Of a DNA stretch of 64,000 bases, positions 1-64,000 are shown one piece after another. Position 1 is the stretch's first letter, and the number at the start of each line of letters is the position of its first letter. The notes below the pieces were generated by a model. That model saw nothing but the letters and a program-made list of their open reading frames with translations. It ran no database searches and was not told the DNA's origin. Location of the stretch: the sequence record SRR22947727_339. One strand, written 5' to 3'. The position numbers and the translations under genes are program-made.

Positions 1-377
1 CATACACTGGAGAGTTCAAAAATGGTCAAATAGGTGGAATAGGCACTTACACCACGGCTGATGGAAAGGCGAAGAGGGGTTTTTGGGTCGAAGGTGAGTT
101 CCAATGGAAAGTTCCTGAAGACTGGGATTTTTTGCCTTCCTTAATTGGAGCGGCCACTATTTGCTCAGATAAGAAAGCAATCGAAATACCCGTTAATGGA
201 AAAATAGAATTTAACAAAGCAAGGGTATATTATGAAGAGTTGTTAAGCGAATATATGGATATTGACTCTTCCTTTCTCAGTTTCTCTATTGAAGAGGCAT
301 ACAAATCCGATATGTTTAGATTTTCACGATTAACAGAACCAACTTATGAGAAATGTCTGGATGCTATTAAAAATTGA
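1..377 (+). CDS. 3' part of a MORN-repeat-containing protein (5' end outside window)
   Basis: The frame of the listed 132..377 ORF is open back to base 3 and reads YTGEFKNGQIGGIGTYTTADGKAKRGFWVEG, matching the MORN pattern YxGxFxxGxxxGxGxYxxxDG. Confidence 0.7.
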   Translation, partial: YTGEFKNGQIGGIGTYTTADGKAKRGFWVEGEFQWKVPEDWDFLPSLIGAATICSDKKAIEIPVNGKIEFNKARVYYEELLSEYMDIDSSFLSFSIEEAYKSDMFRFSRLTEPTYEKCLDAIKN

Positions 378-384
378 TTAAATT

Positions 385-1491
385 TCAAAAAAATGGGAAT
401 TCCCTATGTCCCCATTCTTTTAGAATCTGATTGACGTTTGTCGGAACAGAGTTTTTGCGGCTTGTCTTAGGGCTCTGGCTTTTAAACCTTGGTGCTGGTG
501 CCGCCTCAATGTTCCCCTCTATCGTTTGGTAGATTTGACGGTGTTTTATGTGGGGGTGTTCTGCAGCTTCCCCAGGATGGAGAACGGGCGCGAAACAAAC
601 ATCCGTACCTTCCATGAGATCTGACCATTCGTCTCGGGATTTAGTTTTGAAAATCTGGGTCAGCCGGGCTTTCTGAACTAGCCACTTACCAGTATTCATT
701 TGGTCCCTGAAATCAGGGTCATCTGACAGGTCTAAATGCTTTAGTAAAAGAGAATAAAATTTAGGCTCTAGAGATCCAATCGAAATAAAACCTCCGCAAG
801 AACAAGCGTATGTGTCAAACCAGTGAGGCCCATCCAGAACGCTTTTACCACGCTCAAAACTCACGGCCCCTGTAGCCTTTAGAGATAGAATGAGGTTCAT
901 CATATGAGCAGAGCCATCTATCATCGCTGCATCAACAATATCACCTTTACCCGTTCGCTGAGCCTGAAGAATGGCTCCGAGCATTCCAATCGTGAGATAT
1001 AATGCGCCCCCTGCGATATCTCCGATTATCGTAGGTGTCGCAAAGGGTGGGTCCCCCGGCTTTCCTGAATACCAAAGAGCGCCCGATAAGGCATTGTAGT
1101 TGATGTCGTGACCTGCCGCATGCGCAAGAGGCCCATCTTGGCCCCATCCTGTGACTCGGCCATAGGCTAGCTTGGGATTAATTTCGCAGCATATATCTGG
1201 GCCAAGCCCAAGCCGCTCCATAACTCCCGGGCGCATACCTTCGATAAGACCATCAGCATGCTCTACAAGTTTGAGTAACCGCGTCTTATCGTCATTGTCT
1301 TTGAGGTTTAGCTTTATGATGCGTTTGCCGCGTTTCGTAATTGTAGTATTGCCGCTATCGCCGAATGCAGGTGCCCCGGGACGTTCAATAACTATGACAT
1401 CTGCTCCTAAATCAGCGAGATGCATGCCGCAAAAGGGTGCAGGTCCAATCCCCTCAATCTCTATGATTTTTATGCCTGATAAAACTGTCAT
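385..1491 (-). CDS. CaiB/BaiF family III CoA-transferase, alpha-methylacyl-CoA racemase-like
   Basis: GIGPAPFCGMHLADLGADV N-terminus, RPGVMERLGLGP, AGHDINY and GDIAGG motifs typical of the AMACR/Mcr subgroup. Confidence 0.9.
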   Translation of the reverse strand: MTVLSGIKIIEIEGIGPAPFCGMHLADLGADVIVIERPGAPAFGDSGNTTITKRGKRIIKLNLKDNDDKTRLLKLVEHADGLIEGMRPGVMERLGLGPDICCEINPKLAYGRVTGWGQDGPLAHAAGHDINYNALSGALWYSGKPGDPPFATPTIIGDIAGGALYLTIGMLGAILQAQRTGKGDIVDAAMIDGSAHMMNLILSLKATGAVSFERGKSVLDGPHWFDTYACSCGGFISIGSLEPKFYSLLLKHLDLSDDPDFRDQMNTGKWLVQKARLTQIFKTKSRDEWSDLMEGTDVCFAPVLHPGEAAEHPHIKHRQIYQTIEGNIEAAPAPRFKSQSPKTSRKNSVPTNVNQILKEWGHREFPFF

Positions 1492-1916
1492 GATTTTTTC
1501 TTGAATTTTTTAACGGTGCCTGAGAAGTTTAAGCAGGGTCGACCTTCGGCCGTTACAATACCGCGAATGAATATCAGAGATCCGCCGGCTCGAATGACTT
1601 CGCCGCGAGCTTCGATCAGCTCTCCTATCACAGGCCCATCAATGAACTCGCAGTTAAAGGCGACTGTAACGCCGTAATTTCCGTCTATGTAATCATAACA
1701 AAGGGCAAAGAGTGCGAAGTCAGCAAAGGCCATAAGGCAGCCACCATGCATCACGCCGCCCGCATTCATGTGTTTACGGGCTGCGCGAAATGCGGAAACG
1801 TAGCTCTCCTCCTCTTTCCTGAAATAGAATGGACCAGCTGTTTCGAACTCGAAGACTTCTTCCTTCCAGCTTAACCACTGCTTAAATTCTCCTTCAGTCT
1901 CCATAAAAGGTGTCAT
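1488..1916 (-). CDS. PaaI-family hotdog-fold acyl-CoA thioesterase
   Basis: HMNAGGVMHGGCLMAFAD motif, 142 aa, 4-bp overlaps with both neighbours. Confidence 0.85.
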   Translation of the reverse strand: MTPFMETEGEFKQWLSWKEEVFEFETAGPFYFRKEEESYVSAFRAARKHMNAGGVMHGGCLMAFADFALFALCYDYIDGNYGVTVAFNCEFIDGPVIGELIEARGEVIRAGGSLIFIRGIVTAEGRPCLNFSGTVKKFKKKS

Positions 1917-4900
1917 GCAGAGGCCTTCGTCGCAGGTTTTTCCTGATAGGCAGACAGAAGCATATTCAAGTTCGTTGTCGCCTCCTTGACGCTCTTCTCT
2001 TTGATATAGCCATAGCCGCGAATGGCATCAGGGAATGAGGCGATATCTATTGCGAGCTTATGATTGTCTTGGTTTAGAACAAGAATAAGACTATCGACAG
2101 TTTCTTCATATGTTTTAATCAAGCCGCGTTCCATCTTTCGTTCTTCGGTATATCCGAAAATATCAAAAGCTGTGCCGCGCAAAGCTTTCATCTTCGCCAT
2201 AATTTTAAATATAGGCGTAATCCAGCCGCCGATTTCATACTTGCGGGGCCTACCCGTATGTGGGTCTTTCTTAGCTAATAGGGGCGGAGAAAGATGATAC
2301 TTGATTTTATATTCGCCCTCAAATGCCTCTTGGAGTTTGGCTCTGAACTCTGGCGCGGTCTGCAAACGGGCGATCTCATATTCATCCTTATAGGCCATTA
2401 GCTTATAGGCATATATTGCGACGGCTCGGGTTAGCCCGCTTAGGCCTTTTGTTTTTTGAGCCTCTGCTAAGGCCGCTTTCTCAACAAGGGCTTTATATCT
2501 GTCGGCATAAGCTGCATTTTGGTAAAAGGTTAGGTCTTGCATTCGAGCGGCGATATATTCGTCATCTGTTTTAGGGGTTAAAGGTTTATCATTCAATTGG
2601 GCCTTAATTGCTTGCGGGTCATGAGCCGCGAGGCGGCCCCATTCAAAGGCCTGTTTATTCCATTCAGATTTCACCCCGTTTAGGTCAACCGCCTTGAAGA
2701 TAGAGGCCCGTCCAATAGGCAGCGCGCCCTTTTGCCAAGCATACCCGACCAAAAAGAGGTTTGCACCAATGGAATTACCAAGAAGTTTTACCGCCAATTG
2801 CGTGGCGTCCAGATATTCAATGTTATCAGCGGACAGAACTGAAGCAAATCTGTTATGAAGGGCCGTCATAGGATAATCGAGATTAGGGTCGTGAATAAAG
2901 TCACTCGACATTGTTTTTTCAAGATTAATGAAGGCTTTTGTTCTACGGGGATTTAAGGTTTCTAAAACCTTGTCCATGCCTGTTGTCATCATATCGCAAG
3001 CAATTAACAAGTCCGTTGCACCAATCGCCAGTCTGGCAGTATTTATATCAGACTGCTCGTTGGCAAAACGTATATGGGTCATGACCGGACCGCCTTTTTG
3101 TGAGAAGCCCATCTGATCAACGATCGACACACCTTTACCTTCCATGTGAGCCGCCGTACCCAGAAGCGCCCCAATCGTGATCACGCCTGTTCCGCCGACG
3201 CCTGCGATCAAAGCTCCATAGGTTTTAGATTTTTCTATTTTATAGATTTCTGGTTCCGGGATTACAGTTTTAAGACTGTCTCGCGCCTTACCACGCTTCA
3301 TGTCCCCGCCGTGTATTGTCACAAAACTTGGGCAAAATCCGTCAACGCAAGAATAGTCTTTATTGCAGGATGATTGGTGTATTTTTCTTTTCCGACCATA
3401 CTCGGTATCGATTGGTTGAACTGAAAGACAATTGGACTTTTTGGAACAATCTCCACAGCCTTCGCAGATGCGGTCATTGATGAAAGCGCGTTTAGCTGGA
3501 TCCGGAAAAGTGCCACGTTTGCGACGTCTGCGTTTCTCCGCTGCACAAGTCTGGTCGTATATTAGAACTGTTGTCCCTTTGATATCGCGGAGTTCTCTCT
3601 GTACTTTATCCAGCTCTCGGCGATGGTGGATAGTTGTGCCTTTAGCAAAGCCAGCATTATTTCCATATTTATCTGGCTCGTCAGTGACGACGACTATGCG
3701 TTTCACTCCTTCTTGAAACACTTGATGTGTAATCATGGGAACTGTTAGCTGCCCATCAACGGGTTGCCCGCCGGTCATGGCCACGGCGTCATTAAACAAT
3801 ATTTTGAAGGTAATATTTGACTTGGCTGCTATCGTTGCACGAATAGCTAAAGACCCACTATGGAAATATGTTCCATCTCCAAGCTGTTGAAAGACATGAT
3901 TAGTCTCAACGAATGGTTCTTCACCAATCCACGGCGCGCCTTCAGCGCCCATATGTGTGAAGCCCTCGACATCGCGATCCATCCAAGTCGCCATGTAATG
4001 ACACCCGACGCCACCAACACCCTTGCTGCCTTCTGGCACTTTCGTAGACGTGTTATGGGGGCAGCCAGAACAAAAATATGGAACGCGCCTTGTATTAATC
4101 GCATCGGCCTTGGCGAGTGTTTTTTCGCAATCATCCAGAAATTTGAGACGCTCATCAATAGATGGGCTTGTATAAAAATAAGCAATTCGGTCCGCGATAA
4201 TCTTTGCGATACGGTCAGGCGTTGTTCGTTCGTACGCAATTACAAGAGGCTTACCGTTTTCGTCCGTTCGTCCCACAATGCGCGGCCGCTTGCTTTTGGG
4301 TAAATCATAACATCCGCGCGTAAATCCGTTTTGAATTTGTTCTCGTTTGTCTTCAATAATCAATACTTCATCCATGCCCTCGGCAAAGGTGCGATAAAGG
4401 TCGTCATCAGACGGAAACGGCATCGCGACTTTAAGAATGTTGATACCCAGTGATTTTGCCTTGGCTTCCGAAATACCAAGATCATGTAAAGCCTGTTGGA
4501 CATTTCGCCATTCTTTGCCCATGGCGACAATGCCAAATTTTTTCTTTGGGCTTTCAAGTGTTACGCGATTTAGGTTATTTGCTCTTGCAAAGGCTAAAGC
4601 TGCAGGAAGTTTATATTTGCGTGCTCTCTTCCCCATTCCGTAAATGTCATCACCCCGCCTTGCGTTAACCCCGTCAGGCGGAAATACAAATTTGGGATAT
4701 TTAATTTTAATGCGATTATAATCACCATTGATTGACGCCGCAGTTTCAATGGTTTCCGGTAATAATTTATATCCCACAAAGGACCCGCAAAAACGCGATA
4801 ACGCAATGCCGTAGATTCCTAGATCGAATACGTCTTGGATATCCGCCGGATACAATACCGGCATGAGGAGGTCTTCGAATAAGAGCTCAGAATGATAAGG

Positions 4901-5380
4901 ATCAACAGTGGACGTCATATCTGGGTCATCACCGCACAGCACGAGTACGCCGCCATGCTTAGCAGACCCATGTAATGTCGCTTGACGTAATCCGTCTATC
5001 GTTTGATCCAGCCCTGGGCCTTTGCCATACCACATGGCATAAACACCGTCATATTTCGCATCGCCTTTATAACCAACTTGCTGTGTCCCCCAGACAGAGG
5101 TCATAGCAAGGTTTTCATTTAGCCCTGGCCAAAATTTAACGTGATGCTCTCCAAGAATAGCATTTCCAGCACGCCAGAGTTCTACATCAATCGCGGTCAT
5201 AGGCGAACCCCGGTATCCGGAGATGAAACCACCTGTATTAAGACCTGCTTTCTCATCTATAAGTCGCTGCACAAGCATTAGCCTGACGATGGCTTGTTGA
5301 CCAGTCACGTACACGCGGCCGCTATCCAGACGATACTTATCGTCAAGCGTCATATTGGGAAGCTTTAGAGGCGCGTTCAT
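1913..5380 (-). CDS. Fused indolepyruvate:ferredoxin oxidoreductase (IorA-IorB fusion family)
   Basis: SGYRGSP, PYFCSGCPHN, TPP-binding GDGTYFHSG...NDAVAMTGGQP, ferredoxin CEGCGDCSKKSNC, beta-domain GVGGTGV; 1155 aa. Confidence 0.92.
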   Translation of the reverse strand: MNAPLKLPNMTLDDKYRLDSGRVYVTGQQAIVRLMLVQRLIDEKAGLNTGGFISGYRGSPMTAIDVELWRAGNAILGEHHVKFWPGLNENLAMTSVWGTQQVGYKGDAKYDGVYAMWYGKGPGLDQTIDGLRQATLHGSAKHGGVLVLCGDDPDMTSTVDPYHSELLFEDLLMPVLYPADIQDVFDLGIYGIALSRFCGSFVGYKLLPETIETAASINGDYNRIKIKYPKFVFPPDGVNARRGDDIYGMGKRARKYKLPAALAFARANNLNRVTLESPKKKFGIVAMGKEWRNVQQALHDLGISEAKAKSLGINILKVAMPFPSDDDLYRTFAEGMDEVLIIEDKREQIQNGFTRGCYDLPKSKRPRIVGRTDENGKPLVIAYERTTPDRIAKIIADRIAYFYTSPSIDERLKFLDDCEKTLAKADAINTRRVPYFCSGCPHNTSTKVPEGSKGVGGVGCHYMATWMDRDVEGFTHMGAEGAPWIGEEPFVETNHVFQQLGDGTYFHSGSLAIRATIAAKSNITFKILFNDAVAMTGGQPVDGQLTVPMITHQVFQEGVKRIVVVTDEPDKYGNNAGFAKGTTIHHRRELDKVQRELRDIKGTTVLIYDQTCAAEKRRRRKRGTFPDPAKRAFINDRICEGCGDCSKKSNCLSVQPIDTEYGRKRKIHQSSCNKDYSCVDGFCPSFVTIHGGDMKRGKARDSLKTVIPEPEIYKIEKSKTYGALIAGVGGTGVITIGALLGTAAHMEGKGVSIVDQMGFSQKGGPVMTHIRFANEQSDINTARLAIGATDLLIACDMMTTGMDKVLETLNPRRTKAFINLEKTMSSDFIHDPNLDYPMTALHNRFASVLSADNIEYLDATQLAVKLLGNSIGANLFLVGYAWQKGALPIGRASIFKAVDLNGVKSEWNKQAFEWGRLAAHDPQAIKAQLNDKPLTPKTDDEYIAARMQDLTFYQNAAYADRYKALVEKAALAEAQKTKGLSGLTRAVAIYAYKLMAYKDEYEIARLQTAPEFRAKLQEAFEGEYKIKYHLSPPLLAKKDPHTGRPRKYEIGGWITPIFKIMAKMKALRGTAFDIFGYTEERKMERGLIKTYEETVDSLILVLNQDNHKLAIDIASFPDAIRGYGYIKEKSVKEATTNLNMLLSAYQEKPATKASA

Positions 5381-6534
5381 TGGCTGACTTTTTCGATATG
5401 TTTGGAGGTTAGCTGCTTAACAGAGGTCACGCCCATAAGACCCATTCCTCGCTCCACTTCAGCTCTCAATAGGTCAACAATCCTAGTCACTCCCGCTTCA
5501 CCACCAACGGCTAGTCCGTAAATATAGGGTCTTGAAAATGAGACAGCATCGGCGCCTAGCGCCAAGGCTTTAATCATATGAGACCCTCGGCGGATACCTG
5601 AGTCCATAATAATTTCAATGTCGTTTCCGACCGCTTGACGTATTGGGGCAATGCGGTGAATTGCGGGGGAAGAACTATCTAGCTGGCGGCCACCATGGTT
5701 GGAAACAATGATAGCTGTAGCGCCCATTTTGACAGCCTTCTTTGCATCTCCCACCGATTGTATGCCCTTAATAGCAAAGGGGCCTCCCCATTCTTTAGCA
5801 AGCCACTCTGCGTCCTTCCAGGTAACGGTCTTGTCCATCAAATGGTGGGCAAGCTCAAAGGTATTCATACCGCCGCCAAGAGCGTCCATACGGTGAGAAA
5901 TATTTGCCATCTCAAATTTACCTGAGGTCAAAAAACCTAAAGCCCATCTTGGATGAAGCGCAAAGTCCGGTAATGTGGATAATTTAAGCCTCGGCGGAAA
6001 ACTTAGCCCGCTTCTGAGGTCGCGTTCTCGATTGCCTGAAATCGAACTGTCCACTGTGAGGCATAATGCATCATATCCAGCTTCTTTCGACCAAGCCACA
6101 TGATCGCGCGTAATTTCCCTATCTTTTACGATATAAGACTGAAACATTTTGGGCCCACTCGAAGATGCGCCGACGGCTTTAATGCCTTGGGTAGAAAAGG
6201 TTGAAAGCCCATAGATGATGCCTGCTTTAGCAGCAGCTTTGGCGACAGCTATTTCTTTGTCGGGGTGAAACAAACCTGAACCACCGCTGGGAGAGAGATA
6301 AAAGGGGAGCTTCATATCAACACCCAAAACATTTACGCTCATGTCAATATTGCTGACATCCACTAAAACATCAGGAATGAGATTATATTGATCGAAGGCC
6401 GTGAGATTATTGCGCAGAGCCGTTTCGTCGTCAGAGCCACCAGCCATGTAATCGTAAATAGCACGCGGTAGCAGGCGTTTAGCGGCCTGTTTGAAGTCTT
6501 CGACATTGTGGAGTTTATTTAGATTCATTTTCAT
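5377..6534 (-). CDS. FMN-dependent alpha-hydroxy-acid dehydrogenase/oxidase (LldD/MdlB family)
   Basis: YDYMAGGSDDE, GNRERD, IKGI, VSNHGGRQLD, DSGIRRG motifs. Confidence 0.92.
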   Translation of the reverse strand: MKMNLNKLHNVEDFKQAAKRLLPRAIYDYMAGGSDDETALRNNLTAFDQYNLIPDVLVDVSNIDMSVNVLGVDMKLPFYLSPSGGSGLFHPDKEIAVAKAAAKAGIIYGLSTFSTQGIKAVGASSSGPKMFQSYIVKDREITRDHVAWSKEAGYDALCLTVDSSISGNRERDLRSGLSFPPRLKLSTLPDFALHPRWALGFLTSGKFEMANISHRMDALGGGMNTFELAHHLMDKTVTWKDAEWLAKEWGGPFAIKGIQSVGDAKKAVKMGATAIIVSNHGGRQLDSSSPAIHRIAPIRQAVGNDIEIIMDSGIRRGSHMIKALALGADAVSFSRPYIYGLAVGGEAGVTRIVDLLRAEVERGMGLMGVTSVKQLTSKHIEKVSQ

Positions 6535-6536
6535 AC

Positions 6537-7685
6537 CTAGAACGCTGAAATGCCAGTTAAAGCTCTGCCTATAATAAGTTTTTGAATTTCAGTTGTACCC
6601 TCTGTGAAGGGGAACACACGAACGGCGCGGTTTAAATATTCAACCAGATATTCACGTATGATCCCGCTCGCGCCATGAATTTGAACGGCATCATATACGA
6701 CTTCACAGGCCAGTTCGGTTCCATACCACTTCGTCATTGCAACATGTACTTGGTCAGGTGCTCCGCGGTCGATCTGGTCCAGGGCTTTAAGGGCCATCAA
6801 CTTGCCAGCTTCGATCTTGGTGGCCATTGTTGCCAATTTATCTTGAATCATCTGTTTGCCTGCAATAGGGCCGCCAAACTGTTTGCGATCTTTAGCAAAT
6901 GATAAGGCTTCATCGAGTGCGGCTTGGGCAATGCCAAGCGCCATCATTGTCACAATCGGACGAGACATAGCTAACGTCCCAAGCATAGATTTCATGGCGT
7001 TGGGAGCGGACACGACAACATTTTCTGCAGGCACTTTAACGTCATTAAAAAACACCTGAGCGGTCGACTGAGAATTGAGCGCAGTCTTCTCTAAATCTTT
7101 TGTTTGATAGCCGTGATTGCGCTCTACGAGAATGAGGCCGAGCCCTTGATCTGAACTGCCATCAGAAAAGTTGGCGAGTACAAATATGAAATCAGAATAC
7201 CCTCCGCTGGAATTCCAAGTTTTTTCGCCGTTTAGGATGTAATTATCGCCGTCTTTCTTAGCCCTTAATTTCACCCCCGCCATATCTGATCCGCCGTCAG
7301 GCTCCGAGAGGCCAACGCTCGCGGCAGTATTGCAATCCATCAAATCCCTTTGATATTTAGCCTTGAGGTGCTTGGGGGCTGCTGACATTAATTTGGTAGT
7401 GATTCCGTATATCTGTGTTGTTACAGCTATGTCGGGCGAAACTCGCGCCAGTTCATGCATTAAAAGGCCATAGGTGACCTGATCCAAATCCATCCCTCCA
7501 TCGCTTTCGGACACCATGCCATTCACTACTCCAAAAGGGATCAGGCGTTTTTGGATGTCCAAAGCCATATCTTTAGGAATGAACTTATCACGATACTCAT
7601 CAGCAATTGGCCGGATATCACTCTCTAAAAAGCGTTTGAATCCTTCCAACAATATCACTTGCTCTTCATTTAAAGAAAAATCCAT
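6537..7685 (-). CDS. Acyl-CoA dehydrogenase
   Basis: MDFSLNEEQ start, LSEPDGGSD, LNGEKTW, RKQFGGPI, QIHGASG, TEGTTEIQ (catalytic Glu). Confidence 0.92.
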   Translation of the reverse strand: MDFSLNEEQVILLEGFKRFLESDIRPIADEYRDKFIPKDMALDIQKRLIPFGVVNGMVSESDGGMDLDQVTYGLLMHELARVSPDIAVTTQIYGITTKLMSAAPKHLKAKYQRDLMDCNTAASVGLSEPDGGSDMAGVKLRAKKDGDNYILNGEKTWNSSGGYSDFIFVLANFSDGSSDQGLGLILVERNHGYQTKDLEKTALNSQSTAQVFFNDVKVPAENVVVSAPNAMKSMLGTLAMSRPIVTMMALGIAQAALDEALSFAKDRKQFGGPIAGKQMIQDKLATMATKIEAGKLMALKALDQIDRGAPDQVHVAMTKWYGTELACEVVYDAVQIHGASGIIREYLVEYLNRAVRVFPFTEGTTEIQKLIIGRALTGISAF

Positions 7686-7881
7686 AACGTCCTCTTACTT
7701 CAATCATTCATACATTTGACTGGGTGGTTTTGCTTGGTCAATTTTGGCAAAAACAAAGTCACCTTGATATAGAATTTATCCGACAACTAGGTTCATCGAT
7801 TGTAGCAAATTTAATATTGCGCATAACACAACCCTGAGAAGACGTTTCATTAACCTCAGTTTGAATAGATTTGAAACGAGA

Positions 7882-9162
7882 TCAGTCAATGAGCTTGTCG
7901 CCTGAACCAAGAACGAGATAGCAAACTCCACCAATCACGCTAATTATTGCTGTTACGATGAATACATTTTCATAGGATCCGGTTTGCTGAACAATATAAC
8001 CAGCGGCAATCGCCCCTATTGCGCCAGCAGCGGTTCCAAAGGTGTTAAGTGTTCCATAGATAATATCGGCAAAACGCGGCGCAATATCCAGACTATTTGG
8101 AACTAGGCCTGCATAAGCGAAAGCTAATATCCCTAAGGCCGCGCACATCAAGATTGTTGCAGATTTTGCGCTTTCAGCATCTCTCAGAAAGTACATAAAT
8201 ATTGCAGAGCCTAATAAACCAAAGCCAATTAAAATTTTTCGTGTTTTTGTCGCGCTAATGCCAGTTTTCAGCATGTAATCTGCAACCCAGCCGGTCACAT
8301 TCATCATAAGAAACATGACAATCCAAGGCAGCACTGCATATATCCCTGCCCCAGCGAGGTCGAGCTTATGTACATCGGAGAAGTAACTGGGAAGCCAGGA
8401 TAGAAAAATATACAGCGTCCATGAAGCCGCAAAGCCTGTAATGCAAAGTGCCCAAACAGGCTTTGCTAAGAAGATTTCCTTCCAGGGGATAACTTTAGCT
8501 TTTTCTTTTACACCGCCCCCAGCCGCGATAATTGTTCTTTCATAGCTCGTAATCGATGGATGCTGATCCGGGTGTTCCTTTATCAAAAAATACCAAAAGA
8601 TTGCCCAAATGAATCCCAAAGCTCCAAAGGCGTAAAAAATCATTTCCCAGCCATAAGTCGTTACAATCTTGGGGCCTAACAAAAGTGCGCCAACGGTTCC
8701 GAGAATCGTTCCAGAAGAAAGAAAGCTCATAACTCGAGATTGCTCTGTCTGAGGGAACCAACGTCCAACTACCGTAAAAGAAGACGGAGCTAGGCCAGCT
8801 TCACCAACACCCATCAGGAATCGTACGGCCAGTAAAGCGGGAATGGACATGAATGCCGCTATTGGCGTTATTAATGTGAAGACTGACCAAAAAACGACGG
8901 CCCAGCCAAGAACAAGTTTACCTCCAAATCGATTGGCGAGATAACCACCGCCAATTTGCATGCACAAATAACCCCAAAAAAAGAAGCTAAAGACATACCC
9001 TTTATCAACATCAGACCAGCCAAATTCCTTTTGCATGCTGATGGCGGCAATCGAAATGTTTACGCGGTCAAGGTAGCAAATGACGAATGCAAAAAATGCT
9101 AAAACCAATACCGTCATACGTTTTGGCCAGAACGGCTTTTGCGTGTTTATTTCCGCTCCCAT
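7882..9162 (-). CDS. MFS transporter, anion:cation symporter (ACS/sialin-like) family
   Basis: CYLDRVNISIA, GGYLANRFGGK, RFLMGVGE; start reset to ATG at 9162 behind a GGGGA RBS because the longer ORF overlaps the divergent gene at 9310. Confidence 0.88.
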   Translation of the reverse strand: MGAEINTQKPFWPKRMTVLVLAFFAFVICYLDRVNISIAAISMQKEFGWSDVDKGYVFSFFFWGYLCMQIGGGYLANRFGGKLVLGWAVVFWSVFTLITPIAAFMSIPALLAVRFLMGVGEAGLAPSSFTVVGRWFPQTEQSRVMSFLSSGTILGTVGALLLGPKIVTTYGWEMIFYAFGALGFIWAIFWYFLIKEHPDQHPSITSYERTIIAAGGGVKEKAKVIPWKEIFLAKPVWALCITGFAASWTLYIFLSWLPSYFSDVHKLDLAGAGIYAVLPWIVMFLMMNVTGWVADYMLKTGISATKTRKILIGFGLLGSAIFMYFLRDAESAKSATILMCAALGILAFAYAGLVPNSLDIAPRFADIIYGTLNTFGTAAGAIGAIAAGYIVQQTGSYENVFIVTAIISVIGGVCYLVLGSGDKLID

Positions 9163-9309
9163 AAATTCCCCTTTTTGCGCTACTCTATTAGAGCACGCTT
9201 CTGAAAGCTTATCAAATTGGGCACTTATACTGTCTGCGAGGCCTAATTCTCTAATATAGAATTGACAATTGCAGCTTGACGGCTCTTCTAAGACAAGTAG
9301 AGAATTTAT

Positions 9310-10398
9310 ATGTACAATGCCAAGCCTAATTTTAGCGATGATTATCAAGAGTCGCGCGCCAAGTTTCTTGCCGCGATGAGCAAACGAGGCGAGGTGATTT
9401 CCATTCGGCATCCTAAAAAAGGTCCGGACGGTCAAGACCTCTATCTCGATTTTGGTATAATTGGTCCGGACGACGCCCGAGGCGCGCTTATTTTGATTAG
9501 TGGCACTCACGGTCCTGAAATATTTGCTGGCTCAGGCCCACAAGCAGCACTCCTAAATTCAGGGCTAATCAATGATTATGCGGATCTCCGCGTTATTCTG
9601 GTCCACGCTCATAACCCTTATGGTTGTGCGTGGTTGCGGCGCACAGACCACAACAATATTGACCTTAATCGTAATTATTACGATTTCTCCAAACCCTTCA
9701 TCCCGCATCCTGGCTATGACGTGTTGCGTCCGGTCATGGTGCCCACTGAGTGGGATTCAGTCGCACTCGGTAAGGGCTTGGCGGATTATGAGGCCCAACA
9801 TGGTAAGGTTGGATTGCTTGCCGCCATGGTCACGGGCCAAAGCCACGATCCGGATGGAATGTTTTTCCGTGGCGAGGGCCCGGCTTGGTCGCACATTCAA
9901 ATGAAAGATGTGCTACCGAAACTAACAAAAACGCAAGACATTGTTAGCGTCATAGATTTCCATACTGGGCTAGGTCCTTATGGTGTACCCTATATGGTAC
10001 ACGGATACGAACCTGGCTCGTCGGAATTCATCGCGTTTAAAAAAGCCTACGAGGGGGAAGTTCGTTCGACCATGGACCCGGCGGATATTGACGAGGATCT
10101 CCCCGGCTCCCCCGAAGGCCCCATTGTCTTGGGAATGAAGGCCTTGCTGCCCGGAAAACAGAGTTACGCTGTAGTCATCGAATACGGCACAGTACCACCG
10201 GAACAGGTCTTTGGTACACTGATGCATGACAATTGGATGCATGCCCACGGCACGCCGGGGACCGACGAATGGAACGCGGTGAAACAGAATGTGCGAGAAG
10301 TTTTTTATCCGCGTGAGGATAAGTGGAAAGACATGATCTGGGAGCGGGCCGTCTGGGCCGTTGAGCGCTCGGCAAAACTGGCGCGCGGCGAATTTTAA
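9310..10398 (+). CDS. M14-family Zn-carboxypeptidase-like protein (DUF2817), paralogue 1
   Basis: FSDDYQESRAKFL start, SGTHGPE (HxxE), NPYG, IDLNRN, IDFHTGLG, IEYGT, FYP. Confidence 0.8.
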   Translation: MYNAKPNFSDDYQESRAKFLAAMSKRGEVISIRHPKKGPDGQDLYLDFGIIGPDDARGALILISGTHGPEIFAGSGPQAALLNSGLINDYADLRVILVHAHNPYGCAWLRRTDHNNIDLNRNYYDFSKPFIPHPGYDVLRPVMVPTEWDSVALGKGLADYEAQHGKVGLLAAMVTGQSHDPDGMFFRGEGPAWSHIQMKDVLPKLTKTQDIVSVIDFHTGLGPYGVPYMVHGYEPGSSEFIAFKKAYEGEVRSTMDPADIDEDLPGSPEGPIVLGMKALLPGKQSYAVVIEYGTVPPEQVFGTLMHDNWMHAHGTPGTDEWNAVKQNVREVFYPREDKWKDMIWERAVWAVERSAKLARGEF

Positions 10399-10449
10399 TA
10401 TATAATCGCCGTATTAGTCGGCCAGGCAGGTGTCCTGTCAATTCACCCC

Positions 10450-11571
10450 TTAACTGCGCATTCTTTTACCCTTGGGATCAAAAAACGAATAACCTTTTAA
10501 GACCTCGGCTCCGACAATTCCGTCTTCGGTCTTTATGCGAACTTTCCCGTCTGTGATCAGATTTTTGTGGTTCTTAGCAAAGGAAATCCCAATAGTTTTA
10601 TCCAATATGTGACTGTAGTGCACAGACGGCATTTTTCCGACTTCTTCGTCGCCGGCCATCATTATTCCGGCAGGCGAAATGGCACACTTTCCTTGGGTTT
10701 GAAAGCGCACAAGCCGTCTCTCTGGCGTATTGTTTTCAAGGGCCTTTAAGGCATCTTCGCCGACAAACCCTGTGTGACCGCGGTCCCAGGTAAAACTCAT
10801 TCCGGCTTCGAATAAATTGGCTGTCCCATCAATATCATGGCCGGGAATGATATGACCTTTTTCCAGACGTAATACTGACATACCCATGATAGCGGTGGGT
10901 TTTGCGCCGTAAAGTTCGCCCGCACCGCGGAGTTTGTTCCAAATTTTCACGGCCTCACCTGATGGAACGTGGAGTTCAAATCCTAATTCACCCAAGAATC
11001 CGATCCGCAAGACCCGGCAGGGAACATTCGCGATGTCCATGTCTTTGATACGCATAAAGCGAAAGGCATCTTTGGAAATATCGCCCTCGGTGATGGCGCT
11101 TAGAATTTCCCGAGCTTTTGGCCCGGCTAGATTGATAGCGGCAAAGTCATGAGATTGGTCCGCGATTTGGTAATCGAAGCCGGCCTCGCTACAGTGTTTT
11201 GTGATCCAGTCTTGGAAGGTTGCACTACGGCCCGTACTTGTCATCAGATAAAATTCGTTGTCTGATCGGCGGCTGACCACGCCGTCGTCGATGCCGCAGC
11301 CATTTTCGTCAAGAAGGACAAAGTGCGTGACATGGCCAGGTTTCAGATCCTCCACACTTTTGGGGATGACACGCCCAATCGCTTTGGCCGCGTCTTTACC
11401 GGTAATGGAAAACTTCCCAAAACTTGAGCTGTCCATAATAATGGCGCTTTCGTGAGCTGTGGCGGCTTCCATTTCTGGATCGCCGAAAATAGCAATGCGT
11501 TCCCATTCTCCAAATGTTGCGGCAATGCCGCCAGCTTCCAACTGAATGTCGTGTAAAGGTGTTCGTTTCAT
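10450..11571 (-). CDS. GcvT-family (folate-binding) aminomethyltransferase-like protein, resembling the C-terminal domain of sarcosine oxidase alpha
   Basis: KRTPLH start, DSSSFGKF, IDDG, INLAGPKAREIL, RIGFLGELGFEL, LRLEKGH; start reset to ATG at 11571. Confidence 0.82.
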   Translation of the reverse strand: MKRTPLHDIQLEAGGIAATFGEWERIAIFGDPEMEAATAHESAIIMDSSSFGKFSITGKDAAKAIGRVIPKSVEDLKPGHVTHFVLLDENGCGIDDGVVSRRSDNEFYLMTSTGRSATFQDWITKHCSEAGFDYQIADQSHDFAAINLAGPKAREILSAITEGDISKDAFRFMRIKDMDIANVPCRVLRIGFLGELGFELHVPSGEAVKIWNKLRGAGELYGAKPTAIMGMSVLRLEKGHIIPGHDIDGTANLFEAGMSFTWDRGHTGFVGEDALKALENNTPERRLVRFQTQGKCAISPAGIMMAGDEEVGKMPSVHYSHILDKTIGISFAKNHKNLITDGKVRIKTEDGIVGAEVLKGYSFFDPKGKRMRS

Positions 11572-11728
11572 GACGGGTTCAATTCCTTTTCCAGTGAATA
11601 GGTCCTTTCTTTTAAGTCGATCAGCATTCAAGATAGAAAATCTCGCGATTGAATAAAACTCATAACGTAAAGATAAGTATTCAATTCGAAGAATTCTCAT
11701 ATCTGGGGTCACAACAAAGGGATGAAAT

Positions 11729-12814
11729 ATGAACGATTTTCTCACAGCTTTTTCAGACGACTATTTTGAAGCCCGAGATAAGTTTTTATTCGCCGCGCGT
11801 GTAGCGGGGGCCAAGGTCAAATCAGTTGCACATCCACTCCCGGCACCAAACGGTGAAACTATCCATATGGATATCGCTGAATATGGTCCGGATGACGCGC
11901 AAACCGGTGTGCTCATTGTTGCAGGTGTACATGGGCCGGAAGCCTACTGTGGTTCCGGCATTCAAATACAAATGCTACGCTCACCAGAAATCATGGCAAA
12001 ATATGCCGATGTGAAACTGATCTTTGTCCACGGCCATAATCCCTATGGATGGGCCTGGTGCCGCCGGGTTGACGAAAACAATATCGACATAAACCGCAAT
12101 TATGTCGATTTCAGTAAACCTTATTCGGTCAATAAGGACTACAAGCTGGTACAACATTTATTTATGCCGGATGATTTTGACGAAGCAGCCGAGCAGGCGA
12201 TCTATGACTGGATCGCGGAACATGGCCAGAAGAAATTCGCGACGACCGCTATGGTGGGGCAGCGTATCGATGAAAATGGTTTGTTTTACGGGGGACTTAG
12301 ACCGAGCTGGACAAATCAGACCTTCCGCAGAGAAGTGCTTCCGCTCCTCGCGCCTCAAAAAAAGGCCTTGCTGATTGACTTGCATACAGGGCTCGGGGAC
12401 TATGCTGACGGGATTATTCTACATGTTTATCCAAAAGACTCACCGCGCGCTAAGATGTTCAACAAATGGTATGACAACAAGGTTGACGGCGGCATGGACG
12501 TACTCGACAATGACAAGGTCGACTATGAAAATAGCGGCTCCACCGTGGCTTCATTTGAGAGTTTTTATCCGGACAAGGACACCTGCGCCATGGTCGTGGA
12601 GTACGGCACTGGCGATCTATCCAAAATACTGATGGCACTGATCAAGGACAATTGGCTACATGTGAAAGGTGATCTGGACAGCGCGAAGGGCAAGGCGATC
12701 AAGAAAGAGCTCTTGCACATGCTCTATCCCAATACGGAAGAGTGGAAGACCGGTGTGTGGAAGCATGCTTCCTGGGTGCTTGATAAAACGGCCGAACATA
12801 TCGGGGCGCTTTAG
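11729..12814 (+). CDS. M14-family Zn-carboxypeptidase-like protein (DUF2817), paralogue 2
   Basis: FSDDYFEARDKFL, AGVHGPE, NPYG, IDINRN, IDLHTGLG, VEYGT; collinear with 9310..10398. Confidence 0.8.
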   Translation: MNDFLTAFSDDYFEARDKFLFAARVAGAKVKSVAHPLPAPNGETIHMDIAEYGPDDAQTGVLIVAGVHGPEAYCGSGIQIQMLRSPEIMAKYADVKLIFVHGHNPYGWAWCRRVDENNIDINRNYVDFSKPYSVNKDYKLVQHLFMPDDFDEAAEQAIYDWIAEHGQKKFATTAMVGQRIDENGLFYGGLRPSWTNQTFRREVLPLLAPQKKALLIDLHTGLGDYADGIILHVYPKDSPRAKMFNKWYDNKVDGGMDVLDNDKVDYENSGSTVASFESFYPDKDTCAMVVEYGTGDLSKILMALIKDNWLHVKGDLDSAKGKAIKKELLHMLYPNTEEWKTGVWKHASWVLDKTAEHIGAL

Positions 12815-13251
12815 GGCCGGCGTTTCACCAAACTGCTACAGGACAGCGTCGCCAGGATTTCGTTTTTCTGATTATAGACTTTATAGCCGATTTTGAGAAC
12901 GCCGCGATCAGGTTTAGAGCGTGACGGCGTCACCTCTAAAATTTCAGACACCAGATACATGTCATCGTCAGGGCGAAGCGGCGTAATAAGGCGAACCTTT
13001 TCGTATTCCAGCCCGCATATATAGGCGATGTCGCCATTAATCTCATCATCGAGCTTGCGCCAATAGGCCAGCGTATGGGTGCCGGACGCGATCAGTCCGC
13101 CAAATTGTGTGGCTTTGGCGGCTTCTTCATCGATGTGAAAAGGTTGTGGATCGAAAAAACTGGCAAATTTGATGATCTCCTCCTTGCTCACTCTCACCGA
13201 AGCCGAGGTTCGTTTTTCACCGATTTCAATATCTTCCAGATAGCGGGTCAT
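12811..13251 (-). CDS. MaoC-family (R)-hydratase/dehydratase
   Basis: YLEDIEIGE, FDPQPFHIDEEAAK, FGGLIASGTHT hydratase motif. Confidence 0.88.
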   Translation of the reverse strand: MTRYLEDIEIGEKRTSASVRVSKEEIIKFASFFDPQPFHIDEEAAKATQFGGLIASGTHTLAYWRKLDDEINGDIAYICGLEYEKVRLITPLRPDDDMYLVSEILEVTPSRSKPDRGVLKIGYKVYNQKNEILATLSCSSLVKRRP

Positions 13252-13355
13252 AATTTCGGCTCTAATCTACTCACTTATAAAATGCATTAATTGCATACTG
13301 CCTCACTGGCTTTAATCTGTTATATACGGATAACATAGAAGAAAGGACTCATGAC

Positions 13356-14531
13356 TTGGATTACGCCCTAAATGACGAACAGAACATGCTGGTCGAAACA
13401 TCACTTGCACTCGGCGGAGAATTTGGACCGGACTATTGGCGGGAAAAAGATGACGGGGGCGAGTATCCGACTGAATTTTTTAAAGCCATGGGTAAACATG
13501 GGTTTTATTCTCTTGGCCTTCCAGAAGAACACGGTGGAACGCCGGCCGGTATCACAGAGATCGCTTTGGCGATGGAAGCGCTTTGCCGAGGCGGAGCCGG
13601 GGGCGGACCGGCGCTGGGCTATTTGTTTGGGACGCTCGGAGCCAATATTATCAAATCTCACGGCGACGGCGCGCAAAAGGCGGCCTATCTACCGGACATG
13701 GCGAAGGGGCAAAAGATGTGTGCCTTTGGCCTGTCAGAGCCCGATGCCGGCACCAATACGCTCAATATCAAAACCTATGCCCGGCGCGACGGGGACGACT
13801 ATGTCATTAACGGCGCGAAATGGTATTCGACCAATATCGAGCGCTCCGACGCCATTGTTCTAGTCGCGCGCACGACCAAGCTTGAGAATGCCGAACGCCG
13901 CTCTGACGGGATTTCATTGTTTTTAATCGATCTGCCTAATCCAGGCATTACCTACACGCCGATCGAAAAGCACGGCTTTCGCTATTACAAATCCAATTCA
14001 GTATTCCTCGATAATGTGCGGATCCCGGCCAGTAACCTGATCGGTAAAGAAGGTGCGGGCTTTGGACAGCTTTTAGGTACGCTCAATCCAGAACGCATAT
14101 TGGTGGCCGCTGGCGCAATCGGGGTCGGGCGTCTCGCGATCAAAACGGCGGTAGATTATGCCAATGACCGAAGTGTCTTCGGTCAGCCTATTGGCGGGCA
14201 TCAGGCCGTTCAGCACCCGCTCGCCGCAGCCTATGCCAAGCTCGAATCTGCTTGGGACACCGTCAAGCGCGCTGCATGGATGCTTGATGGCGGTGCCCCA
14301 TCTGTTGCAGTTGGATCAGTTTCCAATATGGCAAAATACTTGGCCGTCGAAGCGGCAATTGAAGCCTGTTCTGCTGCCGTGCAGACTCACGGGGGCAATG
14401 GCTATGCCCGCGAATATCATGTTGAGCGCTGGCTACGAGAAACACAGCTTTTTCGTCTTGCGCCGGTGACGCAACAAATGACGCTCAATTTTATCGGTGA
14501 GCATGTTTTGGGCATGCCGCGAAGCTATTAA
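13356..14531 (+). CDS. Acyl-CoA dehydrogenase
   Basis: FGLSEPDAGTN, INGAKWY, LNPERILVAA, VFGQPIG, QTHGGNGYAREY; TTG start 8 nt after AAGGA. Confidence 0.9.
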   Translation: MDYALNDEQNMLVETSLALGGEFGPDYWREKDDGGEYPTEFFKAMGKHGFYSLGLPEEHGGTPAGITEIALAMEALCRGGAGGGPALGYLFGTLGANIIKSHGDGAQKAAYLPDMAKGQKMCAFGLSEPDAGTNTLNIKTYARRDGDDYVINGAKWYSTNIERSDAIVLVARTTKLENAERRSDGISLFLIDLPNPGITYTPIEKHGFRYYKSNSVFLDNVRIPASNLIGKEGAGFGQLLGTLNPERILVAAGAIGVGRLAIKTAVDYANDRSVFGQPIGGHQAVQHPLAAAYAKLESAWDTVKRAAWMLDGGAPSVAVGSVSNMAKYLAVEAAIEACSAAVQTHGGNGYAREYHVERWLRETQLFRLAPVTQQMTLNFIGEHVLGMPRSY

Positions 14532-14555
14532 GCCTCGCCTGTTGAGTGACTAAGG

Positions 14556-15884
14556 CTATGCGATGGCATCGGTTTTTCGAGGCAAGAAGATAATAATGAA
14601 GCCGGCAATTAATGAGCCTCCGGCCATGATGATAGCTACAAGTTTGAGGTCCAGGCCTGCAGTAAATAAGAGACCTGGTATAAACGGGCCTAATACAGCT
14701 CCCCCTCTACCAATGCCGAGTACAAATCCTGACCCTGAACTTAATAGAGATGCTGGATAAGAGGCGACAAAAAGGCCGAAGAATCCTGAAATGGCTCCGA
14801 AAATAGCCACACCTGTAGCAAAGCCAACAATTTTCATATTCACAAGTGATCCAACGAAATAAGGGAAAAGAGCAACGCCAGCGGCCGAAGCTAATAAAGT
14901 GATCATCATAAGAGGCTTTACTGGAACAAGGCGGGCGATGAAGCCTACACCAATTGAACCGAAAACGCCGCCTAAGCTGATAATGCCCAAAACCATCGTG
15001 GCTTCAGATTTAGTATAGCCAAGGTCGGTGACAATTGTTGGTAGCCATTTTACAAAATAATAATAGGTACCAATATTCCCAAAATAAGCAAGCATAAGAA
15101 TGATTGTGACGAGCGCGGTTTGAGGCTTGAATAATGTAATGGGCGAAATTTTTTCTGCAGTATTTTGCGGAACAGGACCTAACGTATCAACAGGCTTATG
15201 ACCGATTTTCTGGAGTATAGCTTGAACCTTTTCAAGCGCACCTGTCGGACGTTTTCGGTTTAAATAGGAAATTGTTTCTGGGACGAAGACATACACAATC
15301 GGAATAAATAGTAAGCTCATTACGGCGCCAAGATGAAAAGTGATACGCCAATCATATTGTTTTAAAAGCGGTGCTAAAAAAGTTGCACCCAGATATATCC
15401 CAAAAGAATATCCGCCTGCAACCAGAATAACAGCGAGCGAGCGATTTTTATTGTTGCAAAACTCAGCCGCCGTTGTGGTGGCCGTCGCAAGTATTCCGCC
15501 TACGCCTATTCCAGTAATAATACGCCCTATCCCTAAGAGATAGACGTTAGGGGCAATTGCGGCTGCAAACATTCCAATAGTGACAAGTACCAGCGCAAAC
15601 AGGGTTGTCAGTTTTCTACCCATATTATCAGAAAATGAACCGAGACCAATCGACCCAAATGCCATGCCTAATAATTCCATCGGCAATATGACTCCCAGTG
15701 CGGCTTTACTGAGGCCCCATTCTTCAGTCATTCCAGGCGCTGCAAAACTTATTGAAAGTACGTCATATCCATCCAGGGCCAGAAGGCCCAAACAAATCAA
15801 GACAATCAACCACTGCGAAGCAGTCATCCTGCCTGTGTGGACAGCGTTAAGCGGGTTATTCGTACTGGTTTTTTCGTTATTCAT
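14556..15884 (-). CDS. MFS aromatic acid:H+ symporter (AAHS, PcaK/BenK-like)
   Basis: LDGYD in TM1 (AAHS signature), GSFSDNMGRK, GRIITGIGVGG, PET, GIGRGGAVLGP. Confidence 0.82.
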   Translation of the reverse strand: MNNEKTSTNNPLNAVHTGRMTASQWLIVLICLGLLALDGYDVLSISFAAPGMTEEWGLSKAALGVILPMELLGMAFGSIGLGSFSDNMGRKLTTLFALVLVTIGMFAAAIAPNVYLLGIGRIITGIGVGGILATATTTAAEFCNNKNRSLAVILVAGGYSFGIYLGATFLAPLLKQYDWRITFHLGAVMSLLFIPIVYVFVPETISYLNRKRPTGALEKVQAILQKIGHKPVDTLGPVPQNTAEKISPITLFKPQTALVTIILMLAYFGNIGTYYYFVKWLPTIVTDLGYTKSEATMVLGIISLGGVFGSIGVGFIARLVPVKPLMMITLLASAAGVALFPYFVGSLVNMKIVGFATGVAIFGAISGFFGLFVASYPASLLSSGSGFVLGIGRGGAVLGPFIPGLLFTAGLDLKLVAIIMAGGSLIAGFIIIFLPRKTDAIA

Positions 15885-15991
15885 TTAGTAATCCCTTACA
15901 TCTCGTCAAGTGCTCTAAGCTGCTTCTGGAATAAACTGTAGGTAATATCGGCAAAAGATTGGTGTGTTAAGAGGTTTTGGAACCCCCTATT

Positions 15992-17083
15992 TTATTGAAT
16001 GAATTGAGCGCGAAATTCCGTTGGGGTTTGTTCCGTCCATTTTTTGAAAGCACGTGAGAAGTTAGAAAAATCTGAGAAACCTAACAAGAATGCGACGTCA
16101 CCAACATTGTAACGCTCCTGACGTAAATATTGAGTCGCCAGTTTCAACCGTGTTTCATCGAGCAAATCCTGGTATGACGTACCGCCTTCAGACAATTTAT
16201 TATGAAAGGCTCTTACAGAAAATCCTAAAGCCTTTGCGACTGTAGCTTTACTATATTCACCCGTGGGCAGAAGTTCTAAAAGCTTATGACGTACTCTCAT
16301 CGGGACATCTGCTTTCGCCATGCGAGCTAAAATACCGAGGATGACCTCATCATTTTGTTGCGCAAGTCCTGCATTGGCTGTGGGTAGCGGGTGCTCCATG
16401 TCTTCTGGATGAAAATGCAAGGCGTACTTATTTGTGTTGTAGTCAATCGGGCAGTCAAAATATTCTTCTAGTCCGTTCTTGAAAGCTGGGCTCATTTCAA
16501 TATCGACTATTTTTATCAAGTTGGGTCTGAACTTTGGCCCATGCATTAACTCAATCATCCGGTTGATCCAGATGAGGCTCCCAACGGAAAACATCATATT
16601 TATGTAATCATCAGAGGTATTTCTTCTCTGCTGCACAATGAGGTGCGGACCCTCGGCATTATCAACAAACTCTATGCCATCTGCGGTCGAAATAAATGAC
16701 CAATAACGTTCGAATCGCTCGAGGAATTTACGGATGGTTCGACTGGAAAATAAGGCAAAGCCAAGAGCATTAAAGCACGAAGGTTGGATGAACTTTGCAG
16801 TGGTAAATATAAAGTTTTCATCTCCACTTGCCCGGATACTCTCTTTTAAGAGAGACGCATATTGTTGTCCGGAAATGCGAGATTCAGGTGTGTTCAAGTT
16901 GGAGTATGTAATGCCAGATTTTTCAAATACAGCGTCTGCATCTACGCCATATGTGCTGAGAGTCTGATGAATAATAATCGTCATTCCCCCAAAATGTGAG
17001 GGTACAGCATTTCTGATGATATGTGTTTCTTTTGACAAATAGGTTACATTATATGACTGATTCTTATTGCCGAATATAACCAA
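15992..17083 (-). CDS. AraC-family transcriptional regulator (OruR-like N-terminal domain)
   Basis: C-terminal double HTH (SYQDLLDETRLKLATQYL...VAFLLGFSDFSNFSRAFKKWT); true start uncertain. Confidence 0.85.
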   Translation of the reverse strand: MVIFGNKNQSYNVTYLSKETHIIRNAVPSHFGGMTIIIHQTLSTYGVDADAVFEKSGITYSNLNTPESRISGQQYASLLKESIRASGDENFIFTTAKFIQPSCFNALGFALFSSRTIRKFLERFERYWSFISTADGIEFVDNAEGPHLIVQQRRNTSDDYINMMFSVGSLIWINRMIELMHGPKFRPNLIKIVDIEMSPAFKNGLEEYFDCPIDYNTNKYALHFHPEDMEHPLPTANAGLAQQNDEVILGILARMAKADVPMRVRHKLLELLPTGEYSKATVAKALGFSVRAFHNKLSEGGTSYQDLLDETRLKLATQYLRQERYNVGDVAFLLGFSDFSNFSRAFKKWTEQTPTEFRAQFIQ

Positions 17084-17124
17084 TTATTGGGGCTTGTGAA
17101 GCCGTTATTTCTCGTTAAAATAAA

Positions 17125-17790
17125 GTGATGAAGCCCGTATCTAAACGCAGAAGTAATAAATTACGCCGCACAGAAAGTACGCACGCCGTTGAGAAAGCTG
17201 CCTGTCGTTTGTTTGTGGAGCGAGGATTTCGATCCACCTCAATGGATCTTATTGCCCGCGAAGTGGGGATGACTAAAGGTGCAATTTACTTTTATTATAA
17301 AGATAAGAATGCACTATTGCTGCATATTTTAAAGCAATCCCAGTCAGAATTTTCTGGGAAAATCTTCTCTGCGATAGATGATAAATCAGGCGCACCATCA
17401 GACCAAATAGATATTTTCCTTGATACCATCATTTGGGTTGGGGGTGAACTGGATCAATATCTTTTGCTATTGCCAGTCGTGATGGCCACTGAGTTCAAGG
17501 GCCGTGGGGATGACGTGGAAACAGCCGTAAAAGACATATATGAGCAGATGTATCAAAAATTGTCTGATGTTATTATCTCGGGTCAAAATAACGGGGAATT
17601 TGGATCAGAGCTACCCACGCGTTCATTGGCAACCATGATTGTCGCTTTGACGGATGGATTGCTGCTGGAAATTTATAGGCAATCAAGCGCTGTTTCAGGG
17701 AAAGAAATTGGGCGCGCTGCCCGCGTGATGGTGACCAATTTACTAGAAACAACCAATGGCGTTAAAGCGCCTACCAATACCTTAGAATAA
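17125..17790 (+). CDS. TetR/AcrR-family transcriptional regulator
   Basis: LFVERGFRSTSMDLIAREVGMTKGAIYFYYKDK HTH. Confidence 0.9.
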   Translation: MMKPVSKRRSNKLRRTESTHAVEKAACRLFVERGFRSTSMDLIAREVGMTKGAIYFYYKDKNALLLHILKQSQSEFSGKIFSAIDDKSGAPSDQIDIFLDTIIWVGGELDQYLLLLPVVMATEFKGRGDDVETAVKDIYEQMYQKLSDVIISGQNNGEFGSELPTRSLATMIVALTDGLLLEIYRQSSAVSGKEIGRAARVMVTNLLETTNGVKAPTNTLE

Positions 17791-18259
17791 ATCTTGCATC
17801 TGCAAGATGGTCACGCGTTTCCACATCATCAAAAGAGACATCATAATCAACTTCAATGCCCTTCCTGCGAGGTTTTACTGAGGTGATGGTTGAGGTCAGG
17901 TCAATTCTAGTACCCATATAAATAGGTCGGTAGATTTGAATATGTTCAATTTTTTTGACTAAAATATGTGGGACGTTTTGCATTTCGATGTGATCCCAAA
18001 ATACTTGAGGGTATAAGGACGGGATAAATAGTCCTGGCGTAATAAGTCCCTCTAGGCCCGATTTTCGACTACCTGCTATATCCCAATGCACCCATTCTTG
18101 GTTATTCACAGAAAGGCAATATTGCTGCATTTTCTCAGTCGTAATCTCTATTGGGTAAGAGGTGAATAAGGGTTTGTCCAAATGCTTTGCAAAGTCATCC
18201 AGACCGTTGATTTGAACTTTCTTTTTCATGGCCTTAACTAAGCATTGCATCATTCCCAT
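17771..18259 (-). CDS. Divergent MaoC/NodN-like hotdog-fold protein
   Basis: NNQEWVHWD...GLITPGLF resembles the MaoC DxxxxH...GxIAHG motif in degenerate form; start uncertain (possibly MKKKVQ). Confidence 0.6.
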   Translation of the reverse strand: MGMMQCLVKAMKKKVQINGLDDFAKHLDKPLFTSYPIEITTEKMQQYCLSVNNQEWVHWDIAGSRKSGLEGLITPGLFIPSLYPQVFWDHIEMQNVPHILVKKIEHIQIYRPIYMGTRIDLTSTITSVKPRRKGIEVDYDVSFDDVETRDHLADARFILRYW

Positions 18260-18325
18260 TGTAAAGCCCGTATTTTAAAAGTCAAAAGTTTTGCCTGATA
18301 TGCATTTCGCCGCAGGATAGTTCTA

Positions 18326-18364
18326 TTGACCTTTTTGAGTCTAAAACATACTTTAAGGTCAGTA
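18326..18364 (+). promoter_or_regulatory. Candidate sigma70 promoter/operator upstream of the paaA-like gene
   Basis: TTGACC (18326) N17 TACTTT; overlaps inverted repeat TGACCTT...AAGGTCA. Confidence 0.35.
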
Positions 18365-18383
18365 ATTGAACGGCGAGGTCAAA

Positions 18384-19340
18384 ATGGCAGAAGAAATGAA
18401 CGTCATGGTGGAAGCATCTAGTGACATTGAGGCGCAGCAGATCGAACGTATCGAAGCTGGCGAATTGTTTGAAAATGTAGAGGATTTATCTCCGGGTTAC
18501 CGAGAAGCATTGAAGCAAGTCATTCATATTGCTGCCATAAGCGAGGTTACTGTTTTGACATGGGCTCATACGGCCTATGATACGGCGCCTGACATCGGCG
18601 CAAAAATAGCGGTCTGTGCGACAATCCAAGATGAAGTCGGCCATGCTCATCAGCAGGGCCTTTTGGCTGAACGCTTTGATGTTGATATTCATGAGGGCAC
18701 GTTTCACGATGATATCGCCAAGATTTTCACATGGCCGATTATGGAAGTGCCAATTCGCAACTATGTCGAGTTCGTTGTCGCACAATGTCTTTTGGATAGA
18801 GCTGGACTTCACTGGACAAAAGATATCGAACTCCATTCAAGTTTTGCGCCCTATCGGCGAACTTTACGCAAGGTGAATTTTGAAGAAGGATTCCATATGC
18901 GGCATGGCGCACATTGGACGGAGTATTATTGGAACAAATCTGAGGAAACGAAGGCGGCCGTGCAAGAAGCTTTTGATTGGCTGTTCCCGCATGGCGTGAT
19001 GTGGTTTGGCAAACCCGATGATTTGAAATCACGCCCAGCGATGTTGCAATATCAAATCCGGAAATGGACGAACGATTTCATGCGAGAAAAGTGGTTGCAA
19101 TCAGCGTGTGCCTTTGCGGCCAAACACGGCATTAAAGTCCCAGCCGAGTATGATGAAGACCAGAAGAAATGGGTGCTAACTATGCCTTATCCCATGCTTT
19201 ACGATGCCGAAAACTACAGCTGGTCGCAGGAGCAATGTACCCAAAAGGAATATTGGTCAAATGCGCGAAAAGGCGGGCCAATGCGCCCAGAAGCCTATGA
19301 AAGGTTACGCCGTGAAGAATGGGGTGAAAAGCTATGGTAG
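18384..19340 (+). CDS. PaaA-like di-iron ring-epoxidase catalytic subunit (divergent)
   Basis: Ferritin-like ligand set SE...QDEVGH...LD...EEGFH, plus SFAPY, WFG, TND; ATG at 18384 behind GAGG. Confidence 0.8.
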   Translation: MAEEMNVMVEASSDIEAQQIERIEAGELFENVEDLSPGYREALKQVIHIAAISEVTVLTWAHTAYDTAPDIGAKIAVCATIQDEVGHAHQQGLLAERFDVDIHEGTFHDDIAKIFTWPIMEVPIRNYVEFVVAQCLLDRAGLHWTKDIELHSSFAPYRRTLRKVNFEEGFHMRHGAHWTEYYWNKSEETKAAVQEAFDWLFPHGVMWFGKPDDLKSRPAMLQYQIRKWTNDFMREKWLQSACAFAAKHGIKVPAEYDEDQKKWVLTMPYPMLYDAENYSWSQEQCTQKEYWSNARKGGPMRPEAYERLRREEWGEKLW

Positions 19341-19651
19341 CTCTCGCTGAACAAGTTTCTCATGCACTCGATCAAGTTCTCGACCCACATTTTAAAGTCG
19401 GGCTTAACGATATGGGCATGGTCACAGACATTGACCTAAAAGATAATGGCCAAGTCGAGCTAGGTATGCGTTGTCCTTGTATCGGCTGTCCTGCGTGGAA
19501 AATGATGCAACACAATGTGAAATCCAAAGTGAGTGAAATTGACGGTATTGAGAGCGTCAAAATTCGTGTGGATTGGGAGAAACCTTGGACCAGAGATGAT
19601 ATGAGCGAGGCGGCGCGTAGCAAAGCCCAATCTCATGGATACGTCATTTAG
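19334..19651 (+). CDS. DUF59/FeS_assembly_P protein (PaaD N-terminal-like)
   Basis: LDQVLDP...LNDMGMV...CIGCPA...PWT DUF59 motifs. Confidence 0.8.
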   Translation: MVALAEQVSHALDQVLDPHFKVGLNDMGMVTDIDLKDNGQVELGMRCPCIGCPAWKMMQHNVKSKVSEIDGIESVKIRVDWEKPWTRDDMSEAARSKAQSHGYVI

Positions 19652-19659
19652 GAATTATT

Positions 19660-19899
19660 ATGGCTAAGATTAAACAAGCGAGAGCTGGGGATAGAACCTT
19701 TGAAGTTTTTGGACGTGACCACGCAGAGCGGCCCTTGCAGCATCTGGGAACCGTCCGTGCTGAAAACAAACAACTGGCGATTGCCCATGCGCGCTTTGTC
19801 TATTCTGAACGTTTATGGGTAGAGATGTGTCTCTCACCCACGGATAGTTTTTCAGGCTGTATGGGGGCTGGGCAAGACGGTATGGTAGGTATGGCATAG
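19660..19899 (+). CDS. PaaB-like small subunit
   Basis: FEVFGR...LQHLGTVRA...AIAHARFVYSER mirrors the PaaB pattern EVF...HVGSLHA...AR..Y.RR. Confidence 0.7.
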   Translation: MAKIKQARAGDRTFEVFGRDHAERPLQHLGTVRAENKQLAIAHARFVYSERLWVEMCLSPTDSFSGCMGAGQDGMVGMA

Positions 19900-20129
19900 T
19901 GGGAACGCCTAACAAAAATCCTAAAAAGACAGGTCCTCTGGAACGTTTTTCTTCGGAATTTAACCGCCACGTTGCGTGTGCTTGGTGCAGTTCTGAAAAC
20001 ACTAAAATCTCGAGCCCTTTTGGCGGCACCGTGTCAGAAATTATTTTTACATGCGGTGATTGCGGGGAGACCTTTGGCTGGATGAAATGGGAAAACCGGC
20101 GTAGTACAACAGAGCGGGAAAAATTATGA
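19899..20129 (+). CDS. Stand-alone PaaD C-terminal zinc-ribbon protein
   Basis: CAWCSSENTKISSPFGGT...CGDCGETFGWMK matches PaaD C-terminal CxxC.S..T...S.FG.T...CxxC.E.F...K. Confidence 0.72.
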   Translation: MGTPNKNPKKTGPLERFSSEFNRHVACAWCSSENTKISSPFGGTVSEIIFTCGDCGETFGWMKWENRRSTTEREKL

Positions 20130-20971
20130 AAACCGATAACATAAGTCAGGCTCTACTTGGTGAGCTTCTTTGTATTTCAGATAGTAAATGGGTCCTTGGG
20201 CATTGGTATGTAAAGGTCATTCCAAACGGACGTTCCGTACCTGACTTTTCCTCTATGGCAGGCATGGCGCAAGATGAACTTGGTCAAACCCGGGCAATGC
20301 TGGATTATTTAGAACAGAGTTTTAATTTACCTGAAAACCAATTGGAGTTTGGGCGATCAATTGAGGACATTCACAGTATGGAATTACTCGACGCGTCTCC
20401 AAGAAATTGGGGTGATTTCGTCGTAACCGCTTTTCTAGCAGAGCAAGCCCTGTGGAGTGTTCTAGAAGGCTTTGTGGGTAGCTCGAATGTTGGACTTTCT
20501 AACATGTGTAAAAAATTCTCCGAAGAAGGCTATTTTCATCGGCTTTATGTAGATGGCTGGATGGAGGCTCTGACGGATGAGGAAAAACAAGATGCGATCA
20601 AGGCCATGCCGAAACGGCTCGCCCATGCGCGCCAATGGTTTAATTTTGGTTCCGATCTTTTAAATGAAAAAGACGTAAGGCCTTGGAGTGCATCGGAGTG
20701 CCGTGAGCATTTTGAACTCGGTCTTGGTAATTTGGCGAAGGCTTTGTCTTTGGGGCTGCCTAAGGCAAATGAGTTTTCTGGCAGTTGGGACGGAAGACGG
20801 CGCAGACCTGAAGGATCTGCTATGCCGGCCGGGCTGTGGGAATATGTTTTGCCAACGACCGAAGCTGCGCAGATGGCACGAAGACCATTGGCTGAAAGCG
20901 TTAAGGACAATATTGATCTCTTCGTGAAGTCGAAAAAAGTCGATAAGACGGAACCGTTTTTCGAGCAATAA
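20126..20971 (+). CDS. PaaC-like structural subunit of the epoxidase
   Basis: ISDSKWVLGH, AQDELGQTR (His to Gln as in PaaC), FGRS, NWGDF, EEGYFH. Confidence 0.75.
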   Translation: MKTDNISQALLGELLCISDSKWVLGHWYVKVIPNGRSVPDFSSMAGMAQDELGQTRAMLDYLEQSFNLPENQLEFGRSIEDIHSMELLDASPRNWGDFVVTAFLAEQALWSVLEGFVGSSNVGLSNMCKKFSEEGYFHRLYVDGWMEALTDEEKQDAIKAMPKRLAHARQWFNFGSDLLNEKDVRPWSASECREHFELGLGNLAKALSLGLPKANEFSGSWDGRRRRPEGSAMPAGLWEYVLPTTEAAQMARRPLAESVKDNIDLFVKSKKVDKTEPFFEQ

Positions 20972-20974
20972 CAC

Positions 20975-21295
20975 ATGGTCAAAATTTTATTCAAACTTCG
21001 TGATGGCGTAGATCACTCTGTTGAGATTGAAGCCGGCTATTCCGTGATGGAAGCCGCCTATAATAATATGTTGCCAGGTATAGAAGCGGAATGCGGCGGC
21101 GGGGCGGCCTGCGCAACATGTCATGTTTATATTGCACCAGAATGGGAAGCAAAATTGCCGCCTATAGCCGATATTGAAGATGCTATGTTGCTGAGTGCTA
21201 ACGACCGGAGATCCAATAGCCGTCTGTCTTGTCAAATACATGTCACGGAAGACATGGATGGGCTCTCTGTTGAAGTTGCGGATAATGATATATGA
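20975..21295 (+). CDS. 2Fe-2S ferredoxin, adrenodoxin/putidaredoxin type
   Basis: SVMEAA, ECGGGAACATCHVY, SRLSCQ. Confidence 0.92.
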   Translation: MVKILFKLRDGVDHSVEIEAGYSVMEAAYNNMLPGIEAECGGGAACATCHVYIAPEWEAKLPPIADIEDAMLLSANDRRSNSRLSCQIHVTEDMDGLSVEVADNDI

Positions 21296-21392
21296 GAGCT
21301 TTAGGCGGCAATTGACAATGGCTTTGCAGAATTTGATTTTCGATTGAATGACCTTTTTGCTTTCATAGAGAAAAGCAAAAGAAGGAGATGTT

Positions 21393-22565
21393 GTGTCATT
21401 AGCAATTATTGGCTGCGCCGAAGTTCCAACAAAGCGCGATCCAGAGCGTAAACGATGGGATATTTTAAAAGATGTTTGCGTAAGAGCCATCCAAGATGCC
21501 GGAATAAGTAAAGACGATATCGAAGCGGTACTGTCGGTCAATCCAATGGCGCAACCTTCAATGGCACTGGATATGGCGCTGGGCCGAATCCCAGAGACGC
21601 TTGGGCTTAAGGGATGCAAAGATATATGTGTCCTAAATGCTGGCGGAGCCTCAACAACGAATTGTCTGCGTCTTGCTAAATCATTCTTAGATAGCGGTTG
21701 GGCCAAGTTTGTTCTCATACCGCACGTCACCGTTCAATCAGATATCTCAACAGAGGCTTTAATCAATTTCTTTGCGACAGCGCCTTTAGATCCCGAATGG
21801 GAATATCCTTATGGCGTAACATTTAACGGAGCTATGGGCCTCATTACAAACCGTTACATGCATGAAACAGGTACAACTCCTGAAGAAATGGCGTCAGTAA
21901 GTGTAGGATTGCGCGGCTGGGCAGCCCTTGACCCTATGTCTATTTTTCATGGGAAACCCGTAACGCTCGAGGATGTCTTGAATTCGCGTATGATTTCTAC
22001 ACCGCTACATTCCAAAGAATGTAACTTCCTTGCGGATGGCGGCGGCGCTCTTGTCGTTACGACTCATGAAATCGCTAAAGAAATGGGCAGACCAGCCGCT
22101 TATGAACTTGGTCATGATATGGCATTCATGGGAGCGACACCGGTACTACGGAGTGACGTTTTCTCAAGAGAAGCCTATCGCAGCTCAAGTCGGGGGGCTC
22201 TGGAGAAAGCTGGGCTAGGCATCAATGACATGGACCTACGCCAGATATATGGAGCTTATCCATATACCCAGTGTTCAGCTCTCGAAGGGTATGGCATCTG
22301 CGAAATAGGTGAAGCCGGTAAATTATGGGCCAGCGGTGAATGCGGCCCAGGCGGCTCATTGCCCTGTACGACAATGGGGGACGCAACAGGCCGAGGGCAT
22401 ACGGGCTCAGGCGTTTCTATGGCTTTTTACATTGATACATTCCGTCAAATTCGCGGTGATACGGGTGAGCGGCAAGTAAAAGACTGTGAGCATGCTATCA
22501 TTACAACGGCTGGAGGGTCAGTTATGAACGCGTGTACGACGATTTACGGAAGGAGCGCGACATGA
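21393..22565 (+). CDS. Thiolase-fold protein of SCP-x/Ltp2 type lacking the nucleophilic Cys
   Basis: AIIGCAE, LNAGGAS (no Cys at the NACAS position), EDVLNSRMISTPL, DGGGA, QIYGAY, QIRG...RQV; GTG start after AAGGAG. Confidence 0.8.
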   Translation: MSLAIIGCAEVPTKRDPERKRWDILKDVCVRAIQDAGISKDDIEAVLSVNPMAQPSMALDMALGRIPETLGLKGCKDICVLNAGGASTTNCLRLAKSFLDSGWAKFVLIPHVTVQSDISTEALINFFATAPLDPEWEYPYGVTFNGAMGLITNRYMHETGTTPEEMASVSVGLRGWAALDPMSIFHGKPVTLEDVLNSRMISTPLHSKECNFLADGGGALVVTTHEIAKEMGRPAAYELGHDMAFMGATPVLRSDVFSREAYRSSSRGALEKAGLGINDMDLRQIYGAYPYTQCSALEGYGICEIGEAGKLWASGECGPGGSLPCTTMGDATGRGHTGSGVSMAFYIDTFRQIRGDTGERQVKDCEHAIITTAGGSVMNACTTIYGRSAT

Positions 22566-22975
22566 GTGAATATCTAAAACCGTTACCGGTCATTCAGTCA
22601 TTCTCGCAACCTTTTTGGGATGCGGCCAAAGACGGCAAACTTCTCGTGCAAAAGTGTAATAGCTGCGGTTCTTCCATTTTCTTCCCAAGAGATCGGTGCC
22701 CTGAATGTTGGTCAGAAGATTTGGGCTGGATCGAAGCTAGCGGAAAGGGAGAGATCTATGCCTTTTCCGTTACCTATGAAGGCGTTGAAAAAGCTTTCAA
22801 AGAGGATCTGCCAATTGTTCTCGCATGGATTGATTTGCCGGAAGGCATAAGAATGCAAACGAATATTATCGACTGTAATCCCGATGATGTTTCTATCGGT
22901 ATGGCTGTGGAAGTAACGTTCAAAAAAGCCACTGATGATATTAACCTTCCATATTTCAAACCTGTGAGCGGTTAG
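22562..22975 (+). CDS. DUF35 Zn-ribbon/OB-fold protein
   Basis: PFWDAA, QKCNSCG..FFPR.RCPEC, SGKGEIY, IDLPEG, IGMAVEV; ATG at 22562 overlapping the thiolase stop. Confidence 0.9.
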   Translation: MSEYLKPLPVIQSFSQPFWDAAKDGKLLVQKCNSCGSSIFFPRDRCPECWSEDLGWIEASGKGEIYAFSVTYEGVEKAFKEDLPIVLAWIDLPEGIRMQTNIIDCNPDDVSIGMAVEVTFKKATDDINLPYFKPVSG

Positions 22976-23539
22976 GTGAGCGAGCCTAGCTGGGGCAAAT
23001 GGGGCACATGGGAGGACGCTGAGAGTTTTGTGGGAAAGACTGTTGGTGTAACTCGTTCCCCTGATGCCGTTGAACTTGGTGCAATAAGGCGCTGGCTAGA
23101 ACCTAAAGAGTTTGATTGCGCGCTACATACCGATTTGTCAGCGGCTAAGGCAGCTGGCTATAGAGATATAATAGCACCAAATACGATGGCATTTACATAT
23201 GGAATTGGACCTTATTGGGCACCGGAAGATGGGTTGTCCAAACCGGGATATGAACCTCGGCAAATATCGATTCCTGTTATTTTTGATGTTCCAGCGCCCT
23301 GCAAGCTCAGCTTTGCGACCAGTGTTGAGATTGAGTTTTTTGACCCGATTTATGTTGGTGATCAGATCACCTGTACATCAAAACTTATCAGCTTGGTAAA
23401 GAAAGAGCTTCGCGTTGGGGCGGGAGCCTTCTTTAAGCAAGAAGACACATATACCAATCAAGACGGAGGCGTGGTCGCGATAGCGCATCTCGATATTTTC
23501 CGGTTTAATCCACCCGAGGGAAAAAAGAGTGCATCATGA
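22976..23539 (+). CDS. MaoC-like dehydratase (FAS1-N/ChsH-type hotdog)
   Basis: VELGAIRRW, AAKAAGYRDIIAP, EFFDPIYVGD, NQDG. Confidence 0.75.
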   Translation: MSEPSWGKWGTWEDAESFVGKTVGVTRSPDAVELGAIRRWLEPKEFDCALHTDLSAAKAAGYRDIIAPNTMAFTYGIGPYWAPEDGLSKPGYEPRQISIPVIFDVPAPCKLSFATSVEIEFFDPIYVGDQITCTSKLISLVKKELRVGAGAFFKQEDTYTNQDGGVVAIAHLDIFRFNPPEGKKSAS

Positions 23540-23919
23540 AAGTCGGTGATACACTCCCAGAAATTTCAATCCCGATAACGCTACATCGTCTTGTTATGGA
23601 AGCAGGCGCTAATCGTGACCTGTCGATGATTCATCATGATACAAAGATCGCGCAAGCAACGGGCGCGCCGGATGCCTATGCTAACACATTTTTCCTGATG
23701 GGCATGTTCGAGCGGCAGCTCCGCGAGTTTATTGGCGTTACTGGCCGCATCAAAAAAATTGGCCCGATGCAGATGAAGACATTTAACTGTGTGGGTGATG
23801 TGCTGGTTTTCAAAGCCACCATCAAAGACGTGGTCGGCAATATGGTGTCTATCGAACAAATCGTCGAAAGCGAACGCGGCGTTACAACGGTTTGTAGGTC
23901 TAAAGTGGAAGTCGGTTGA
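23536..23919 (+). CDS. MaoC-family hydratase (catalytic partner)
   Basis: VGDTLP, NRDLSMIHHD (DxxxxH), GAPDAYAN. Confidence 0.8.
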   Translation: MKVGDTLPEISIPITLHRLVMEAGANRDLSMIHHDTKIAQATGAPDAYANTFFLMGMFERQLREFIGVTGRIKKIGPMQMKTFNCVGDVLVFKATIKDVVGNMVSIEQIVESERGVTTVCRSKVEVG

Positions 23920-24197
23920 CTTGCCTTCTCGTTGGTCAAGTCATTGTAAAAAATGACACCTTGTGGAAGCAATATGTAAATGGCGTGAGTAAATCTCTTG
24001 AACCATTCAATGCTTTAATACTCTTCCGTGGCCAAAAATCACAGGTCTTAGCCGGTGAAAACCCAACTGATTTAATAGTGACTATTTCTTTTGAAATACG
24101 AGAAGAAATAGATGTCTGGTTCAATAGCGATTTATACCAAAAACTTATTCCTTTGCGCGACGAAGCGGCAGACGTCATTATAACCACCTATGTTTGA
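23916..24197 (+). CDS. DUF1330-like dimeric alpha/beta-barrel protein
   Basis: 93 aa, LFRG...LAGE...ISF...WFNS.LYQ.LIPLRD. Confidence 0.7.
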   Translation: MTCLLVGQVIVKNDTLWKQYVNGVSKSLEPFNALILFRGQKSQVLAGENPTDLIVTISFEIREEIDVWFNSDLYQKLIPLRDEAADVIITTYV

Positions 24198-24242
24198 TGA
24201 GCGGTTGGGATATTGCTCTGAGGGCGAACGCCAGCTTGCAGG

Positions 24243-25313
24243 TCAACGGTTGTAATTTAAATCATATTGGTCGGCATAGGCAAATAGCGCAGGTAGGCCG
24301 CCCGTGTGAATAAACACGATTTTCTTGTCCGCCGAGATCAGACTTTTTCGAATATGATCGATCAACCCGCCCAGGGCCTTTGATGTATAGACCGGATCCA
24401 ATAGAACCCCGTCATGTTTCCCAGCTAGAGTTATTGCCTCAAGGCCACCCTCGGAAACTTTTCCGTATCCCGGATAAACGTAATTTGTGTGCACAGTCAC
24501 ATCATCTTCGGTCAATCTTGTTTCAATGCCCAGATGTTCGGCGCATTCATTGCCCACGTCGACAAAAGCCTGTTCAAAAGTCTTTCCTGCTTGAAGCGGG
24601 GTTTCAAGGCTGGAGACGCAGACCGGTTTTATGGACGAGTTCATATGTTTTAGTGCCAGAACGATCCCGGCATAGGTCATGTCGGAAGAACATACCCAGA
24701 GCTCATCCAGTCTAACGCCGGTGTGGTCGGCCTGATCCAGCAATTCGATCATCGCAGCCACATAGCCCACGGAATATTCCCCGACCTTGCTCTCATTGCC
24801 GAGACGTTCAACCAATACTTTCTTGCCCTGACTTTTTAGTTCCTCTGCTTTGTCGCGAACGAGCTGACCATATTCCGTCCAGGGTCCGTCAAATTCAACT
24901 AAAGTCACACGAGCACCGACCAACAGGTCGAGTAGCAATCCGCCCTCAATTGTCTCATCTCGTTTTCCGCGAACCTTATTGAGCACGAGATGGCATTCCA
25001 GCCCGAGCTTGGAACAGGCGGCCGCCAGTTGACGGCAATAATTGGACTGAACAGCGGCGCCGGCGACAACCGTGTCAAAACCCCGGGCAATTGCGCTCCC
25101 TAAAATATATTCAAACATTCGGGTTTTGTTGCCGCCCATGGCAAGCCCGGTCATATCATCGCGTTTGATCCAAATCTCTGGCCCGCCAAGCTCGCGGCTT
25201 AATCCCGGCATTGATTGAAAAGGCGTTGGCAGGCAGGCGAGCGAAACGTGCGGCAAGGCGCCGAGCGCATTTTCAAGAACTTTAATTTTATTTTTATTGC
25301 GCGGATTGAGCAT
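24243..25313 (-). CDS. PLP-dependent D-cysteine desulfhydrase / cysteate sulfo-lyase family enzyme
   Basis: IKRDD, GGNKTR (PLP Lys), QSN, LDPVYTSK and IHTGG (Thr/Thr rather than the Glu/Leu of ACC deaminase). Confidence 0.85.
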   Translation of the reverse strand: MLNPRNKNKIKVLENALGALPHVSLACLPTPFQSMPGLSRELGGPEIWIKRDDMTGLAMGGNKTRMFEYILGSAIARGFDTVVAGAAVQSNYCRQLAAACSKLGLECHLVLNKVRGKRDETIEGGLLLDLLVGARVTLVEFDGPWTEYGQLVRDKAEELKSQGKKVLVERLGNESKVGEYSVGYVAAMIELLDQADHTGVRLDELWVCSSDMTYAGIVLALKHMNSSIKPVCVSSLETPLQAGKTFEQAFVDVGNECAEHLGIETRLTEDDVTVHTNYVYPGYGKVSEGGLEAITLAGKHDGVLLDPVYTSKALGGLIDHIRKSLISADKKIVFIHTGGLPALFAYADQYDLNYNR

Positions 25314-25479
25314 TTTCGGCCTAGCTGAGTTGAGTTCCTAAAATGGCGGAAAGCTGCAAATTTGCGAAGGTCATATTCGGCCAATTGTCTGTCACAAATG
25401 GTAAGGCCTTCAGTCAATGATTGAATTCATCCCAGCTATCATACATGCTGGATCAAGATAGAGGTTTTGGGAAAGCATA

Positions 25480-26598
25480 ATGGGATATTACAAGTTCATG
25501 GAACGTTCGGCGTCTCGAATTGATTTCGATCTATCGCCCGCGCAGGAAGAGCACGCCAGGCAGTTGCATAGCGAAATTCTAGTCTTTGACGGGCTGATGG
25601 AATGTAGCTGGTATGACGGATTGGTGACCCAGTTAAAGCGCGGCGGGACCACGGCGGGGAGTCTTTCCATTGGCAATTTTGGCTATCATCGCTGGCAAGG
25701 GAAAACAGAGGATATAGACGCGCGCCTGGATGATTGGTGGAGCGCCGATACGCTTTTTTCCGACATTGGATTTGTGAACGCCAAAATATCCGAGCATTCG
25801 GATGATCTTGTGCTTTGCCTGAACTCCGCTGATATTGCTCAGGCAAAAAAGGACGGCAAAGTCGGCATCATGCTCGATGTTCAAAACACGGAGTTTGCAG
25901 GCAAAGACCCGGACCGGCTGGAGACGTTTTACAATCTTGGTCTTCGCCGGGCCCAGCTCACCTATAATATGACGGTTCCGGCAGGCGCTGGCTGTATGGA
26001 GACCCGTAATTCTGGGCTTTCAAATTTTGGCGCAGACATGATCGAAAAAATGAACGAAATCGGCATGCTCGTTGATACGGGGCATTGTCATTCCTCTACT
26101 CTAATGGACGCGCTGGATGTCTCGCAGGTTCCGATCACCTGCTCTCATGCCGGCATGGCATCGAGATGCAAGAACCCGAGAACACAGACCGATGAAGCTC
26201 TGGTAAAACTCGCGGACAATGGCGGCGTGTTTGGTATCGTCAGTACGCCGGGCGCTATTACAGGCACAGATAAATGTTCGGTCAAAGACTATGTCGAGAC
26301 CATTGATGCCGCCGTCAATCTGATCGGTGTTGACCATGTCGGATTCGGGTCCGATTTTTCTCTGGCGGCTTCGGTTGAGGAAATCATGACCGCGCCCGAA
26401 TGGAATGACAAACTTCGCGAAGCTGTTGGCGTGAATGTACAGGTCTGGCCATGGTCAGACGGGCATAAGGGTTTTGAGAATAATTCCGGATATCCCAATT
26501 TAACCCGGGGGCTGGTTGCCAAAGGCTATGCAGATGAAGATATCTCCAAAATCATGGGCGGTAACTTTATCCGTTTGATCAAAGACGTGATTGGGTAA
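25480..26598 (+). CDS. Membrane dipeptidase (M19) family amidohydrolase
   Basis: QLTYN, GLSNFG, VDTGH, SH, GVDHVGFGSDF, IMGGNFIRL. Confidence 0.85.
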   Translation: MGYYKFMERSASRIDFDLSPAQEEHARQLHSEILVFDGLMECSWYDGLVTQLKRGGTTAGSLSIGNFGYHRWQGKTEDIDARLDDWWSADTLFSDIGFVNAKISEHSDDLVLCLNSADIAQAKKDGKVGIMLDVQNTEFAGKDPDRLETFYNLGLRRAQLTYNMTVPAGAGCMETRNSGLSNFGADMIEKMNEIGMLVDTGHCHSSTLMDALDVSQVPITCSHAGMASRCKNPRTQTDEALVKLADNGGVFGIVSTPGAITGTDKCSVKDYVETIDAAVNLIGVDHVGFGSDFSLAASVEEIMTAPEWNDKLREAVGVNVQVWPWSDGHKGFENNSGYPNLTRGLVAKGYADEDISKIMGGNFIRLIKDVIG

Positions 26599-26600
26599 AC

Positions 26601-27878
26601 TCACCGGAACCGTGACAAAAGATAGTCATCGGCCAGAAGCTGTAAATTCGTGTCCGGTTTAGTCCCCAGGATTTGATGCGACAATAGCCGGGCGGACCCG
26701 GCCGCCAAGGTCCATCCCATCCAGCCATGACCAGTGTTTAAGAAAACACCGGGAATTTTTGTGGGCCCGATGAGAGGGACGCCATCAACATTCATAGGCC
26801 TGAACCCGACCCACGGTGTCTGGTTTTCGATGTGCGGCCTGACATTTACGCCGGGGAATACTTCGTCAAAGCAGCGATAGGCCCGATCCCAAAACTCTGT
26901 GGGCGTACTGAAATCAAGCCCCGAAAATTCCGCGCCGCCGACCCACCGCAGTTTTTTATCGCCAAACGGATTGAACCCGCTTTTCGTGCCAATATCGACG
27001 ATAGGACAATTGGGTTTCACCGGAAAGTCATCCATGGGGATTGTAAAGGAGAACCCTTTGGCGGGCTTCATCGGCAGGCGTATGCCCAGCATTTTTGCCA
27101 GTGCCGGACTGCCATTGCCCGCGGCAATCACCAGTCGGTCGAACGCTTTTGTGCCGGATTTGGTTTTGACTGTAGGATTGCCCTCTGACGCCGCGAGGTT
27201 TTCAACCTTGGTCCCATAAGAAAATGTGACGCCTTGCTCGGCTAAATAGGCTGCCAAGCCGATGCAAAACTGATGACTATCGCCGGATTTATCGGCGGCA
27301 AGCAATAGCGCGCCGGCGAGTTTATGCTCAATGGATTTCAGGCTTGGCTCATAGGCGATGGTCTCGCTTGCATCCAAAATTTTCACGGTGTCAGGATCTG
27401 GTGCAAGCTGACGTGCCATTTGACCATGGGTTTTCAGAGCCGCTTCATCTTCAAAAATTTCAAGAAAGCCCCGATCGACATAGGCGCAGTCAATGCTGGT
27501 TTCATCCAGCAAGGATTCCAGACTGTTTTTGGAATACGCCGCCAGTCTCTGGTTTTTTTGTGTGAGCCTGACAAAGTCGGTTTCATTGGCATATTTTAAA
27601 AACTTCGCGCCCCAAGGCACCATGCCCGGTAGCGCGCTCAGCTTGAACCGGATGGGCGCAGTTTCGGGGCTGAGCAGCGATGACAAAAACATCTTGAGCG
27701 AGCCGGGCGCATTCCAGACCGTCGGCATGGTATAGCTAAAACAGCCGCCATTTCCCAGGCTGGTGACCATGCCCGGGCTCTCTTCGCGCTCAAACACTGT
27801 AATTTCGTGGCCCGCTTTGTTGAGATAATGGGCCGTGCACAGCCCAATGACACCGGCGCCTATGATGGCGGTCTTCAT
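26601..27878 (-). CDS. D-amino acid dehydrogenase, DadA-like FAD enzyme
   Basis: IIGAGVIG, TSLGNGG, PAKGFS, GFRP, NTGHGWMGWTLAAGSA. Confidence 0.85.
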   Translation of the reverse strand: MKTAIIGAGVIGLCTAHYLNKAGHEITVFEREESPGMVTSLGNGGCFSYTMPTVWNAPGSLKMFLSSLLSPETAPIRFKLSALPGMVPWGAKFLKYANETDFVRLTQKNQRLAAYSKNSLESLLDETSIDCAYVDRGFLEIFEDEAALKTHGQMARQLAPDPDTVKILDASETIAYEPSLKSIEHKLAGALLLAADKSGDSHQFCIGLAAYLAEQGVTFSYGTKVENLAASEGNPTVKTKSGTKAFDRLVIAAGNGSPALAKMLGIRLPMKPAKGFSFTIPMDDFPVKPNCPIVDIGTKSGFNPFGDKKLRWVGGAEFSGLDFSTPTEFWDRAYRCFDEVFPGVNVRPHIENQTPWVGFRPMNVDGVPLIGPTKIPGVFLNTGHGWMGWTLAAGSARLLSHQILGTKPDTNLQLLADDYLLSRFR

Positions 27879-29203
27879 ATGGCCGGGCCTGGGCGCATAT
27901 TGGAGCCGTCGGAGAATCTGGAAAACCTGAACCGGTCAAGATCATGTCCCGGCGCATTGCCGCAGACAAGATCGGCCATCACTCGGCCGGCGCCGGGCCC
28001 AATCCCAAATCCATGTCCGCTGAACCCGCTGGCCAGAAAAAGACCCGGAACGCCGCTGATTTCGTCCATAACGGGCACCACATCCGGCGTTGCGTCAATC
28101 ATACCGGACCAGCTTTGCGCAAAGGCCAGACCTGCGAGCTCCGGCAATCGCTTATCAAAACGGGCTCTCATTTTTTTAAGTGCCTTGGTTTCCGGAGGCG
28201 GGTTCAGTACGCGGTTGGTTTCAAACGGCGAGGTCTGATCGCTTGTCCATTTGCGCCCAAATAGCGGTTTTTGAGTCGGGTCGCGCCCAAGTTTTATCCC
28301 GATTTCACTGGCGCTGGCCAGAGACGGCCTAAAGGTAAGGGCGTTTCTAAAACTGCCTGCCCCTATTATATGAGTAGTCAGACCCGTCGCGACCGTATAG
28401 CCGCCGTCTTGTCGTCGCCGTAAAAAAACATCCTGTAGCCCGAATGCCCCGCTATGTATTTCCGGCGCTTTTTCTGTCCGCGCCACAGTGCCCTGGACGA
28501 CAAGCTGGGGAAATTTGACACCCGAATTTGACAGAAACAAAGACGACCAGCCGCCAGCCGCGCAAACAACGGCGCCGGCTTTGATGAATCCATCTTCGGT
28601 CATAACTCCATCGAGTTTGCCGCCTTTTTTCTCCAGGGTTCTAACGGCGCAGTTTTCGCGAATAGTGACGCCGCGTCCCTGCAGGGTTTTTGCAATGCCC
28701 GGAACAGCTTTAAAAGGCTCGGCGCGCGCATCGCTGGGCGTTATGATGCCGCCTTTCCAGTCTCCGGCAGTGCTGCCAAAATTCTCATTTATTTCTGCCG
28801 CACTCAACATGCGCGTATCAAGGCCATATGTTTTTGCAAGTTCGGCCCATTCGGTAAAACCTGCCATCTCTTCTTCATTGTCAATCAATGCTGCGACGCC
28901 CTGGCGGGCTTTAAAACCCAGATCCGTTTGTGTTTCCCTGTCCATTTCCGCCCAGCATTCCAAGCTCTCAATGGCGATGGGGATTTCATCTGAATCGCGG
29001 CCGGTTACCCGAAGCCAGCCCCAATTTCGGCTCGATTGCTCGCAGGCAATGCGGCCTTTCTCGCATATAACGACTGATTTACCGCGCTTGTTCAGATACC
29101 AGGCCGTGCTGATTCCAATAATTCCGCCGCCAATAATAACCACATCTGCGGCTGGCGGCAGTTTGTCCCTGAAAGCGGGCGCGGATGAGAATGTAAAATC
29201 CAT
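27875..29203 (-). CDS. FAD-dependent DAO-family oxidoreductase (amino-acid deaminase-like)
   Basis: IIGGGIIG, EQSSRNWGW, WSGMIDATPD, GFSGHGFGIGPG. Confidence 0.85.
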   Translation of the reverse strand: MDFTFSSAPAFRDKLPPAADVVIIGGGIIGISTAWYLNKRGKSVVICEKGRIACEQSSRNWGWLRVTGRDSDEIPIAIESLECWAEMDRETQTDLGFKARQGVAALIDNEEEMAGFTEWAELAKTYGLDTRMLSAAEINENFGSTAGDWKGGIITPSDARAEPFKAVPGIAKTLQGRGVTIRENCAVRTLEKKGGKLDGVMTEDGFIKAGAVVCAAGGWSSLFLSNSGVKFPQLVVQGTVARTEKAPEIHSGAFGLQDVFLRRRQDGGYTVATGLTTHIIGAGSFRNALTFRPSLASASEIGIKLGRDPTQKPLFGRKWTSDQTSPFETNRVLNPPPETKALKKMRARFDKRLPELAGLAFAQSWSGMIDATPDVVPVMDEISGVPGLFLASGFSGHGFGIGPGAGRVMADLVCGNAPGHDLDRFRFSRFSDGSNMRPGPAI

Positions 29204-29254
29204 TGGAACCCTCGCGGTAAGGCGTTTTTCTTAATGTAAGGCCTATATAAAAAC

Positions 29255-30346
29255 TTGTCATTTAAAACATATTTGTTATTAAATGGTCAACATGCAGACT
29301 CGAGTATTATTTTAGTGAACGATATTCAGCGATCCATATATAGTAGCTATCCTGGCAATCTCACTTTGACGCGCAAAGTGTTAGAGGCCAAAGGCGTTGA
29401 TACGAAAGGTCTGTTCCGGGATGTAGATCTCAACATTGCTGAATATGAAGCTAATGCTTTTAAACGGGTTCCCGTGGGCAAATCAGTGCAGTTTTTTGAC
29501 AAGGCCATAGAGCTAAGCGGTGATCCTTGTTTTGGCTTAACGGTTGCCGACTACCTCAATCCTGCAGCTTATCAACAATTTGGAGTCGGTCTTCTATATA
29601 GTAATACTGTACGAGATTTTTTAAACCGCTTTTCACGCTATTTTTCCTTTATGACCACGCTTTATGAAGTTGAGTTTAAGGACGAATTCAATAATGCCCA
29701 GTTATTGTTAAAACCAGTTACGGACATACCCCCCAAATGTAGGCAATTTGATATTGATGTATTCACTGCTGGGATAATGAAGTTTCTGCGCACGGCCTAT
29801 CGTCCTGATTACGCACCTATTGAAGTATATATAGGATGGTGTCCGCCTGAAAATCAAAGGGGCCGTTATGAGACATTATTTGGATGTCCTGTAATTTTTG
29901 GAGCTAATCTAACAGGATTGAAATTTGATTACTTCGATCTGGAAAGTCCGTTCCCAGCATCCAACATCCAGTTAGCCAGAGAGCAGGATAAGGTTGTCGT
30001 CGATTTTCTTGCACGTGCAGCCAAAGTAGAGTTGAAGCACCAAGTTTATTCCAAACTCATAGAGATGCTACCATCTGGTAAATGCACTCGAGATTATATA
30101 GCCGAAACATTGAATATGAGCTCTGGGTCACTGCATTCCAAACTCAAGAAAGAAGGTACAAATTTTCATGAATTACTTGCTGAAACCCGCAAAGGTCTCG
30201 CGCAGGAATATGTCCGCGATGTTCGGATTTCATTGACTGAAATTGCTTATATGCTGGGCTACACGAATAGTAGTAATTTTTCGCGGGCCTTTAAAAACTG
30301 GACCGGGAGTACGCCTAATGCCTATCGGCAAAACAAATTAGGCTGA
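29255..30346 (+). CDS. AraC-family transcriptional regulator (same subfamily as 15992..17083)
   Basis: LSGDPCFGL, IAYMLGYTNSSNFSRAFKNWTG; start uncertain (in-frame GTG at 29315). Confidence 0.85.
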   Translation: MSFKTYLLLNGQHADSSIILVNDIQRSIYSSYPGNLTLTRKVLEAKGVDTKGLFRDVDLNIAEYEANAFKRVPVGKSVQFFDKAIELSGDPCFGLTVADYLNPAAYQQFGVGLLYSNTVRDFLNRFSRYFSFMTTLYEVEFKDEFNNAQLLLKPVTDIPPKCRQFDIDVFTAGIMKFLRTAYRPDYAPIEVYIGWCPPENQRGRYETLFGCPVIFGANLTGLKFDYFDLESPFPASNIQLAREQDKVVVDFLARAAKVELKHQVYSKLIEMLPSGKCTRDYIAETLNMSSGSLHSKLKKEGTNFHELLAETRKGLAQEYVRDVRISLTEIAYMLGYTNSSNFSRAFKNWTGSTPNAYRQNKLG

Positions 30347-30514
30347 AGCCCCTCTTTTGCTCTGTTGCATAAAAACATCACTTAGGTCTTTTTTTTTCGT
30401 GATAACACATTTGACTACAATATTGCCTCTATTGATTGGATTTGACTCAATCTCTCATTATTCTTGAAATCAGAATATATTTCTAAGAATTATCACAAAA
30501 GGGGAATACAGGTC

Positions 30515-32800
30515 ATGAAAATTAATAAATCACGCCTTCTATCGATGACAGCTTTAGTGTCAATTACTGGATCATTGATGTTACCGGCAACAGCTTATGG
30601 ACAACTCGATGAAATCGTTGTCACGGCGACTAAACAAGAAAAATCTGTTCAGGACGTCGCTCTTTCAATTGAGGCCGTCTTAGGAGAATATCTATCAGAT
30701 TTTAAGGTTGTCGACCTCAAGGGATTGTCGGATAATATTCCGAACTTCACGGTCAGCTCTGGCTTAACAGCAACAAACGTATCCATGCGGGGGCTTGGTT
30801 CTGGTCAGGAACGGAGTTTTGAGCAAGCTGTCGGTATGTTCATTGATGGTCAATATATGCCGCGAAACAGGCAGTATCGCTCGCCTTTCTTTGACGTTGA
30901 ACGTGTTGAAGTGGTTAAGGGCCCTCAAGCGGTATATTTCGGTTTGAACTCAACAGCGGGCGCTGTGTCTATTACGTCCAAGAAAACAAGACCAGGCGAT
31001 GGTTTTGACGGCTATGTTTCTGCAGATCTTGGGTTGGATATTGGCGGGCAGGCTTTTGAAGGTGCGATGGGTGTTAGTGGCGATAAAATTGGCCTTCGGC
31101 TTGCGGGTAAATTCGTTGATAATGACGGTTATTTCCAAAACTCAACGACCGGATTGCGTGAGGGGGATGAAAAGTCAGTATTGATTCGTGGATCCATTGT
31201 CGCAGATGTCGCAGAAGGGTTTAGGCTCTCTGGTAAAATTGAACATTCTGATTTTAAAGTTAATGGTAATGTGGGGGAGGTGTTTGATAATGCAGGAGAC
31301 CCAAGTACCGTCTTAGATTATATTAGAGAGGGCGAAGCAAGTGCTGTGGGACCAGCGTCTCGTGCTGGGATTTATCCCTTAGGGGCGCCAGGTCAGGAAT
31401 CTAAGGCTGAAAATTATCAACTTACTGCGGAAATTGATCTTGCTGGTGGCGTCCTTACGGCTACCGCGGGTTTATCAGACTTTGAATATGACCTTGTGAC
31501 TGATTTAGATACATCTGCCGCGGCAATATTGGACGCCGCAATCGTCGAAGATTACAAGCAAACGAGCTTTGATGTCCGTTATCAAAATCAACTAACGGAC
31601 CAATTAAATTTACTCGTGGGAGGCTATATACACGATGCTGAGTTTTTTAACTCGCAGCCAAGCACCTGGGGATTGCAATCTCCGTTTCATAATTTTGGGC
31701 TCGTAACAGCTGGTAATGTTATGGACAGTGGTAATATTTATAATTTGGATTCCAAGCTTACGTCTGTCTATGGTATTGGCGAACTCCAGTTGAATGAACA
31801 GATAACGGTTAGCGCCGGTGCACGTTGGGCGGAAGAGAAAAAAGACCTTGCGCGCACGAACGGGTGTTTAGAAATAACAGCCAGCGGTGTGACATCCGCA
31901 CCGCCGGCGCTCGGCACACTTCAGGCTTTCGGGGGGTGCCCAAATCCGGCTTTATCTAATATTAGTCGCAATCGTAAATCTGATAATTTCATGCCGGAAG
32001 CCTCAATACAGTATCGTCCCAATGATGATATGATGTTTTATGCCAAGATTGGTAAAAGCGCTAAAGCTGGCGGTTTTGCAAGCTCTGGTTCGATTAATCC
32101 GAACTTCTTAGAGTATGATGACGAATCAGTTGTCGGGTATGAGGGTGGCGTCAAAGCGTCACTGATGGATGGTAAGGCTGAATTGAATGCGGCCTTATTC
32201 CGATCTGATTTTAAAGACTTGCAGGTAAATGCATTCATTGATGATCCCGTTACCGGGCTTCCTCAAGCTATCCTCGACAATGCAGCTAAAGTTAAATCAC
32301 AAGGTATTGAAATTGATGGTCGTTTATTCATCAATGAGTCTCTGACGGTGGGCGGCGCAATTGCTTATCTGGACTCAAAATTTGATGAATTTACGGACGC
32401 GCCATGTAATCGTGCGGAGTCTGCGGCATTTGGAGCGGGGTGTGCAGTGAACCGTGCAGGCCAAGAAACAGGTTATGCGCCCGATATTTCAGGTAGTTTT
32501 TATGCGGATTTAGACCATGATATGGGGAATAGCTTTTCATTGGTCGGAGGCGCTAAAGTGTCCTTTAGTGGGTCCTATTTTACGGACGGTACTTTTGAGG
32601 TCCCTGGCCGTCAATCTGGCTGGCAGAAAATTGATGCCCGTATTGGTCTTGCTCATGAGAAAGGATATGAGCTGAGCCTGATAGGTACTAATTTGACAGA
32701 CGAAAAGGTCACAGGGGCTAGCCAAGCACTATTAGGCTATTTACTCGGTTACCTTGAGCCACCACGCCAGGTCGTTTTGCGGGCAAAGTACAAGTTCTAA
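30515..32800 (+). CDS. TonB-dependent outer-membrane receptor
   Basis: Signal peptide, TonB box DEIVVTA, plug motifs MRGLG and VERVEVVKGPQ, C-terminal PR...LRAKYKF; ATG at 30515 after GGGGA. Confidence 0.93.
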   Translation: MKINKSRLLSMTALVSITGSLMLPATAYGQLDEIVVTATKQEKSVQDVALSIEAVLGEYLSDFKVVDLKGLSDNIPNFTVSSGLTATNVSMRGLGSGQERSFEQAVGMFIDGQYMPRNRQYRSPFFDVERVEVVKGPQAVYFGLNSTAGAVSITSKKTRPGDGFDGYVSADLGLDIGGQAFEGAMGVSGDKIGLRLAGKFVDNDGYFQNSTTGLREGDEKSVLIRGSIVADVAEGFRLSGKIEHSDFKVNGNVGEVFDNAGDPSTVLDYIREGEASAVGPASRAGIYPLGAPGQESKAENYQLTAEIDLAGGVLTATAGLSDFEYDLVTDLDTSAAAILDAAIVEDYKQTSFDVRYQNQLTDQLNLLVGGYIHDAEFFNSQPSTWGLQSPFHNFGLVTAGNVMDSGNIYNLDSKLTSVYGIGELQLNEQITVSAGARWAEEKKDLARTNGCLEITASGVTSAPPALGTLQAFGGCPNPALSNISRNRKSDNFMPEASIQYRPNDDMMFYAKIGKSAKAGGFASSGSINPNFLEYDDESVVGYEGGVKASLMDGKAELNAALFRSDFKDLQVNAFIDDPVTGLPQAILDNAAKVKSQGIEIDGRLFINESLTVGGAIAYLDSKFDEFTDAPCNRAESAAFGAGCAVNRAGQETGYAPDISGSFYADLDHDMGNSFSLVGGAKVSFSGSYFTDGTFEVPGRQSGWQKIDARIGLAHEKGYELSLIGTNLTDEKVTGASQALLGYLLGYLEPPRQVVLRAKYKF

Positions 32801-32826
32801 TATCCATCAACAATGGTTAAGGAAAT

Positions 32827-32850
32827 GGCAGGCCTTAGGCTTGCTTTTTT
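32827..32850 (+). terminator. Rho-independent terminator after the TonB receptor gene
   Basis: GCAGGCC-TTA-GGCTTGC hairpin followed by T6. Confidence 0.6.
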
Positions 32851-32943
32851 CATGAATTGAGTGAAAAACTTCACTTTTGGACAAGTCGGAATCTGCGGCA
32901 AGCCTAATAAAGACAATAACTAAAATATATTTGGGAGGATGAA

Positions 32944-34059
32944 ATGGGAAGCAAACCCGTCGTTGTTTATGGAGCTAGCGGATATACAGGGCGACTCGTC
33001 TGCGAGTTTATGCGGCAATATCAGATACCGTTTATTGCGGCTGGCCGAAACGGAAAGCGCATTCAAGAAGTCATGAACAAAGTACCGGGGATTGAAACCG
33101 CGGATTATGAAGTCGCCGAGGTTAAAAATACGGTTGAAGACCTCGCCAAGCTTTTCAAAGGTGCCAAAGTCGTTTGTAATATTGTTGGCCCGTTTGAGAG
33201 ATTTGGCGAACCGGTGGTTAAGGCGGCGCTAAAGGCTGGTGCTCACTATATTGATACCACAGGCGAGCCAGCCTTTCTTGAAATGGTCAAGGATAAATAT
33301 TCGGCTAAATTTGCCAAGGCTGGGCTGCTGCTCGCGCCGTGTACGGCCTATATGTATACACCGGCAGAAATATGCGCCCGTATCTGCCTTGAAGAGGAAG
33401 ATGTCGATACTTTGGAGGTTGTTACGGCGGGAACATTTGTTCCAACTTTTGCATCGACACAATCGATTTACAGCCTGTTTAGTCACGATGCCCGCTATCT
33501 TAAAAATAATGAGCTTGTGCCGTGGATTCCCGGCAAGGGGTATGATGTCTATGTTCCGGGTTTTGCGGTTAATCAGCTCGTCCACCCTTGGGCAGGCGGT
33601 AATCTTCCACATGTGTTCAAGGACCACCCGACCGTCCATACAGTGCGTCAATATAGCGGCAATACTGATCGGGATTTAATGGAGCAATTACTCGCTATGC
33701 AGCAACAATTTGAAGCTGAAGTACGTTCTATTAAATCAGAGAAAAAACGCAAAGCAACACTGGACGCCATGGTTGACGCGCTTGAACCATTTATGCCACC
33801 GCGTGAGCTTACACTTATTCATAAAAGCTGCGATATGGCGACGTCTTGTGGCTCTGCAGGCGGTAAAAAGGTAGTCTTGCAAAGTACCGGACCTTATACG
33901 CAGACAGGTATGATACAAGCCGCTACCGCCAATATGCTAATCGCAAACGGAACGAAAAAGACCGGCTTTGCGACCGCATGTGAAGCCGTTGGGCATCGCT
34001 ATCTTCTCGGACAGTTAAAATCTTTCTTCCCGCTAAACCTGACCATCACGGAAACCTAG
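32944..34059 (+). CDS. Saccharopine dehydrogenase-like NAD(P)-binding oxidoreductase
   Basis: VYGASGYTG, AAGRN, NIVGPF, HYIDTTGE. Confidence 0.8.
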   Translation: MGSKPVVVYGASGYTGRLVCEFMRQYQIPFIAAGRNGKRIQEVMNKVPGIETADYEVAEVKNTVEDLAKLFKGAKVVCNIVGPFERFGEPVVKAALKAGAHYIDTTGEPAFLEMVKDKYSAKFAKAGLLLAPCTAYMYTPAEICARICLEEEDVDTLEVVTAGTFVPTFASTQSIYSLFSHDARYLKNNELVPWIPGKGYDVYVPGFAVNQLVHPWAGGNLPHVFKDHPTVHTVRQYSGNTDRDLMEQLLAMQQQFEAEVRSIKSEKKRKATLDAMVDALEPFMPPRELTLIHKSCDMATSCGSAGGKKVVLQSTGPYTQTGMIQAATANMLIANGTKKTGFATACEAVGHRYLLGQLKSFFPLNLTITET

Positions 34060-34065
34060 TTACCG

Positions 34066-35625
34066 ATGACAATGCGGTTTATCGATTTCTTCGAACAGGG
34101 TGTTCGCTATCATGCTGACGAGACAGCTTTTGTCGATAACGTCAGTCGCTACACCTATGCTCAAGCGGATGTTCAAATACAAAAGATCGCAGCGGCTATT
34201 CGGGGCAACAGTTTCGCTAAAGGCACACGCATTGGCGTCTATTCACCCAATGCAAATTCCGCCTGGCTAGCCTTGCTTGGCGTCTTATGGGCGGAGGGCG
34301 TTTGGATACCTATAAATCCGCGCAATACAGTTGAGGTCAATGTAGATTTGGCGACCCGGTTTGGCATGGATATCATGTTTTACGACGCCTGCTTTAATGA
34401 TCAGGTGGCCGAGATAAAAAAGCAGGTTCCGAGCCTGAAATCATTTATCTGTATAAACGGGGAGGGTACGACCGGACATTCACTTGAATCTTTTTGCGCC
34501 GGACATCCCGAACGACATGAACCAGAACCCCATGTTCCAAAAGAGCTCGCAGCCATATTCCCGACTGGCGGGACAACAGGACAGTCCAAGGGCGTCCTGA
34601 TGAACCATGAGGCGCTCGAGACCTTTGCTATCAATTACTACACCCATCTGAATTACAGGGAAGATAGCGTGCACTTGGTTGTTGCGCCGATGACCCATGC
34701 GGCTGGAATAATGGGCTGTTTGCATTTTATGCGCGGCGCCAAAAACGTCATTACCAAAAAACTCGACCCGCTCTCAATATTGCAGGACATTGAGGAGCAC
34801 GGGGTCACTCATCTATTCTTACCGCCGACTATCCTTTATATGATGCTGGCTCATGGGGATGTCGGCAAATACGACTATTCTTCGCTTGAGCATTTCATTG
34901 TCGGGGCAGCGCCAACCTCTCTGGAAAAACTTAAAGAGGCCATAAAGGTATTTGGACCCGTTATGACAGAGGCTTACGGGCAGACCGAAGCGCCCGCCGC
35001 CATCACGCTTAAAGCGCCGTGGGACTATATGGACGCGGATGGCAATATCAATGAAGAGCGCCTCAAAGGTATTGGCAGGGCTGGGGCGTTTAGTCCGGTT
35101 AAAATCTTAGGCGATGATGGCCAGGAAGTGGCGCGCGGCACCCCCGGCGAAATTTGTGTTTCGGGTAGGCTTGTGACCCTCGGCTATCTCGACAACCCGG
35201 AGGCCACAGCAGCGGCCCATAAAGATGGTTGGTTATGGACCGGAGATGTCGGCATAATGAGTGAGGATGGATATATCCAAATCGTTGATCGCAGCAAGGA
35301 TATGATAATCTCCGGCGGATTTAATATTTATCCCAATGAAATCGAGCAGGCAGTAACTGAGCATCCAGCTGTACAAGAATGCGCCGTAATTGGTGTTCCC
35401 GATGAAAAATGGGGCGAAGCGGTAAAGGCTATGGTACAGCTCAAGCCCGGTCAGTCAATTGACACTGGCGCTTTGCTTGCCACGCTCAAAGATCGGCTTG
35501 GCGGTGTAAAAACACCAAAAACCATAGATATCATTGACGACCTACCGCGTTCACCTAATGGTAAAGTCATGAAAACCGAGCTGCGCAAAATATACTGGGC
35601 CGGGAAAACCCGTCAGGTCAATTAG
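34066..35625 (+). CDS. Acyl-CoA synthetase (AMP-binding)
   Basis: TGGTTGQSKG, YGQTE, WTGDVG, DRSKDMIISGG, PRSPNGK. Confidence 0.9.
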   Translation: MTMRFIDFFEQGVRYHADETAFVDNVSRYTYAQADVQIQKIAAAIRGNSFAKGTRIGVYSPNANSAWLALLGVLWAEGVWIPINPRNTVEVNVDLATRFGMDIMFYDACFNDQVAEIKKQVPSLKSFICINGEGTTGHSLESFCAGHPERHEPEPHVPKELAAIFPTGGTTGQSKGVLMNHEALETFAINYYTHLNYREDSVHLVVAPMTHAAGIMGCLHFMRGAKNVITKKLDPLSILQDIEEHGVTHLFLPPTILYMMLAHGDVGKYDYSSLEHFIVGAAPTSLEKLKEAIKVFGPVMTEAYGQTEAPAAITLKAPWDYMDADGNINEERLKGIGRAGAFSPVKILGDDGQEVARGTPGEICVSGRLVTLGYLDNPEATAAAHKDGWLWTGDVGIMSEDGYIQIVDRSKDMIISGGFNIYPNEIEQAVTEHPAVQECAVIGVPDEKWGEAVKAMVQLKPGQSIDTGALLATLKDRLGGVKTPKTIDIIDDLPRSPNGKVMKTELRKIYWAGKTRQVN

Positions 35626-36858
35626 GTGAAACAAAACGCCTACATAGCCGGTGTCGGCATGACACAGTTTGGGAAACATTTAGACCGGTCTTTAAAGTCA
35701 TTGGCTAGCGAAGCGATTACAATAGCGCTTGATGATGCAGCACTTGACCGCAAAGATCTTAGTGCTGCCTATGTCGGTAATGTCGGCGCAGGGATGATAT
35801 CAGGACAAAGCTGTGTTTTGGGACAGGTTATTCTTCGCGAAATGGGGATAGGCGGAATACCCGTTATCAATGTTGAAAATGCCTGTGCCTCTTCGGCGAC
35901 TGCGTTTCAGCAAGCCTTCACGATGGTAACCTTTGGCGCCTATGATGTAGTATTAGCCTGCGGCGTCGAGAAACTTTATTCCACCGACAAACAAAAGACC
36001 TTTGACGTGTTTAGCGGCGGTATTGACGTTGAGAAGACCAATGAAATTCTGAAGTTTGTCGGCGAGAAACTACAAGACCTTGGCATGGATTTGGACGGCG
36101 GCGCTGGTGCGTCGCGCTCTATCTTTGTTGACATTTATGTCGCCTGGGCCTTGGAGCATATGAAAAAACATGGCACGACCCGCGAACAGATGGCGGCGGT
36201 ATCGGCGAAAAACTCGTTTCACGGCAGCCTTAATCCATTTGCGCAATATCGGGATGTCATGAGCGCGGATGATGTCCTCGCCGCCCGCGAAGTCGTTTGG
36301 CCACTGACGCTACCTATGTGCTCGCCAATTGGGGACGGCGCTTCGGCGGTCATTGTCGTGAGCGAGCAAAAAGCCAGGGAGCTCGGTATGTCCCGCATGG
36401 TAAAAGTCGAGGCCGCGACCCTGACTAGTGGCTATGACATAGACGCTGAAATTGACGCGCCTGCGCAGCGGGCCGCGAAAGAAATATACGAACTTAGCGG
36501 ATTGGGGCCGACGGATATGGACTGTATCGAACTGCATGACGCCTCCGCGATTAGTGAGATTATGTATTACGAATATTTGGGGCTTTGCGGGGCCGGCGAG
36601 GGTGGGGCGTTCGCGCAAAGCGGGGCAACAAAGCTTGGCGGAAAAATCCCGGTCAATACCTCCGGCGGTCTTATGCGCAAGGGTCATCCGATTGGCGCAA
36701 CCGGCACGGCGCAGCTGACGGAGCTGGTTTGGCAGCTCCGAGGCGACGCCAAAAAGCGGCAGGTTGAGAATGCCCGCATAGCACTCGCGGAAAACGGCGG
36801 TGGCTATATCGGCAGTGATGTTGCAGCCCTCGCTTTAACTGTATTGAGCAAGACATGA
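35626..36858 (+). CDS. SCP2/SCP-x type thiolase with intact catalytic motifs
   Basis: VENACASS (Cys), ELHDA, KGHPIGATG, ENGGG. Confidence 0.9.
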   Translation: MKQNAYIAGVGMTQFGKHLDRSLKSLASEAITIALDDAALDRKDLSAAYVGNVGAGMISGQSCVLGQVILREMGIGGIPVINVENACASSATAFQQAFTMVTFGAYDVVLACGVEKLYSTDKQKTFDVFSGGIDVEKTNEILKFVGEKLQDLGMDLDGGAGASRSIFVDIYVAWALEHMKKHGTTREQMAAVSAKNSFHGSLNPFAQYRDVMSADDVLAAREVVWPLTLPMCSPIGDGASAVIVVSEQKARELGMSRMVKVEAATLTSGYDIDAEIDAPAQRAAKEIYELSGLGPTDMDCIELHDASAISEIMYYEYLGLCGAGEGGAFAQSGATKLGGKIPVNTSGGLMRKGHPIGATGTAQLTELVWQLRGDAKKRQVENARIALAENGGGYIGSDVAALALTVLSKT

Positions 36859-38084
36859 CGAGAATATCAAAGCGTTGGTCGGTGTTGATTTGGGCGCTTG
36901 TCGCGCTTTTACTTTGCTACATAGACCGGATCATCATTTCGTTGGCAATCATCGAAATGAAACCGGAATTCGGGTGGGACGACAGCGCAAAAGGGACGAT
37001 ATTATCGGCTTTCTTTGTCGGGTACCTCGTTATGCAAGTACTTGGCGGCCTGTTGGCAAACAAGTTTGGTGGCCGCAATGTTTTTCTATGGGCCGTCTTG
37101 ATATGGTCCGCGTTTACGATTGCGACGCCTTTTGCGGCTTATTCTTCATTTTCAATGCTCGTTTTTGCGCGTTTTATTGTGGGCTTTGGAGAGGGTGCTG
37201 CGTTTCCAGCGGTCTATAGCCTTATTGGAAATTGGATGCGAAAGGACGAGGTGACGAGATCAATCGGATTTATGTCTGCAGCATCAACGATTGGGACAAT
37301 ATTCGCATTGATTGTCGCTGGGTTGATGATTAAATCATATGGTTGGACGTCCGTATTCTATATTTTCGGTTCACTTGGATTTGTATGGGCCCTGTTTTGG
37401 TTCTGGAAAGTTCCTAAAAAGGCCATCATTTCCGAAGACCGGTTACAAGACCTCGTGAGTTCACCAAAATCCGCAATCCCATGGAAAATTTTACTGACTC
37501 ATCCAGCTGTCCTTTGTCTATATGCGGTCGCGATGGCAGGCGCCATGATCTCTTATACACTCGTCACCTGGATGCCGAGCTTTTATGTCGACACATTCAA
37601 ATTATCCATCGCTCAGGCCAGTTTCTACACATTGCCGCCTGTGGTTGTTATAACGTTCACGTCCATTGCTGCCGGCGTTATTGGCGATAGCCTTATCAAA
37701 CGCGGAACAGACCTACTTAAGGTGCGTAAAGGTTTGACATATTTTGGGTTCTTTTTTAGCGGACTTTTTTTAGTTTTACTGACCCAGGCCAGTAGCCTTA
37801 TTCCAGCCGTCATTTGTTTGTCGTTATCATTTGGTGCGTTAGGCGTTGCAGTTCCGGGATATTCTGCGATTCCGTCAGAACTTATGCCCAAACATGGGGA
37901 AATTCTGTATGGGTTTATCGCAGGTGCAGGGTCGCTCGCGAGTATTCCAGTCGTCAAATTGACCGGTGTAATCCTGGATAAAACCGGATCTTATAACTTG
38001 ACCTTTTTATTCATGGCGTTCGGGGCGGCGGTTGGTCTTGTAATTTTCGCGATATTTGCCCGTAATGACCCAATTTACCAATAG
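36855..38084 (+). CDS. MFS transporter, ACS family
   Basis: CYIDRIIISLA, GGLLANKFGGR, RFIVGFGEG; paralogous to 7882..9162. Confidence 0.85.
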   Translation: MTRISKRWSVLIWALVALLLCYIDRIIISLAIIEMKPEFGWDDSAKGTILSAFFVGYLVMQVLGGLLANKFGGRNVFLWAVLIWSAFTIATPFAAYSSFSMLVFARFIVGFGEGAAFPAVYSLIGNWMRKDEVTRSIGFMSAASTIGTIFALIVAGLMIKSYGWTSVFYIFGSLGFVWALFWFWKVPKKAIISEDRLQDLVSSPKSAIPWKILLTHPAVLCLYAVAMAGAMISYTLVTWMPSFYVDTFKLSIAQASFYTLPPVVVITFTSIAAGVIGDSLIKRGTDLLKVRKGLTYFGFFFSGLFLVLLTQASSLIPAVICLSLSFGALGVAVPGYSAIPSELMPKHGEILYGFIAGAGSLASIPVVKLTGVILDKTGSYNLTFLFMAFGAAVGLVIFAIFARNDPIYQ

Positions 38085-38086
38085 AG

Positions 38087-38473
38087 ATGGATATGTTTGA
38101 TTTCGGACTAGATAAAGACCAAGAGGCGCGTGCCAAGGAACTGCACGAAAAGATCATCACTTGGGATATGCTGACCGAGAGCACGGTGCTGGACCAGAAC
38201 TGGACGAATATGAGCTCGCCCGGCGGCATGTACGAAAGTAACCATCAAGATCAGTTTATGAAATATCTCATGGAGAATGGCGACGTTGACTCGGCGATAT
38301 CTGATGTTGTTAACACGGCCAAAAACTTGATCGCGAATAATTCAGATATTGGCGGATTTGTTGTTGAGTGTACAGATTTGACGCCATTTTCAAAAGCCAT
38401 CAAAACTGCGACTGGCTTACCTGTTTTCGATCCGGTGGATCTTTTGCGCCGGGTTCATGAGCAGGTAAAATGA
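38087..38473 (+). pseudogene. Chimeric remnant: M19 dipeptidase N-terminus fused in frame to an Asp/Glu-racemase-like C-terminus
   Basis: First ~45 aa (FDFGLDKDQEARAKELHEKIITWDMLTE) align with 25480 protein (IDFDLSPAQEEHARQLHSEILVFDGLME); last ~80 aa carry VVECTDL...ATGLPVFD of racemase-fold proteins. Confidence 0.65.
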
Positions 38474-38560
38474 CTATAAAAAGCGCGAGAATGATGCGCC
38501 CGGAAAAACAGTCGCGATTAGTCTTTGGGAAACAAGCTCAAACGATTGGTATTGGCCATT

Positions 38561-39412
38561 ATGATTAGACTGGATTACTGCATCCGCCGCAAAAACGGCA
38601 CGAGTCCGTCTGATTTCCGGGAGTACTGGAAACATGTCCATGCACCACTTTGGGCTCGGCATGCCGATGTTCTGGGTGTTAAGCGGCATATCCATTTTGA
38701 GGACAGGCCCGAGCATCCCATGTCCGCGCCGACGCGAGAAGCTTATAAAATTGGGGGCGAGGCTTTTGACGGCGTTGGTACGACAATCTGGTCCGATATC
38801 AGAGTATTGGAAAGTTCTCTGCAAACGGAAGATGGCGCTGCAGCCTATAATGAAATCCTGACGGATGAGGCAGCATTTATCGACCATAGCCAAAGCTATC
38901 TCGCATTTGGTCTGGTGCACGCTGTCGCCTATGATCGAGAGAAATTATTTGCAACAGAAGACACAGAATTTGTTCGCGGTATTTACTGGCCACTTGCTCT
39001 GGAAGGATTGAGTATCGCAGAAATTCAGCGCCACTGGATTTCCGTGCATGGCGGACTTTCCCATGAATTTACTGTCGGGTCAGCCAATCGTCGTTATATA
39101 CAGATCCACACCGGAAATTATGACCTTTATCATCGGTTTTTAGCGGATCGAAATATGCCGTTTAGGGCCCGTCACTTTGGCCAGGCCGAAGCGATCACTT
39201 CTCCGGGGGAAGTGGAAAAAGCGGCCAAGCTCAATCGCCCGGCGGAGCATTTTCAGTTCTTCATCGAGGACATTGATAATTTCGCCGATCCAAATGTTTC
39301 CTATTTTGCATTGGGTAAGGAATATCTCGTTGTCGATAAACAGGTTTACGAATCCCCGCTTCCCAAGCCTATTCCAATTGGCGAGCCTTTGCCCTATAAG
39401 CCTTGGCCATGA
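38561..39412 (+). CDS. Tandem EthD-domain protein
   Basis: RRKNGTSPSDFREYWKHVHAPL...FDGV...DEAAFID and second copy EGLSIAEIQRHWISVHGGL...DIDNFAD; start at ATG 38561. Confidence 0.7.
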   Translation: MIRLDYCIRRKNGTSPSDFREYWKHVHAPLWARHADVLGVKRHIHFEDRPEHPMSAPTREAYKIGGEAFDGVGTTIWSDIRVLESSLQTEDGAAAYNEILTDEAAFIDHSQSYLAFGLVHAVAYDREKLFATEDTEFVRGIYWPLALEGLSIAEIQRHWISVHGGLSHEFTVGSANRRYIQIHTGNYDLYHRFLADRNMPFRARHFGQAEAITSPGEVEKAAKLNRPAEHFQFFIEDIDNFADPNVSYFALGKEYLVVDKQVYESPLPKPIPIGEPLPYKPWP

Positions 39413-40170
39413 CTATCGAAATTGATCTGACGGGTAAGACTATAATTATAACAGGCGCCGCCGGCGGCATAGGGTCGGGCACCGTCGAAATATTTACGCG
39501 AGCTGGTGCTAATTTGATTTTGACCGATATTGCGCCTGCGGTTGTAGAGCAGGCGGAGCGTATCAAGGCATCGGGCGGGCACGCTATCGGCGTAGTTGCG
39601 GATGTGACCGATAGTGACCAGGTTGCAAATGTCGTCGAAATCGGGGTGAAAGAATTTGGTCAACTGGATTTCGCATTTAACAATGCCGGAATTAGCGGAG
39701 TTCAGAAAAGGCTCGAGGATTTGACGGCTGTTGAATGGGATCGAATTCTCCAGATAAATCTTTCCAGCGTCGCCTATTGTATGCGAGCGCAGGTTAAGGC
39801 CATGTTAAAAACCGGCGGGGGAGTCATCATCAATAATTCCTCCGTTTTGGGTCTGGGTGTTTTCCCAGATCAAAGCATGGTCTATTCAGCCGCCAAGCAT
39901 GGTCTGATTGGATTGACCAAACAGGCGGCGGCCAATCACGGCAAAGACAATATTCGTATCAATGCCATCTGTCCCGGCCTTGTCGTGACATCCGTGCTGA
40001 AACGCGACGGGACATCCGACAAGGTCGAAGCCCTAAAACAACGCATTCCATTGGGGCGAACAGGGCTTCCAGAGGATATGGGCAAAATGGTCCTGGCGCT
40101 CTGCTCGGATTTAGGAGCATATGTGACGGGCGCGACCATCCTCGTGGATGGCGGTTTTTCGCTGAACTAA
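39409..40170 (+). CDS. Classical short-chain dehydrogenase/reductase
   Basis: TGAAGGIG, NNAG, YSAAK, NAICPG, VDGG. Confidence 0.92.
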   Translation: MTIEIDLTGKTIIITGAAGGIGSGTVEIFTRAGANLILTDIAPAVVEQAERIKASGGHAIGVVADVTDSDQVANVVEIGVKEFGQLDFAFNNAGISGVQKRLEDLTAVEWDRILQINLSSVAYCMRAQVKAMLKTGGGVIINNSSVLGLGVFPDQSMVYSAAKHGLIGLTKQAAANHGKDNIRINAICPGLVVTSVLKRDGTSDKVEALKQRIPLGRTGLPEDMGKMVLALCSDLGAYVTGATILVDGGFSLN

Positions 40171-40174
40171 CATA

Positions 40175-41281
40175 ATGAACTTGTCTTATCTCTTCCGCGT
40201 AGTCTTAATTCCGTCGGCAGTATTTTTATCAGTTATTTTTGGTGGCGCTTACGGATCGGGCCGAGAAATTGTCGCCTATATCAGCTCCAACGGCCCTTAT
40301 GGAGGATTGATATCCATTGGCACAATATTTCTGTTTTACAGCCTCGTTCTGTTTATGTGTTTTGAAATCGCGCGATTGTTCAAGACTTATGATTATAGCG
40401 AATTTTCGAAGATATTACTCAAGCGTGCTTGGCCGCTCTACGAAATTCTTATCATGATTGGCCTTATTATTACGCTAGCCATTTGCGCCTCTGCAGCAGG
40501 GGCTATTTCCTATGACCATTTCGGGATATCTGCGATTATTGGCGGCGCTATTCTCTTGGCCATTATTGTGACTCTCAACTTTTTTGGACGCAGCGTCGTC
40601 GAGAAATCAATGATGCTCGGCGTTGGTGCATTGGGTGTGGCGGTGTTTTATCTATTGCTCTCAAGCCTTTCCAAATTCGGCGCCGACATAAGCGGCACAT
40701 TTACAGCGGCTGAAAACACCATGCTAGGCGCTGTAAAAAGCGGGCTGACCTACGCCCAAACCAGTGGCGGATTTATTCCAATATTGCTATATTGCGCCAT
40801 ATCGCTGCGCTCCCGCAAAGAAGTCGCCGCCGCTGCCGTCATAGCAGCTTTTATTTCAATGCTGCCAGCCATTGCCCTCCATCTATCGTTCATGGCGAAT
40901 TATCGAGAGATTACCGAGCAGACTGTTCCGGCCTATTGGATGGTGGAAAAAGCGACCTCGCCATTATTTCTCAACATTTACATATTGATTGTATTTGTCA
41001 TGGTGGCGCAAACTGGAGTCGGATTACTGCACGGGGTTCTCGAACGTGTTGATGATTTTTTAAAAGAACGTCGCGGAAGACCGCTAAACTCTGTTGGACG
41101 TGGATTGGTCGCAGCCGGAGCTTTTCTCATCAGCTTGTTGTTTGCGTCCATGGGGTTGGTGGACTTGATATTCCGGGCGTTCACCTTTTTCTCAAACGCT
41201 TTTCTGCTGGTTTTTTTTCTGCCGCTATTCACTTATGGAATCTGGTTAGTGTGGAAAAACAGGGAGCCTATTGATGACTAA
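40175..41281 (+). CDS. YkvI-like polytopic membrane protein (putative amino-acid permease)
   Basis: FGGAYGSGREI motif, ~10 hydrophobic segments. Confidence 0.7.
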   Translation: MNLSYLFRVVLIPSAVFLSVIFGGAYGSGREIVAYISSNGPYGGLISIGTIFLFYSLVLFMCFEIARLFKTYDYSEFSKILLKRAWPLYEILIMIGLIITLAICASAAGAISYDHFGISAIIGGAILLAIIVTLNFFGRSVVEKSMMLGVGALGVAVFYLLLSSLSKFGADISGTFTAAENTMLGAVKSGLTYAQTSGGFIPILLYCAISLRSRKEVAAAAVIAAFISMLPAIALHLSFMANYREITEQTVPAYWMVEKATSPLFLNIYILIVFVMVAQTGVGLLHGVLERVDDFLKERRGRPLNSVGRGLVAAGAFLISLLFASMGLVDLIFRAFTFFSNAFLLVFFLPLFTYGIWLVWKNREPIDD

Positions 41282-42128
41282 ATTGTCAGGTCAAACAGTC
41301 CTAATCACAGGCGCTGCGCAAGGCATTGGGCTTGCGCTGTCCGAAGTGTGCGCCGGGGAGGACATGAAAATCATCATGTCCGATATAGATTCCGCTTTAC
41401 TTGAAAGCTCTGCCAATGCGGTTCGCAAGATGGGCGGCTCGATCACAACGATTAAGATGGACGTCACGAAACCGGATGATTGGGCTCGCGCAAAGTCTAA
41501 AATCACGAAGGAATTAGGCGGGCTGGATATTCTCATCAATAATGCCGGCCTCTTGGGGACACCGGCGCGAAGCTGGGAAGTGGAACCTGAGGAATGGGAA
41601 CGGGTATTTAATTTAAACCTTTACGGCATGATTCACGGCATTCGCGCCTTTGTGCCGGATATGATTGCGCGCGGCTCCAGAGCGCATATCGTCAATCTGT
41701 CATCCGTCGCCGGACATACGGTGCAGCCCTTTACGAGTCCCTATCATGTCAGCAAATTCGGGGTCACCGCAGTCACAGAAAGCCTAGTCCATGAATTTGA
41801 TATAATAGGAGCCGATATTGGCCTGACCCTAGTCTGCCCGGGCTTTACGAAGACCAATATTCTGGATGAGAAAAACCTGCCGTCACCACTAGATAATGAC
41901 CCCCATATGAGCTTTTTGAGACAGGCTTTTATCGGGGGAATTGGCAAGGGTGTTGCCGCAATTGATGTTGCAAAGGCCGCGATGGACGCCGTAAAAGATG
42001 ATCGGTTCTATGTGTTTACAAGCCCGGGTACGCTGGACTACGCGACGGAAAGATTTGAGAAAATTTCTAAATTGGAAAACCCAATGCTTAACGTGATAAT
42101 GCGTGAACGATATCTCACAAAGGAGTAG
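41274..42128 (+). CDS. Short-chain dehydrogenase/reductase
   Basis: TGAAQGIG, NNAG, YHVSK, VCPG. Confidence 0.9.
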   Translation: MTKLSGQTVLITGAAQGIGLALSEVCAGEDMKIIMSDIDSALLESSANAVRKMGGSITTIKMDVTKPDDWARAKSKITKELGGLDILINNAGLLGTPARSWEVEPEEWERVFNLNLYGMIHGIRAFVPDMIARGSRAHIVNLSSVAGHTVQPFTSPYHVSKFGVTAVTESLVHEFDIIGADIGLTLVCPGFTKTNILDEKNLPSPLDNDPHMSFLRQAFIGGIGKGVAAIDVAKAAMDAVKDDRFYVFTSPGTLDYATERFEKISKLENPMLNVIMRERYLTKE

Positions 42129-42134
42129 TGTTTT

Positions 42135-43202
42135 ATGAGTGAAGAAAGCCGTTATTTTGATGCGTCTGATAAGGCGTATGCTTTTGTCAAAAGCATTGTA
42201 ACAATAGATTCCCTTGCCGCTTGTGTAGATCATTGCTGGCCACGCGAGGAAATGTTCGAGGAATATCACGGGCGCGCCATTGAGGCCGGCATTGACGTCA
42301 TAGGAATGACAGTGAGTTATGGTCAAAATGATTTCATGACCATGCAAAAACAAGCCTCGCACTTTTTGCAGCATGTTTATGGCGACGTTGAGAGATTTGA
42401 AATCGTACGCAAAGTTGGTGATATTCAGCGCATGCATGACGAGGGCAAGCACGGCTTATATTTTTGCGCCCAAGGCTGCGAACTCTTGAACAATGACCCC
42501 GAGCACTTCGCGCCGATTGTTAAAAATGCCGGCGTCGGGACTGTGGCGCTTGCCTATAATGAGCGCTTTCGCGCTGGCGATGGATGCCTGGTCAAGAATG
42601 CCGATAAGGTCACTTATTACGGTCAAAAAGTTATCGATGCTCTGCATCAAAACCATATCCTTTTAGACTTAAGTCATGCATCAACGGCGACGGCTTTAAG
42701 CGCCATGGAATACAGCATCAAGACGGCTCCAGAAACGCCAGTGGTCTATACCCACTCAACACCTCTCGCCATTTGTGATATTTACCGCAATATGCGTGAT
42801 GAAGAGATTGAAATGTGCGCCTCGACGGGCGGTGTTATTTCGATCGTCACTCTGCCTTGGTTTATCGTTGACCCGATGGCGCAAGAAACCGAACCGCATC
42901 ATATTGTTCGAGCAATTGATTACGTTCGTGATTTGGTCGGGATCGATCATATAGGATTATCCTCAGATGATGCTTATAGTTGGGCTCCTGCCTGGGAGTG
43001 GGCTTTGAACAAGCCCGAAATGTACCAAGACGGGGGAGTTACGGCCAGAGCCGCCATAAACAAACCGTGCGGCGTCGCAGAGGCCGCTAAAGTCTACCCT
43101 GCCATTGTCGATCTCATGTGGGAAGGCGGCTATTCTGACGAGGACATCAAGAAGGTGCTGGGCGGTAATCTAATGCGCGTCTACGGGCAGGTATGGGGAT
43201 AG
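42135..43202 (+). CDS. Membrane dipeptidase (M19) family amidohydrolase
   Basis: LAYN, LDLSH, YTHS, RN..DE, GIDHIGLSSD, LGGNLMRV. Confidence 0.82.
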   Translation: MSEESRYFDASDKAYAFVKSIVTIDSLAACVDHCWPREEMFEEYHGRAIEAGIDVIGMTVSYGQNDFMTMQKQASHFLQHVYGDVERFEIVRKVGDIQRMHDEGKHGLYFCAQGCELLNNDPEHFAPIVKNAGVGTVALAYNERFRAGDGCLVKNADKVTYYGQKVIDALHQNHILLDLSHASTATALSAMEYSIKTAPETPVVYTHSTPLAICDIYRNMRDEEIEMCASTGGVISIVTLPWFIVDPMAQETEPHHIVRAIDYVRDLVGIDHIGLSSDDAYSWAPAWEWALNKPEMYQDGGVTARAAINKPCGVAEAAKVYPAIVDLMWEGGYSDEDIKKVLGGNLMRVYGQVWG

Positions 43203-43332
43203 TCGAAATGCTCGGAACTGTCCAAGCGCGCAATATCTCTGTCTTAAAGGGCACAAACGCAGCGTATATATTGAGGTCAGCTTCGTTGTTGCGATAGATA
43301 AACACAACCGCAAAGACGGATGGGAGAAATAA

Positions 43333-45006
43333 ATGAGTCAAAAAGCGCATCATGTCGGGGAAACTGCGCCGATGATCGAAATGACCATTGGCGACAAGCT
43401 CGAAGAAATAGCAGCGGCCAATCCCTACCATCCGGCATTGATTATGCCCCATCAGGATATTCGCTGGAGCTATGAAGAGTTTAACGGGCAGGTTGACCGT
43501 TTTGCCGCCGGGCTTATCCATATGGGAATCGAAAAAGGTGACCGTGTTGGTATCTGGTCACCCAACCGGGTCGAGTGGGTATTGACGCAATTTGCGACCG
43601 CGAAAATCGGGGCCATTATGGTTTGCGTTAATCCGGCCTATCGTTTGTTCGAGCTTGAATATGTGCTTAATAAGGTCGGATGTAAGGCGCTGGTGACTGC
43701 TGAGATTTTCAAGACCAGCTCTTATCTTGATATGCTCAATGAATTAGCGCCCGAACTGAGTGACTGCGCGCCAGGCGCTCTTAAATCCCAGAAGTTTCCA
43801 CATCTCACAACCGTCATCCGAATGGGCGATGGTAAATCACCCGGCATGTATAATTTCGATAATGTGATGGATATGGGGACTGAAAGTGACGCCAAAGCGG
43901 CCAAAGCAGTAGCAAGAACTCTGCACGCCAATGACAACATCAATATCCAGTTTACCAGCGGCACGACCGGCACGCCCAAAGGCGCAACGCTCAGTCACCG
44001 TAATATTCTGAACAATGCCTTTTTGTCCGCCCGGAGTATGCGTCTGACATCTGTTGACAGGCTCTGTATTCCAGTTCCCCTTTACCATTGTTTTGGCATG
44101 GTACTGGGAACGCTGCTTTGCGTTAGTGTTGGCGCGACAATGGTTTCTCCGGGCGAGGTGTTTGAACCGGAACAGACCTTGCGAACGGCTTCCGAGGAAA
44201 AATGTACGGCGCTTCACGGCGTGCCGACCATGTTTATCGCCCAGCTTGATTTGCCGAATTTCAAGGACTTTGACGTCGGCCCTTTGCGTACGGGTATCAT
44301 CGCGGGTTCCACTTGCCCCGTGGAGCTAATGAACCGCATGATCAAAGATATGGAGCTGACCGAGATTGTCATTGGCTACGGCCAGACGGAATGTAGCCCG
44401 ATTAATACAATGACAGCGATTGAAGACAGTTTTGAACAACGGGTTTCAACAGTAGGGCGGGCTCATTATAACTGGCAGCAAAAAATCATCAGGGAAGATG
44501 GGACTACGGCCAATATTGGTGAGCAGGGTGAAGTTTGTTCAAAAGGTTATGGCGTCATGGCCGGATATTGGGACGAAGCTGAACGTACGGCAGAGACAAT
44601 AGATAAAGATGGTTATCTTCATTCTGGTGATCTGGGGGAAATGGACGCTCACGGTTATGTTAAAATTACAGGACGGATCAAAGATATGATTATTCGCGGC
44701 GGGGAGAATATCTATCCGCGCGAGGTCGAGGAATACCTCTATACCCATTCGGAAATTGCGGAAGCGCAAGTCTTTGGTATTCCGGACGCAAAATATGGTG
44801 AACAGGTCTGTGCTTGGATACAACTCCGTCCCGGCTCAAGCTTGAGTGCGAGTGATATTCACGCCTATTGCCAAGGGCAAATTACACATTTCAAAATTCC
44901 AAAGCATATTAGAATTGTCCGAGAGTTTCCGATGACCGTAACGGGGAAAATGCAGAAATTTGTCATGCGTGATGCAATGGCCGAGGAACTGGGGCTCAAA
45001 GCGTGA
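43333..45006 (+). CDS. Acyl-CoA synthetase (ACSF2/LiuE-associated AMP-binding type)
   Basis: IQFTSGTTGTPKG, PLYHCFG, YGQTECSP, HSGDLG, PMTVTGKMQKF. Confidence 0.92.
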   Translation: MSQKAHHVGETAPMIEMTIGDKLEEIAAANPYHPALIMPHQDIRWSYEEFNGQVDRFAAGLIHMGIEKGDRVGIWSPNRVEWVLTQFATAKIGAIMVCVNPAYRLFELEYVLNKVGCKALVTAEIFKTSSYLDMLNELAPELSDCAPGALKSQKFPHLTTVIRMGDGKSPGMYNFDNVMDMGTESDAKAAKAVARTLHANDNINIQFTSGTTGTPKGATLSHRNILNNAFLSARSMRLTSVDRLCIPVPLYHCFGMVLGTLLCVSVGATMVSPGEVFEPEQTLRTASEEKCTALHGVPTMFIAQLDLPNFKDFDVGPLRTGIIAGSTCPVELMNRMIKDMELTEIVIGYGQTECSPINTMTAIEDSFEQRVSTVGRAHYNWQQKIIREDGTTANIGEQGEVCSKGYGVMAGYWDEAERTAETIDKDGYLHSGDLGEMDAHGYVKITGRIKDMIIRGGENIYPREVEEYLYTHSEIAEAQVFGIPDAKYGEQVCAWIQLRPGSSLSASDIHAYCQGQITHFKIPKHIRIVREFPMTVTGKMQKFVMRDAMAEELGLKA

Positions 45007-45725
45007 AGACCCTAGGTCTTATTGGCGGTTTGACGGTTCAAAGCACAGCCGTCTATTACCAAAAGCTACATGATGCCATGCGTGCAAAAACTGGTGATGA
45101 TAAAACCTCTGAATTGCTTATGTGGTCTTTTAATTACGAGGATGTCCTACCTCTCTATCTGCATAATAAGCCCGGTTACATTGAAGCGGTGGCGGATGCG
45201 GGATTAAGGCTCAGAAGTGCGGGCGCAGACGGATTGATGATTTTATCCAATTCTGCGCATATGGGGGCGAAGAATTTGGCCGATGTCACCGGCCTGCCAG
45301 TCATCCATATTCTCGATGCTATTGCCGCTGAGATAAAAATGCGCAATCTGAAACGGCCACTCGTTATCGGTACGGATTTTGTCATGGAGGGAGATTACTA
45401 CTTACCAGGGCTAAAATCTCGCGTGCCCGTCGATCCGATTGTCCCAAGCCCGGAAGACGTCAAAACGCTCGATAAAATTCTGTTCACAGAGCTAGCTTAC
45501 GGCAATGTCAAAGACACTTCACGGCGGTTCTATATCGATGTCATCGACAAGGCAGAGAAGCGGGGCGCGGACAGTGTCATCCTTGGCTGCACGGAACACT
45601 GCATGTTGCTAGATCAATCCCATCACAAACTGCCCATGCTCGACTCAACCGCGCTACATATCAAGGCCGCTGTCGATTTTCAGCTTTTCAGCTTTTCAGT
45701 TAAGCATTCCAAGAGGTTCCTATGA
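45003..45725 (+). CDS. Aspartate/glutamate racemase family protein (YgeA/RacX-like)
   Basis: MKTLGLIGG...ST..YY, SNSAH, LPVIHI, ILGCTE, DSTALH. Confidence 0.85.
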   Translation: MKTLGLIGGLTVQSTAVYYQKLHDAMRAKTGDDKTSELLMWSFNYEDVLPLYLHNKPGYIEAVADAGLRLRSAGADGLMILSNSAHMGAKNLADVTGLPVIHILDAIAAEIKMRNLKRPLVIGTDFVMEGDYYLPGLKSRVPVDPIVPSPEDVKTLDKILFTELAYGNVKDTSRRFYIDVIDKAEKRGADSVILGCTEHCMLLDQSHHKLPMLDSTALHIKAAVDFQLFSFSVKHSKRFL

Positions 45726-47326
45726 TTGGCACTATGCAACAATCACCAACCAATCTTATCGACATTCTGAATCACGCGGCGAGATGGCATGGTGAGCAGG
45801 AAATCGTCACGTATTCTGTTGAAGGTGACATTCGCCGCAGTAATTATTCCAAACTGCATGAGCGTACCGCTCAACTGGCCCATGCTTTGACGGATGTTGG
45901 GCTTAAGGCCGGCGAATGCCTGGGTACTCTTGCCTGGAACACAGATAGGCATGTCGAGACATGGTACGCGACCGCGGGGCTCGGTGTAATTTGTCATACA
46001 ATTAATCCGAGATTACCCGATGCGCAGCTTGTTTTCATTATAAATGACGCAGCCGATAAAATCCTGTTCGTGGATTTGAGTTTTGTCGACATTGTCGAGC
46101 GCATTTTGCCCGAATTAAAAACGGTAAAGCAAGTCGTCGTGATGACTGACAATGAGCATATGGCCGGGCTTAATTCTGACTGGATTTGCTATGAAGACTT
46201 CTTAGACGGGCAGAGCAATCAATATGAATGGGTGAGTGTCGATATCCACACGCCATCGTCCATTTGCTACACATCAGGAACAACCGGTGACCCCAAAGGA
46301 GTGGTGTATTCACATTATTCAAATCTCATTCACACTTTTATGTCGGTGCAAAAAGACGCCTTCAATCTAGGCTCTGGTGATAATGTATTAATGATTGTGC
46401 CGATGTTTCATGCAAACTCTTGGGGACTTGCATATGCCCTGCCGATGGTGGGCGCAAAAATGGTACTTCCGGGGCCTCATCTAGGCGGCGCGGACGTCTG
46501 TAAATTAATTCAGGACGAAGCGGTCAATACGTCTGCGGCAGTTCCAACAGTTTGGACGATGCTGCTCAATCACCTTTCAGATACAGGTGAAACCATTCCG
46601 ACAATGAAAGATGTCATTGTTGGGGGTTCAGCCGTTCCAAAATCCATGATCGAAACCTTCAAGTCGAAATATGACGTGAACATTATTCAAGCTTGGGGCA
46701 TGACCGAAATGAGTCCCCTCGGAACCTTGTCGCGCGGACGGGCCATAGACGGCGAAGAAACCATCACTGATAAGTGCCGACAGGGGCGCGTATTTTTCGG
46801 TGTCGATATGAAAATCGTCAATGATACGGGCGATGAACTTGAGCGAGACGGCAAAGTTTTCGGACGCCTCATGGTCAAAGGTCCGGTGGTTGTTGACCGC
46901 TATCACAACAAGGACTCATCCGCGCTAGAAGCTGGGTGGTTCGACACAGGAGATATCGCGACAATCAATGCAAAGGGCTCGATGGGAATTACGGACCGTT
47001 CAAAAGACGTGATAAAATCGGGCGGAGAGTGGATTAGCTCCGTTGATATGGAAAATGCGGCCATCTCTCATCCGTCTGTTAATCTGGCGGCCTGTATCGG
47101 AATTTATCACCCGAAATGGGAGGAACGGCCATTGCTGGTCGTCATGCTTCACCCTGAAAATGAACTTGACAAACCGGCAATATTAGATGTGATCGCAAAT
47201 GATTTTGCCCGCTGGCAACTGCCTAATGATATTGTTGTCATTGAAAACATGCCCCTGACCGGTACCGGTAAACTGGACAAAAAAGTTTTGCGCGCCCGCT
47301 TCGAAGACCATTACACAAGGACGTAA
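45722..47326 (+). CDS. Medium-chain fatty-acid CoA ligase (AlkK/DmdB-like)
   Basis: [53 protein letters not shown]. Confidence 0.9.
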
Positions 47327-47329
47327 TTT

Positions 47330-47521
47330 ATGAAAACCGACATCTGTGATAAGCTTGGCATAGACGTACCCATATTCGCTTTTAGCCATTGCCGGGATGT
47401 TGTGGTGGCGGTCAGCAAAGCCGGTGGTATTGGTGTGCACGGCGCGGGAACTTATACTCCGGAAAAGCTGCGCGAGGAGCTAGACTGGATCGATGCTCAT
47501 ATTAAAGACCTGTTTGACTAA
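47330..47521 (+). pseudogene. 5' fragment of a nitronate monooxygenase / 2-nitropropane dioxygenase family gene
   Basis: MKTDICDKLGIDVPIFAFSHCRDVVVAVSKAGGIGV...ELDWIDAH, then stop after 63 aa; family members are several times longer. Confidence 0.75.
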
Positions 47522-47600
47522 GAAGCAGCGCTGTATCGCGCCCCAAACCTGTTCCGCCACCCGTAATAATGATGACTTTATTTCTTATACTTTCGCTCAT
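47502..47600 (-). pseudogene. 5' fragment of an SDR oxidoreductase (not in ORF track)
   Basis: Reverse strand reads MSESIRNKVIIITGGGTGLGRDTALLLSQTGL* (TGxxxGxG Rossmann motif); its ATG overlaps the RidA stop (ATGA). Confidence 0.75.
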
Positions 47601-48079
47601 TTGAACGTGACCTCAGCTTCTATTTCGACGGGTAGATCAAATGGCAAGCTCGCCATGCCAACAGCACTGCGCGCGTGCTGACCTATTTTGGGGCCAAAGA
47701 CTTGCGTAATGGTTTCGGAAAATCCGTTTATGACCGGTGTATGGTCCTTAAAGCCGGGCACAGCATTGACCATGCCTAAAACCTTCACCCAAGCTGTTAT
47801 TCTGTCCAAATCCCCCAAAGTAGCCTTAAGGGTTCCGAGCATAGCCAGCGCCGTAAGGTGAGCAGCATGTTTGGCTTCTTCTTGGGTTACCTTGCCTCCC
47901 ACTTGCCCCAAAGGCTGGGCGATAGAACCGTCAGGATTGAGAGCCGCGTGGCCGGATATAATACATCTATGACCTATGATATGGGCCATAGACATATAGC
48001 TTTGCATGGTTTTAGGAACAGGGAATGGTGGCGGAAGTGTAAACCCGAGGGTTTTAAGACGGTTTTCTATTTGGCTCAT
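47597..48079 (-). CDS. RidA/YjgF-family protein
   Basis: IENRLKTLG.TLP, ISGH, VKVLGMVN, VINGFS, HARSAVG, VEIEA. Confidence 0.88.
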   Translation of the reverse strand: MSQIENRLKTLGFTLPPPFPVPKTMQSYMSMAHIIGHRCIISGHAALNPDGSIAQPLGQVGGKVTQEEAKHAAHLTALAMLGTLKATLGDLDRITAWVKVLGMVNAVPGFKDHTPVINGFSETITQVFGPKIGQHARSAVGMASLPFDLPVEIEAEVTFK

Positions 48080-48275
48080 GCGGTATCCTCCCTAGAATAT
48101 TGGAACTATTTTAGCATAGCTGTAAATTGAATTGGCGAATTCTTTTGGTCAATTTAAGCAAGCTATGTGGCAATGTTAATCAATCCATGGCCCTTTGAGA
48201 AAGTGAAATAAAAAACCCATTGACACACCGAGCGGGAGGGCTTCCCTATAGATCAGGTCCTTGGCAAATAACATT

Positions 48276-49592
48276 CTATTTTACAAATTGAGTTACTATA
48301 TTTTCTAATCCCTCTTGGCATCCAGAGATAGGGTCAGGTGAACTATTTTTCGTAAGTGAAATCGCTGCCATCTCATCAAGTGACATTTTTCCATCTAACA
48401 TTTTAGCTCCATGGCCTGATGACCAATTTTTATATCGACTATCCTTAAAGTCTTGCAGCTTATCATTTTCAATCATCTTTGCAGCATTTTCCAAAGCACG
48501 GGCCAACAAGTCCATCCCTCCTATATGGCCATAGAAAAGGTCTTTTGCATCAATAGACTGGCGACGAACTTTTGCATCAAAGTTAGCTCCGCCATTTTTA
48601 AAACCACCGCCTTTCAAAATATAATATAAAGCCATAGTAGTTTCACGAAGGTCATTTGGGAATTGATCAGTATCCCAACCATTTTGGGGGTCACCGCGAT
48701 TAAAATCTATCGAACCAAAGATACCAAAAGCATTAGCCATTTCGATTTCATGTTCAAAATTATTTCCTGCCATCGTCGCATGATTTGGTTCGATGTTAAC
48801 ACCCACTTCTTTTTCGAGACCATATTCTTTTAAAAAACCATAAACCGTTCCAACATCACGGTCATATTGATGTTTAGTTGGCTCATGTGGTTTAGGTTCA
48901 ACCCAAATGTCCCCCTTGAAACCAATTTTATGCTTATGCTCCACCACCATAGTTAGGAACCGCCCAAGTTGCTTCATTTCTTGTCCAACATTTGTATTTA
49001 AAATTGTATCGTAACCTTCTCTTCCGCCCCATAAAACATATCCGCTACCACCCAATCGATGAGTCGCTTCGAGACAATGCTTGACTTGCAAAGCAGCAAA
49101 AGCAGCAACATCTGGATTTGGATTGGTTGAAGCGCCGGCCATGTAGCGTGGGTGAGAAAACATATTTGCCGTACCCCAAAGAAGCTTTGTCTTTGATACC
49201 TTCATTTTCTCTTCTATTTTATCAACAATAGCTGCAAAATTTTCGACATGTTCTTTTGGAGTTTCAGCAGCGGCCATAACATCTGTATCATGAAAGCAAA
49301 AGTAAGGGTTACCCAGTTTATTAAAGAAAGAAAATGCAGCCTCTAATTTAGCTTCAGCAATAGCTTGATCATTTGTAACACCATGCCAAGGCCTGTTAAA
49401 TGTGCCACTTCCAAAAATATCAAACCCATCCCAACAGAAGTTATGCCAATAACAGACAGCGAACCTTAAATGTTCCTCCATAGATTTACCCATAAGAATT
49501 TTACTTGAATCGTAATATTTAAAAGCTAATGGATTTTCACTGTCTCTTCCTTCAAACTTAATAGGGTCTATTTCATCAAAATATTTACTCAT
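48276..49592 (-). CDS. xylA: Xylose isomerase (class II)
   Basis: FAVCYWH, FCFHD, WGTAN, LWGGREGY, EPKPHEPTKHQYD, GWDTDQFP, NFDAKVRRQS. Confidence 0.97.
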   Translation of the reverse strand: MSKYFDEIDPIKFEGRDSENPLAFKYYDSSKILMGKSMEEHLRFAVCYWHNFCWDGFDIFGSGTFNRPWHGVTNDQAIAEAKLEAAFSFFNKLGNPYFCFHDTDVMAAAETPKEHVENFAAIVDKIEEKMKVSKTKLLWGTANMFSHPRYMAGASTNPNPDVAAFAALQVKHCLEATHRLGGSGYVLWGGREGYDTILNTNVGQEMKQLGRFLTMVVEHKHKIGFKGDIWVEPKPHEPTKHQYDRDVGTVYGFLKEYGLEKEVGVNIEPNHATMAGNNFEHEIEMANAFGIFGSIDFNRGDPQNGWDTDQFPNDLRETTMALYYILKGGGFKNGGANFDAKVRRQSIDAKDLFYGHIGGMDLLARALENAAKMIENDKLQDFKDSRYKNWSSGHGAKMLDGKMSLDEMAAISLTKNSSPDPISGCQEGLENIVTQFVK

Positions 49593-49603
49593 TTTTATAG
49601 GTC

Positions 49604-51049
49604 CTAATTCAATTCTTTTGTAACATTATAAAGTTTAGAAAAAAGCTCGCGGCGCTCTGAATAAAGTGATTGTAAATCCTGGTTAGGCTCAATGATATGA
49701 CTAACAGGTGGTTGCGTACAAATATTTTCATAATCTTCCCCAGATACACAAAGGCGCGCTAGCCGCGCTGCCCCAAAAGCTGGTCCAACTTCGGCTGCCA
49801 TACGGTAGGTTAGCGGTAATTTCATTACACTGGCTATCACTTCACCCCACCAATGGGAACGAGAGCCGCCCCCAATAACAGACAAACTCTGAATGTTAGC
49901 ACCTTTTGACTTTAAAGCATCAACACCTTCAGAAAGTGCAAAAGCAACGCCTTCTAATGCAGCTTGCGCCATCGATAGAGGAGTGTCTTCATGAGTAAGG
50001 CCAAAAAAGGCTCCTTTAGCGTTTGGGTTATTATGCGGAGTACGCTCTCCTGATAGATAAGGTAAAAATAGCGCTCCATTGCTCGGTTTTTTTGATTTTG
50101 CTGTTTGTTCGTAAAGCGCAATTTCGCTCTCAAATCCTGTTATGCGCGCAACAAAATCCACAGCACTCGCTGCTGATAGAATTACACTCATCTGATGCCA
50201 CATGTTAGGCAGTGCATGACAGAAAGTATGTACTGCACCCTCTGTATTTGGGCGATATTGGTTATCCGCTAAAAAAATCACCCCAGAAGTTCCTAAAGAA
50301 AGAAATCCATCACCAAGTTTAATAACGCCTACTCCCACCGCACCTGCTGCGTTATCACCTCCGCCGGCGGCAATAGGCACTTGGGACATACCCCAATCAT
50401 TAGCAACTTTTGATGTCAAAACTCCAGTCGCATCAGAACCTTCAAACAAGTTAGGCATATGAGAACGTGATAAACCTGTAAGCTCTAAAATTTCATCACT
50501 CCAATCGCGCTTGGCGACATCAAGCCAGAGCGTACCGGAACTGTCCGATTTATCGGAGGCATAATCTCCGCTCATCAAAAATCTTACATAATCTTTTGGC
50601 AAAAGAACCTTAGCTACACGTCTGAAGTTTTCTAGTTCATTTTCGCGCATCCAGTGAAGCTTTGGCGCTGTAAAACCTGGCATTGCCAAGTTCCCTGTGA
50701 TATTTTTCAATCGTGGCATTTGAGCCATCATAGCCTGACAATTACTAAAGCTGCGGCCATCATTCCATAAAATAGCAGGTCTGATAACTTGGTCGTTGAA
50801 ATCTAAACAAATCGCTCCATGCATTTGTCCTGATAAACCAATAGCCTTAACAGAACTGCGGCAGCGTCTATCTAATTTAAGGACAGCTTGATTTGTAGCA
50901 CGCCACCAATCTTGGGGGTCTTGCTCCGACCATAGCGGCTTAGGACGTGAGACCGAAAGGGTCGCAGTTGCTTGATCAATAACAGTCTGTGAGTCATCAA
51001 CCAGAACGGCTTTTACACTGGATGTGCCTATATCAAGACCAAGATACAT
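49604..51049 (-). CDS. xylB: Xylulokinase
   Basis: GLDIGTSSVK, SGQMHG, ILWNDGR, GFTAPK, GGGDNAAG, YLSGERTP; adjacent to xylA. Confidence 0.95.
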   Translation of the reverse strand: MYLGLDIGTSSVKAVLVDDSQTVIDQATATLSVSRPKPLWSEQDPQDWWRATNQAVLKLDRRCRSSVKAIGLSGQMHGAICLDFNDQVIRPAILWNDGRSFSNCQAMMAQMPRLKNITGNLAMPGFTAPKLHWMRENELENFRRVAKVLLPKDYVRFLMSGDYASDKSDSSGTLWLDVAKRDWSDEILELTGLSRSHMPNLFEGSDATGVLTSKVANDWGMSQVPIAAGGGDNAAGAVGVGVIKLGDGFLSLGTSGVIFLADNQYRPNTEGAVHTFCHALPNMWHQMSVILSAASAVDFVARITGFESEIALYEQTAKSKKPSNGALFLPYLSGERTPHNNPNAKGAFFGLTHEDTPLSMAQAALEGVAFALSEGVDALKSKGANIQSLSVIGGGSRSHWWGEVIASVMKLPLTYRMAAEVGPAFGAARLARLCVSGEDYENICTQPPVSHIIEPNQDLQSLYSERRELFSKLYNVTKELN

Positions 51050-53451
51050 TATTGAACTGTTAGTGTCACAGATTTCACATTCTGTGAACTATTGCCAATC
51101 ATGATATCAAACTCTCCCGGCTCCACTACACGTTCCATATCAAGATTATAGAACCAAAGTGACTCCTTCCTGATAGGCAAGGTAACAGTTTTTGTTTCGC
51201 CTGGCACTAGGCTTACACGCTTAAAGCCTTTGAGATCCTTAACGTTTCGCGTGACTGAGCTGACTTTATCACGAATATAAAGCTGCACAACTTCTTCACC
51301 AGCCATCATACCTGTATTTGTTACTTCAACAGAAACGCTTGTTTCTTCATCAACCCCCATTATTGACGAAGAGAGAATAGGTTCTGATATATCAAATGCC
51401 GTATAGCTCATGCCTTCGCCAAAAGCATAAAGCGGAGTTACATCAGCAAAAGCATATCCTCTGCGTGCTGTAGGTTTGTGATTATAATAGGCAGGTATAT
51501 TACCTACGCTACGCGGCACAGATACAGGCATTTTACCAGATGGGTTTGTATCACCAAATAAAATATCCGCGACAGCAGTTCCGGTTTCTTGTCCTAAAAT
51601 CCAGCCATAAAGAATAGCATCAAGATCACTCTCTACATCCGAAAGTGACAAAGGGCGGCCAGAAATAATAACTGAGACAATTGGCTTACCTGTTTTGGCT
51701 AAAGCCTCGATCAGTTCTTTTTGCTCTCCAATTAGCGTGATATCATTCCTGTCGCCCATATGGGTTTCCGACCAAGCCTCACGCGAAGTTGACTCGTTGC
51801 CGCCTATAGCAAGAATAATAAGATCAGCACCTTTAGCTGCTTTTACAGCCTCGACAATATCTTTACGGTTTTGCTCAGGGCCTATGAGACTTACATCGTC
51901 ATCCCACCACGAATTATTATTTGTAAGACTCACGCCTTTAGCGTGAACAACATCTATTGATTTACCAACCTTATTTTTCACACCCTCCAATATAGATATA
52001 GTTTGGCGCGGCTCATCCGAATACCCTCCCAAAACGGTAACGGCTGCGTTTGGACCAATAACAGCAATTTTTTTATATTTTGACTGATCAAGTGGAAGGA
52101 TATTATTCTCGTTTTTTAGAAGTACAGCTGCTTTTCGAGCGGCCTCTTCAGCAAGATCACGAGCTTCTTGGTTTCCAGTAATTTCTTCGGCATAGTCTGG
52201 GTCCGCAAAAGGCGTTGCAAATAAGTTTGCCTTCATTTTCATTTCAAGAACTCTTCGAACAGCTTGATCAATGAGAGCTTCGTCAAATTTTCCAGCCTCA
52301 ATTTTTTCTTTTAATTGATAGTATGCAACACCATCTGGTAATTCGAGGTCAACGCCCGAACGCAGAGCAATTGCACCTGCATCAGCCATATTATCTACTA
52401 TACTATGACGTCCCTTTAACTCGCTAATAGCAAAGTAATCTGCTACTACAACTCCTTCAAAGCCCCATTCACCTCTTAAAACATGGTTCAATAACCAACT
52501 ATTGGCATGCGACGGCACTCCATCAATTTCATTATAGGAAGCCATTACGGAAGCTGCATTACCTTCGCGTATAGCAGCTTCAAAAGGCGGAAAGAAACGC
52601 TCATAAAGCTCTCGATCTGAAATCTGGCTTGGGCCAACATTCATGCCGCCTTCTGGTTGGCCATGGCCTGTCATATGTTTCAAAGTAGCCACAACTTTAT
52701 CATCTGCAATTGGAAAGCTATCTCCTTGAAACCCCTTAACAGCAGCCACACCCATACGGGAAACTAGATAAGGGTCCTCGCCATAAGTTTCTTCAATACG
52801 CCCCCAACGAGGGTCAAGAGCAATATCAACAACGGGTGAAAGAACATGGTGCGCTCCCCGAGCCCTAATTTCACGTGCTGTAATGGAATATACTTTTTCA
52901 ACAAGGTCAGTATCAAATGTAGCAGCTAAAGCGATGGATTGCGGAAAGCTTGTTGCTTGGTAAGCCTGAAAGCCATGTAACCCTTCTTCATGAAATAATG
53001 TCGGAATGCCTAAACGTGTTTCTTCAATATGCCATTTTTGAATAGTATTTATAAGCTCAGCAGTATTTGAAGCATTTCTTCCAGTTAGGCTTCGAACTAC
53101 AGTTGAGTCATTCTCAGATGTACGTTCCCGTTCATCTTCCATACCCTGGGTGTCTTGAGGGCGTGCAAAACACCCGATACCGTGGGGAAACTCTAATTTC
53201 ATCTTTACAGGATTAAAGAAACCGTCTGTATCAATAACTTTCTTTTTATCAAACCATATACAAGAAATCTGAGCAAGCTTTTCATCTAAAGTCATTTTCT
53301 CAAGGAGTTCATTAACGTAATCATCGGATGAACTTGTAACAACCGGTAACATATGACTGAATTTTGAGGAAGATACTTCAGATGCTGTGCAACCTACTAG
53401 AAGTGTAGGTAAGATTAAAAAATTAGCACTCGATTTAAAAAAACGGATCAT
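51049..53451 (-). CDS. GH3 beta-xylosidase/beta-glucosidase, probable lipoprotein
   Basis: Lipobox LLVGC, RLGIP, HEEGLHG, WGRIEETYGEDP, KH, VVADY (nucleophile Asp), Fn3-like C-terminus. Confidence 0.92.
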   Translation of the reverse strand: MIRFFKSSANFLILPTLLVGCTASEVSSSKFSHMLPVVTSSSDDYVNELLEKMTLDEKLAQISCIWFDKKKVIDTDGFFNPVKMKLEFPHGIGCFARPQDTQGMEDERERTSENDSTVVRSLTGRNASNTAELINTIQKWHIEETRLGIPTLFHEEGLHGFQAYQATSFPQSIALAATFDTDLVEKVYSITAREIRARGAHHVLSPVVDIALDPRWGRIEETYGEDPYLVSRMGVAAVKGFQGDSFPIADDKVVATLKHMTGHGQPEGGMNVGPSQISDRELYERFFPPFEAAIREGNAASVMASYNEIDGVPSHANSWLLNHVLRGEWGFEGVVVADYFAISELKGRHSIVDNMADAGAIALRSGVDLELPDGVAYYQLKEKIEAGKFDEALIDQAVRRVLEMKMKANLFATPFADPDYAEEITGNQEARDLAEEAARKAAVLLKNENNILPLDQSKYKKIAVIGPNAAVTVLGGYSDEPRQTISILEGVKNKVGKSIDVVHAKGVSLTNNNSWWDDDVSLIGPEQNRKDIVEAVKAAKGADLIILAIGGNESTSREAWSETHMGDRNDITLIGEQKELIEALAKTGKPIVSVIISGRPLSLSDVESDLDAILYGWILGQETGTAVADILFGDTNPSGKMPVSVPRSVGNIPAYYNHKPTARRGYAFADVTPLYAFGEGMSYTAFDISEPILSSSIMGVDEETSVSVEVTNTGMMAGEEVVQLYIRDKVSSVTRNVKDLKGFKRVSLVPGETKTVTLPIRKESLWFYNLDMERVVEPGEFDIMIGNSSQNVKSVTLTVQ

Positions 53452-53536
53452 TGGTGTTATTCCCTTGATATTATTTTAGCAAAACCTGCCATCTAAAGGT
53501 TTTTATGCTTGATTGTGAACTAGAAGTAAGCAACAA

Positions 53537-53550
53537 TGACAACGTTGTCA
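53537..53550. promoter_or_regulatory. LacI-family operator
   Basis: Perfect 14-bp palindrome TGACAACGTTGTCA with central CG between the divergent GH3 and LacI genes. Confidence 0.75.
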
Positions 53551-53578
53551 ATTGCTCTATAGGAAATTTTAAACGTTT

Positions 53579-54571
53579 ATGCCAACCATTATTGATATTG
53601 CAAAAAAAGCAGGTGTATCATTTAAAACAGTATCACGGGTCTTGAATGAAGAAGTTAATGTACGTCCAGCCACACGCCAAAAAGTTTTAGATGCAGTAAA
53701 AATTCTTAACTACAGGACTAATACGGCAGCACGGAATCTTCGGTCAAAGCGTCCAAAAGTTATTGCACTTCTCATTAACAACCCAAGCCAAAGCTATACC
53801 CAAAGTGTTCAGCTCGGGGCCTTATTAGGATGTCAAAAATATGGTCTTTTTTTGAATCTTCATACAAAATATGATAAAGAAACAATTGTTTCATTAGCCT
53901 CAAATGCAGAAACCATCGGCTTCATACTTACCCCGCCAATATCAGACAATAAAAAAGTCCTGGAAACACTCTCAAATCTTAGAAAACCATTTGTACGCCT
54001 CGGAACTAAACACCCCAAGGCCGCTGGCACCTGCATATGTATTGATGATAGACAGGCCTCATATAAAATTACAGAACACCTAATAAATCTTGGTCATAAC
54101 CAAATTGGATTCATCAAAGGTCATGCTGATTATGAAACTACAACTCACCGTCTATTAGGATATCAAGAAGCATTAGAAGCAAACGGTTTAACTACAAATA
54201 ATGACCTCATTGTCCAAGGGGACTTCTCATATGCCTCAGGTTTAGTATTAACCGAAAAGCTTTTAGGTTTAAATGAAAAACCAACTGCCATTTTTGCCTC
54301 CAATGATGAAATGGCTGCGGGCGCTTTAGCTGCAGCGTATAAAAAGGGGCTGCGTGTACCTGACTCTCTCAGCATTGTAGGTTTCGATGACTCTCCTATT
54401 GCTATGGCAGTGTACCCTCAGTTAACAACTGTACGTCAATCACTCTCTAATATGATAGAAAAAGCGGTAGAAATCTTAGCTAAACCTCAGACTGATAATA
54501 AAAATAAAATTGTTATTCTTGATCACGCTTTAGTGTTAAGAGACTCCACTGGACCTGCTCTAGACACATAG
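53579..54571 (+). CDS. LacI-family transcriptional regulator of the xylose/xyloside locus
   Basis: TIIDIAKKAGVSFKTVSRVLN HTH, NDEMA, GFDD, LTTVRQ. Confidence 0.93.
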   Translation: MPTIIDIAKKAGVSFKTVSRVLNEEVNVRPATRQKVLDAVKILNYRTNTAARNLRSKRPKVIALLINNPSQSYTQSVQLGALLGCQKYGLFLNLHTKYDKETIVSLASNAETIGFILTPPISDNKKVLETLSNLRKPFVRLGTKHPKAAGTCICIDDRQASYKITEHLINLGHNQIGFIKGHADYETTTHRLLGYQEALEANGLTTNNDLIVQGDFSYASGLVLTEKLLGLNEKPTAIFASNDEMAAGALAAAYKKGLRVPDSLSIVGFDDSPIAMAVYPQLTTVRQSLSNMIEKAVEILAKPQTDNKNKIVILDHALVLRDSTGPALDT

Positions 54572-54655
54572 AAAACTTAAATTTACACCATAACAAATTA
54601 AACAGGTAATAACTGCAATAATAAAAAACAGAGAAATATATAAGGGGATAGCTTT

Positions 54656-56074
54656 ATGTCAGACATAAAAAAGCAAAATTCAGAAAGCACAAGATTCATC
54701 TTCCTAATCACAATTGTTGCTACCTTGGGTGGCTTCCTATTTGGTTATGATAGTGGAGTTATAAACGGCACAGTCGATGGATTACAAAAAGCTTTTAATT
54801 CAACAAGTGTCGGCACTGGCCTGTCTGTATCATCAATGCTTTTAGGGTCTGCCGTTGGCGCCTTCTGTGCTGGTTGGCTTGCTGACAAATTTGGTCGGCG
54901 CAATATGTTAATCGTTGCAGCCGTACTCTTCATCATCAGCGCTTGGGGATCAGGCGTTGCAAGTGCCCCAGTTGAGTTCATTGTATACCGTATTTTAGGA
55001 GGTCTTGCTGTAGGTGCAGCCTCTGTCATGGCTCCAGCGTATATTTCAGAAATTGCTCCAGCAAGTACACGTGGACGCCTGACATCTATACAACAAGTAG
55101 CCATTATCTCAGGTTTGTTTTTATCATTTGTTTCAAATTATTTCTTGGCTAAAGCTGCAGGAGGGTCGACTGCAACATTCTGGAGTGGTTTTGAAACCTG
55201 GCGCTGGATGTTCTGGATGGAGCTTATTCCGGCAACACTCTTTTTAGTTCTCTTGTTCTTTATCCCCAAAAGCCCTCGATTTTCTATGTTTCAGGACGAT
55301 GAATCCAGTGCTAAAAAAACATTACTCAAACTTTTTGGTGAGCCAAAAGCTTCACAAAAAATTGAAGAAATACGATCTTCTCTCGCCAGCGATCATAAGC
55401 CTGCACTAAGAGACACCCTGGCTAAAACTGGAGAGAAAGGGTTTGTTTTACGTTCAATTGTGTGGGTTGGTATAGGTCTTGCCATATTCCAGCAACTCGT
55501 TGGAATTAATGTTGTTTTTTACTATGGGGCTGTCTTATGGCAAGCTATTGGCTTTACCGAAAACGATGCACTTTTAATCAATGTTCTCTCTGGTGGCCTT
55601 TCGATAGCGGCAGTTCTAATTACATTGGCAACGATTGATAAGATTGGACGCAAGCCTTTTCTCATTTGGGGGTCCATAGGCATGTTCATCACACTAACTC
55701 TTGTAGCTCTTGCATTTTCACGAGGAGAACTTGTTGATGGCACCCTTCAATTACCAGGACAAATGGGTCTTGTCGCTTTAATCTCTGCAAATGCTTATGT
55801 GGTATGCTTTAATATGAGCTGGGGGCCAGTGATGTGGGTTATGCTTGGTGAAATGTTCCCTAACCAAATCCGCGGTTCTGGTTTGGCTATTGCCGGATTT
55901 GCGCAGTGGATCACTAATTTCGTAATCACATGGTCATTTCCAATCTTCCTATCAGGCATAGGTCTTGCAGCAGCTTATGGTATTTACGCCTTCTTTGCTT
56001 TGGTTTCTGTATTCTTTGTATTTTGGATGGTTAAAGAAACTAAGGGTAAAGAACTGGAAGAGATGACTGGTTAA
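54656..56074 (+). CDS. Sugar porter MFS transporter, XylE/GlcP-like
   Basis: GGFLFGYDSGVING, YISEIAP, PKSPR, QQLVGINVVFYY, SWGPVMWVMLGEMFP, ETKGKELE. Confidence 0.92.
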   Translation: MSDIKKQNSESTRFIFLITIVATLGGFLFGYDSGVINGTVDGLQKAFNSTSVGTGLSVSSMLLGSAVGAFCAGWLADKFGRRNMLIVAAVLFIISAWGSGVASAPVEFIVYRILGGLAVGAASVMAPAYISEIAPASTRGRLTSIQQVAIISGLFLSFVSNYFLAKAAGGSTATFWSGFETWRWMFWMELIPATLFLVLLFFIPKSPRFSMFQDDESSAKKTLLKLFGEPKASQKIEEIRSSLASDHKPALRDTLAKTGEKGFVLRSIVWVGIGLAIFQQLVGINVVFYYGAVLWQAIGFTENDALLINVLSGGLSIAAVLITLATIDKIGRKPFLIWGSIGMFITLTLVALAFSRGELVDGTLQLPGQMGLVALISANAYVVCFNMSWGPVMWVMLGEMFPNQIRGSGLAIAGFAQWITNFVITWSFPIFLSGIGLAAAYGIYAFFALVSVFFVFWMVKETKGKELEEMTG

Positions 56075-56081
56075 TAAATAA

Positions 56082-56112
56082 AAAAAAGGCATTATTAAGT
56101 GGTGCCTTTTTT
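56082..56112. terminator. Bidirectional Rho-independent terminator
   Basis: AAAAAAGGCAT-loop-GTGCCTTTTTT between the convergent sugar porter and autotransporter genes. Confidence 0.7.
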
Positions 56113-56277
56113 GATTACCAATTCAGATTTGTTTATGCTTAATTGCACGCCTAAATATCTACGACTTAGCCCTGCCATCGTTTTTAATTTTTTAATTATC
56201 ATCACATTCACCTTAAAGCTATGCATGTAATTTATAATGCCGAGTAAGTTTGTCTGGAAATAATAATATCACTATTA

Positions 56278-59200
56278 TCAGAATTTTAAAGTTATCCCGG
56301 CCCTATAAGATTGTGTACTCAAATCATCACGGCCAACGGTTGTATCAACTGATAAACTCATAACAGCTTTATCAATTTCAAATGCAATACCTGCGCCAAC
56401 TTCACCCCAAAATTGATCTGTGCCTGCCAAAAGGAAGTTCGCGTGTTCTCCATTACTTTGTGCAAATCCAGCACGAAACATGTTTAGTGAGTCATCAAAT
56501 TCATTTACAACGTCACCTGAAATTCTCCAATAAAAATTGGAGTTTTTATTAGAGACAATATCAAGTCCTAACCGGCCCTGAGTACTTGAATAATATTTAC
56601 GATCAATATTTAATGCTGTAACACCGCCTGTTTCTAAAACATCATTAAAATCAACCATAGCGGTTTGCAAACCCATTTTTGGTATTACAGTAAAGTCTGA
56701 CATTTTTAGAGGCCTTGATAACTGAACTTTACTGGTAACTGATAGGTTTTCATCTTCTGAGGAAAGAGAATAAGACGCAGGGAAAACAATATTTCGTTCT
56801 GTGGAAGTATCAAATGAACCAATACTGAATTGCCCGCTTAAGACTAAATTCGATTTAGATTGTAATTGCCCGTATAATGTTACTGCAGCGTGGTTGCTGT
56901 TAACACTCTTTGCAGCCTGATCATTTAAACTTAAATCAGTATAACTCAACGAGGCACCTAGTTTAATATTTTCTGAAACTGCATGCTCAATGCCTGCTGA
57001 TAACGTCCATCCATCAAAATGTTCTTTCTCTAAATTTGACGAAAAAGGCATTACTGATGCGTTACCGTCTATGAAGGAACCCGCAAGGTAGATTGAGTAG
57101 TCATCGGCAATTTTTTTATTAGTTTTGATACTTGCCTCATTGTCCATATCTGAAACTACAACATTGCTCATTGGAGCCATGGCATCCTGATGGGATGCTA
57201 TTTTCCCAAGCGAGCCCATAACAGATATTGATCCGCCGCTCCAACTACCTGTTTCCATGATCCTTAATCGAGAGGAATGAAACTGAGAGAGTGCATCTGT
57301 TGTAGCTTTTGCTAAGCTTCTTACTGTCATTTCTGCTTCTGGAGCCCAGCTGGTTAATACATCCTGAATTTGAGAGTCCGATGACAAATCTAGAGTAGCA
57401 TATACTGAGTCCAACCCGCCTAAGTCTCTATTGCTGTCCAGTAGTTTAGCATATGATGCATGAATACTATTACTTGCAGAAATTGCATTATTATAAGAAC
57501 CAGCTTCTATTAAAGCAGTCACAGAATTAATATCATGTGTTAAAACTGGCGTTAAAATTGAACTTATATTTTCAGCAGAAAGTTCTCCCGACTGTAAACC
57601 GGAAGTTGTAAGAAATGTGTATGTATTTCCTGACCTAACCTCGAGATTGGGATTAAAGAATACAGTACCGCCTAAACTTGCATCTCCTGTAATTGATAGC
57701 ACATCACTTAGACCATTTGAGCCTATATCTATCATAAGGCTCGATCCTGATGATAAAACAGCACTGCCATCAATAGTCAAAGTTTCAATATTACCGATAT
57801 CACCAGGGGCGATGGTGCCTGCAATGTTTGTGAGAAATGGCGAATTTAGAATGCCAGCTCCTGTTAGGTAACCAAAAAATAATGTATAATCTCCAATACT
57901 ATTGAGAGCTCCGTCTACGGATATGTGTCCGCCTGTTTGATTGATATCCATCAAACTTGTTAGATTACCTGCAGATCCTATTACTAGCTCTGCATTACCT
58001 CCAACATTTAATCGATCAATAGTACGAGTACTACTCAAAGTAGTGATTCCCGCATTCGACATGCTTACCTCAAAATACCGCCTTCCATTCAGCCCTGGTG
58101 CAAGGTCTATATTGTCAGGAATAAAGTTTGTAGCTCCCGCAAGACCATTATCAATTGTTGGACTAGGAAGGGGGTCCCCGCCAGATTGCGATTCAAGATT
58201 AGCATTAATTTCATTGCTAATTATTCCGTTTGTTCCTCCATTTCGTGATGGAGGAGCTGGGTTTCCAGTAGAAATATCTCGGCACGCATCTCCGGAATTA
58301 TCACCTGTAAAGTCAGTACAAATAACTCCAAACCCCGAGTTACCCGAGTCCTCCACACCAAAAGAAGTGGTTTCAGGAAAACCATTAACAACACTGCCAG
58401 AACTATCAATAATTCTGTAATTCGGATCCAAGTCTGTTTGCCAATGCAACGGATCTTCCCAGTCTCCATCTCCTTCGAGAGTGCTCACATATCTATAAGG
58501 GTTATTCGCAGCAATATAATCAGAAAATAAGAATAAAGGCTGATAAAAACTTGACCCCCCGTAAGAGGAAAATACTTGACCATTAAAATAACGAGAACCA
58601 CCAGACAAAACACCCAGAACTAAATCTTCTGCCGTCAAAACATTGTTTTCTGCATCCAAAATAAGTGGCCCGCCAGAGTCACCTCCAGCAGTTGTACCTT
58701 CGTTAGGAAGTGCGTCATCTTGATAAACATTCATATCATAAATGTTGGTTTGATCTGGGTCATCAAAATCAGTGAGATATAAGTTTTGCGGTAAGCCAGA
58801 TCCGCCGCCATATAAGAAATCACCAGAAGCGTCTAATGAGGTTAAAGCGCCCAACATATTTTCAGCAGCCCGGCGCCTCCAGTCTATTCCATAAATAGAA
58901 CCTTGAGAACCTATGCCGCTTCTTCCATACCCAGTTATGTTAACATGATACCCCGTGCCCAGTGCAGGGTCATAGCCGGTATCACCAGGCCCCAACGGAG
59001 TTGGTAGGGGAGAGAATAAAAGCGCCCATGTTGGCACATTAGCAGCCGGTGTGTCCAAAGAAGCGAGTGCTACGTCACCTTCAAGAAAACCTGTGCGCAG
59101 GGAGTCCTCATTATAAATTATCTCATTTACATTGTAGACAAACAACTCAGGGTTAGAGGTGAAGTTGTTTGCAAACCAATTCTGAAGTCCGGGAAGTGAG

Positions 59201-59511
59201 TCAACTTCAAAAGCAAATGCAGCTGGCACAGATGTTCCATAATCACTAGCTGCACGGTAATTTACACAATGAGCTGCAAAAATCACAGTTCTTGGATTTA
59301 TGAGTGTGCCCGTACAAATCCCATTTGCATAGAATATTCCGACTCCGTTAACACCGCCGTCTTCATCAACTATTTCATCTGAAGTATTATTATCATTAGG
59401 AACAACTGCATAAGAATTTGTATTCAGAGCAACTAATCCAATTATAGATGATGCTACAGTACTAAATAAAAACTTACGTAAATTCGTTAATCTCGTCATA
59501 TTTGTGTCCAT
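56278..59511 (-). CDS. Autotransporter with trypsin-like serine protease passenger domain
   Basis: Signal peptide; CTGTLINPRTVIFAAHC, GDVAL, GGDSGGPL triad motifs; Gly/Asn-rich beta-helix-like repeats; C-terminal beta-barrel ending YRAGITLKF. Confidence 0.85.
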   Translation of the reverse strand: MDTNMTRLTNLRKFLFSTVASSIIGLVALNTNSYAVVPNDNNTSDEIVDEDGGVNGVGIFYANGICTGTLINPRTVIFAAHCVNYRAASDYGTSVPAAFAFEVDSLPGLQNWFANNFTSNPELFVYNVNEIIYNEDSLRTGFLEGDVALASLDTPAANVPTWALLFSPLPTPLGPGDTGYDPALGTGYHVNITGYGRSGIGSQGSIYGIDWRRRAAENMLGALTSLDASGDFLYGGGSGLPQNLYLTDFDDPDQTNIYDMNVYQDDALPNEGTTAGGDSGGPLILDAENNVLTAEDLVLGVLSGGSRYFNGQVFSSYGGSSFYQPLFLFSDYIAANNPYRYVSTLEGDGDWEDPLHWQTDLDPNYRIIDSSGSVVNGFPETTSFGVEDSGNSGFGVICTDFTGDNSGDACRDISTGNPAPPSRNGGTNGIISNEINANLESQSGGDPLPSPTIDNGLAGATNFIPDNIDLAPGLNGRRYFEVSMSNAGITTLSSTRTIDRLNVGGNAELVIGSAGNLTSLMDINQTGGHISVDGALNSIGDYTLFFGYLTGAGILNSPFLTNIAGTIAPGDIGNIETLTIDGSAVLSSGSSLMIDIGSNGLSDVLSITGDASLGGTVFFNPNLEVRSGNTYTFLTTSGLQSGELSAENISSILTPVLTHDINSVTALIEAGSYNNAISASNSIHASYAKLLDSNRDLGGLDSVYATLDLSSDSQIQDVLTSWAPEAEMTVRSLAKATTDALSQFHSSRLRIMETGSWSGGSISVMGSLGKIASHQDAMAPMSNVVVSDMDNEASIKTNKKIADDYSIYLAGSFIDGNASVMPFSSNLEKEHFDGWTLSAGIEHAVSENIKLGASLSYTDLSLNDQAAKSVNSNHAAVTLYGQLQSKSNLVLSGQFSIGSFDTSTERNIVFPASYSLSSEDENLSVTSKVQLSRPLKMSDFTVIPKMGLQTAMVDFNDVLETGGVTALNIDRKYYSSTQGRLGLDIVSNKNSNFYWRISGDVVNEFDDSLNMFRAGFAQSNGEHANFLLAGTDQFWGEVGAGIAFEIDKAVMSLSVDTTVGRDDLSTQSYRAGITLKF

Positions 59512-59715
59512 TGTGTAATTATTTATTATTTAATAATAAATAATTACATAAAGATAGGAAAATTATCGTTGTCGAGCTAATAATCAGACTTAGTCAATTC
59601 ATATTTAGTAAGAGACTTGCAATACTTGTAAACTACTAAATTGAATTATAAAATTATTGAGGGGTGTTGCGAATTTCTTATTCTTTGCAGTCAAGAGGCC
59701 TTTGTCTGATGTCAA

Positions 59716-60843
59716 TCAAGACCTCGGCTTCTCGGCGCAATAATACAATGAATTATCAAAATTTCTGATCTGATAGTGTTCTTCATTCATTTTGGCATAA
59801 TATATGCCCTTAAAGAGTGTTGGGTACAGCGCACTTGTAAAGTTCGATACACAATGGTGGAGATCTGCGCTCGAAATGAGAGTACCATTGCTAAAATAAG
59901 CAAATTCTAAATCATCTCCTACTGCAATACTTGAATGGTAATAAGGTGCCAGGGTCTTATCTGATTTAAGTTTTGAGAAGCCTTTACAATCACTAAGGTT
60001 CCCCTTTACCACCAAAACTAAATTTTCTCGAGAGAACACACCCGCAGGTTTTTTTAAGTTATTCTCATCAAAATATGCTGTTGCAGCAACTATAAGGCCA
60101 TTATTCTGAGATATTCCTGTTGGGCGGTTCGAAATATTCTCATCTGTAATTAAATATGAGAGATCGCATGAATTAGATATTTCTTTAGTTGTTGTATTGT
60201 ATTCGGATAGAACCCAACCTCTCAGACGCCGGTCTTTTCGCGAGTTAATAGAGTAGTGAAAAACCAATCCATCCTTTGATTCAGCAACACTACCTGCGTA
60301 AACAAACTCTCCAGTGTTTGGGGATAGAACCGTTTCTTCAGTTTCAAAACCATCACTTGATCTTAGCAGAACAAGTTTGCCTGCCCTAGATTTATGGTTT
60401 CTAATAGCTAAAATCGTTTCCCTTTTTTTTTGCAAAAACCTTGGATAAGTGAACCTACCTTCAATCATCTTGTAACTTGTAGTTTCAAGGCTTGTTGGAT
60501 TGAGCCGGTAAAGGTGTAAGTCGGTTCCATGATAAGCTGTTGCCACTAAAATTTCACCTAAATTTTCATCAAGAATAATCGCTGGTGCAGCATGGTCATC
60601 TGCAAAGCCTATCTTTCGATTAATTTCTTCATAGTATTCATGAACGACTGTCTTAGACCCTTTCATTGTTTGCACAATTATTTGGCCACTTGAATTCAAG
60701 TATGCAACTACCATTTCTCCATCAACGCTAATAACGTTGGGGCTATTGTAGAATAGAAAGTTCCCATCATTGGTAATCTTAACATGATGGTGTCTACATC
60801 CAGATAAAATTAAAATAAAAATAAGCAAAATTCGCATAATCAA
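59716..60843 (-). CDS. Hypothetical lipoprotein, possible BNR-4/beta-propeller family
   Basis: Lipobox LSGC; DDHAAPAI and FTYP motifs plus an SSDG Asp-box-like segment. Confidence 0.5.
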   Translation of the reverse strand: MIMRILLIFILILSGCRHHHVKITNDGNFLFYNSPNVISVDGEMVVAYLNSSGQIIVQTMKGSKTVVHEYYEEINRKIGFADDHAAPAIILDENLGEILVATAYHGTDLHLYRLNPTSLETTSYKMIEGRFTYPRFLQKKRETILAIRNHKSRAGKLVLLRSSDGFETEETVLSPNTGEFVYAGSVAESKDGLVFHYSINSRKDRRLRGWVLSEYNTTTKEISNSCDLSYLITDENISNRPTGISQNNGLIVAATAYFDENNLKKPAGVFSRENLVLVVKGNLSDCKGFSKLKSDKTLAPYYHSSIAVGDDLEFAYFSNGTLISSADLHHCVSNFTSALYPTLFKGIYYAKMNEEHYQIRNFDNSLYYCAEKPRS

Positions 60844-61143
60844 AATCTATGCTCTTATTTGTATGTATTCAACTCATTATTGTCATTTTAACAGAAAGCG
60901 AAAGTCCTTTTTATCAACTAAATAAAATTATGAAAATTTATTAAATGTTTGAGTAGTAGGTTTAATAGTCAGAGAAATTCCCGCTACACTTTCATCTGCC
61001 CAGTTATATCTCTCATCCTTTACATTCATATCTACTATGAAATTGGTTATCGATATAACTAATAAATTGATTATTGAAGCCCTCTAGTTGAATTACTCGC
61101 TATATACAGACCTAAATTTTAAGCTAATTGCTTGATACTTTAT

Positions 61144-61779
61144 TTAAGTGACCGCCTGATTTAAGTGACCGCCTGCTATCCCCATTTTCATTTGTTTTAC
61201 AAAATGCTTTGCAATATCTTCACCCTTAAAATAGCCAGAATTATCGTACCAAGCATTAAGCCAGTTTAGCGCGCCCATAAAAAAGAAAACATGCAACCTT
61301 GAATTTCCATCTGCTATTGACCCATCAGATTGACCCTGTTTAACAATTTTAATGATTTTGCGTTCAATTATGCCTCTTCTTTTTAGAACTTTTGTTTTGT
61401 TAACATCAGATAAGCTGTTTACATCCGTTAAAAGAGATATTCCAGAAGCAGTTAGCATGCGAACAAAGTTACCAAATAAATTTTCTAATTGCTCCATTCC
61501 ATTTCTTCCAATTATATTCTTTTCTAAAAGAATATCCATGGCATCATAAGCTTGTTGATGGCACTCAAACAAAACTTCATCTTTATTTTTTACATAATAA
61601 TACAACGCGGCTTTTGTTAAACCTAGATTCGAGGCAATATTTGTCATGGAAGTATTATGAAAGCCGCGTTTACAAAAATCTAAACCTGCAGCCCGAATTA
61701 CTGCCTGGCGCTTTAAAGCAAACTGCCTGTCACGATTGAAAGGCTCTTTAATATTTATATCCATTACTAAACTTATCAT
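61144..61779 (-). CDS. TetR-family regulator divergent from the liu genes
   Basis: RGFHNTSMTNIASNLGLTKAALYYYVKNKDE HTH; GALNW..WY C-terminus. Confidence 0.9.
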   Translation of the reverse strand: MISLVMDINIKEPFNRDRQFALKRQAVIRAAGLDFCKRGFHNTSMTNIASNLGLTKAALYYYVKNKDEVLFECHQQAYDAMDILLEKNIIGRNGMEQLENLFGNFVRMLTASGISLLTDVNSLSDVNKTKVLKRRGIIERKIIKIVKQGQSDGSIADGNSRLHVFFFMGALNWLNAWYDNSGYFKGEDIAKHFVKQMKMGIAGGHLNQAVT

Positions 61780-61784
61780 TATAA

Positions 61785-61810
61785 TAAATTTGACTCAAGA
61801 GTTAAATTTA
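61785..61810. promoter_or_regulatory. Inverted repeat, candidate TetR operator
   Basis: TAAATTTGACTC-AA-GAGTTAAATTTA (11/12 arm match) in the 66-bp spacer between TetR and liuB. Confidence 0.6.
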
Positions 61811-61845
61811 TATATTCATAGTCAAAATTAATTAAGGCTTTTTAA

Positions 61846-63435
61846 ATGTCTCAAATAATAAGTAAGATAAACACCTCAAGTGCTGAATTCTTAGAAAATA
61901 AAAAGGCAATGGACGCGCTTGTATTTGATTTAAGAGAAAAAGTAAAAAAAATCTCATTAGGAGGTCCTGAAAAATCTAGAAATCGCCATATAGCAAGAGG
62001 CAAACTACTGCCGCGCGAACGAGTAGAACGCCTATTGGACCCTGGCACTCCCTTTTTAGAACTCTCTCAAATGGCAGCCTACGAATGTTATGATGATGTC
62101 ATACCTGGAGCAGGTATTATAACGGGTGTAGGACGGGTTGAGGGCCGTGAAGTAATGATACTCTGTAATGATGCAACCGTTAAAGGTGGAACTTATTTTC
62201 CTATCACGTGTAAAAAGCAGACTAGAGCTCAAGAAATTGCTAGGGAAAACAGACTACCATGTATTTATCTGGTAGATAGTGGTGGCGGCAATCTTCCACA
62301 CCAAGCAGAAATCTTCCCGGATAAAGAAATGTTTGGTCGCTGTTTTTATAATGAAGCAACCATGTCAGCGGCTGGAATTCCTCAAATTGCTATTGTTATG
62401 GGAAGTTGTACTGCGGGAGGCGCCTATGTCCCTGCCATGGCCGATGAAAATGTAATTGTCGCAAACCAAGGAACTATTTTTTTAGGAGGACCACCACTAG
62501 TAAAAGCAGCCACCGGAGAAGATATAACTGCAGAAGAGTTGGGAGGAGGCGCGCTTCATACATCAATTTCCGGAGTAGCTGACCATCTAGCTAATGATGA
62601 TGCTCACGCACTAAAAATTGGCCGCAAAATTGTCAAAAGTTTAAATCAACCTAATTATAGCTACTCACCCGAAAAGAGTAACTCACCACTATATGACGTC
62701 AATGAACTTAATGGCATCATTCCTTCAGACCTAAAAAAACCCTACGATTGTCGAGAAATTATAGCGCGTATAGTAGATAATTCATATTTTCAGGAATTCA
62801 AAAAACTATACGGCGAAACATTAGTGACAGGTTTTGCTAAAATAAAAGGATATAAGGTAGGAATTTTGGGTAATAATGGAGTTCTTTTTTCTGAAAGCGC
62901 AATGAAAGGTGCACACTTTATAGAGCTCTGCGCACAGAGGAAAATCCCACTCATTTTTTTACAAAATATTACAGGGTTTATGGTTGGTTCAAAAGCAGAA
63001 TCTGGCGGAATTGCAAAACATGGAGCAAAAATGGTGCACGCAGTTTCTAATGCAAAAGTACCAAAATTTACAGTTGTTATTGGCGGATCATACGGAGCAG
63101 GCAATTATGGGATGTGTGGCCGCGCTTACTCCCCTAGACTAATGTTCATGTGGCCAAATGCTAGAATATCCGTAATGGGAGGAGACCAGGCAGCCAATGT
63201 TTTAGCTTCAGTCAATAGAAATAAAGACAAATGGACAGCAGAAGAAAAAGAAGCATTTATGGCGCCTATACGTGAAAAATATGAGCGTGAAGGTCATCCA
63301 TATTTCGCAAGTGCTCGAATTTGGGACGACGGTGTAATTGCACCTTCAGATACAAGGAATGTACTAGGTTTAGGGCTGGCAATGTCTGCTAATGCACCTT
63401 TGGAAGAGTCAAACTTTGGCGTTTTTAGAATGTAA
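61846..63435 (+). CDS. liuB: 3-methylcrotonyl-CoA carboxylase carboxyltransferase (beta) subunit
   Basis: [65 protein letters not shown]-terminus. Confidence 0.9.
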
Positions 63436-63488
63436 CAATTACCTTATATAAAAATATAAAAAAATAGATAAATTGCTAAAAAAAGAAC

Positions 63489-64000
63489 ATGTCCATGAAT
63501 AGCATAAAAAAGATTTTAATAGCCAACCGCGGAGAAATTGCCTGCCGTATAATAGAAACTGCACGCGAGATGAATATCCAAACTGTTGCTATATATTCTG
63601 ATGCAGACATTAACTCTATACATGTTAAAATGGCTGATGAAGCCATAGCTATCGGTGCTTCACCCTCTAATGATAGTTATTTGGTGATAGAAAAAATTAT
63701 TAAAGCTGCAACAGATACTGGTGCCGATGCTATTCACCCTGGATATGGCTTTCTATCTGAAAATCATGTTTTTGCAAAAACCTGTGAAGAATATGGCATT
63801 AATTTTATTGGACCAGATGCTGAAAGCATAAGAAATATGGCACTAAAAGATAGAGCTAAAATTCTTATGAAAAAAGCTGGGGTTCCAATTACTCCCGGAT
63901 ATCAGGGAAACAAACAAAATAAGGATTTTTTGATCAAGGAAGCTGAAAAAATCGGCTTTCCGATAATCATAAAAGCTGTCGCTGGTGGTGGCGGAAAAGG
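63489..64000 (+). CDS. liuD: Biotin carboxylase subunit of an acyl-CoA carboxylase (probably methylcrotonyl-CoA carboxylase alpha), runs off the window
   Basis: Not in ORF track; ATG at 63489 reads MSMNSIKKILIANRGEIACRII...AIHPGYGFLSEN...IKAVAGGGGKG. Confidence 0.85.
   Translation, partial: MSMNSIKKILIANRGEIACRIIETAREMNIQTVAIYSDADINSIHVKMADEAIAIGASPSNDSYLVIEKIIKAATDTGADAIHPGYGFLSENHVFAKTCEEYGINFIGPDAESIRNMALKDRAKILMKKAGVPITPGYQGNKQNKDFLIKEAEKIGFPIIIKAVAGGGGK

Follow-up and report, generated by a model that had tools for sequence, protein, structure and literature searches.

An apparently undescribed, conserved gene cluster of marine bacteria linking a divergent phenylacetyl-CoA ring oxygenase homologue with a putative hydratase/aldolase pair

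Positions 18384-24197 of the analysed window (the whole 64,000-nucleotide stretch of record SRR22947727_339) hold a gene cluster of marine bacteria that is real, conserved and, it appears, undescribed. Judged by sequence, it combines a divergent phenylacetyl-CoA ring oxygenase homologue with a predicted hydratase/aldolase pair like those that remove side chains from steroids. Eleven tightly packed, co-oriented genes follow one another on the + strand in the order PaaA-like, DUF59, PaaB-like, PaaD Zn-ribbon, PaaC-like, 2Fe-2S ferredoxin, thiolase-fold, DUF35, two MaoC/hot-dog genes and DUF1330, from the ATG at 18384, preceded by the ribosome-binding-like GCGAGG, to a last stop ending at 24197 (Table 1). 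Adjacent genes overlap or are separated by no more than 9 nt, except that 97 nt lie ahead of the thiolase-like gene. A preliminary description of this DNA had reported these genes, flanked by TetR and AraC regulators, two further MaoC genes, an acyl-CoA dehydrogenase and an aromatic-acid transporter; Pfam and NCBIfam matches recovered all eleven at those coordinates, and domain matches all of the flanking genes. The arrangement suggests one operon-like block of two modules, an oxygenase and a ChsH1/ChsH2-Ltp2-like unit. It probably belongs to a larger conserved system, which also recurrently includes an atypical divergent MaoC protein, acyl-CoA ligases or a CoA-transferase, and three kinds of redox enzyme: acyl-CoA dehydrogenases, an FMN 2-hydroxyacid dehydrogenase and an IOR-family 2-oxoacid:ferredoxin oxidoreductase.

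Table 1 Features of the window, with strand and supporting matches.
Feature	Position	Strand	Match or remark
Family III CoA-transferase	385-1491	-	PF02515 256.8 bits
4HBT thioesterase	1488-1916	-	PF03061 49.9 bits
IOR-family 2-oxoacid:ferredoxin oxidoreductase	1913-5380	-	1155 aa; NF009589 1494.8 bits (cut-off 816, passed)
FMN-dependent 2-hydroxyacid dehydrogenase	5377-6534	-	PF01070 427 bits
Second acyl-CoA dehydrogenase	6537-7685	-	ACAD domains
MaoC hydratase	12811-13251	-	PF01575 58.2 bits; DPQPFH motif
Acyl-CoA dehydrogenase	13356-14531	+	Three ACAD Pfam domains
MFS transporter, nearest family aromatic acid/H+ symporters	14556-15884	-	TIGR00895 277.6 bits (cut-off 418.55)
AraC-family regulator	15992-17083	-	PF12625, PF12833
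TetR-family regulator	17125-17790	+	PF00440 57.8 bits
Divergent atypical MaoC protein	17771-18259	-	PF01575 29 bits
PaaA-like catalytic di-iron subunit	18384-19340	+	318 aa from ATG 18384; ORF opens with TTG 18366
DUF59, putative N-terminal half of split PaaD	19334-19651	+	PF01883 (FeS_assembly_P) 56.5 bits
PaaB-like bridging subunit	19660-19899	+	PF06243 29.4 bits (cut-off 27, marginal)
Free-standing PaaD-type Zn-ribbon	19899-20129	+	PF23451 47.9 bits; Cys 27, 30, 52, 55
PaaC-like structural subunit	20126-20971	+	PF05138 59.7 bits
2Fe-2S ferredoxin	20975-21295	+	PF00111 (Fer2) 43.4 bits; C40-x5-C46-x2-C49-x36-C86
Thiolase-fold protein without nucleophilic Cys, Ltp2/Sal-like candidate aldolase	21393-22565	+	Thiolase_C_1 113 bits
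Free-standing DUF35 (Zn-ribbon + OB fold)	22532-22975	+	PF01796 68.4, PF12172 54.6 bits (ChsH2 OB + zinc ribbon)
MaoC-type hot-dog subunit, ChsH2/HadA-like partner	22976-23539	+	PF13452 (FAS1_DH_region) 64.7 bits
MaoC-type catalytic subunit, HadB/ChsH1-like	23536-23919	+	NCBIfam HadB 38.7 bits
DUF1330 protein, lineage-specific tail of block	23916-24197	+	PF07045 49.4 bits
YkvI-like membrane protein, candidate transporter	40175-41281	+	Atlas feature score 0.98 to YkvI-family clusters
AMP-forming acyl-CoA ligase	43333-45006	+	PF00501 292.9 bits

The Paa subunits of the block miss all five Paa NCBIfam equivalog cut-offs by far. The PaaA-like protein, a clear PF05138 (PaaA_PaaC) member at 119.5 bits, scores 88.2 bits against TIGR02156 (cut-off 280), while PaaB-like reaches 23.7 bits against TIGR02157 (85.45), PaaC-like 46.3 against TIGR02158 (133.35) and DUF59 51 against the PaaD model TIGR02159 (108). 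By comparison, the 19 true PaaA proteins in 201 genomes of the class score 495-552 bits, and every non-PaaA match in the same genomes at most 101. The phylogeny that had been proposed as a check placed A-like, PaaA, C-like and PaaC proteins in separate clades (SH-aLRT 96-100), with 96 for the A-like clade, outside PaaA, and 99 for the C-like clade. All six iron-ligand columns of PaaA are kept in 77-78 of the 78 A-like family members, using the ligand list and the roles of Phe108, Lys68 and Glu49 as given in PMC4498308. Glu49, Lys68 and Phe108 of canonical PaaA are nevertheless replaced by Ala, Thr and Met, the last in 74/78, so that the lysine bridge and the phenylalanine which, according to that source, orients the phenylacetyl group are both missing. 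The scores, the clade and the replaced residues together bear out the earlier claim that this oxygenase is divergent and not a bona fide PaaABCDE.

The accessory genes differ as well. The ligand columns of the PaaC-like protein read K, E, Q, E, G, H, and its di-iron site is therefore incomplete. DUF59 covers only positions 8-87 of the PaaD model and the Zn-ribbon gene weakly matches positions 100-144, besides a 56-aa haloarchaeal 'PaaE' model, suggesting that the PaaD maturation factor is split here into two genes. Unlike canonical PaaABCE, the oxygenase comes without a PaaE reductase and is followed instead by the 2Fe-2S ferredoxin gene, for which ISC-type Fdx is the top NCBIfam match (46 bits, under cut-off). 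The preliminary description had not mentioned the IOR-family oxidoreductase, the FMN dehydrogenase or the question of electron supply that a split PaaD and the lack of a reductase raise.

On the reported absence of paaE, paaG, paaZ, paaF, paaH, paaK and paaX, a Pfam scan of the window (57 ORFs, those overlapping longer ORFs left out) found no domain of the crotonase, aldehyde dehydrogenase, 3-hydroxyacyl-CoA dehydrogenase or FNR-type reductase families. Other genes of the window do include three AMP-binding ligases of generic type, the 4HBT thioesterase and, at 35626-36858, a second thiolase, of SCPx type. The search for a canonical paa operon was run on the nearest genome compared (G001, 97% complete), where it returned a single PaaA/PaaC pair, of the block's type, and no PaaE, PaaZ, PaaK or PaaG above cut-off; the best PaaK-type ligase reached 19.8 bits against a cut-off of 646.

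These data bear on the idea that the enzyme is a true but divergent phenylacetyl-CoA 1,2-epoxidase in a remodelled phenylacetate pathway, with MaoC and aldolase in place of PaaG, PaaZ and PaaJ. PF05138 membership, the four-subunit synteny and the naming of relatives as PaaA by public pipelines agree with it, as do the aromatic-acid-type transporter and the MaoC protein at 12811-13251, which in NCBIfam matches nothing but PaaZ, in its C-terminal MaoC domain (45.2 bits). In locus L063, an aldehyde dehydrogenase gene lies between two MaoC genes, resembling a split PaaZ. IOR-family enzymes convert arylpyruvates to arylacetyl-CoA, which also fits, though the window protein reaches a subfamily model only. 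The distant scores, separate clade, replaced active-site residues and lack of a PaaK-type ligase in G001 nevertheless make this reading quite improbable. Furthermore, three of the 201 genomes (G112, G094 and G189) have a true PaaA together with a sub-cut-off PF05138 match outside the paa locus, although none of these extra matches passed the A-like search.

The second module begins with the thiolase-fold protein, which matches PDB entries 4u4e, 7yvy, 9myr, 6ok1 and 7pxp. Where 7yvy has the Cys of its 'aaCaSgg' stretch and 6ok1 has GG, this protein has Gly85, and the nucleophile position is Gly in 29/29 orthologues. The former label 'Cys-less' thus holds for the nucleophile but not for the protein, which has 12 other Cys residues. 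The DUF35 protein, with Cys at 42, 45, 56 and 59, likely starts at ATG 22562. Motif inspection did not find the canonical Asp-x4-His motif in the first hot-dog subunit, which weakly matches ChsH1/ChsH2 in the PDB; the tenth gene, with no Pfam match, matches HadB (37 bits) and ChsH chains (31 bits) there, and its Asp28 and His33 are invariant in 23/23 orthologues. This points to a ChsH1/ChsH2-Ltp2-like module, in which a heteromeric MaoC hydratase with the Asp/His dyad in one subunit only would act with the thiolase-fold and DUF35 proteins. In ChsH1-ChsH2-Ltp2 and Shy-Sal, as described in PMC11321319, an enoyl-CoA is hydrated and the product cleaved by a retro-aldol reaction, with DUF35 tethering the aldolase; IpfDE, according to PMC9195938, releases propionyl-CoA from a dihydrodiol-CoA. 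DUF1330, previously counted as part of the cluster, did not hold up as a conserved member: its gene has no BLAST homologue among 79 related loci, although the single protein scanned from a neighbour-gene cluster that occurs in 8 loci does contain the domain.

Across genomes, the linkage of the two modules is conserved but one-sided. The five-gene Paa-like cassette is intact in 46/46 well-flanked related loci (DUF59, PaaB-like and Zn-ribbon genes each in 46), loci which are not independent, many coming from one family, the Halieaceae. From the thiolase-like side, the cassette (scored present at three or more of its five genes) lies within 10 kb in 15 of the 16 metagenome loci that have at least 8 kb to either side. 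From the PaaA-like side, 15 of the 46 cassette genomes have no thiolase-like orthologue (best match at most 36% identity) and 8 others have it outside the 10-kb flank, at about 29, 45 and 226 kb in the three genomes where the distance was calculable, so that in many genomes the oxygenase functions with no aldolase. The thiolase/DUF35/MaoC linkage thus recurs, in at least seven different gene arrangements, but is limited by the 15 genomes without the aldolase. Since the oxygenase is divergent, G001 has no canonical paa set and the linkage recurs, the preliminary description stands on these three points. Its hybrid reading, in which an acyl-CoA would be epoxidised, then hydrated and lastly deacylated by retro-aldol cleavage, keeps the divergence and the module linkage; the aldolase, however, is not the near-universal partner of the cassette, a place taken by the divergent upstream MaoC (42/46 loci).

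Two separate pathways might also share one catabolic island, the oxygenase and divergent MaoC handling one CoA ester and the ACAD/MaoC/MaoC/thiolase-like/DUF35 set independently shortening the side chain of an acid of alicyclic, isoprenoid or steroid-like structure, in the manner of the igr operon. The module does travel by itself, often preceded by an acyl-CoA dehydrogenase of its own, and can be distant or absent as described above; in addition, the window is crowded with other acyl-CoA genes, and G001 has 9 Rieske-domain and 15 crotonase-type matches elsewhere. We nevertheless consider this unlikely given the near-constant presence of the cassette beside the thiolase-like gene and the persistence of both modules together through so many arrangements. 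In a 401-genome sample of the class, moreover, only G001, which also carries the cassette, has a thiolase-like orthologue, against 0/398 genomes without the cassette, and the module lies directly behind the PaaC-like gene on the same strand in the window (with the ferredoxin gene between) and in 19 loci of Halieaceae-type arrangement.

In the divergent MaoC itself, Trp56, His58 and Asp60 are invariant in 66/66 sequences, while 65/66 have Asn or Gln in place of the canonical Asp and all 66 carry Glu or Asp two residues further on. TetR and AraC homologues occur in 24/46 and 20/46 loci, and one of the transporter (next-best families PcaK and MhpT) in only 2/46. The acyl-CoA dehydrogenase at 13356-14531 has orthologues of 61-70% identity in six loci (L004, L038, L059, L062, L065, L070), and the second one is found in other genomes immediately before the thiolase-like gene, in the order ACAD-thiolase-like-DUF35-MaoC-MaoC (L009, L016, L021, L024, L029, L104). 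The CoA-transferase recurs in 21/46 loci. The ligase at 43333-45006 is 59-67% identical to ligases of Paa-like clusters in eight loci (L059, L076, L023, L075, L025, L021, L048, L068), and the YkvI-like protein, which has no Pfam match, is 44-48% identical to 'unk377' genes inside such clusters in 14 loci. The IOR, proposed as the source of acyl-CoA and reduced ferredoxin, has a homologue no further than 10 kb from the thiolase-like gene in 14/16 well-flanked metagenome loci, and the FMN dehydrogenase in 8/16 thiolase-seeded and 15/46 PaaA-centred loci.

No intradiol, LigB-type or homogentisate dioxygenase was found in G001, and its best catechol-2,3-dioxygenase match reached only 26 bits. Because these ring-cleavage enzymes are missing there, a catechol-ending, Ipf-like route has no obvious continuation, which argues against an end product of that kind. 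The same lack would suit a di-iron enzyme that oxidises a branched or otherwise beta-oxidation-blocked aliphatic acyl-CoA, for instance by 2-hydroxylation in an alpha-oxidation loop: thioesterase and FMN dehydrogenase would act before the IOR, which would yield a one-carbon-shorter acyl-CoA and reduced ferredoxin for the next round, and the hydratase/aldolase would remove beta-branched units. The recurrence nearby of thioesterase, FMN dehydrogenase, IOR and a RidA-like gene, the absence of a dedicated reductase and, at the end of the window, an acyl-CoA carboxylase like those employed on branched acyl-CoAs are consistent with such a role. However, we know of no PF05138 member acting on aliphatic CoA esters, and the literature searched yielded none. 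The MFS and IOR families also suggest aromatic acids, and a non-catalytic hydratase partner with DUF35/aldolase is, according to PMC11321319, best known from bulky cyclic substrates, leaving the aliphatic role with a low probability.

The explanation we favour, to which we give somewhat less than an even chance, is a CoA-dependent, aerobic, ferredoxin-driven pathway in which an acyl-CoA would be oxygenated and hydrated before retro-aldol cleavage releases acetyl-CoA. Several observations count against it: besides the genomes without the aldolase, the Halieaceae operons have no acyl-CoA dehydrogenase to supply the enoyl-CoA for the hydratase; the ferredoxin gene is present in only 22/46 well-flanked loci, mostly on the opposite strand, and the IOR in only 8/46 PaaA-centred loci, usually near or past the 10-kb limit; and the recurrent BisC-family Mo S/N-oxide reductase (23/46), amidohydrolases and DUF2817 have no role in it. 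In the favoured pathway, a carboxylic acid would be activated by the ligase or transferase, or the IOR would decarboxylate a 2-oxoacid to the acyl-CoA while reducing ferredoxin, which would pass electrons to the di-iron centre. The atom oxygenated may then be a ring or tertiary carbon in the position beta to the thioester, or one next to it; the MaoC proteins would add water, and the resulting beta-hydroxyacyl-CoA would be cut by the thiolase-fold/DUF35 aldolase, giving acetyl-CoA and a carbonyl compound. The substrate is probably an aryl- or heteroaryl-acetyl-CoA, either other than the phenylacetyl-CoA of canonical PaaA or bound unlike it.

All eleven co-oriented genes that the preliminary description had placed at 18384-24197 were recovered by ORF listing combined with Pfam and NCBIfam scans. 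The first five form an oxygenase cassette; the thiolase-like, DUF35, MaoC1 and MaoC2 genes form an aldolase module. A ribosome-binding-like site precedes the ATG at 18384, and consecutive genes overlap or lie at most 9 nt apart, with the exception of a single 97-nt gap.

Genes of the oxygenase-aldolase block, with two neighbours on the opposite strand
Feature	Position	Strand	Assignment
PaaA-like oxygenase subunit (A-like)	1st gene of block	+	PF05138, 119.5 bits against a Pfam gathering score of 28.5
DUF59 protein	2nd gene of block	+	Pfam/NCBIfam
PaaB-like subunit (B-like)	3rd gene of block	+	29.4 bits, barely above the cut-off of 27
Free PaaD-type Zn-ribbon protein	4th gene of block	+	Pfam/NCBIfam
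PaaC-like subunit (C-like)	5th gene of block	+	PF05138, 59.7 bits against a gathering score of 28.5
2Fe-2S ferredoxin	20975-21295	+	Pfam
Thiolase-fold (thiolase-like) protein	7th gene of block, 21393-22565	+	Thiolase_C_1 only
DUF35 protein	8th gene of block	+	PF12172 zinc ribbon and PF01796 OB
MaoC1, FAS1_DH/MaoC protein	9th gene of block, 22976-23539	+	Pfam
MaoC2, small HadB/ChsH-like hot-dog protein	10th gene of block, 23536-23919	+	No Pfam match; NCBIfam/PDB likeness
DUF1330 protein	Last gene of block	+	Pfam
Divergent MaoC protein	17771-18259	-	
2-oxoacid:ferredoxin oxidoreductase (IOR)	1913-5380	-	

Upstream of the block lie the divergent MaoC gene, genes for a TetR and an AraC regulator, an MFS protein whose nearest family, at a score under the cut-off, is that of the aromatic-acid symporters, an acyl-CoA dehydrogenase (ACAD) and another MaoC protein. 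Farther out are two DUF2817 genes flanking a GcvT-like gene, a second ACAD, an FMN 2-hydroxyacid dehydrogenase, a 1155-aa oxidoreductase of the IOR family, a 4HBT thioesterase and a family III CoA-transferase. The two DUF2817 paralogues and the GcvT-like aminomethyltransferase between them occupy 9310-12814; the best matches of the latter are sarcosine-oxidase alpha-type and demethylase models, all under cut-off. In Halieaceae-type loci, DUF2817 is paired with an ACS-type MFS protein beside the cluster. The Pfam scan of 57 ORFs of the window found no crotonase, aldehyde dehydrogenase, 3-hydroxyacyl-CoA dehydrogenase or FNR-type reductase domain, and among curated families none reached its equivalog cut-off for the neighbour genes.

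The 124-bp divergent intergenic region before the A-like gene contains, at 18326-18382, one copy of the heptamer TTGACCT and two of its reverse complement, which from their sequence are a possible operator for the TetR (17125-17790) or AraC (15992-17083) protein. A promoter and terminator consensus scan of 17000-24600 was uninformative: it found 11 and 5 sites, where shuffled sequence gives an expectation of 13.1 and 8.2. Four marine metatranscriptome runs from one study contained 94-97% of the sampled words, and their contigs, one of which corresponds to 13272-22559, cover 12500-25500 evenly. Because this even cover includes both gene orientations and intergenic DNA, and may come from DNA in the libraries, the contigs show neither transcription nor an operon, and we rejected them as proof of either.

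The block's oxygenase belongs to PF05138, a superfamily of ferritin-like di-iron oxygenases that act with CoA esters, but is neither a PaaABCDE nor a BoxB system. None of its subunits reached the NCBIfam equivalog cut-off of its Paa counterpart: A-like scored 88.2 bits on TIGR02156 (cut-off 280), C-like 46.3 (133.35) and B-like 23.7 (85.45), while the DUF59 and Zn-ribbon parts scored 51 and 28.5 bits on the PaaD model (108.15). Among 201 genomes sampled from the class, true PaaA was found in 19 at 495-552 bits and every other match stayed at or below 101 bits, so that the score distribution was cleanly two-peaked. A quick IQ-TREE tree of 65 rows, in which long branches meet and which supports the separation of clades and not their rooting, resolved four clades apart from one another: A-like (25 rows, SH-aLRT 96), PaaA (17 rows, 99), C-like (99) and PaaC (100). 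The A-like protein is thus not nested among bona fide PaaA, and the divergence proposed in the preliminary description stands.

The best solved relative of A-like is E. coli PaaA (E = 2.6e-13). The di-iron ligands of PaaA are Glu42, Glu72, His75, Asp126, Glu155 and His158 (PMC4498308, in excerpt), and the six ligands of A-like, E60, E90, H93, D144, E174 and H177, are kept in 77-78 of the 78 family members. The same excerpt describes a 'lysine bridge' in PaaA, Lys68/Glu49, and a residue that positions the phenylacetyl group, Phe108 (PMC4498308). These positions are K, E and F in 17/17 canonical PaaA proteins, whereas in the A-like family (n = 78) the Lys68 position holds Thr in 66, Ser in 6 and Ala in 6 members, the Glu49 position Ala in 74/78 and the Phe108 position Met in 74/78. 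The di-iron site of the C-like subunit is incomplete.

With PaaABC(D)E, the phenylacetyl-CoA 1,2-epoxidase of E. coli and Pseudomonas (PDB 3pvr/3pw1), the block has in common the Pfam family of its A and C subunits, the subunit set A, B and C with a DUF59/Zn-ribbon maturation factor, and the six ligands; its oxygenase presumably acts on a CoA thioester, as Paa does. It differs in its ~25% identity to PaaA, its separate clade and a score far under the 280-bit cut-off, in a PaaD whose two parts are separate genes on either side of the PaaB-like gene, in a free ferredoxin instead of PaaE, in the replaced Lys68/Glu49 and Phe108, and in having no PaaG, PaaZ, PaaK, PaaF, PaaH or PaaJ partners. The 57 scanned ORFs of the window contained no FAD/NAD plus 2Fe-2S domain of the class IA reductase PaaE, and no PaaE-type reductase was found among the scanned neighbour-gene clusters of related loci, in which many neighbouring ORFs carry no annotation.

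The absence of canonical paa partners, noticed for the window in the preliminary description, extends to the nearest genome, G001 (1.8 Mb, 97% complete; not the window's own assembly), which carries the locus at 97-100% protein identity in the pieces L001 and L002, from the TetR to the thiolase-like gene. There, PaaE (best match 41.7 against 420.8 bits), PaaK (19.8 against 646.3), PaaG (154.8 against 345.15) and PaaZ (100.7 against 562.8) were all absent above cut-off, and the single PaaA/PaaC pair is the block's own.

For BoxB, A-like had no NCBIfam match at E up to 0.01, TIGR02156 and TIGR02158 being the only models found. BoxAB, the benzoyl-CoA epoxidase that works with BoxC, is the other known di-iron epoxidase acting on aryl-CoA, followed by hydrolytic ring opening (PMC4498308, in excerpt). 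Unlike the block's oxygenase, BoxB is monomeric without C and B subunits; its partners are a 4Fe-4S reductase, BoxA, and a crotonase, BoxC.

With one genome scanned per species, 80 loci related to A-like were obtained, mostly labelled as marine Gammaproteobacteria (Halieaceae/Luminiphilus, Woeseiaceae, Arenicella and Pseudomonadales MAGs; strain HTCC2080 is L058), with a few labelled Burkholderiales, Alphaproteobacteria, Sulfobacillus or Mycobacterium. L001-L003, which come from the window's population or nearly so, were excluded; the A-like gene was then present in 79 loci, of which 46 extend at least 8 kb to either side of it. The loci are not independent samples, many of them coming from Halieaceae.

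Occurrence of the cassette and its neighbours in well-flanked loci
Element	Well-flanked loci
Five-gene cassette	46/46
Divergent MaoC	42/46
AMP ligase	35/46
An ACAD	28/46
BisC-family Mo S/N-oxide reductase	23/46
Ferredoxin	22/46
CoA-transferase	21/46
Whole thiolase-like/DUF35/MaoC/MaoC module	21/46 (a further 2 truncated by the end of the locus)
FMN dehydrogenase	15/46
IOR	8/46

The module was absent from the flanks in 23 genomes. Eight of these have a 72-77% identical orthologue beyond the 10-kb flank, at about 29, 45 and 226 kb from the cassette in three of them, and 15 have no match to the thiolase-like protein above 36% identity. The A-like family is rare, occurring in 3/401 sampled class genomes at E ≤ 1e-40, with the thiolase-like orthologue in G001 only. 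The reverse test, a metagenome scan seeded with the thiolase-like protein, gave 57 loci; dropping five that were at least 96% identical to the window and one without a usable match left 51, of which 16 had at least 8 kb on each side. At least three of the five cassette genes were present in 15 of these 16 (the exception being L156), and an IOR homologue in 14.

At least seven arrangements join the cassette and the module. The module stands directly behind the C-like gene, behind the ferredoxin gene or behind a co-directional MaoC gene; elsewhere an ACAD-thiolase-like-DUF35-MaoC-MaoC series lies upstream, with or without the Mo enzyme between, or the two units are convergent. Since nearly all well-flanked seeded loci bear the cassette and, on the other hand, module-free cassette genomes exist, the aldolase module is an accessory that is dedicated to the cassette yet optional. 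The conserved linkage expected in the preliminary description is therefore borne out by the varied arrangements and the seeded loci, but not by the 15 cassette genomes without an orthologue.

Four-gene PF05138 cassettes on Agrobacterium, Thermus and haloarchaeal plasmids showed 33-37% identity among the 20 matches listed, all relatives staying below 60%. The Agrobacterium locus L103 resembles the block in its order of A-like, Fe-S-assembly, small hypothetical and C-like genes, with an AMP-binding protein, a CoA-transferase and a PaaI thioesterase adjoining and no annotated reductase; unlike the block, it has no annotated thiolase-like/DUF35/MaoC module and no annotated Zn-ribbon gene. In the same plasmid collection, the thiolase-like protein had no relative at or above 60% (at most 38% among the 25 matches listed), and neither it nor A-like had a characterised orthologue there. 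The plasmid cassettes are separate subfamilies and are likewise uncharacterised.

Some related loci have unusual contexts or labels. A DDE transposase gene (DUF4372 and DDE_Tnp_1; L044, 8641-9861) lies directly upstream of the A-like gene in a Halieaceae MAG. L042 and L050 are labelled Nitrosopumilus and Fonsibacter, yet contain the cassette, 54-58% identical to that of the window, and L003, with a 100% identical A-like protein, has an alphaproteobacterial genus label, its nearest relative in the tree being labelled Arenicella. Mis-binning or mislabelling is the likely cause of all three labels.

The nearest solved relatives of the thiolase-fold protein include the BbsB thiolase and 6ok1, deposited as a 'lipid-transfer protein', which we take to be Ltp2 with the ChsH2 DUF35 domain. 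In the alignment, Gly85 of the thiolase-fold protein stands where 7yvy has a Cys and 6ok1, 4u4e and 9myr have GG. This Cys is the thiolase nucleophile, in the motif C-x-S-G, and its position is Gly in 29/29 thiolase-like orthologues. Tyr286 is invariant and lines up with the 'lYdhf' Tyr of 6ok1, and His336 stands at the Tyr of 'eaYihg'; the catalytic tyrosines of Ltp2 were reportedly described by Aggett et al. in 2019. The DUF35 protein, encoded beside the thiolase-like gene, has four Cys in a Zn-ribbon and an OB domain, and the MaoC pair follows directly downstream. All four genes occur together in 21/46 A-like-centred and 16/16 thiolase-like-seeded loci. MaoC2 keeps an Asp28/His33 pair in 23/23 orthologues, and the canonical motif is absent from MaoC1, as in the non-catalytic ChsH2/HadA partners. 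In the divergent MaoC, His58, Trp56 and Asp60 are invariant (66/66); 65/66 have Asn or Gln in place of the usual Asp, and all 66 have an acidic residue two positions later.

ChsH1-ChsH2-Ltp2, of actinobacterial steroid C17 side-chain cleavage, and Shy-Sal, acting on the bile-acid side chain in proteobacteria, hydrate an enoyl-CoA and then cleave it aldolytically; DUF35 tethers the aldolase, and the inert hydratase partner gives space for bulky rings (PMC11321319, in the portion consulted). The module resembles them in its heteromeric MaoC pair, one catalytic and one without the dyad, in the Gly at the nucleophile position (as in 6ok1), in a DUF35 protein with a four-Cys ribbon, and in an ACAD gene ahead of the module in several genomes. 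It differs in that DUF35 is its own gene with no fusion to a hydratase, in a score of only ~95 bits to 6ok1 with His336 for Tyr, and in its linkage to a di-iron oxygenase, not steroid genes, in a 1.8-Mb marine genome.

In the IpfABDEF ibuprofen pathway of Sphingomonas Ibu-2 and Rhizorhabdus wittichii MPO218, CoA activation is followed by oxygenation at the side-chain-bearing ring carbon, and a thiolase-like/DUF35 pair then removes the acyl-CoA by retro-aldol cleavage (PMC9195938, in excerpt). The block is like it in logic, a likeness drawn at the level of the described reaction steps. Ipf uses a Rieske dioxygenase and yields a catechol cleaved by an extradiol dioxygenase, whereas the block has a di-iron oxygenase and MaoC hydratases. 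G001 contains no intradiol, LigB-type or homogentisate dioxygenase, and its catechol 2,3-dioxygenase match reaches only 26 bits; this lack of a clear ring-cleavage dioxygenase counts against an Ipf-like end in catechol.

By analogy, the system would combine di-iron oxygenation of a CoA ester, the principle of Paa and Box, with retro-aldol acyl-CoA removal, that of ChsH-Ltp2 and IpfDE. The substrate would be a CoA ester provided by a ligase or transferase, or formed from a 2-oxoacid by the IOR. Because there is neither PaaE nor a lysine bridge, a ferredoxin would supply the electrons; the IOR would be an attractive donor, reducing ferredoxin while making acyl-CoA. The oxygenase would create or expose a β-carbon, the MaoC proteins would then hydrate it, and the thiolase-fold aldolase would free acetyl-CoA. 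Recurrent neighbours outside this scheme are the BisC-family Mo enzyme, amidohydrolases, DUF2817 and YkvI-like membrane proteins.

Several lines favour an aromatic, arylacetyl-type substrate: the only chemistry known for the family, the IOR and MFS families, the PaaZ-like match of the MaoC protein at 12811-13251, and an aldehyde dehydrogenase gene between two MaoC genes in the related locus L063. The BisC-family Mo enzyme, a Cys/Met PLP enzyme in L005-L018 and the GcvT-like gene hint at an organosulfur substrate (DMSP, methylthiopropionate or a sulfoxide). We set this reading aside, as the GcvT and PLP genes are not kept with the cassette and nothing links the di-iron oxygenase to such chemistry. 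For the aldolase module, steroid degradation was another candidate role that we considered.

A more specific form of the aromatic reading, to which we give a rather low probability, is an aerobic 'hybrid' aryl-CoA pathway that would stand as a third next to Paa and Box, in which an IOR-family enzyme converts an arylpyruvate to arylacetyl-CoA ahead of a ferredoxin-driven, reductase-less di-iron oxygenase, MaoC hydration and a thiolase-fold aldolase. The arylpyruvate would derive from amino acids (e.g. indole-3-pyruvate or 4-hydroxyphenylpyruvate), and the ferredoxin reduced in the same IOR step would power the oxygenase. The latter would dearomatise or oxygenate the side-chain-bearing ring carbon, and the side chain would leave as acetyl-CoA. 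If true, oxidoreductase and oxygenase would form a self-priming couple, combined with C-C cleavage of the Ltp2 type on an aromatic acid.

Beside the block, 24243-29203 encodes a PLP enzyme of the D-cysteine desulfhydrase/D-cysteate sulfo-lyase family, an M19 dipeptidase, a D-amino-acid dehydrogenase-like protein and another DAO protein; these amino-acid genes are not kept with the cassette (0-3 of 79 loci). A second + strand acyl-CoA cluster at 30464-47326 comprises a TonB-dependent receptor, a DUF5938/saccharopine-dehydrogenase-like protein, three AMP ligases, an SCPx-type thiolase with a Thiolase_N match, MFS and EthD proteins, two SDRs, an M19 dipeptidase and an Asp/Glu-racemase-family protein. 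Homologues of two of its genes, the YkvI-like gene (40175-41281) and a ligase gene (43333-45006), lie within the Paa-like clusters of other genomes, and the functional island may therefore span about 47 kb. Over 48001-64000, GC drops from about 0.49 to 0.34-0.43, and the gene content shifts to sugar genes (GH3, an FGGY kinase, LacI and a sugar porter), together with an autotransporter of 1077 aa whose N-terminus is trypsin-like. At 61144-63998, behind a TetR gene, stand the gene for the carboxyltransferase subunit of an acyl-CoA carboxylase and, cut off by the end of the window, the first part of a biotin carboxylase gene, a pair typical of branched (methylcrotonyl/geranyl-type) acyl-CoA carboxylases. 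In G001, contig C7 has six crotonase-type, three Rieske-domain and one MaoC match, together with the sole weak extradiol-dioxygenase-like match of the genome, and may be a second large catabolic island in its 1.8 Mb.

Paa and Box are the two di-iron aryl-CoA epoxidase systems named in the consulted portion of PMC4498308. The cassette is a third, conserved lineage beside them, with a probably different electron supply and a dedicated aldolase module. The literature searched, supplements lying outside its scope, gave no description of the cassette or of its DUF35/thiolase-like link, and no paper pairing DUF35 with PaaA; the conserved cassette with its aldolase module is thus not described there. 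The cassette is mentioned neither in the excerpt consulted of a 2026 survey of paa pathways nor in a Halieaceae genomics paper. The papers found to use 'PaaA-like' or a variant of it concern microcin C, archaeal ubiquitin-like proteins and microcystin, which are unrelated to the block's system.

Among the bearers of the cassette are abundant coastal Gammaproteobacteria labelled Halieaceae/Luminiphilus, Woeseiaceae and Arenicella. Public pipelines call relatives of A-like PaaA or 'phenylacetic acid catabolic protein', and marine surveys score paaABCDE orthologue groups as phenylacetate degradation (PMC13558084, in excerpt); members of the family may inflate such counts. If the substrate is an algal or amino-acid-derived aromatic acid, the system would add an extra route to marine carbon turnover.
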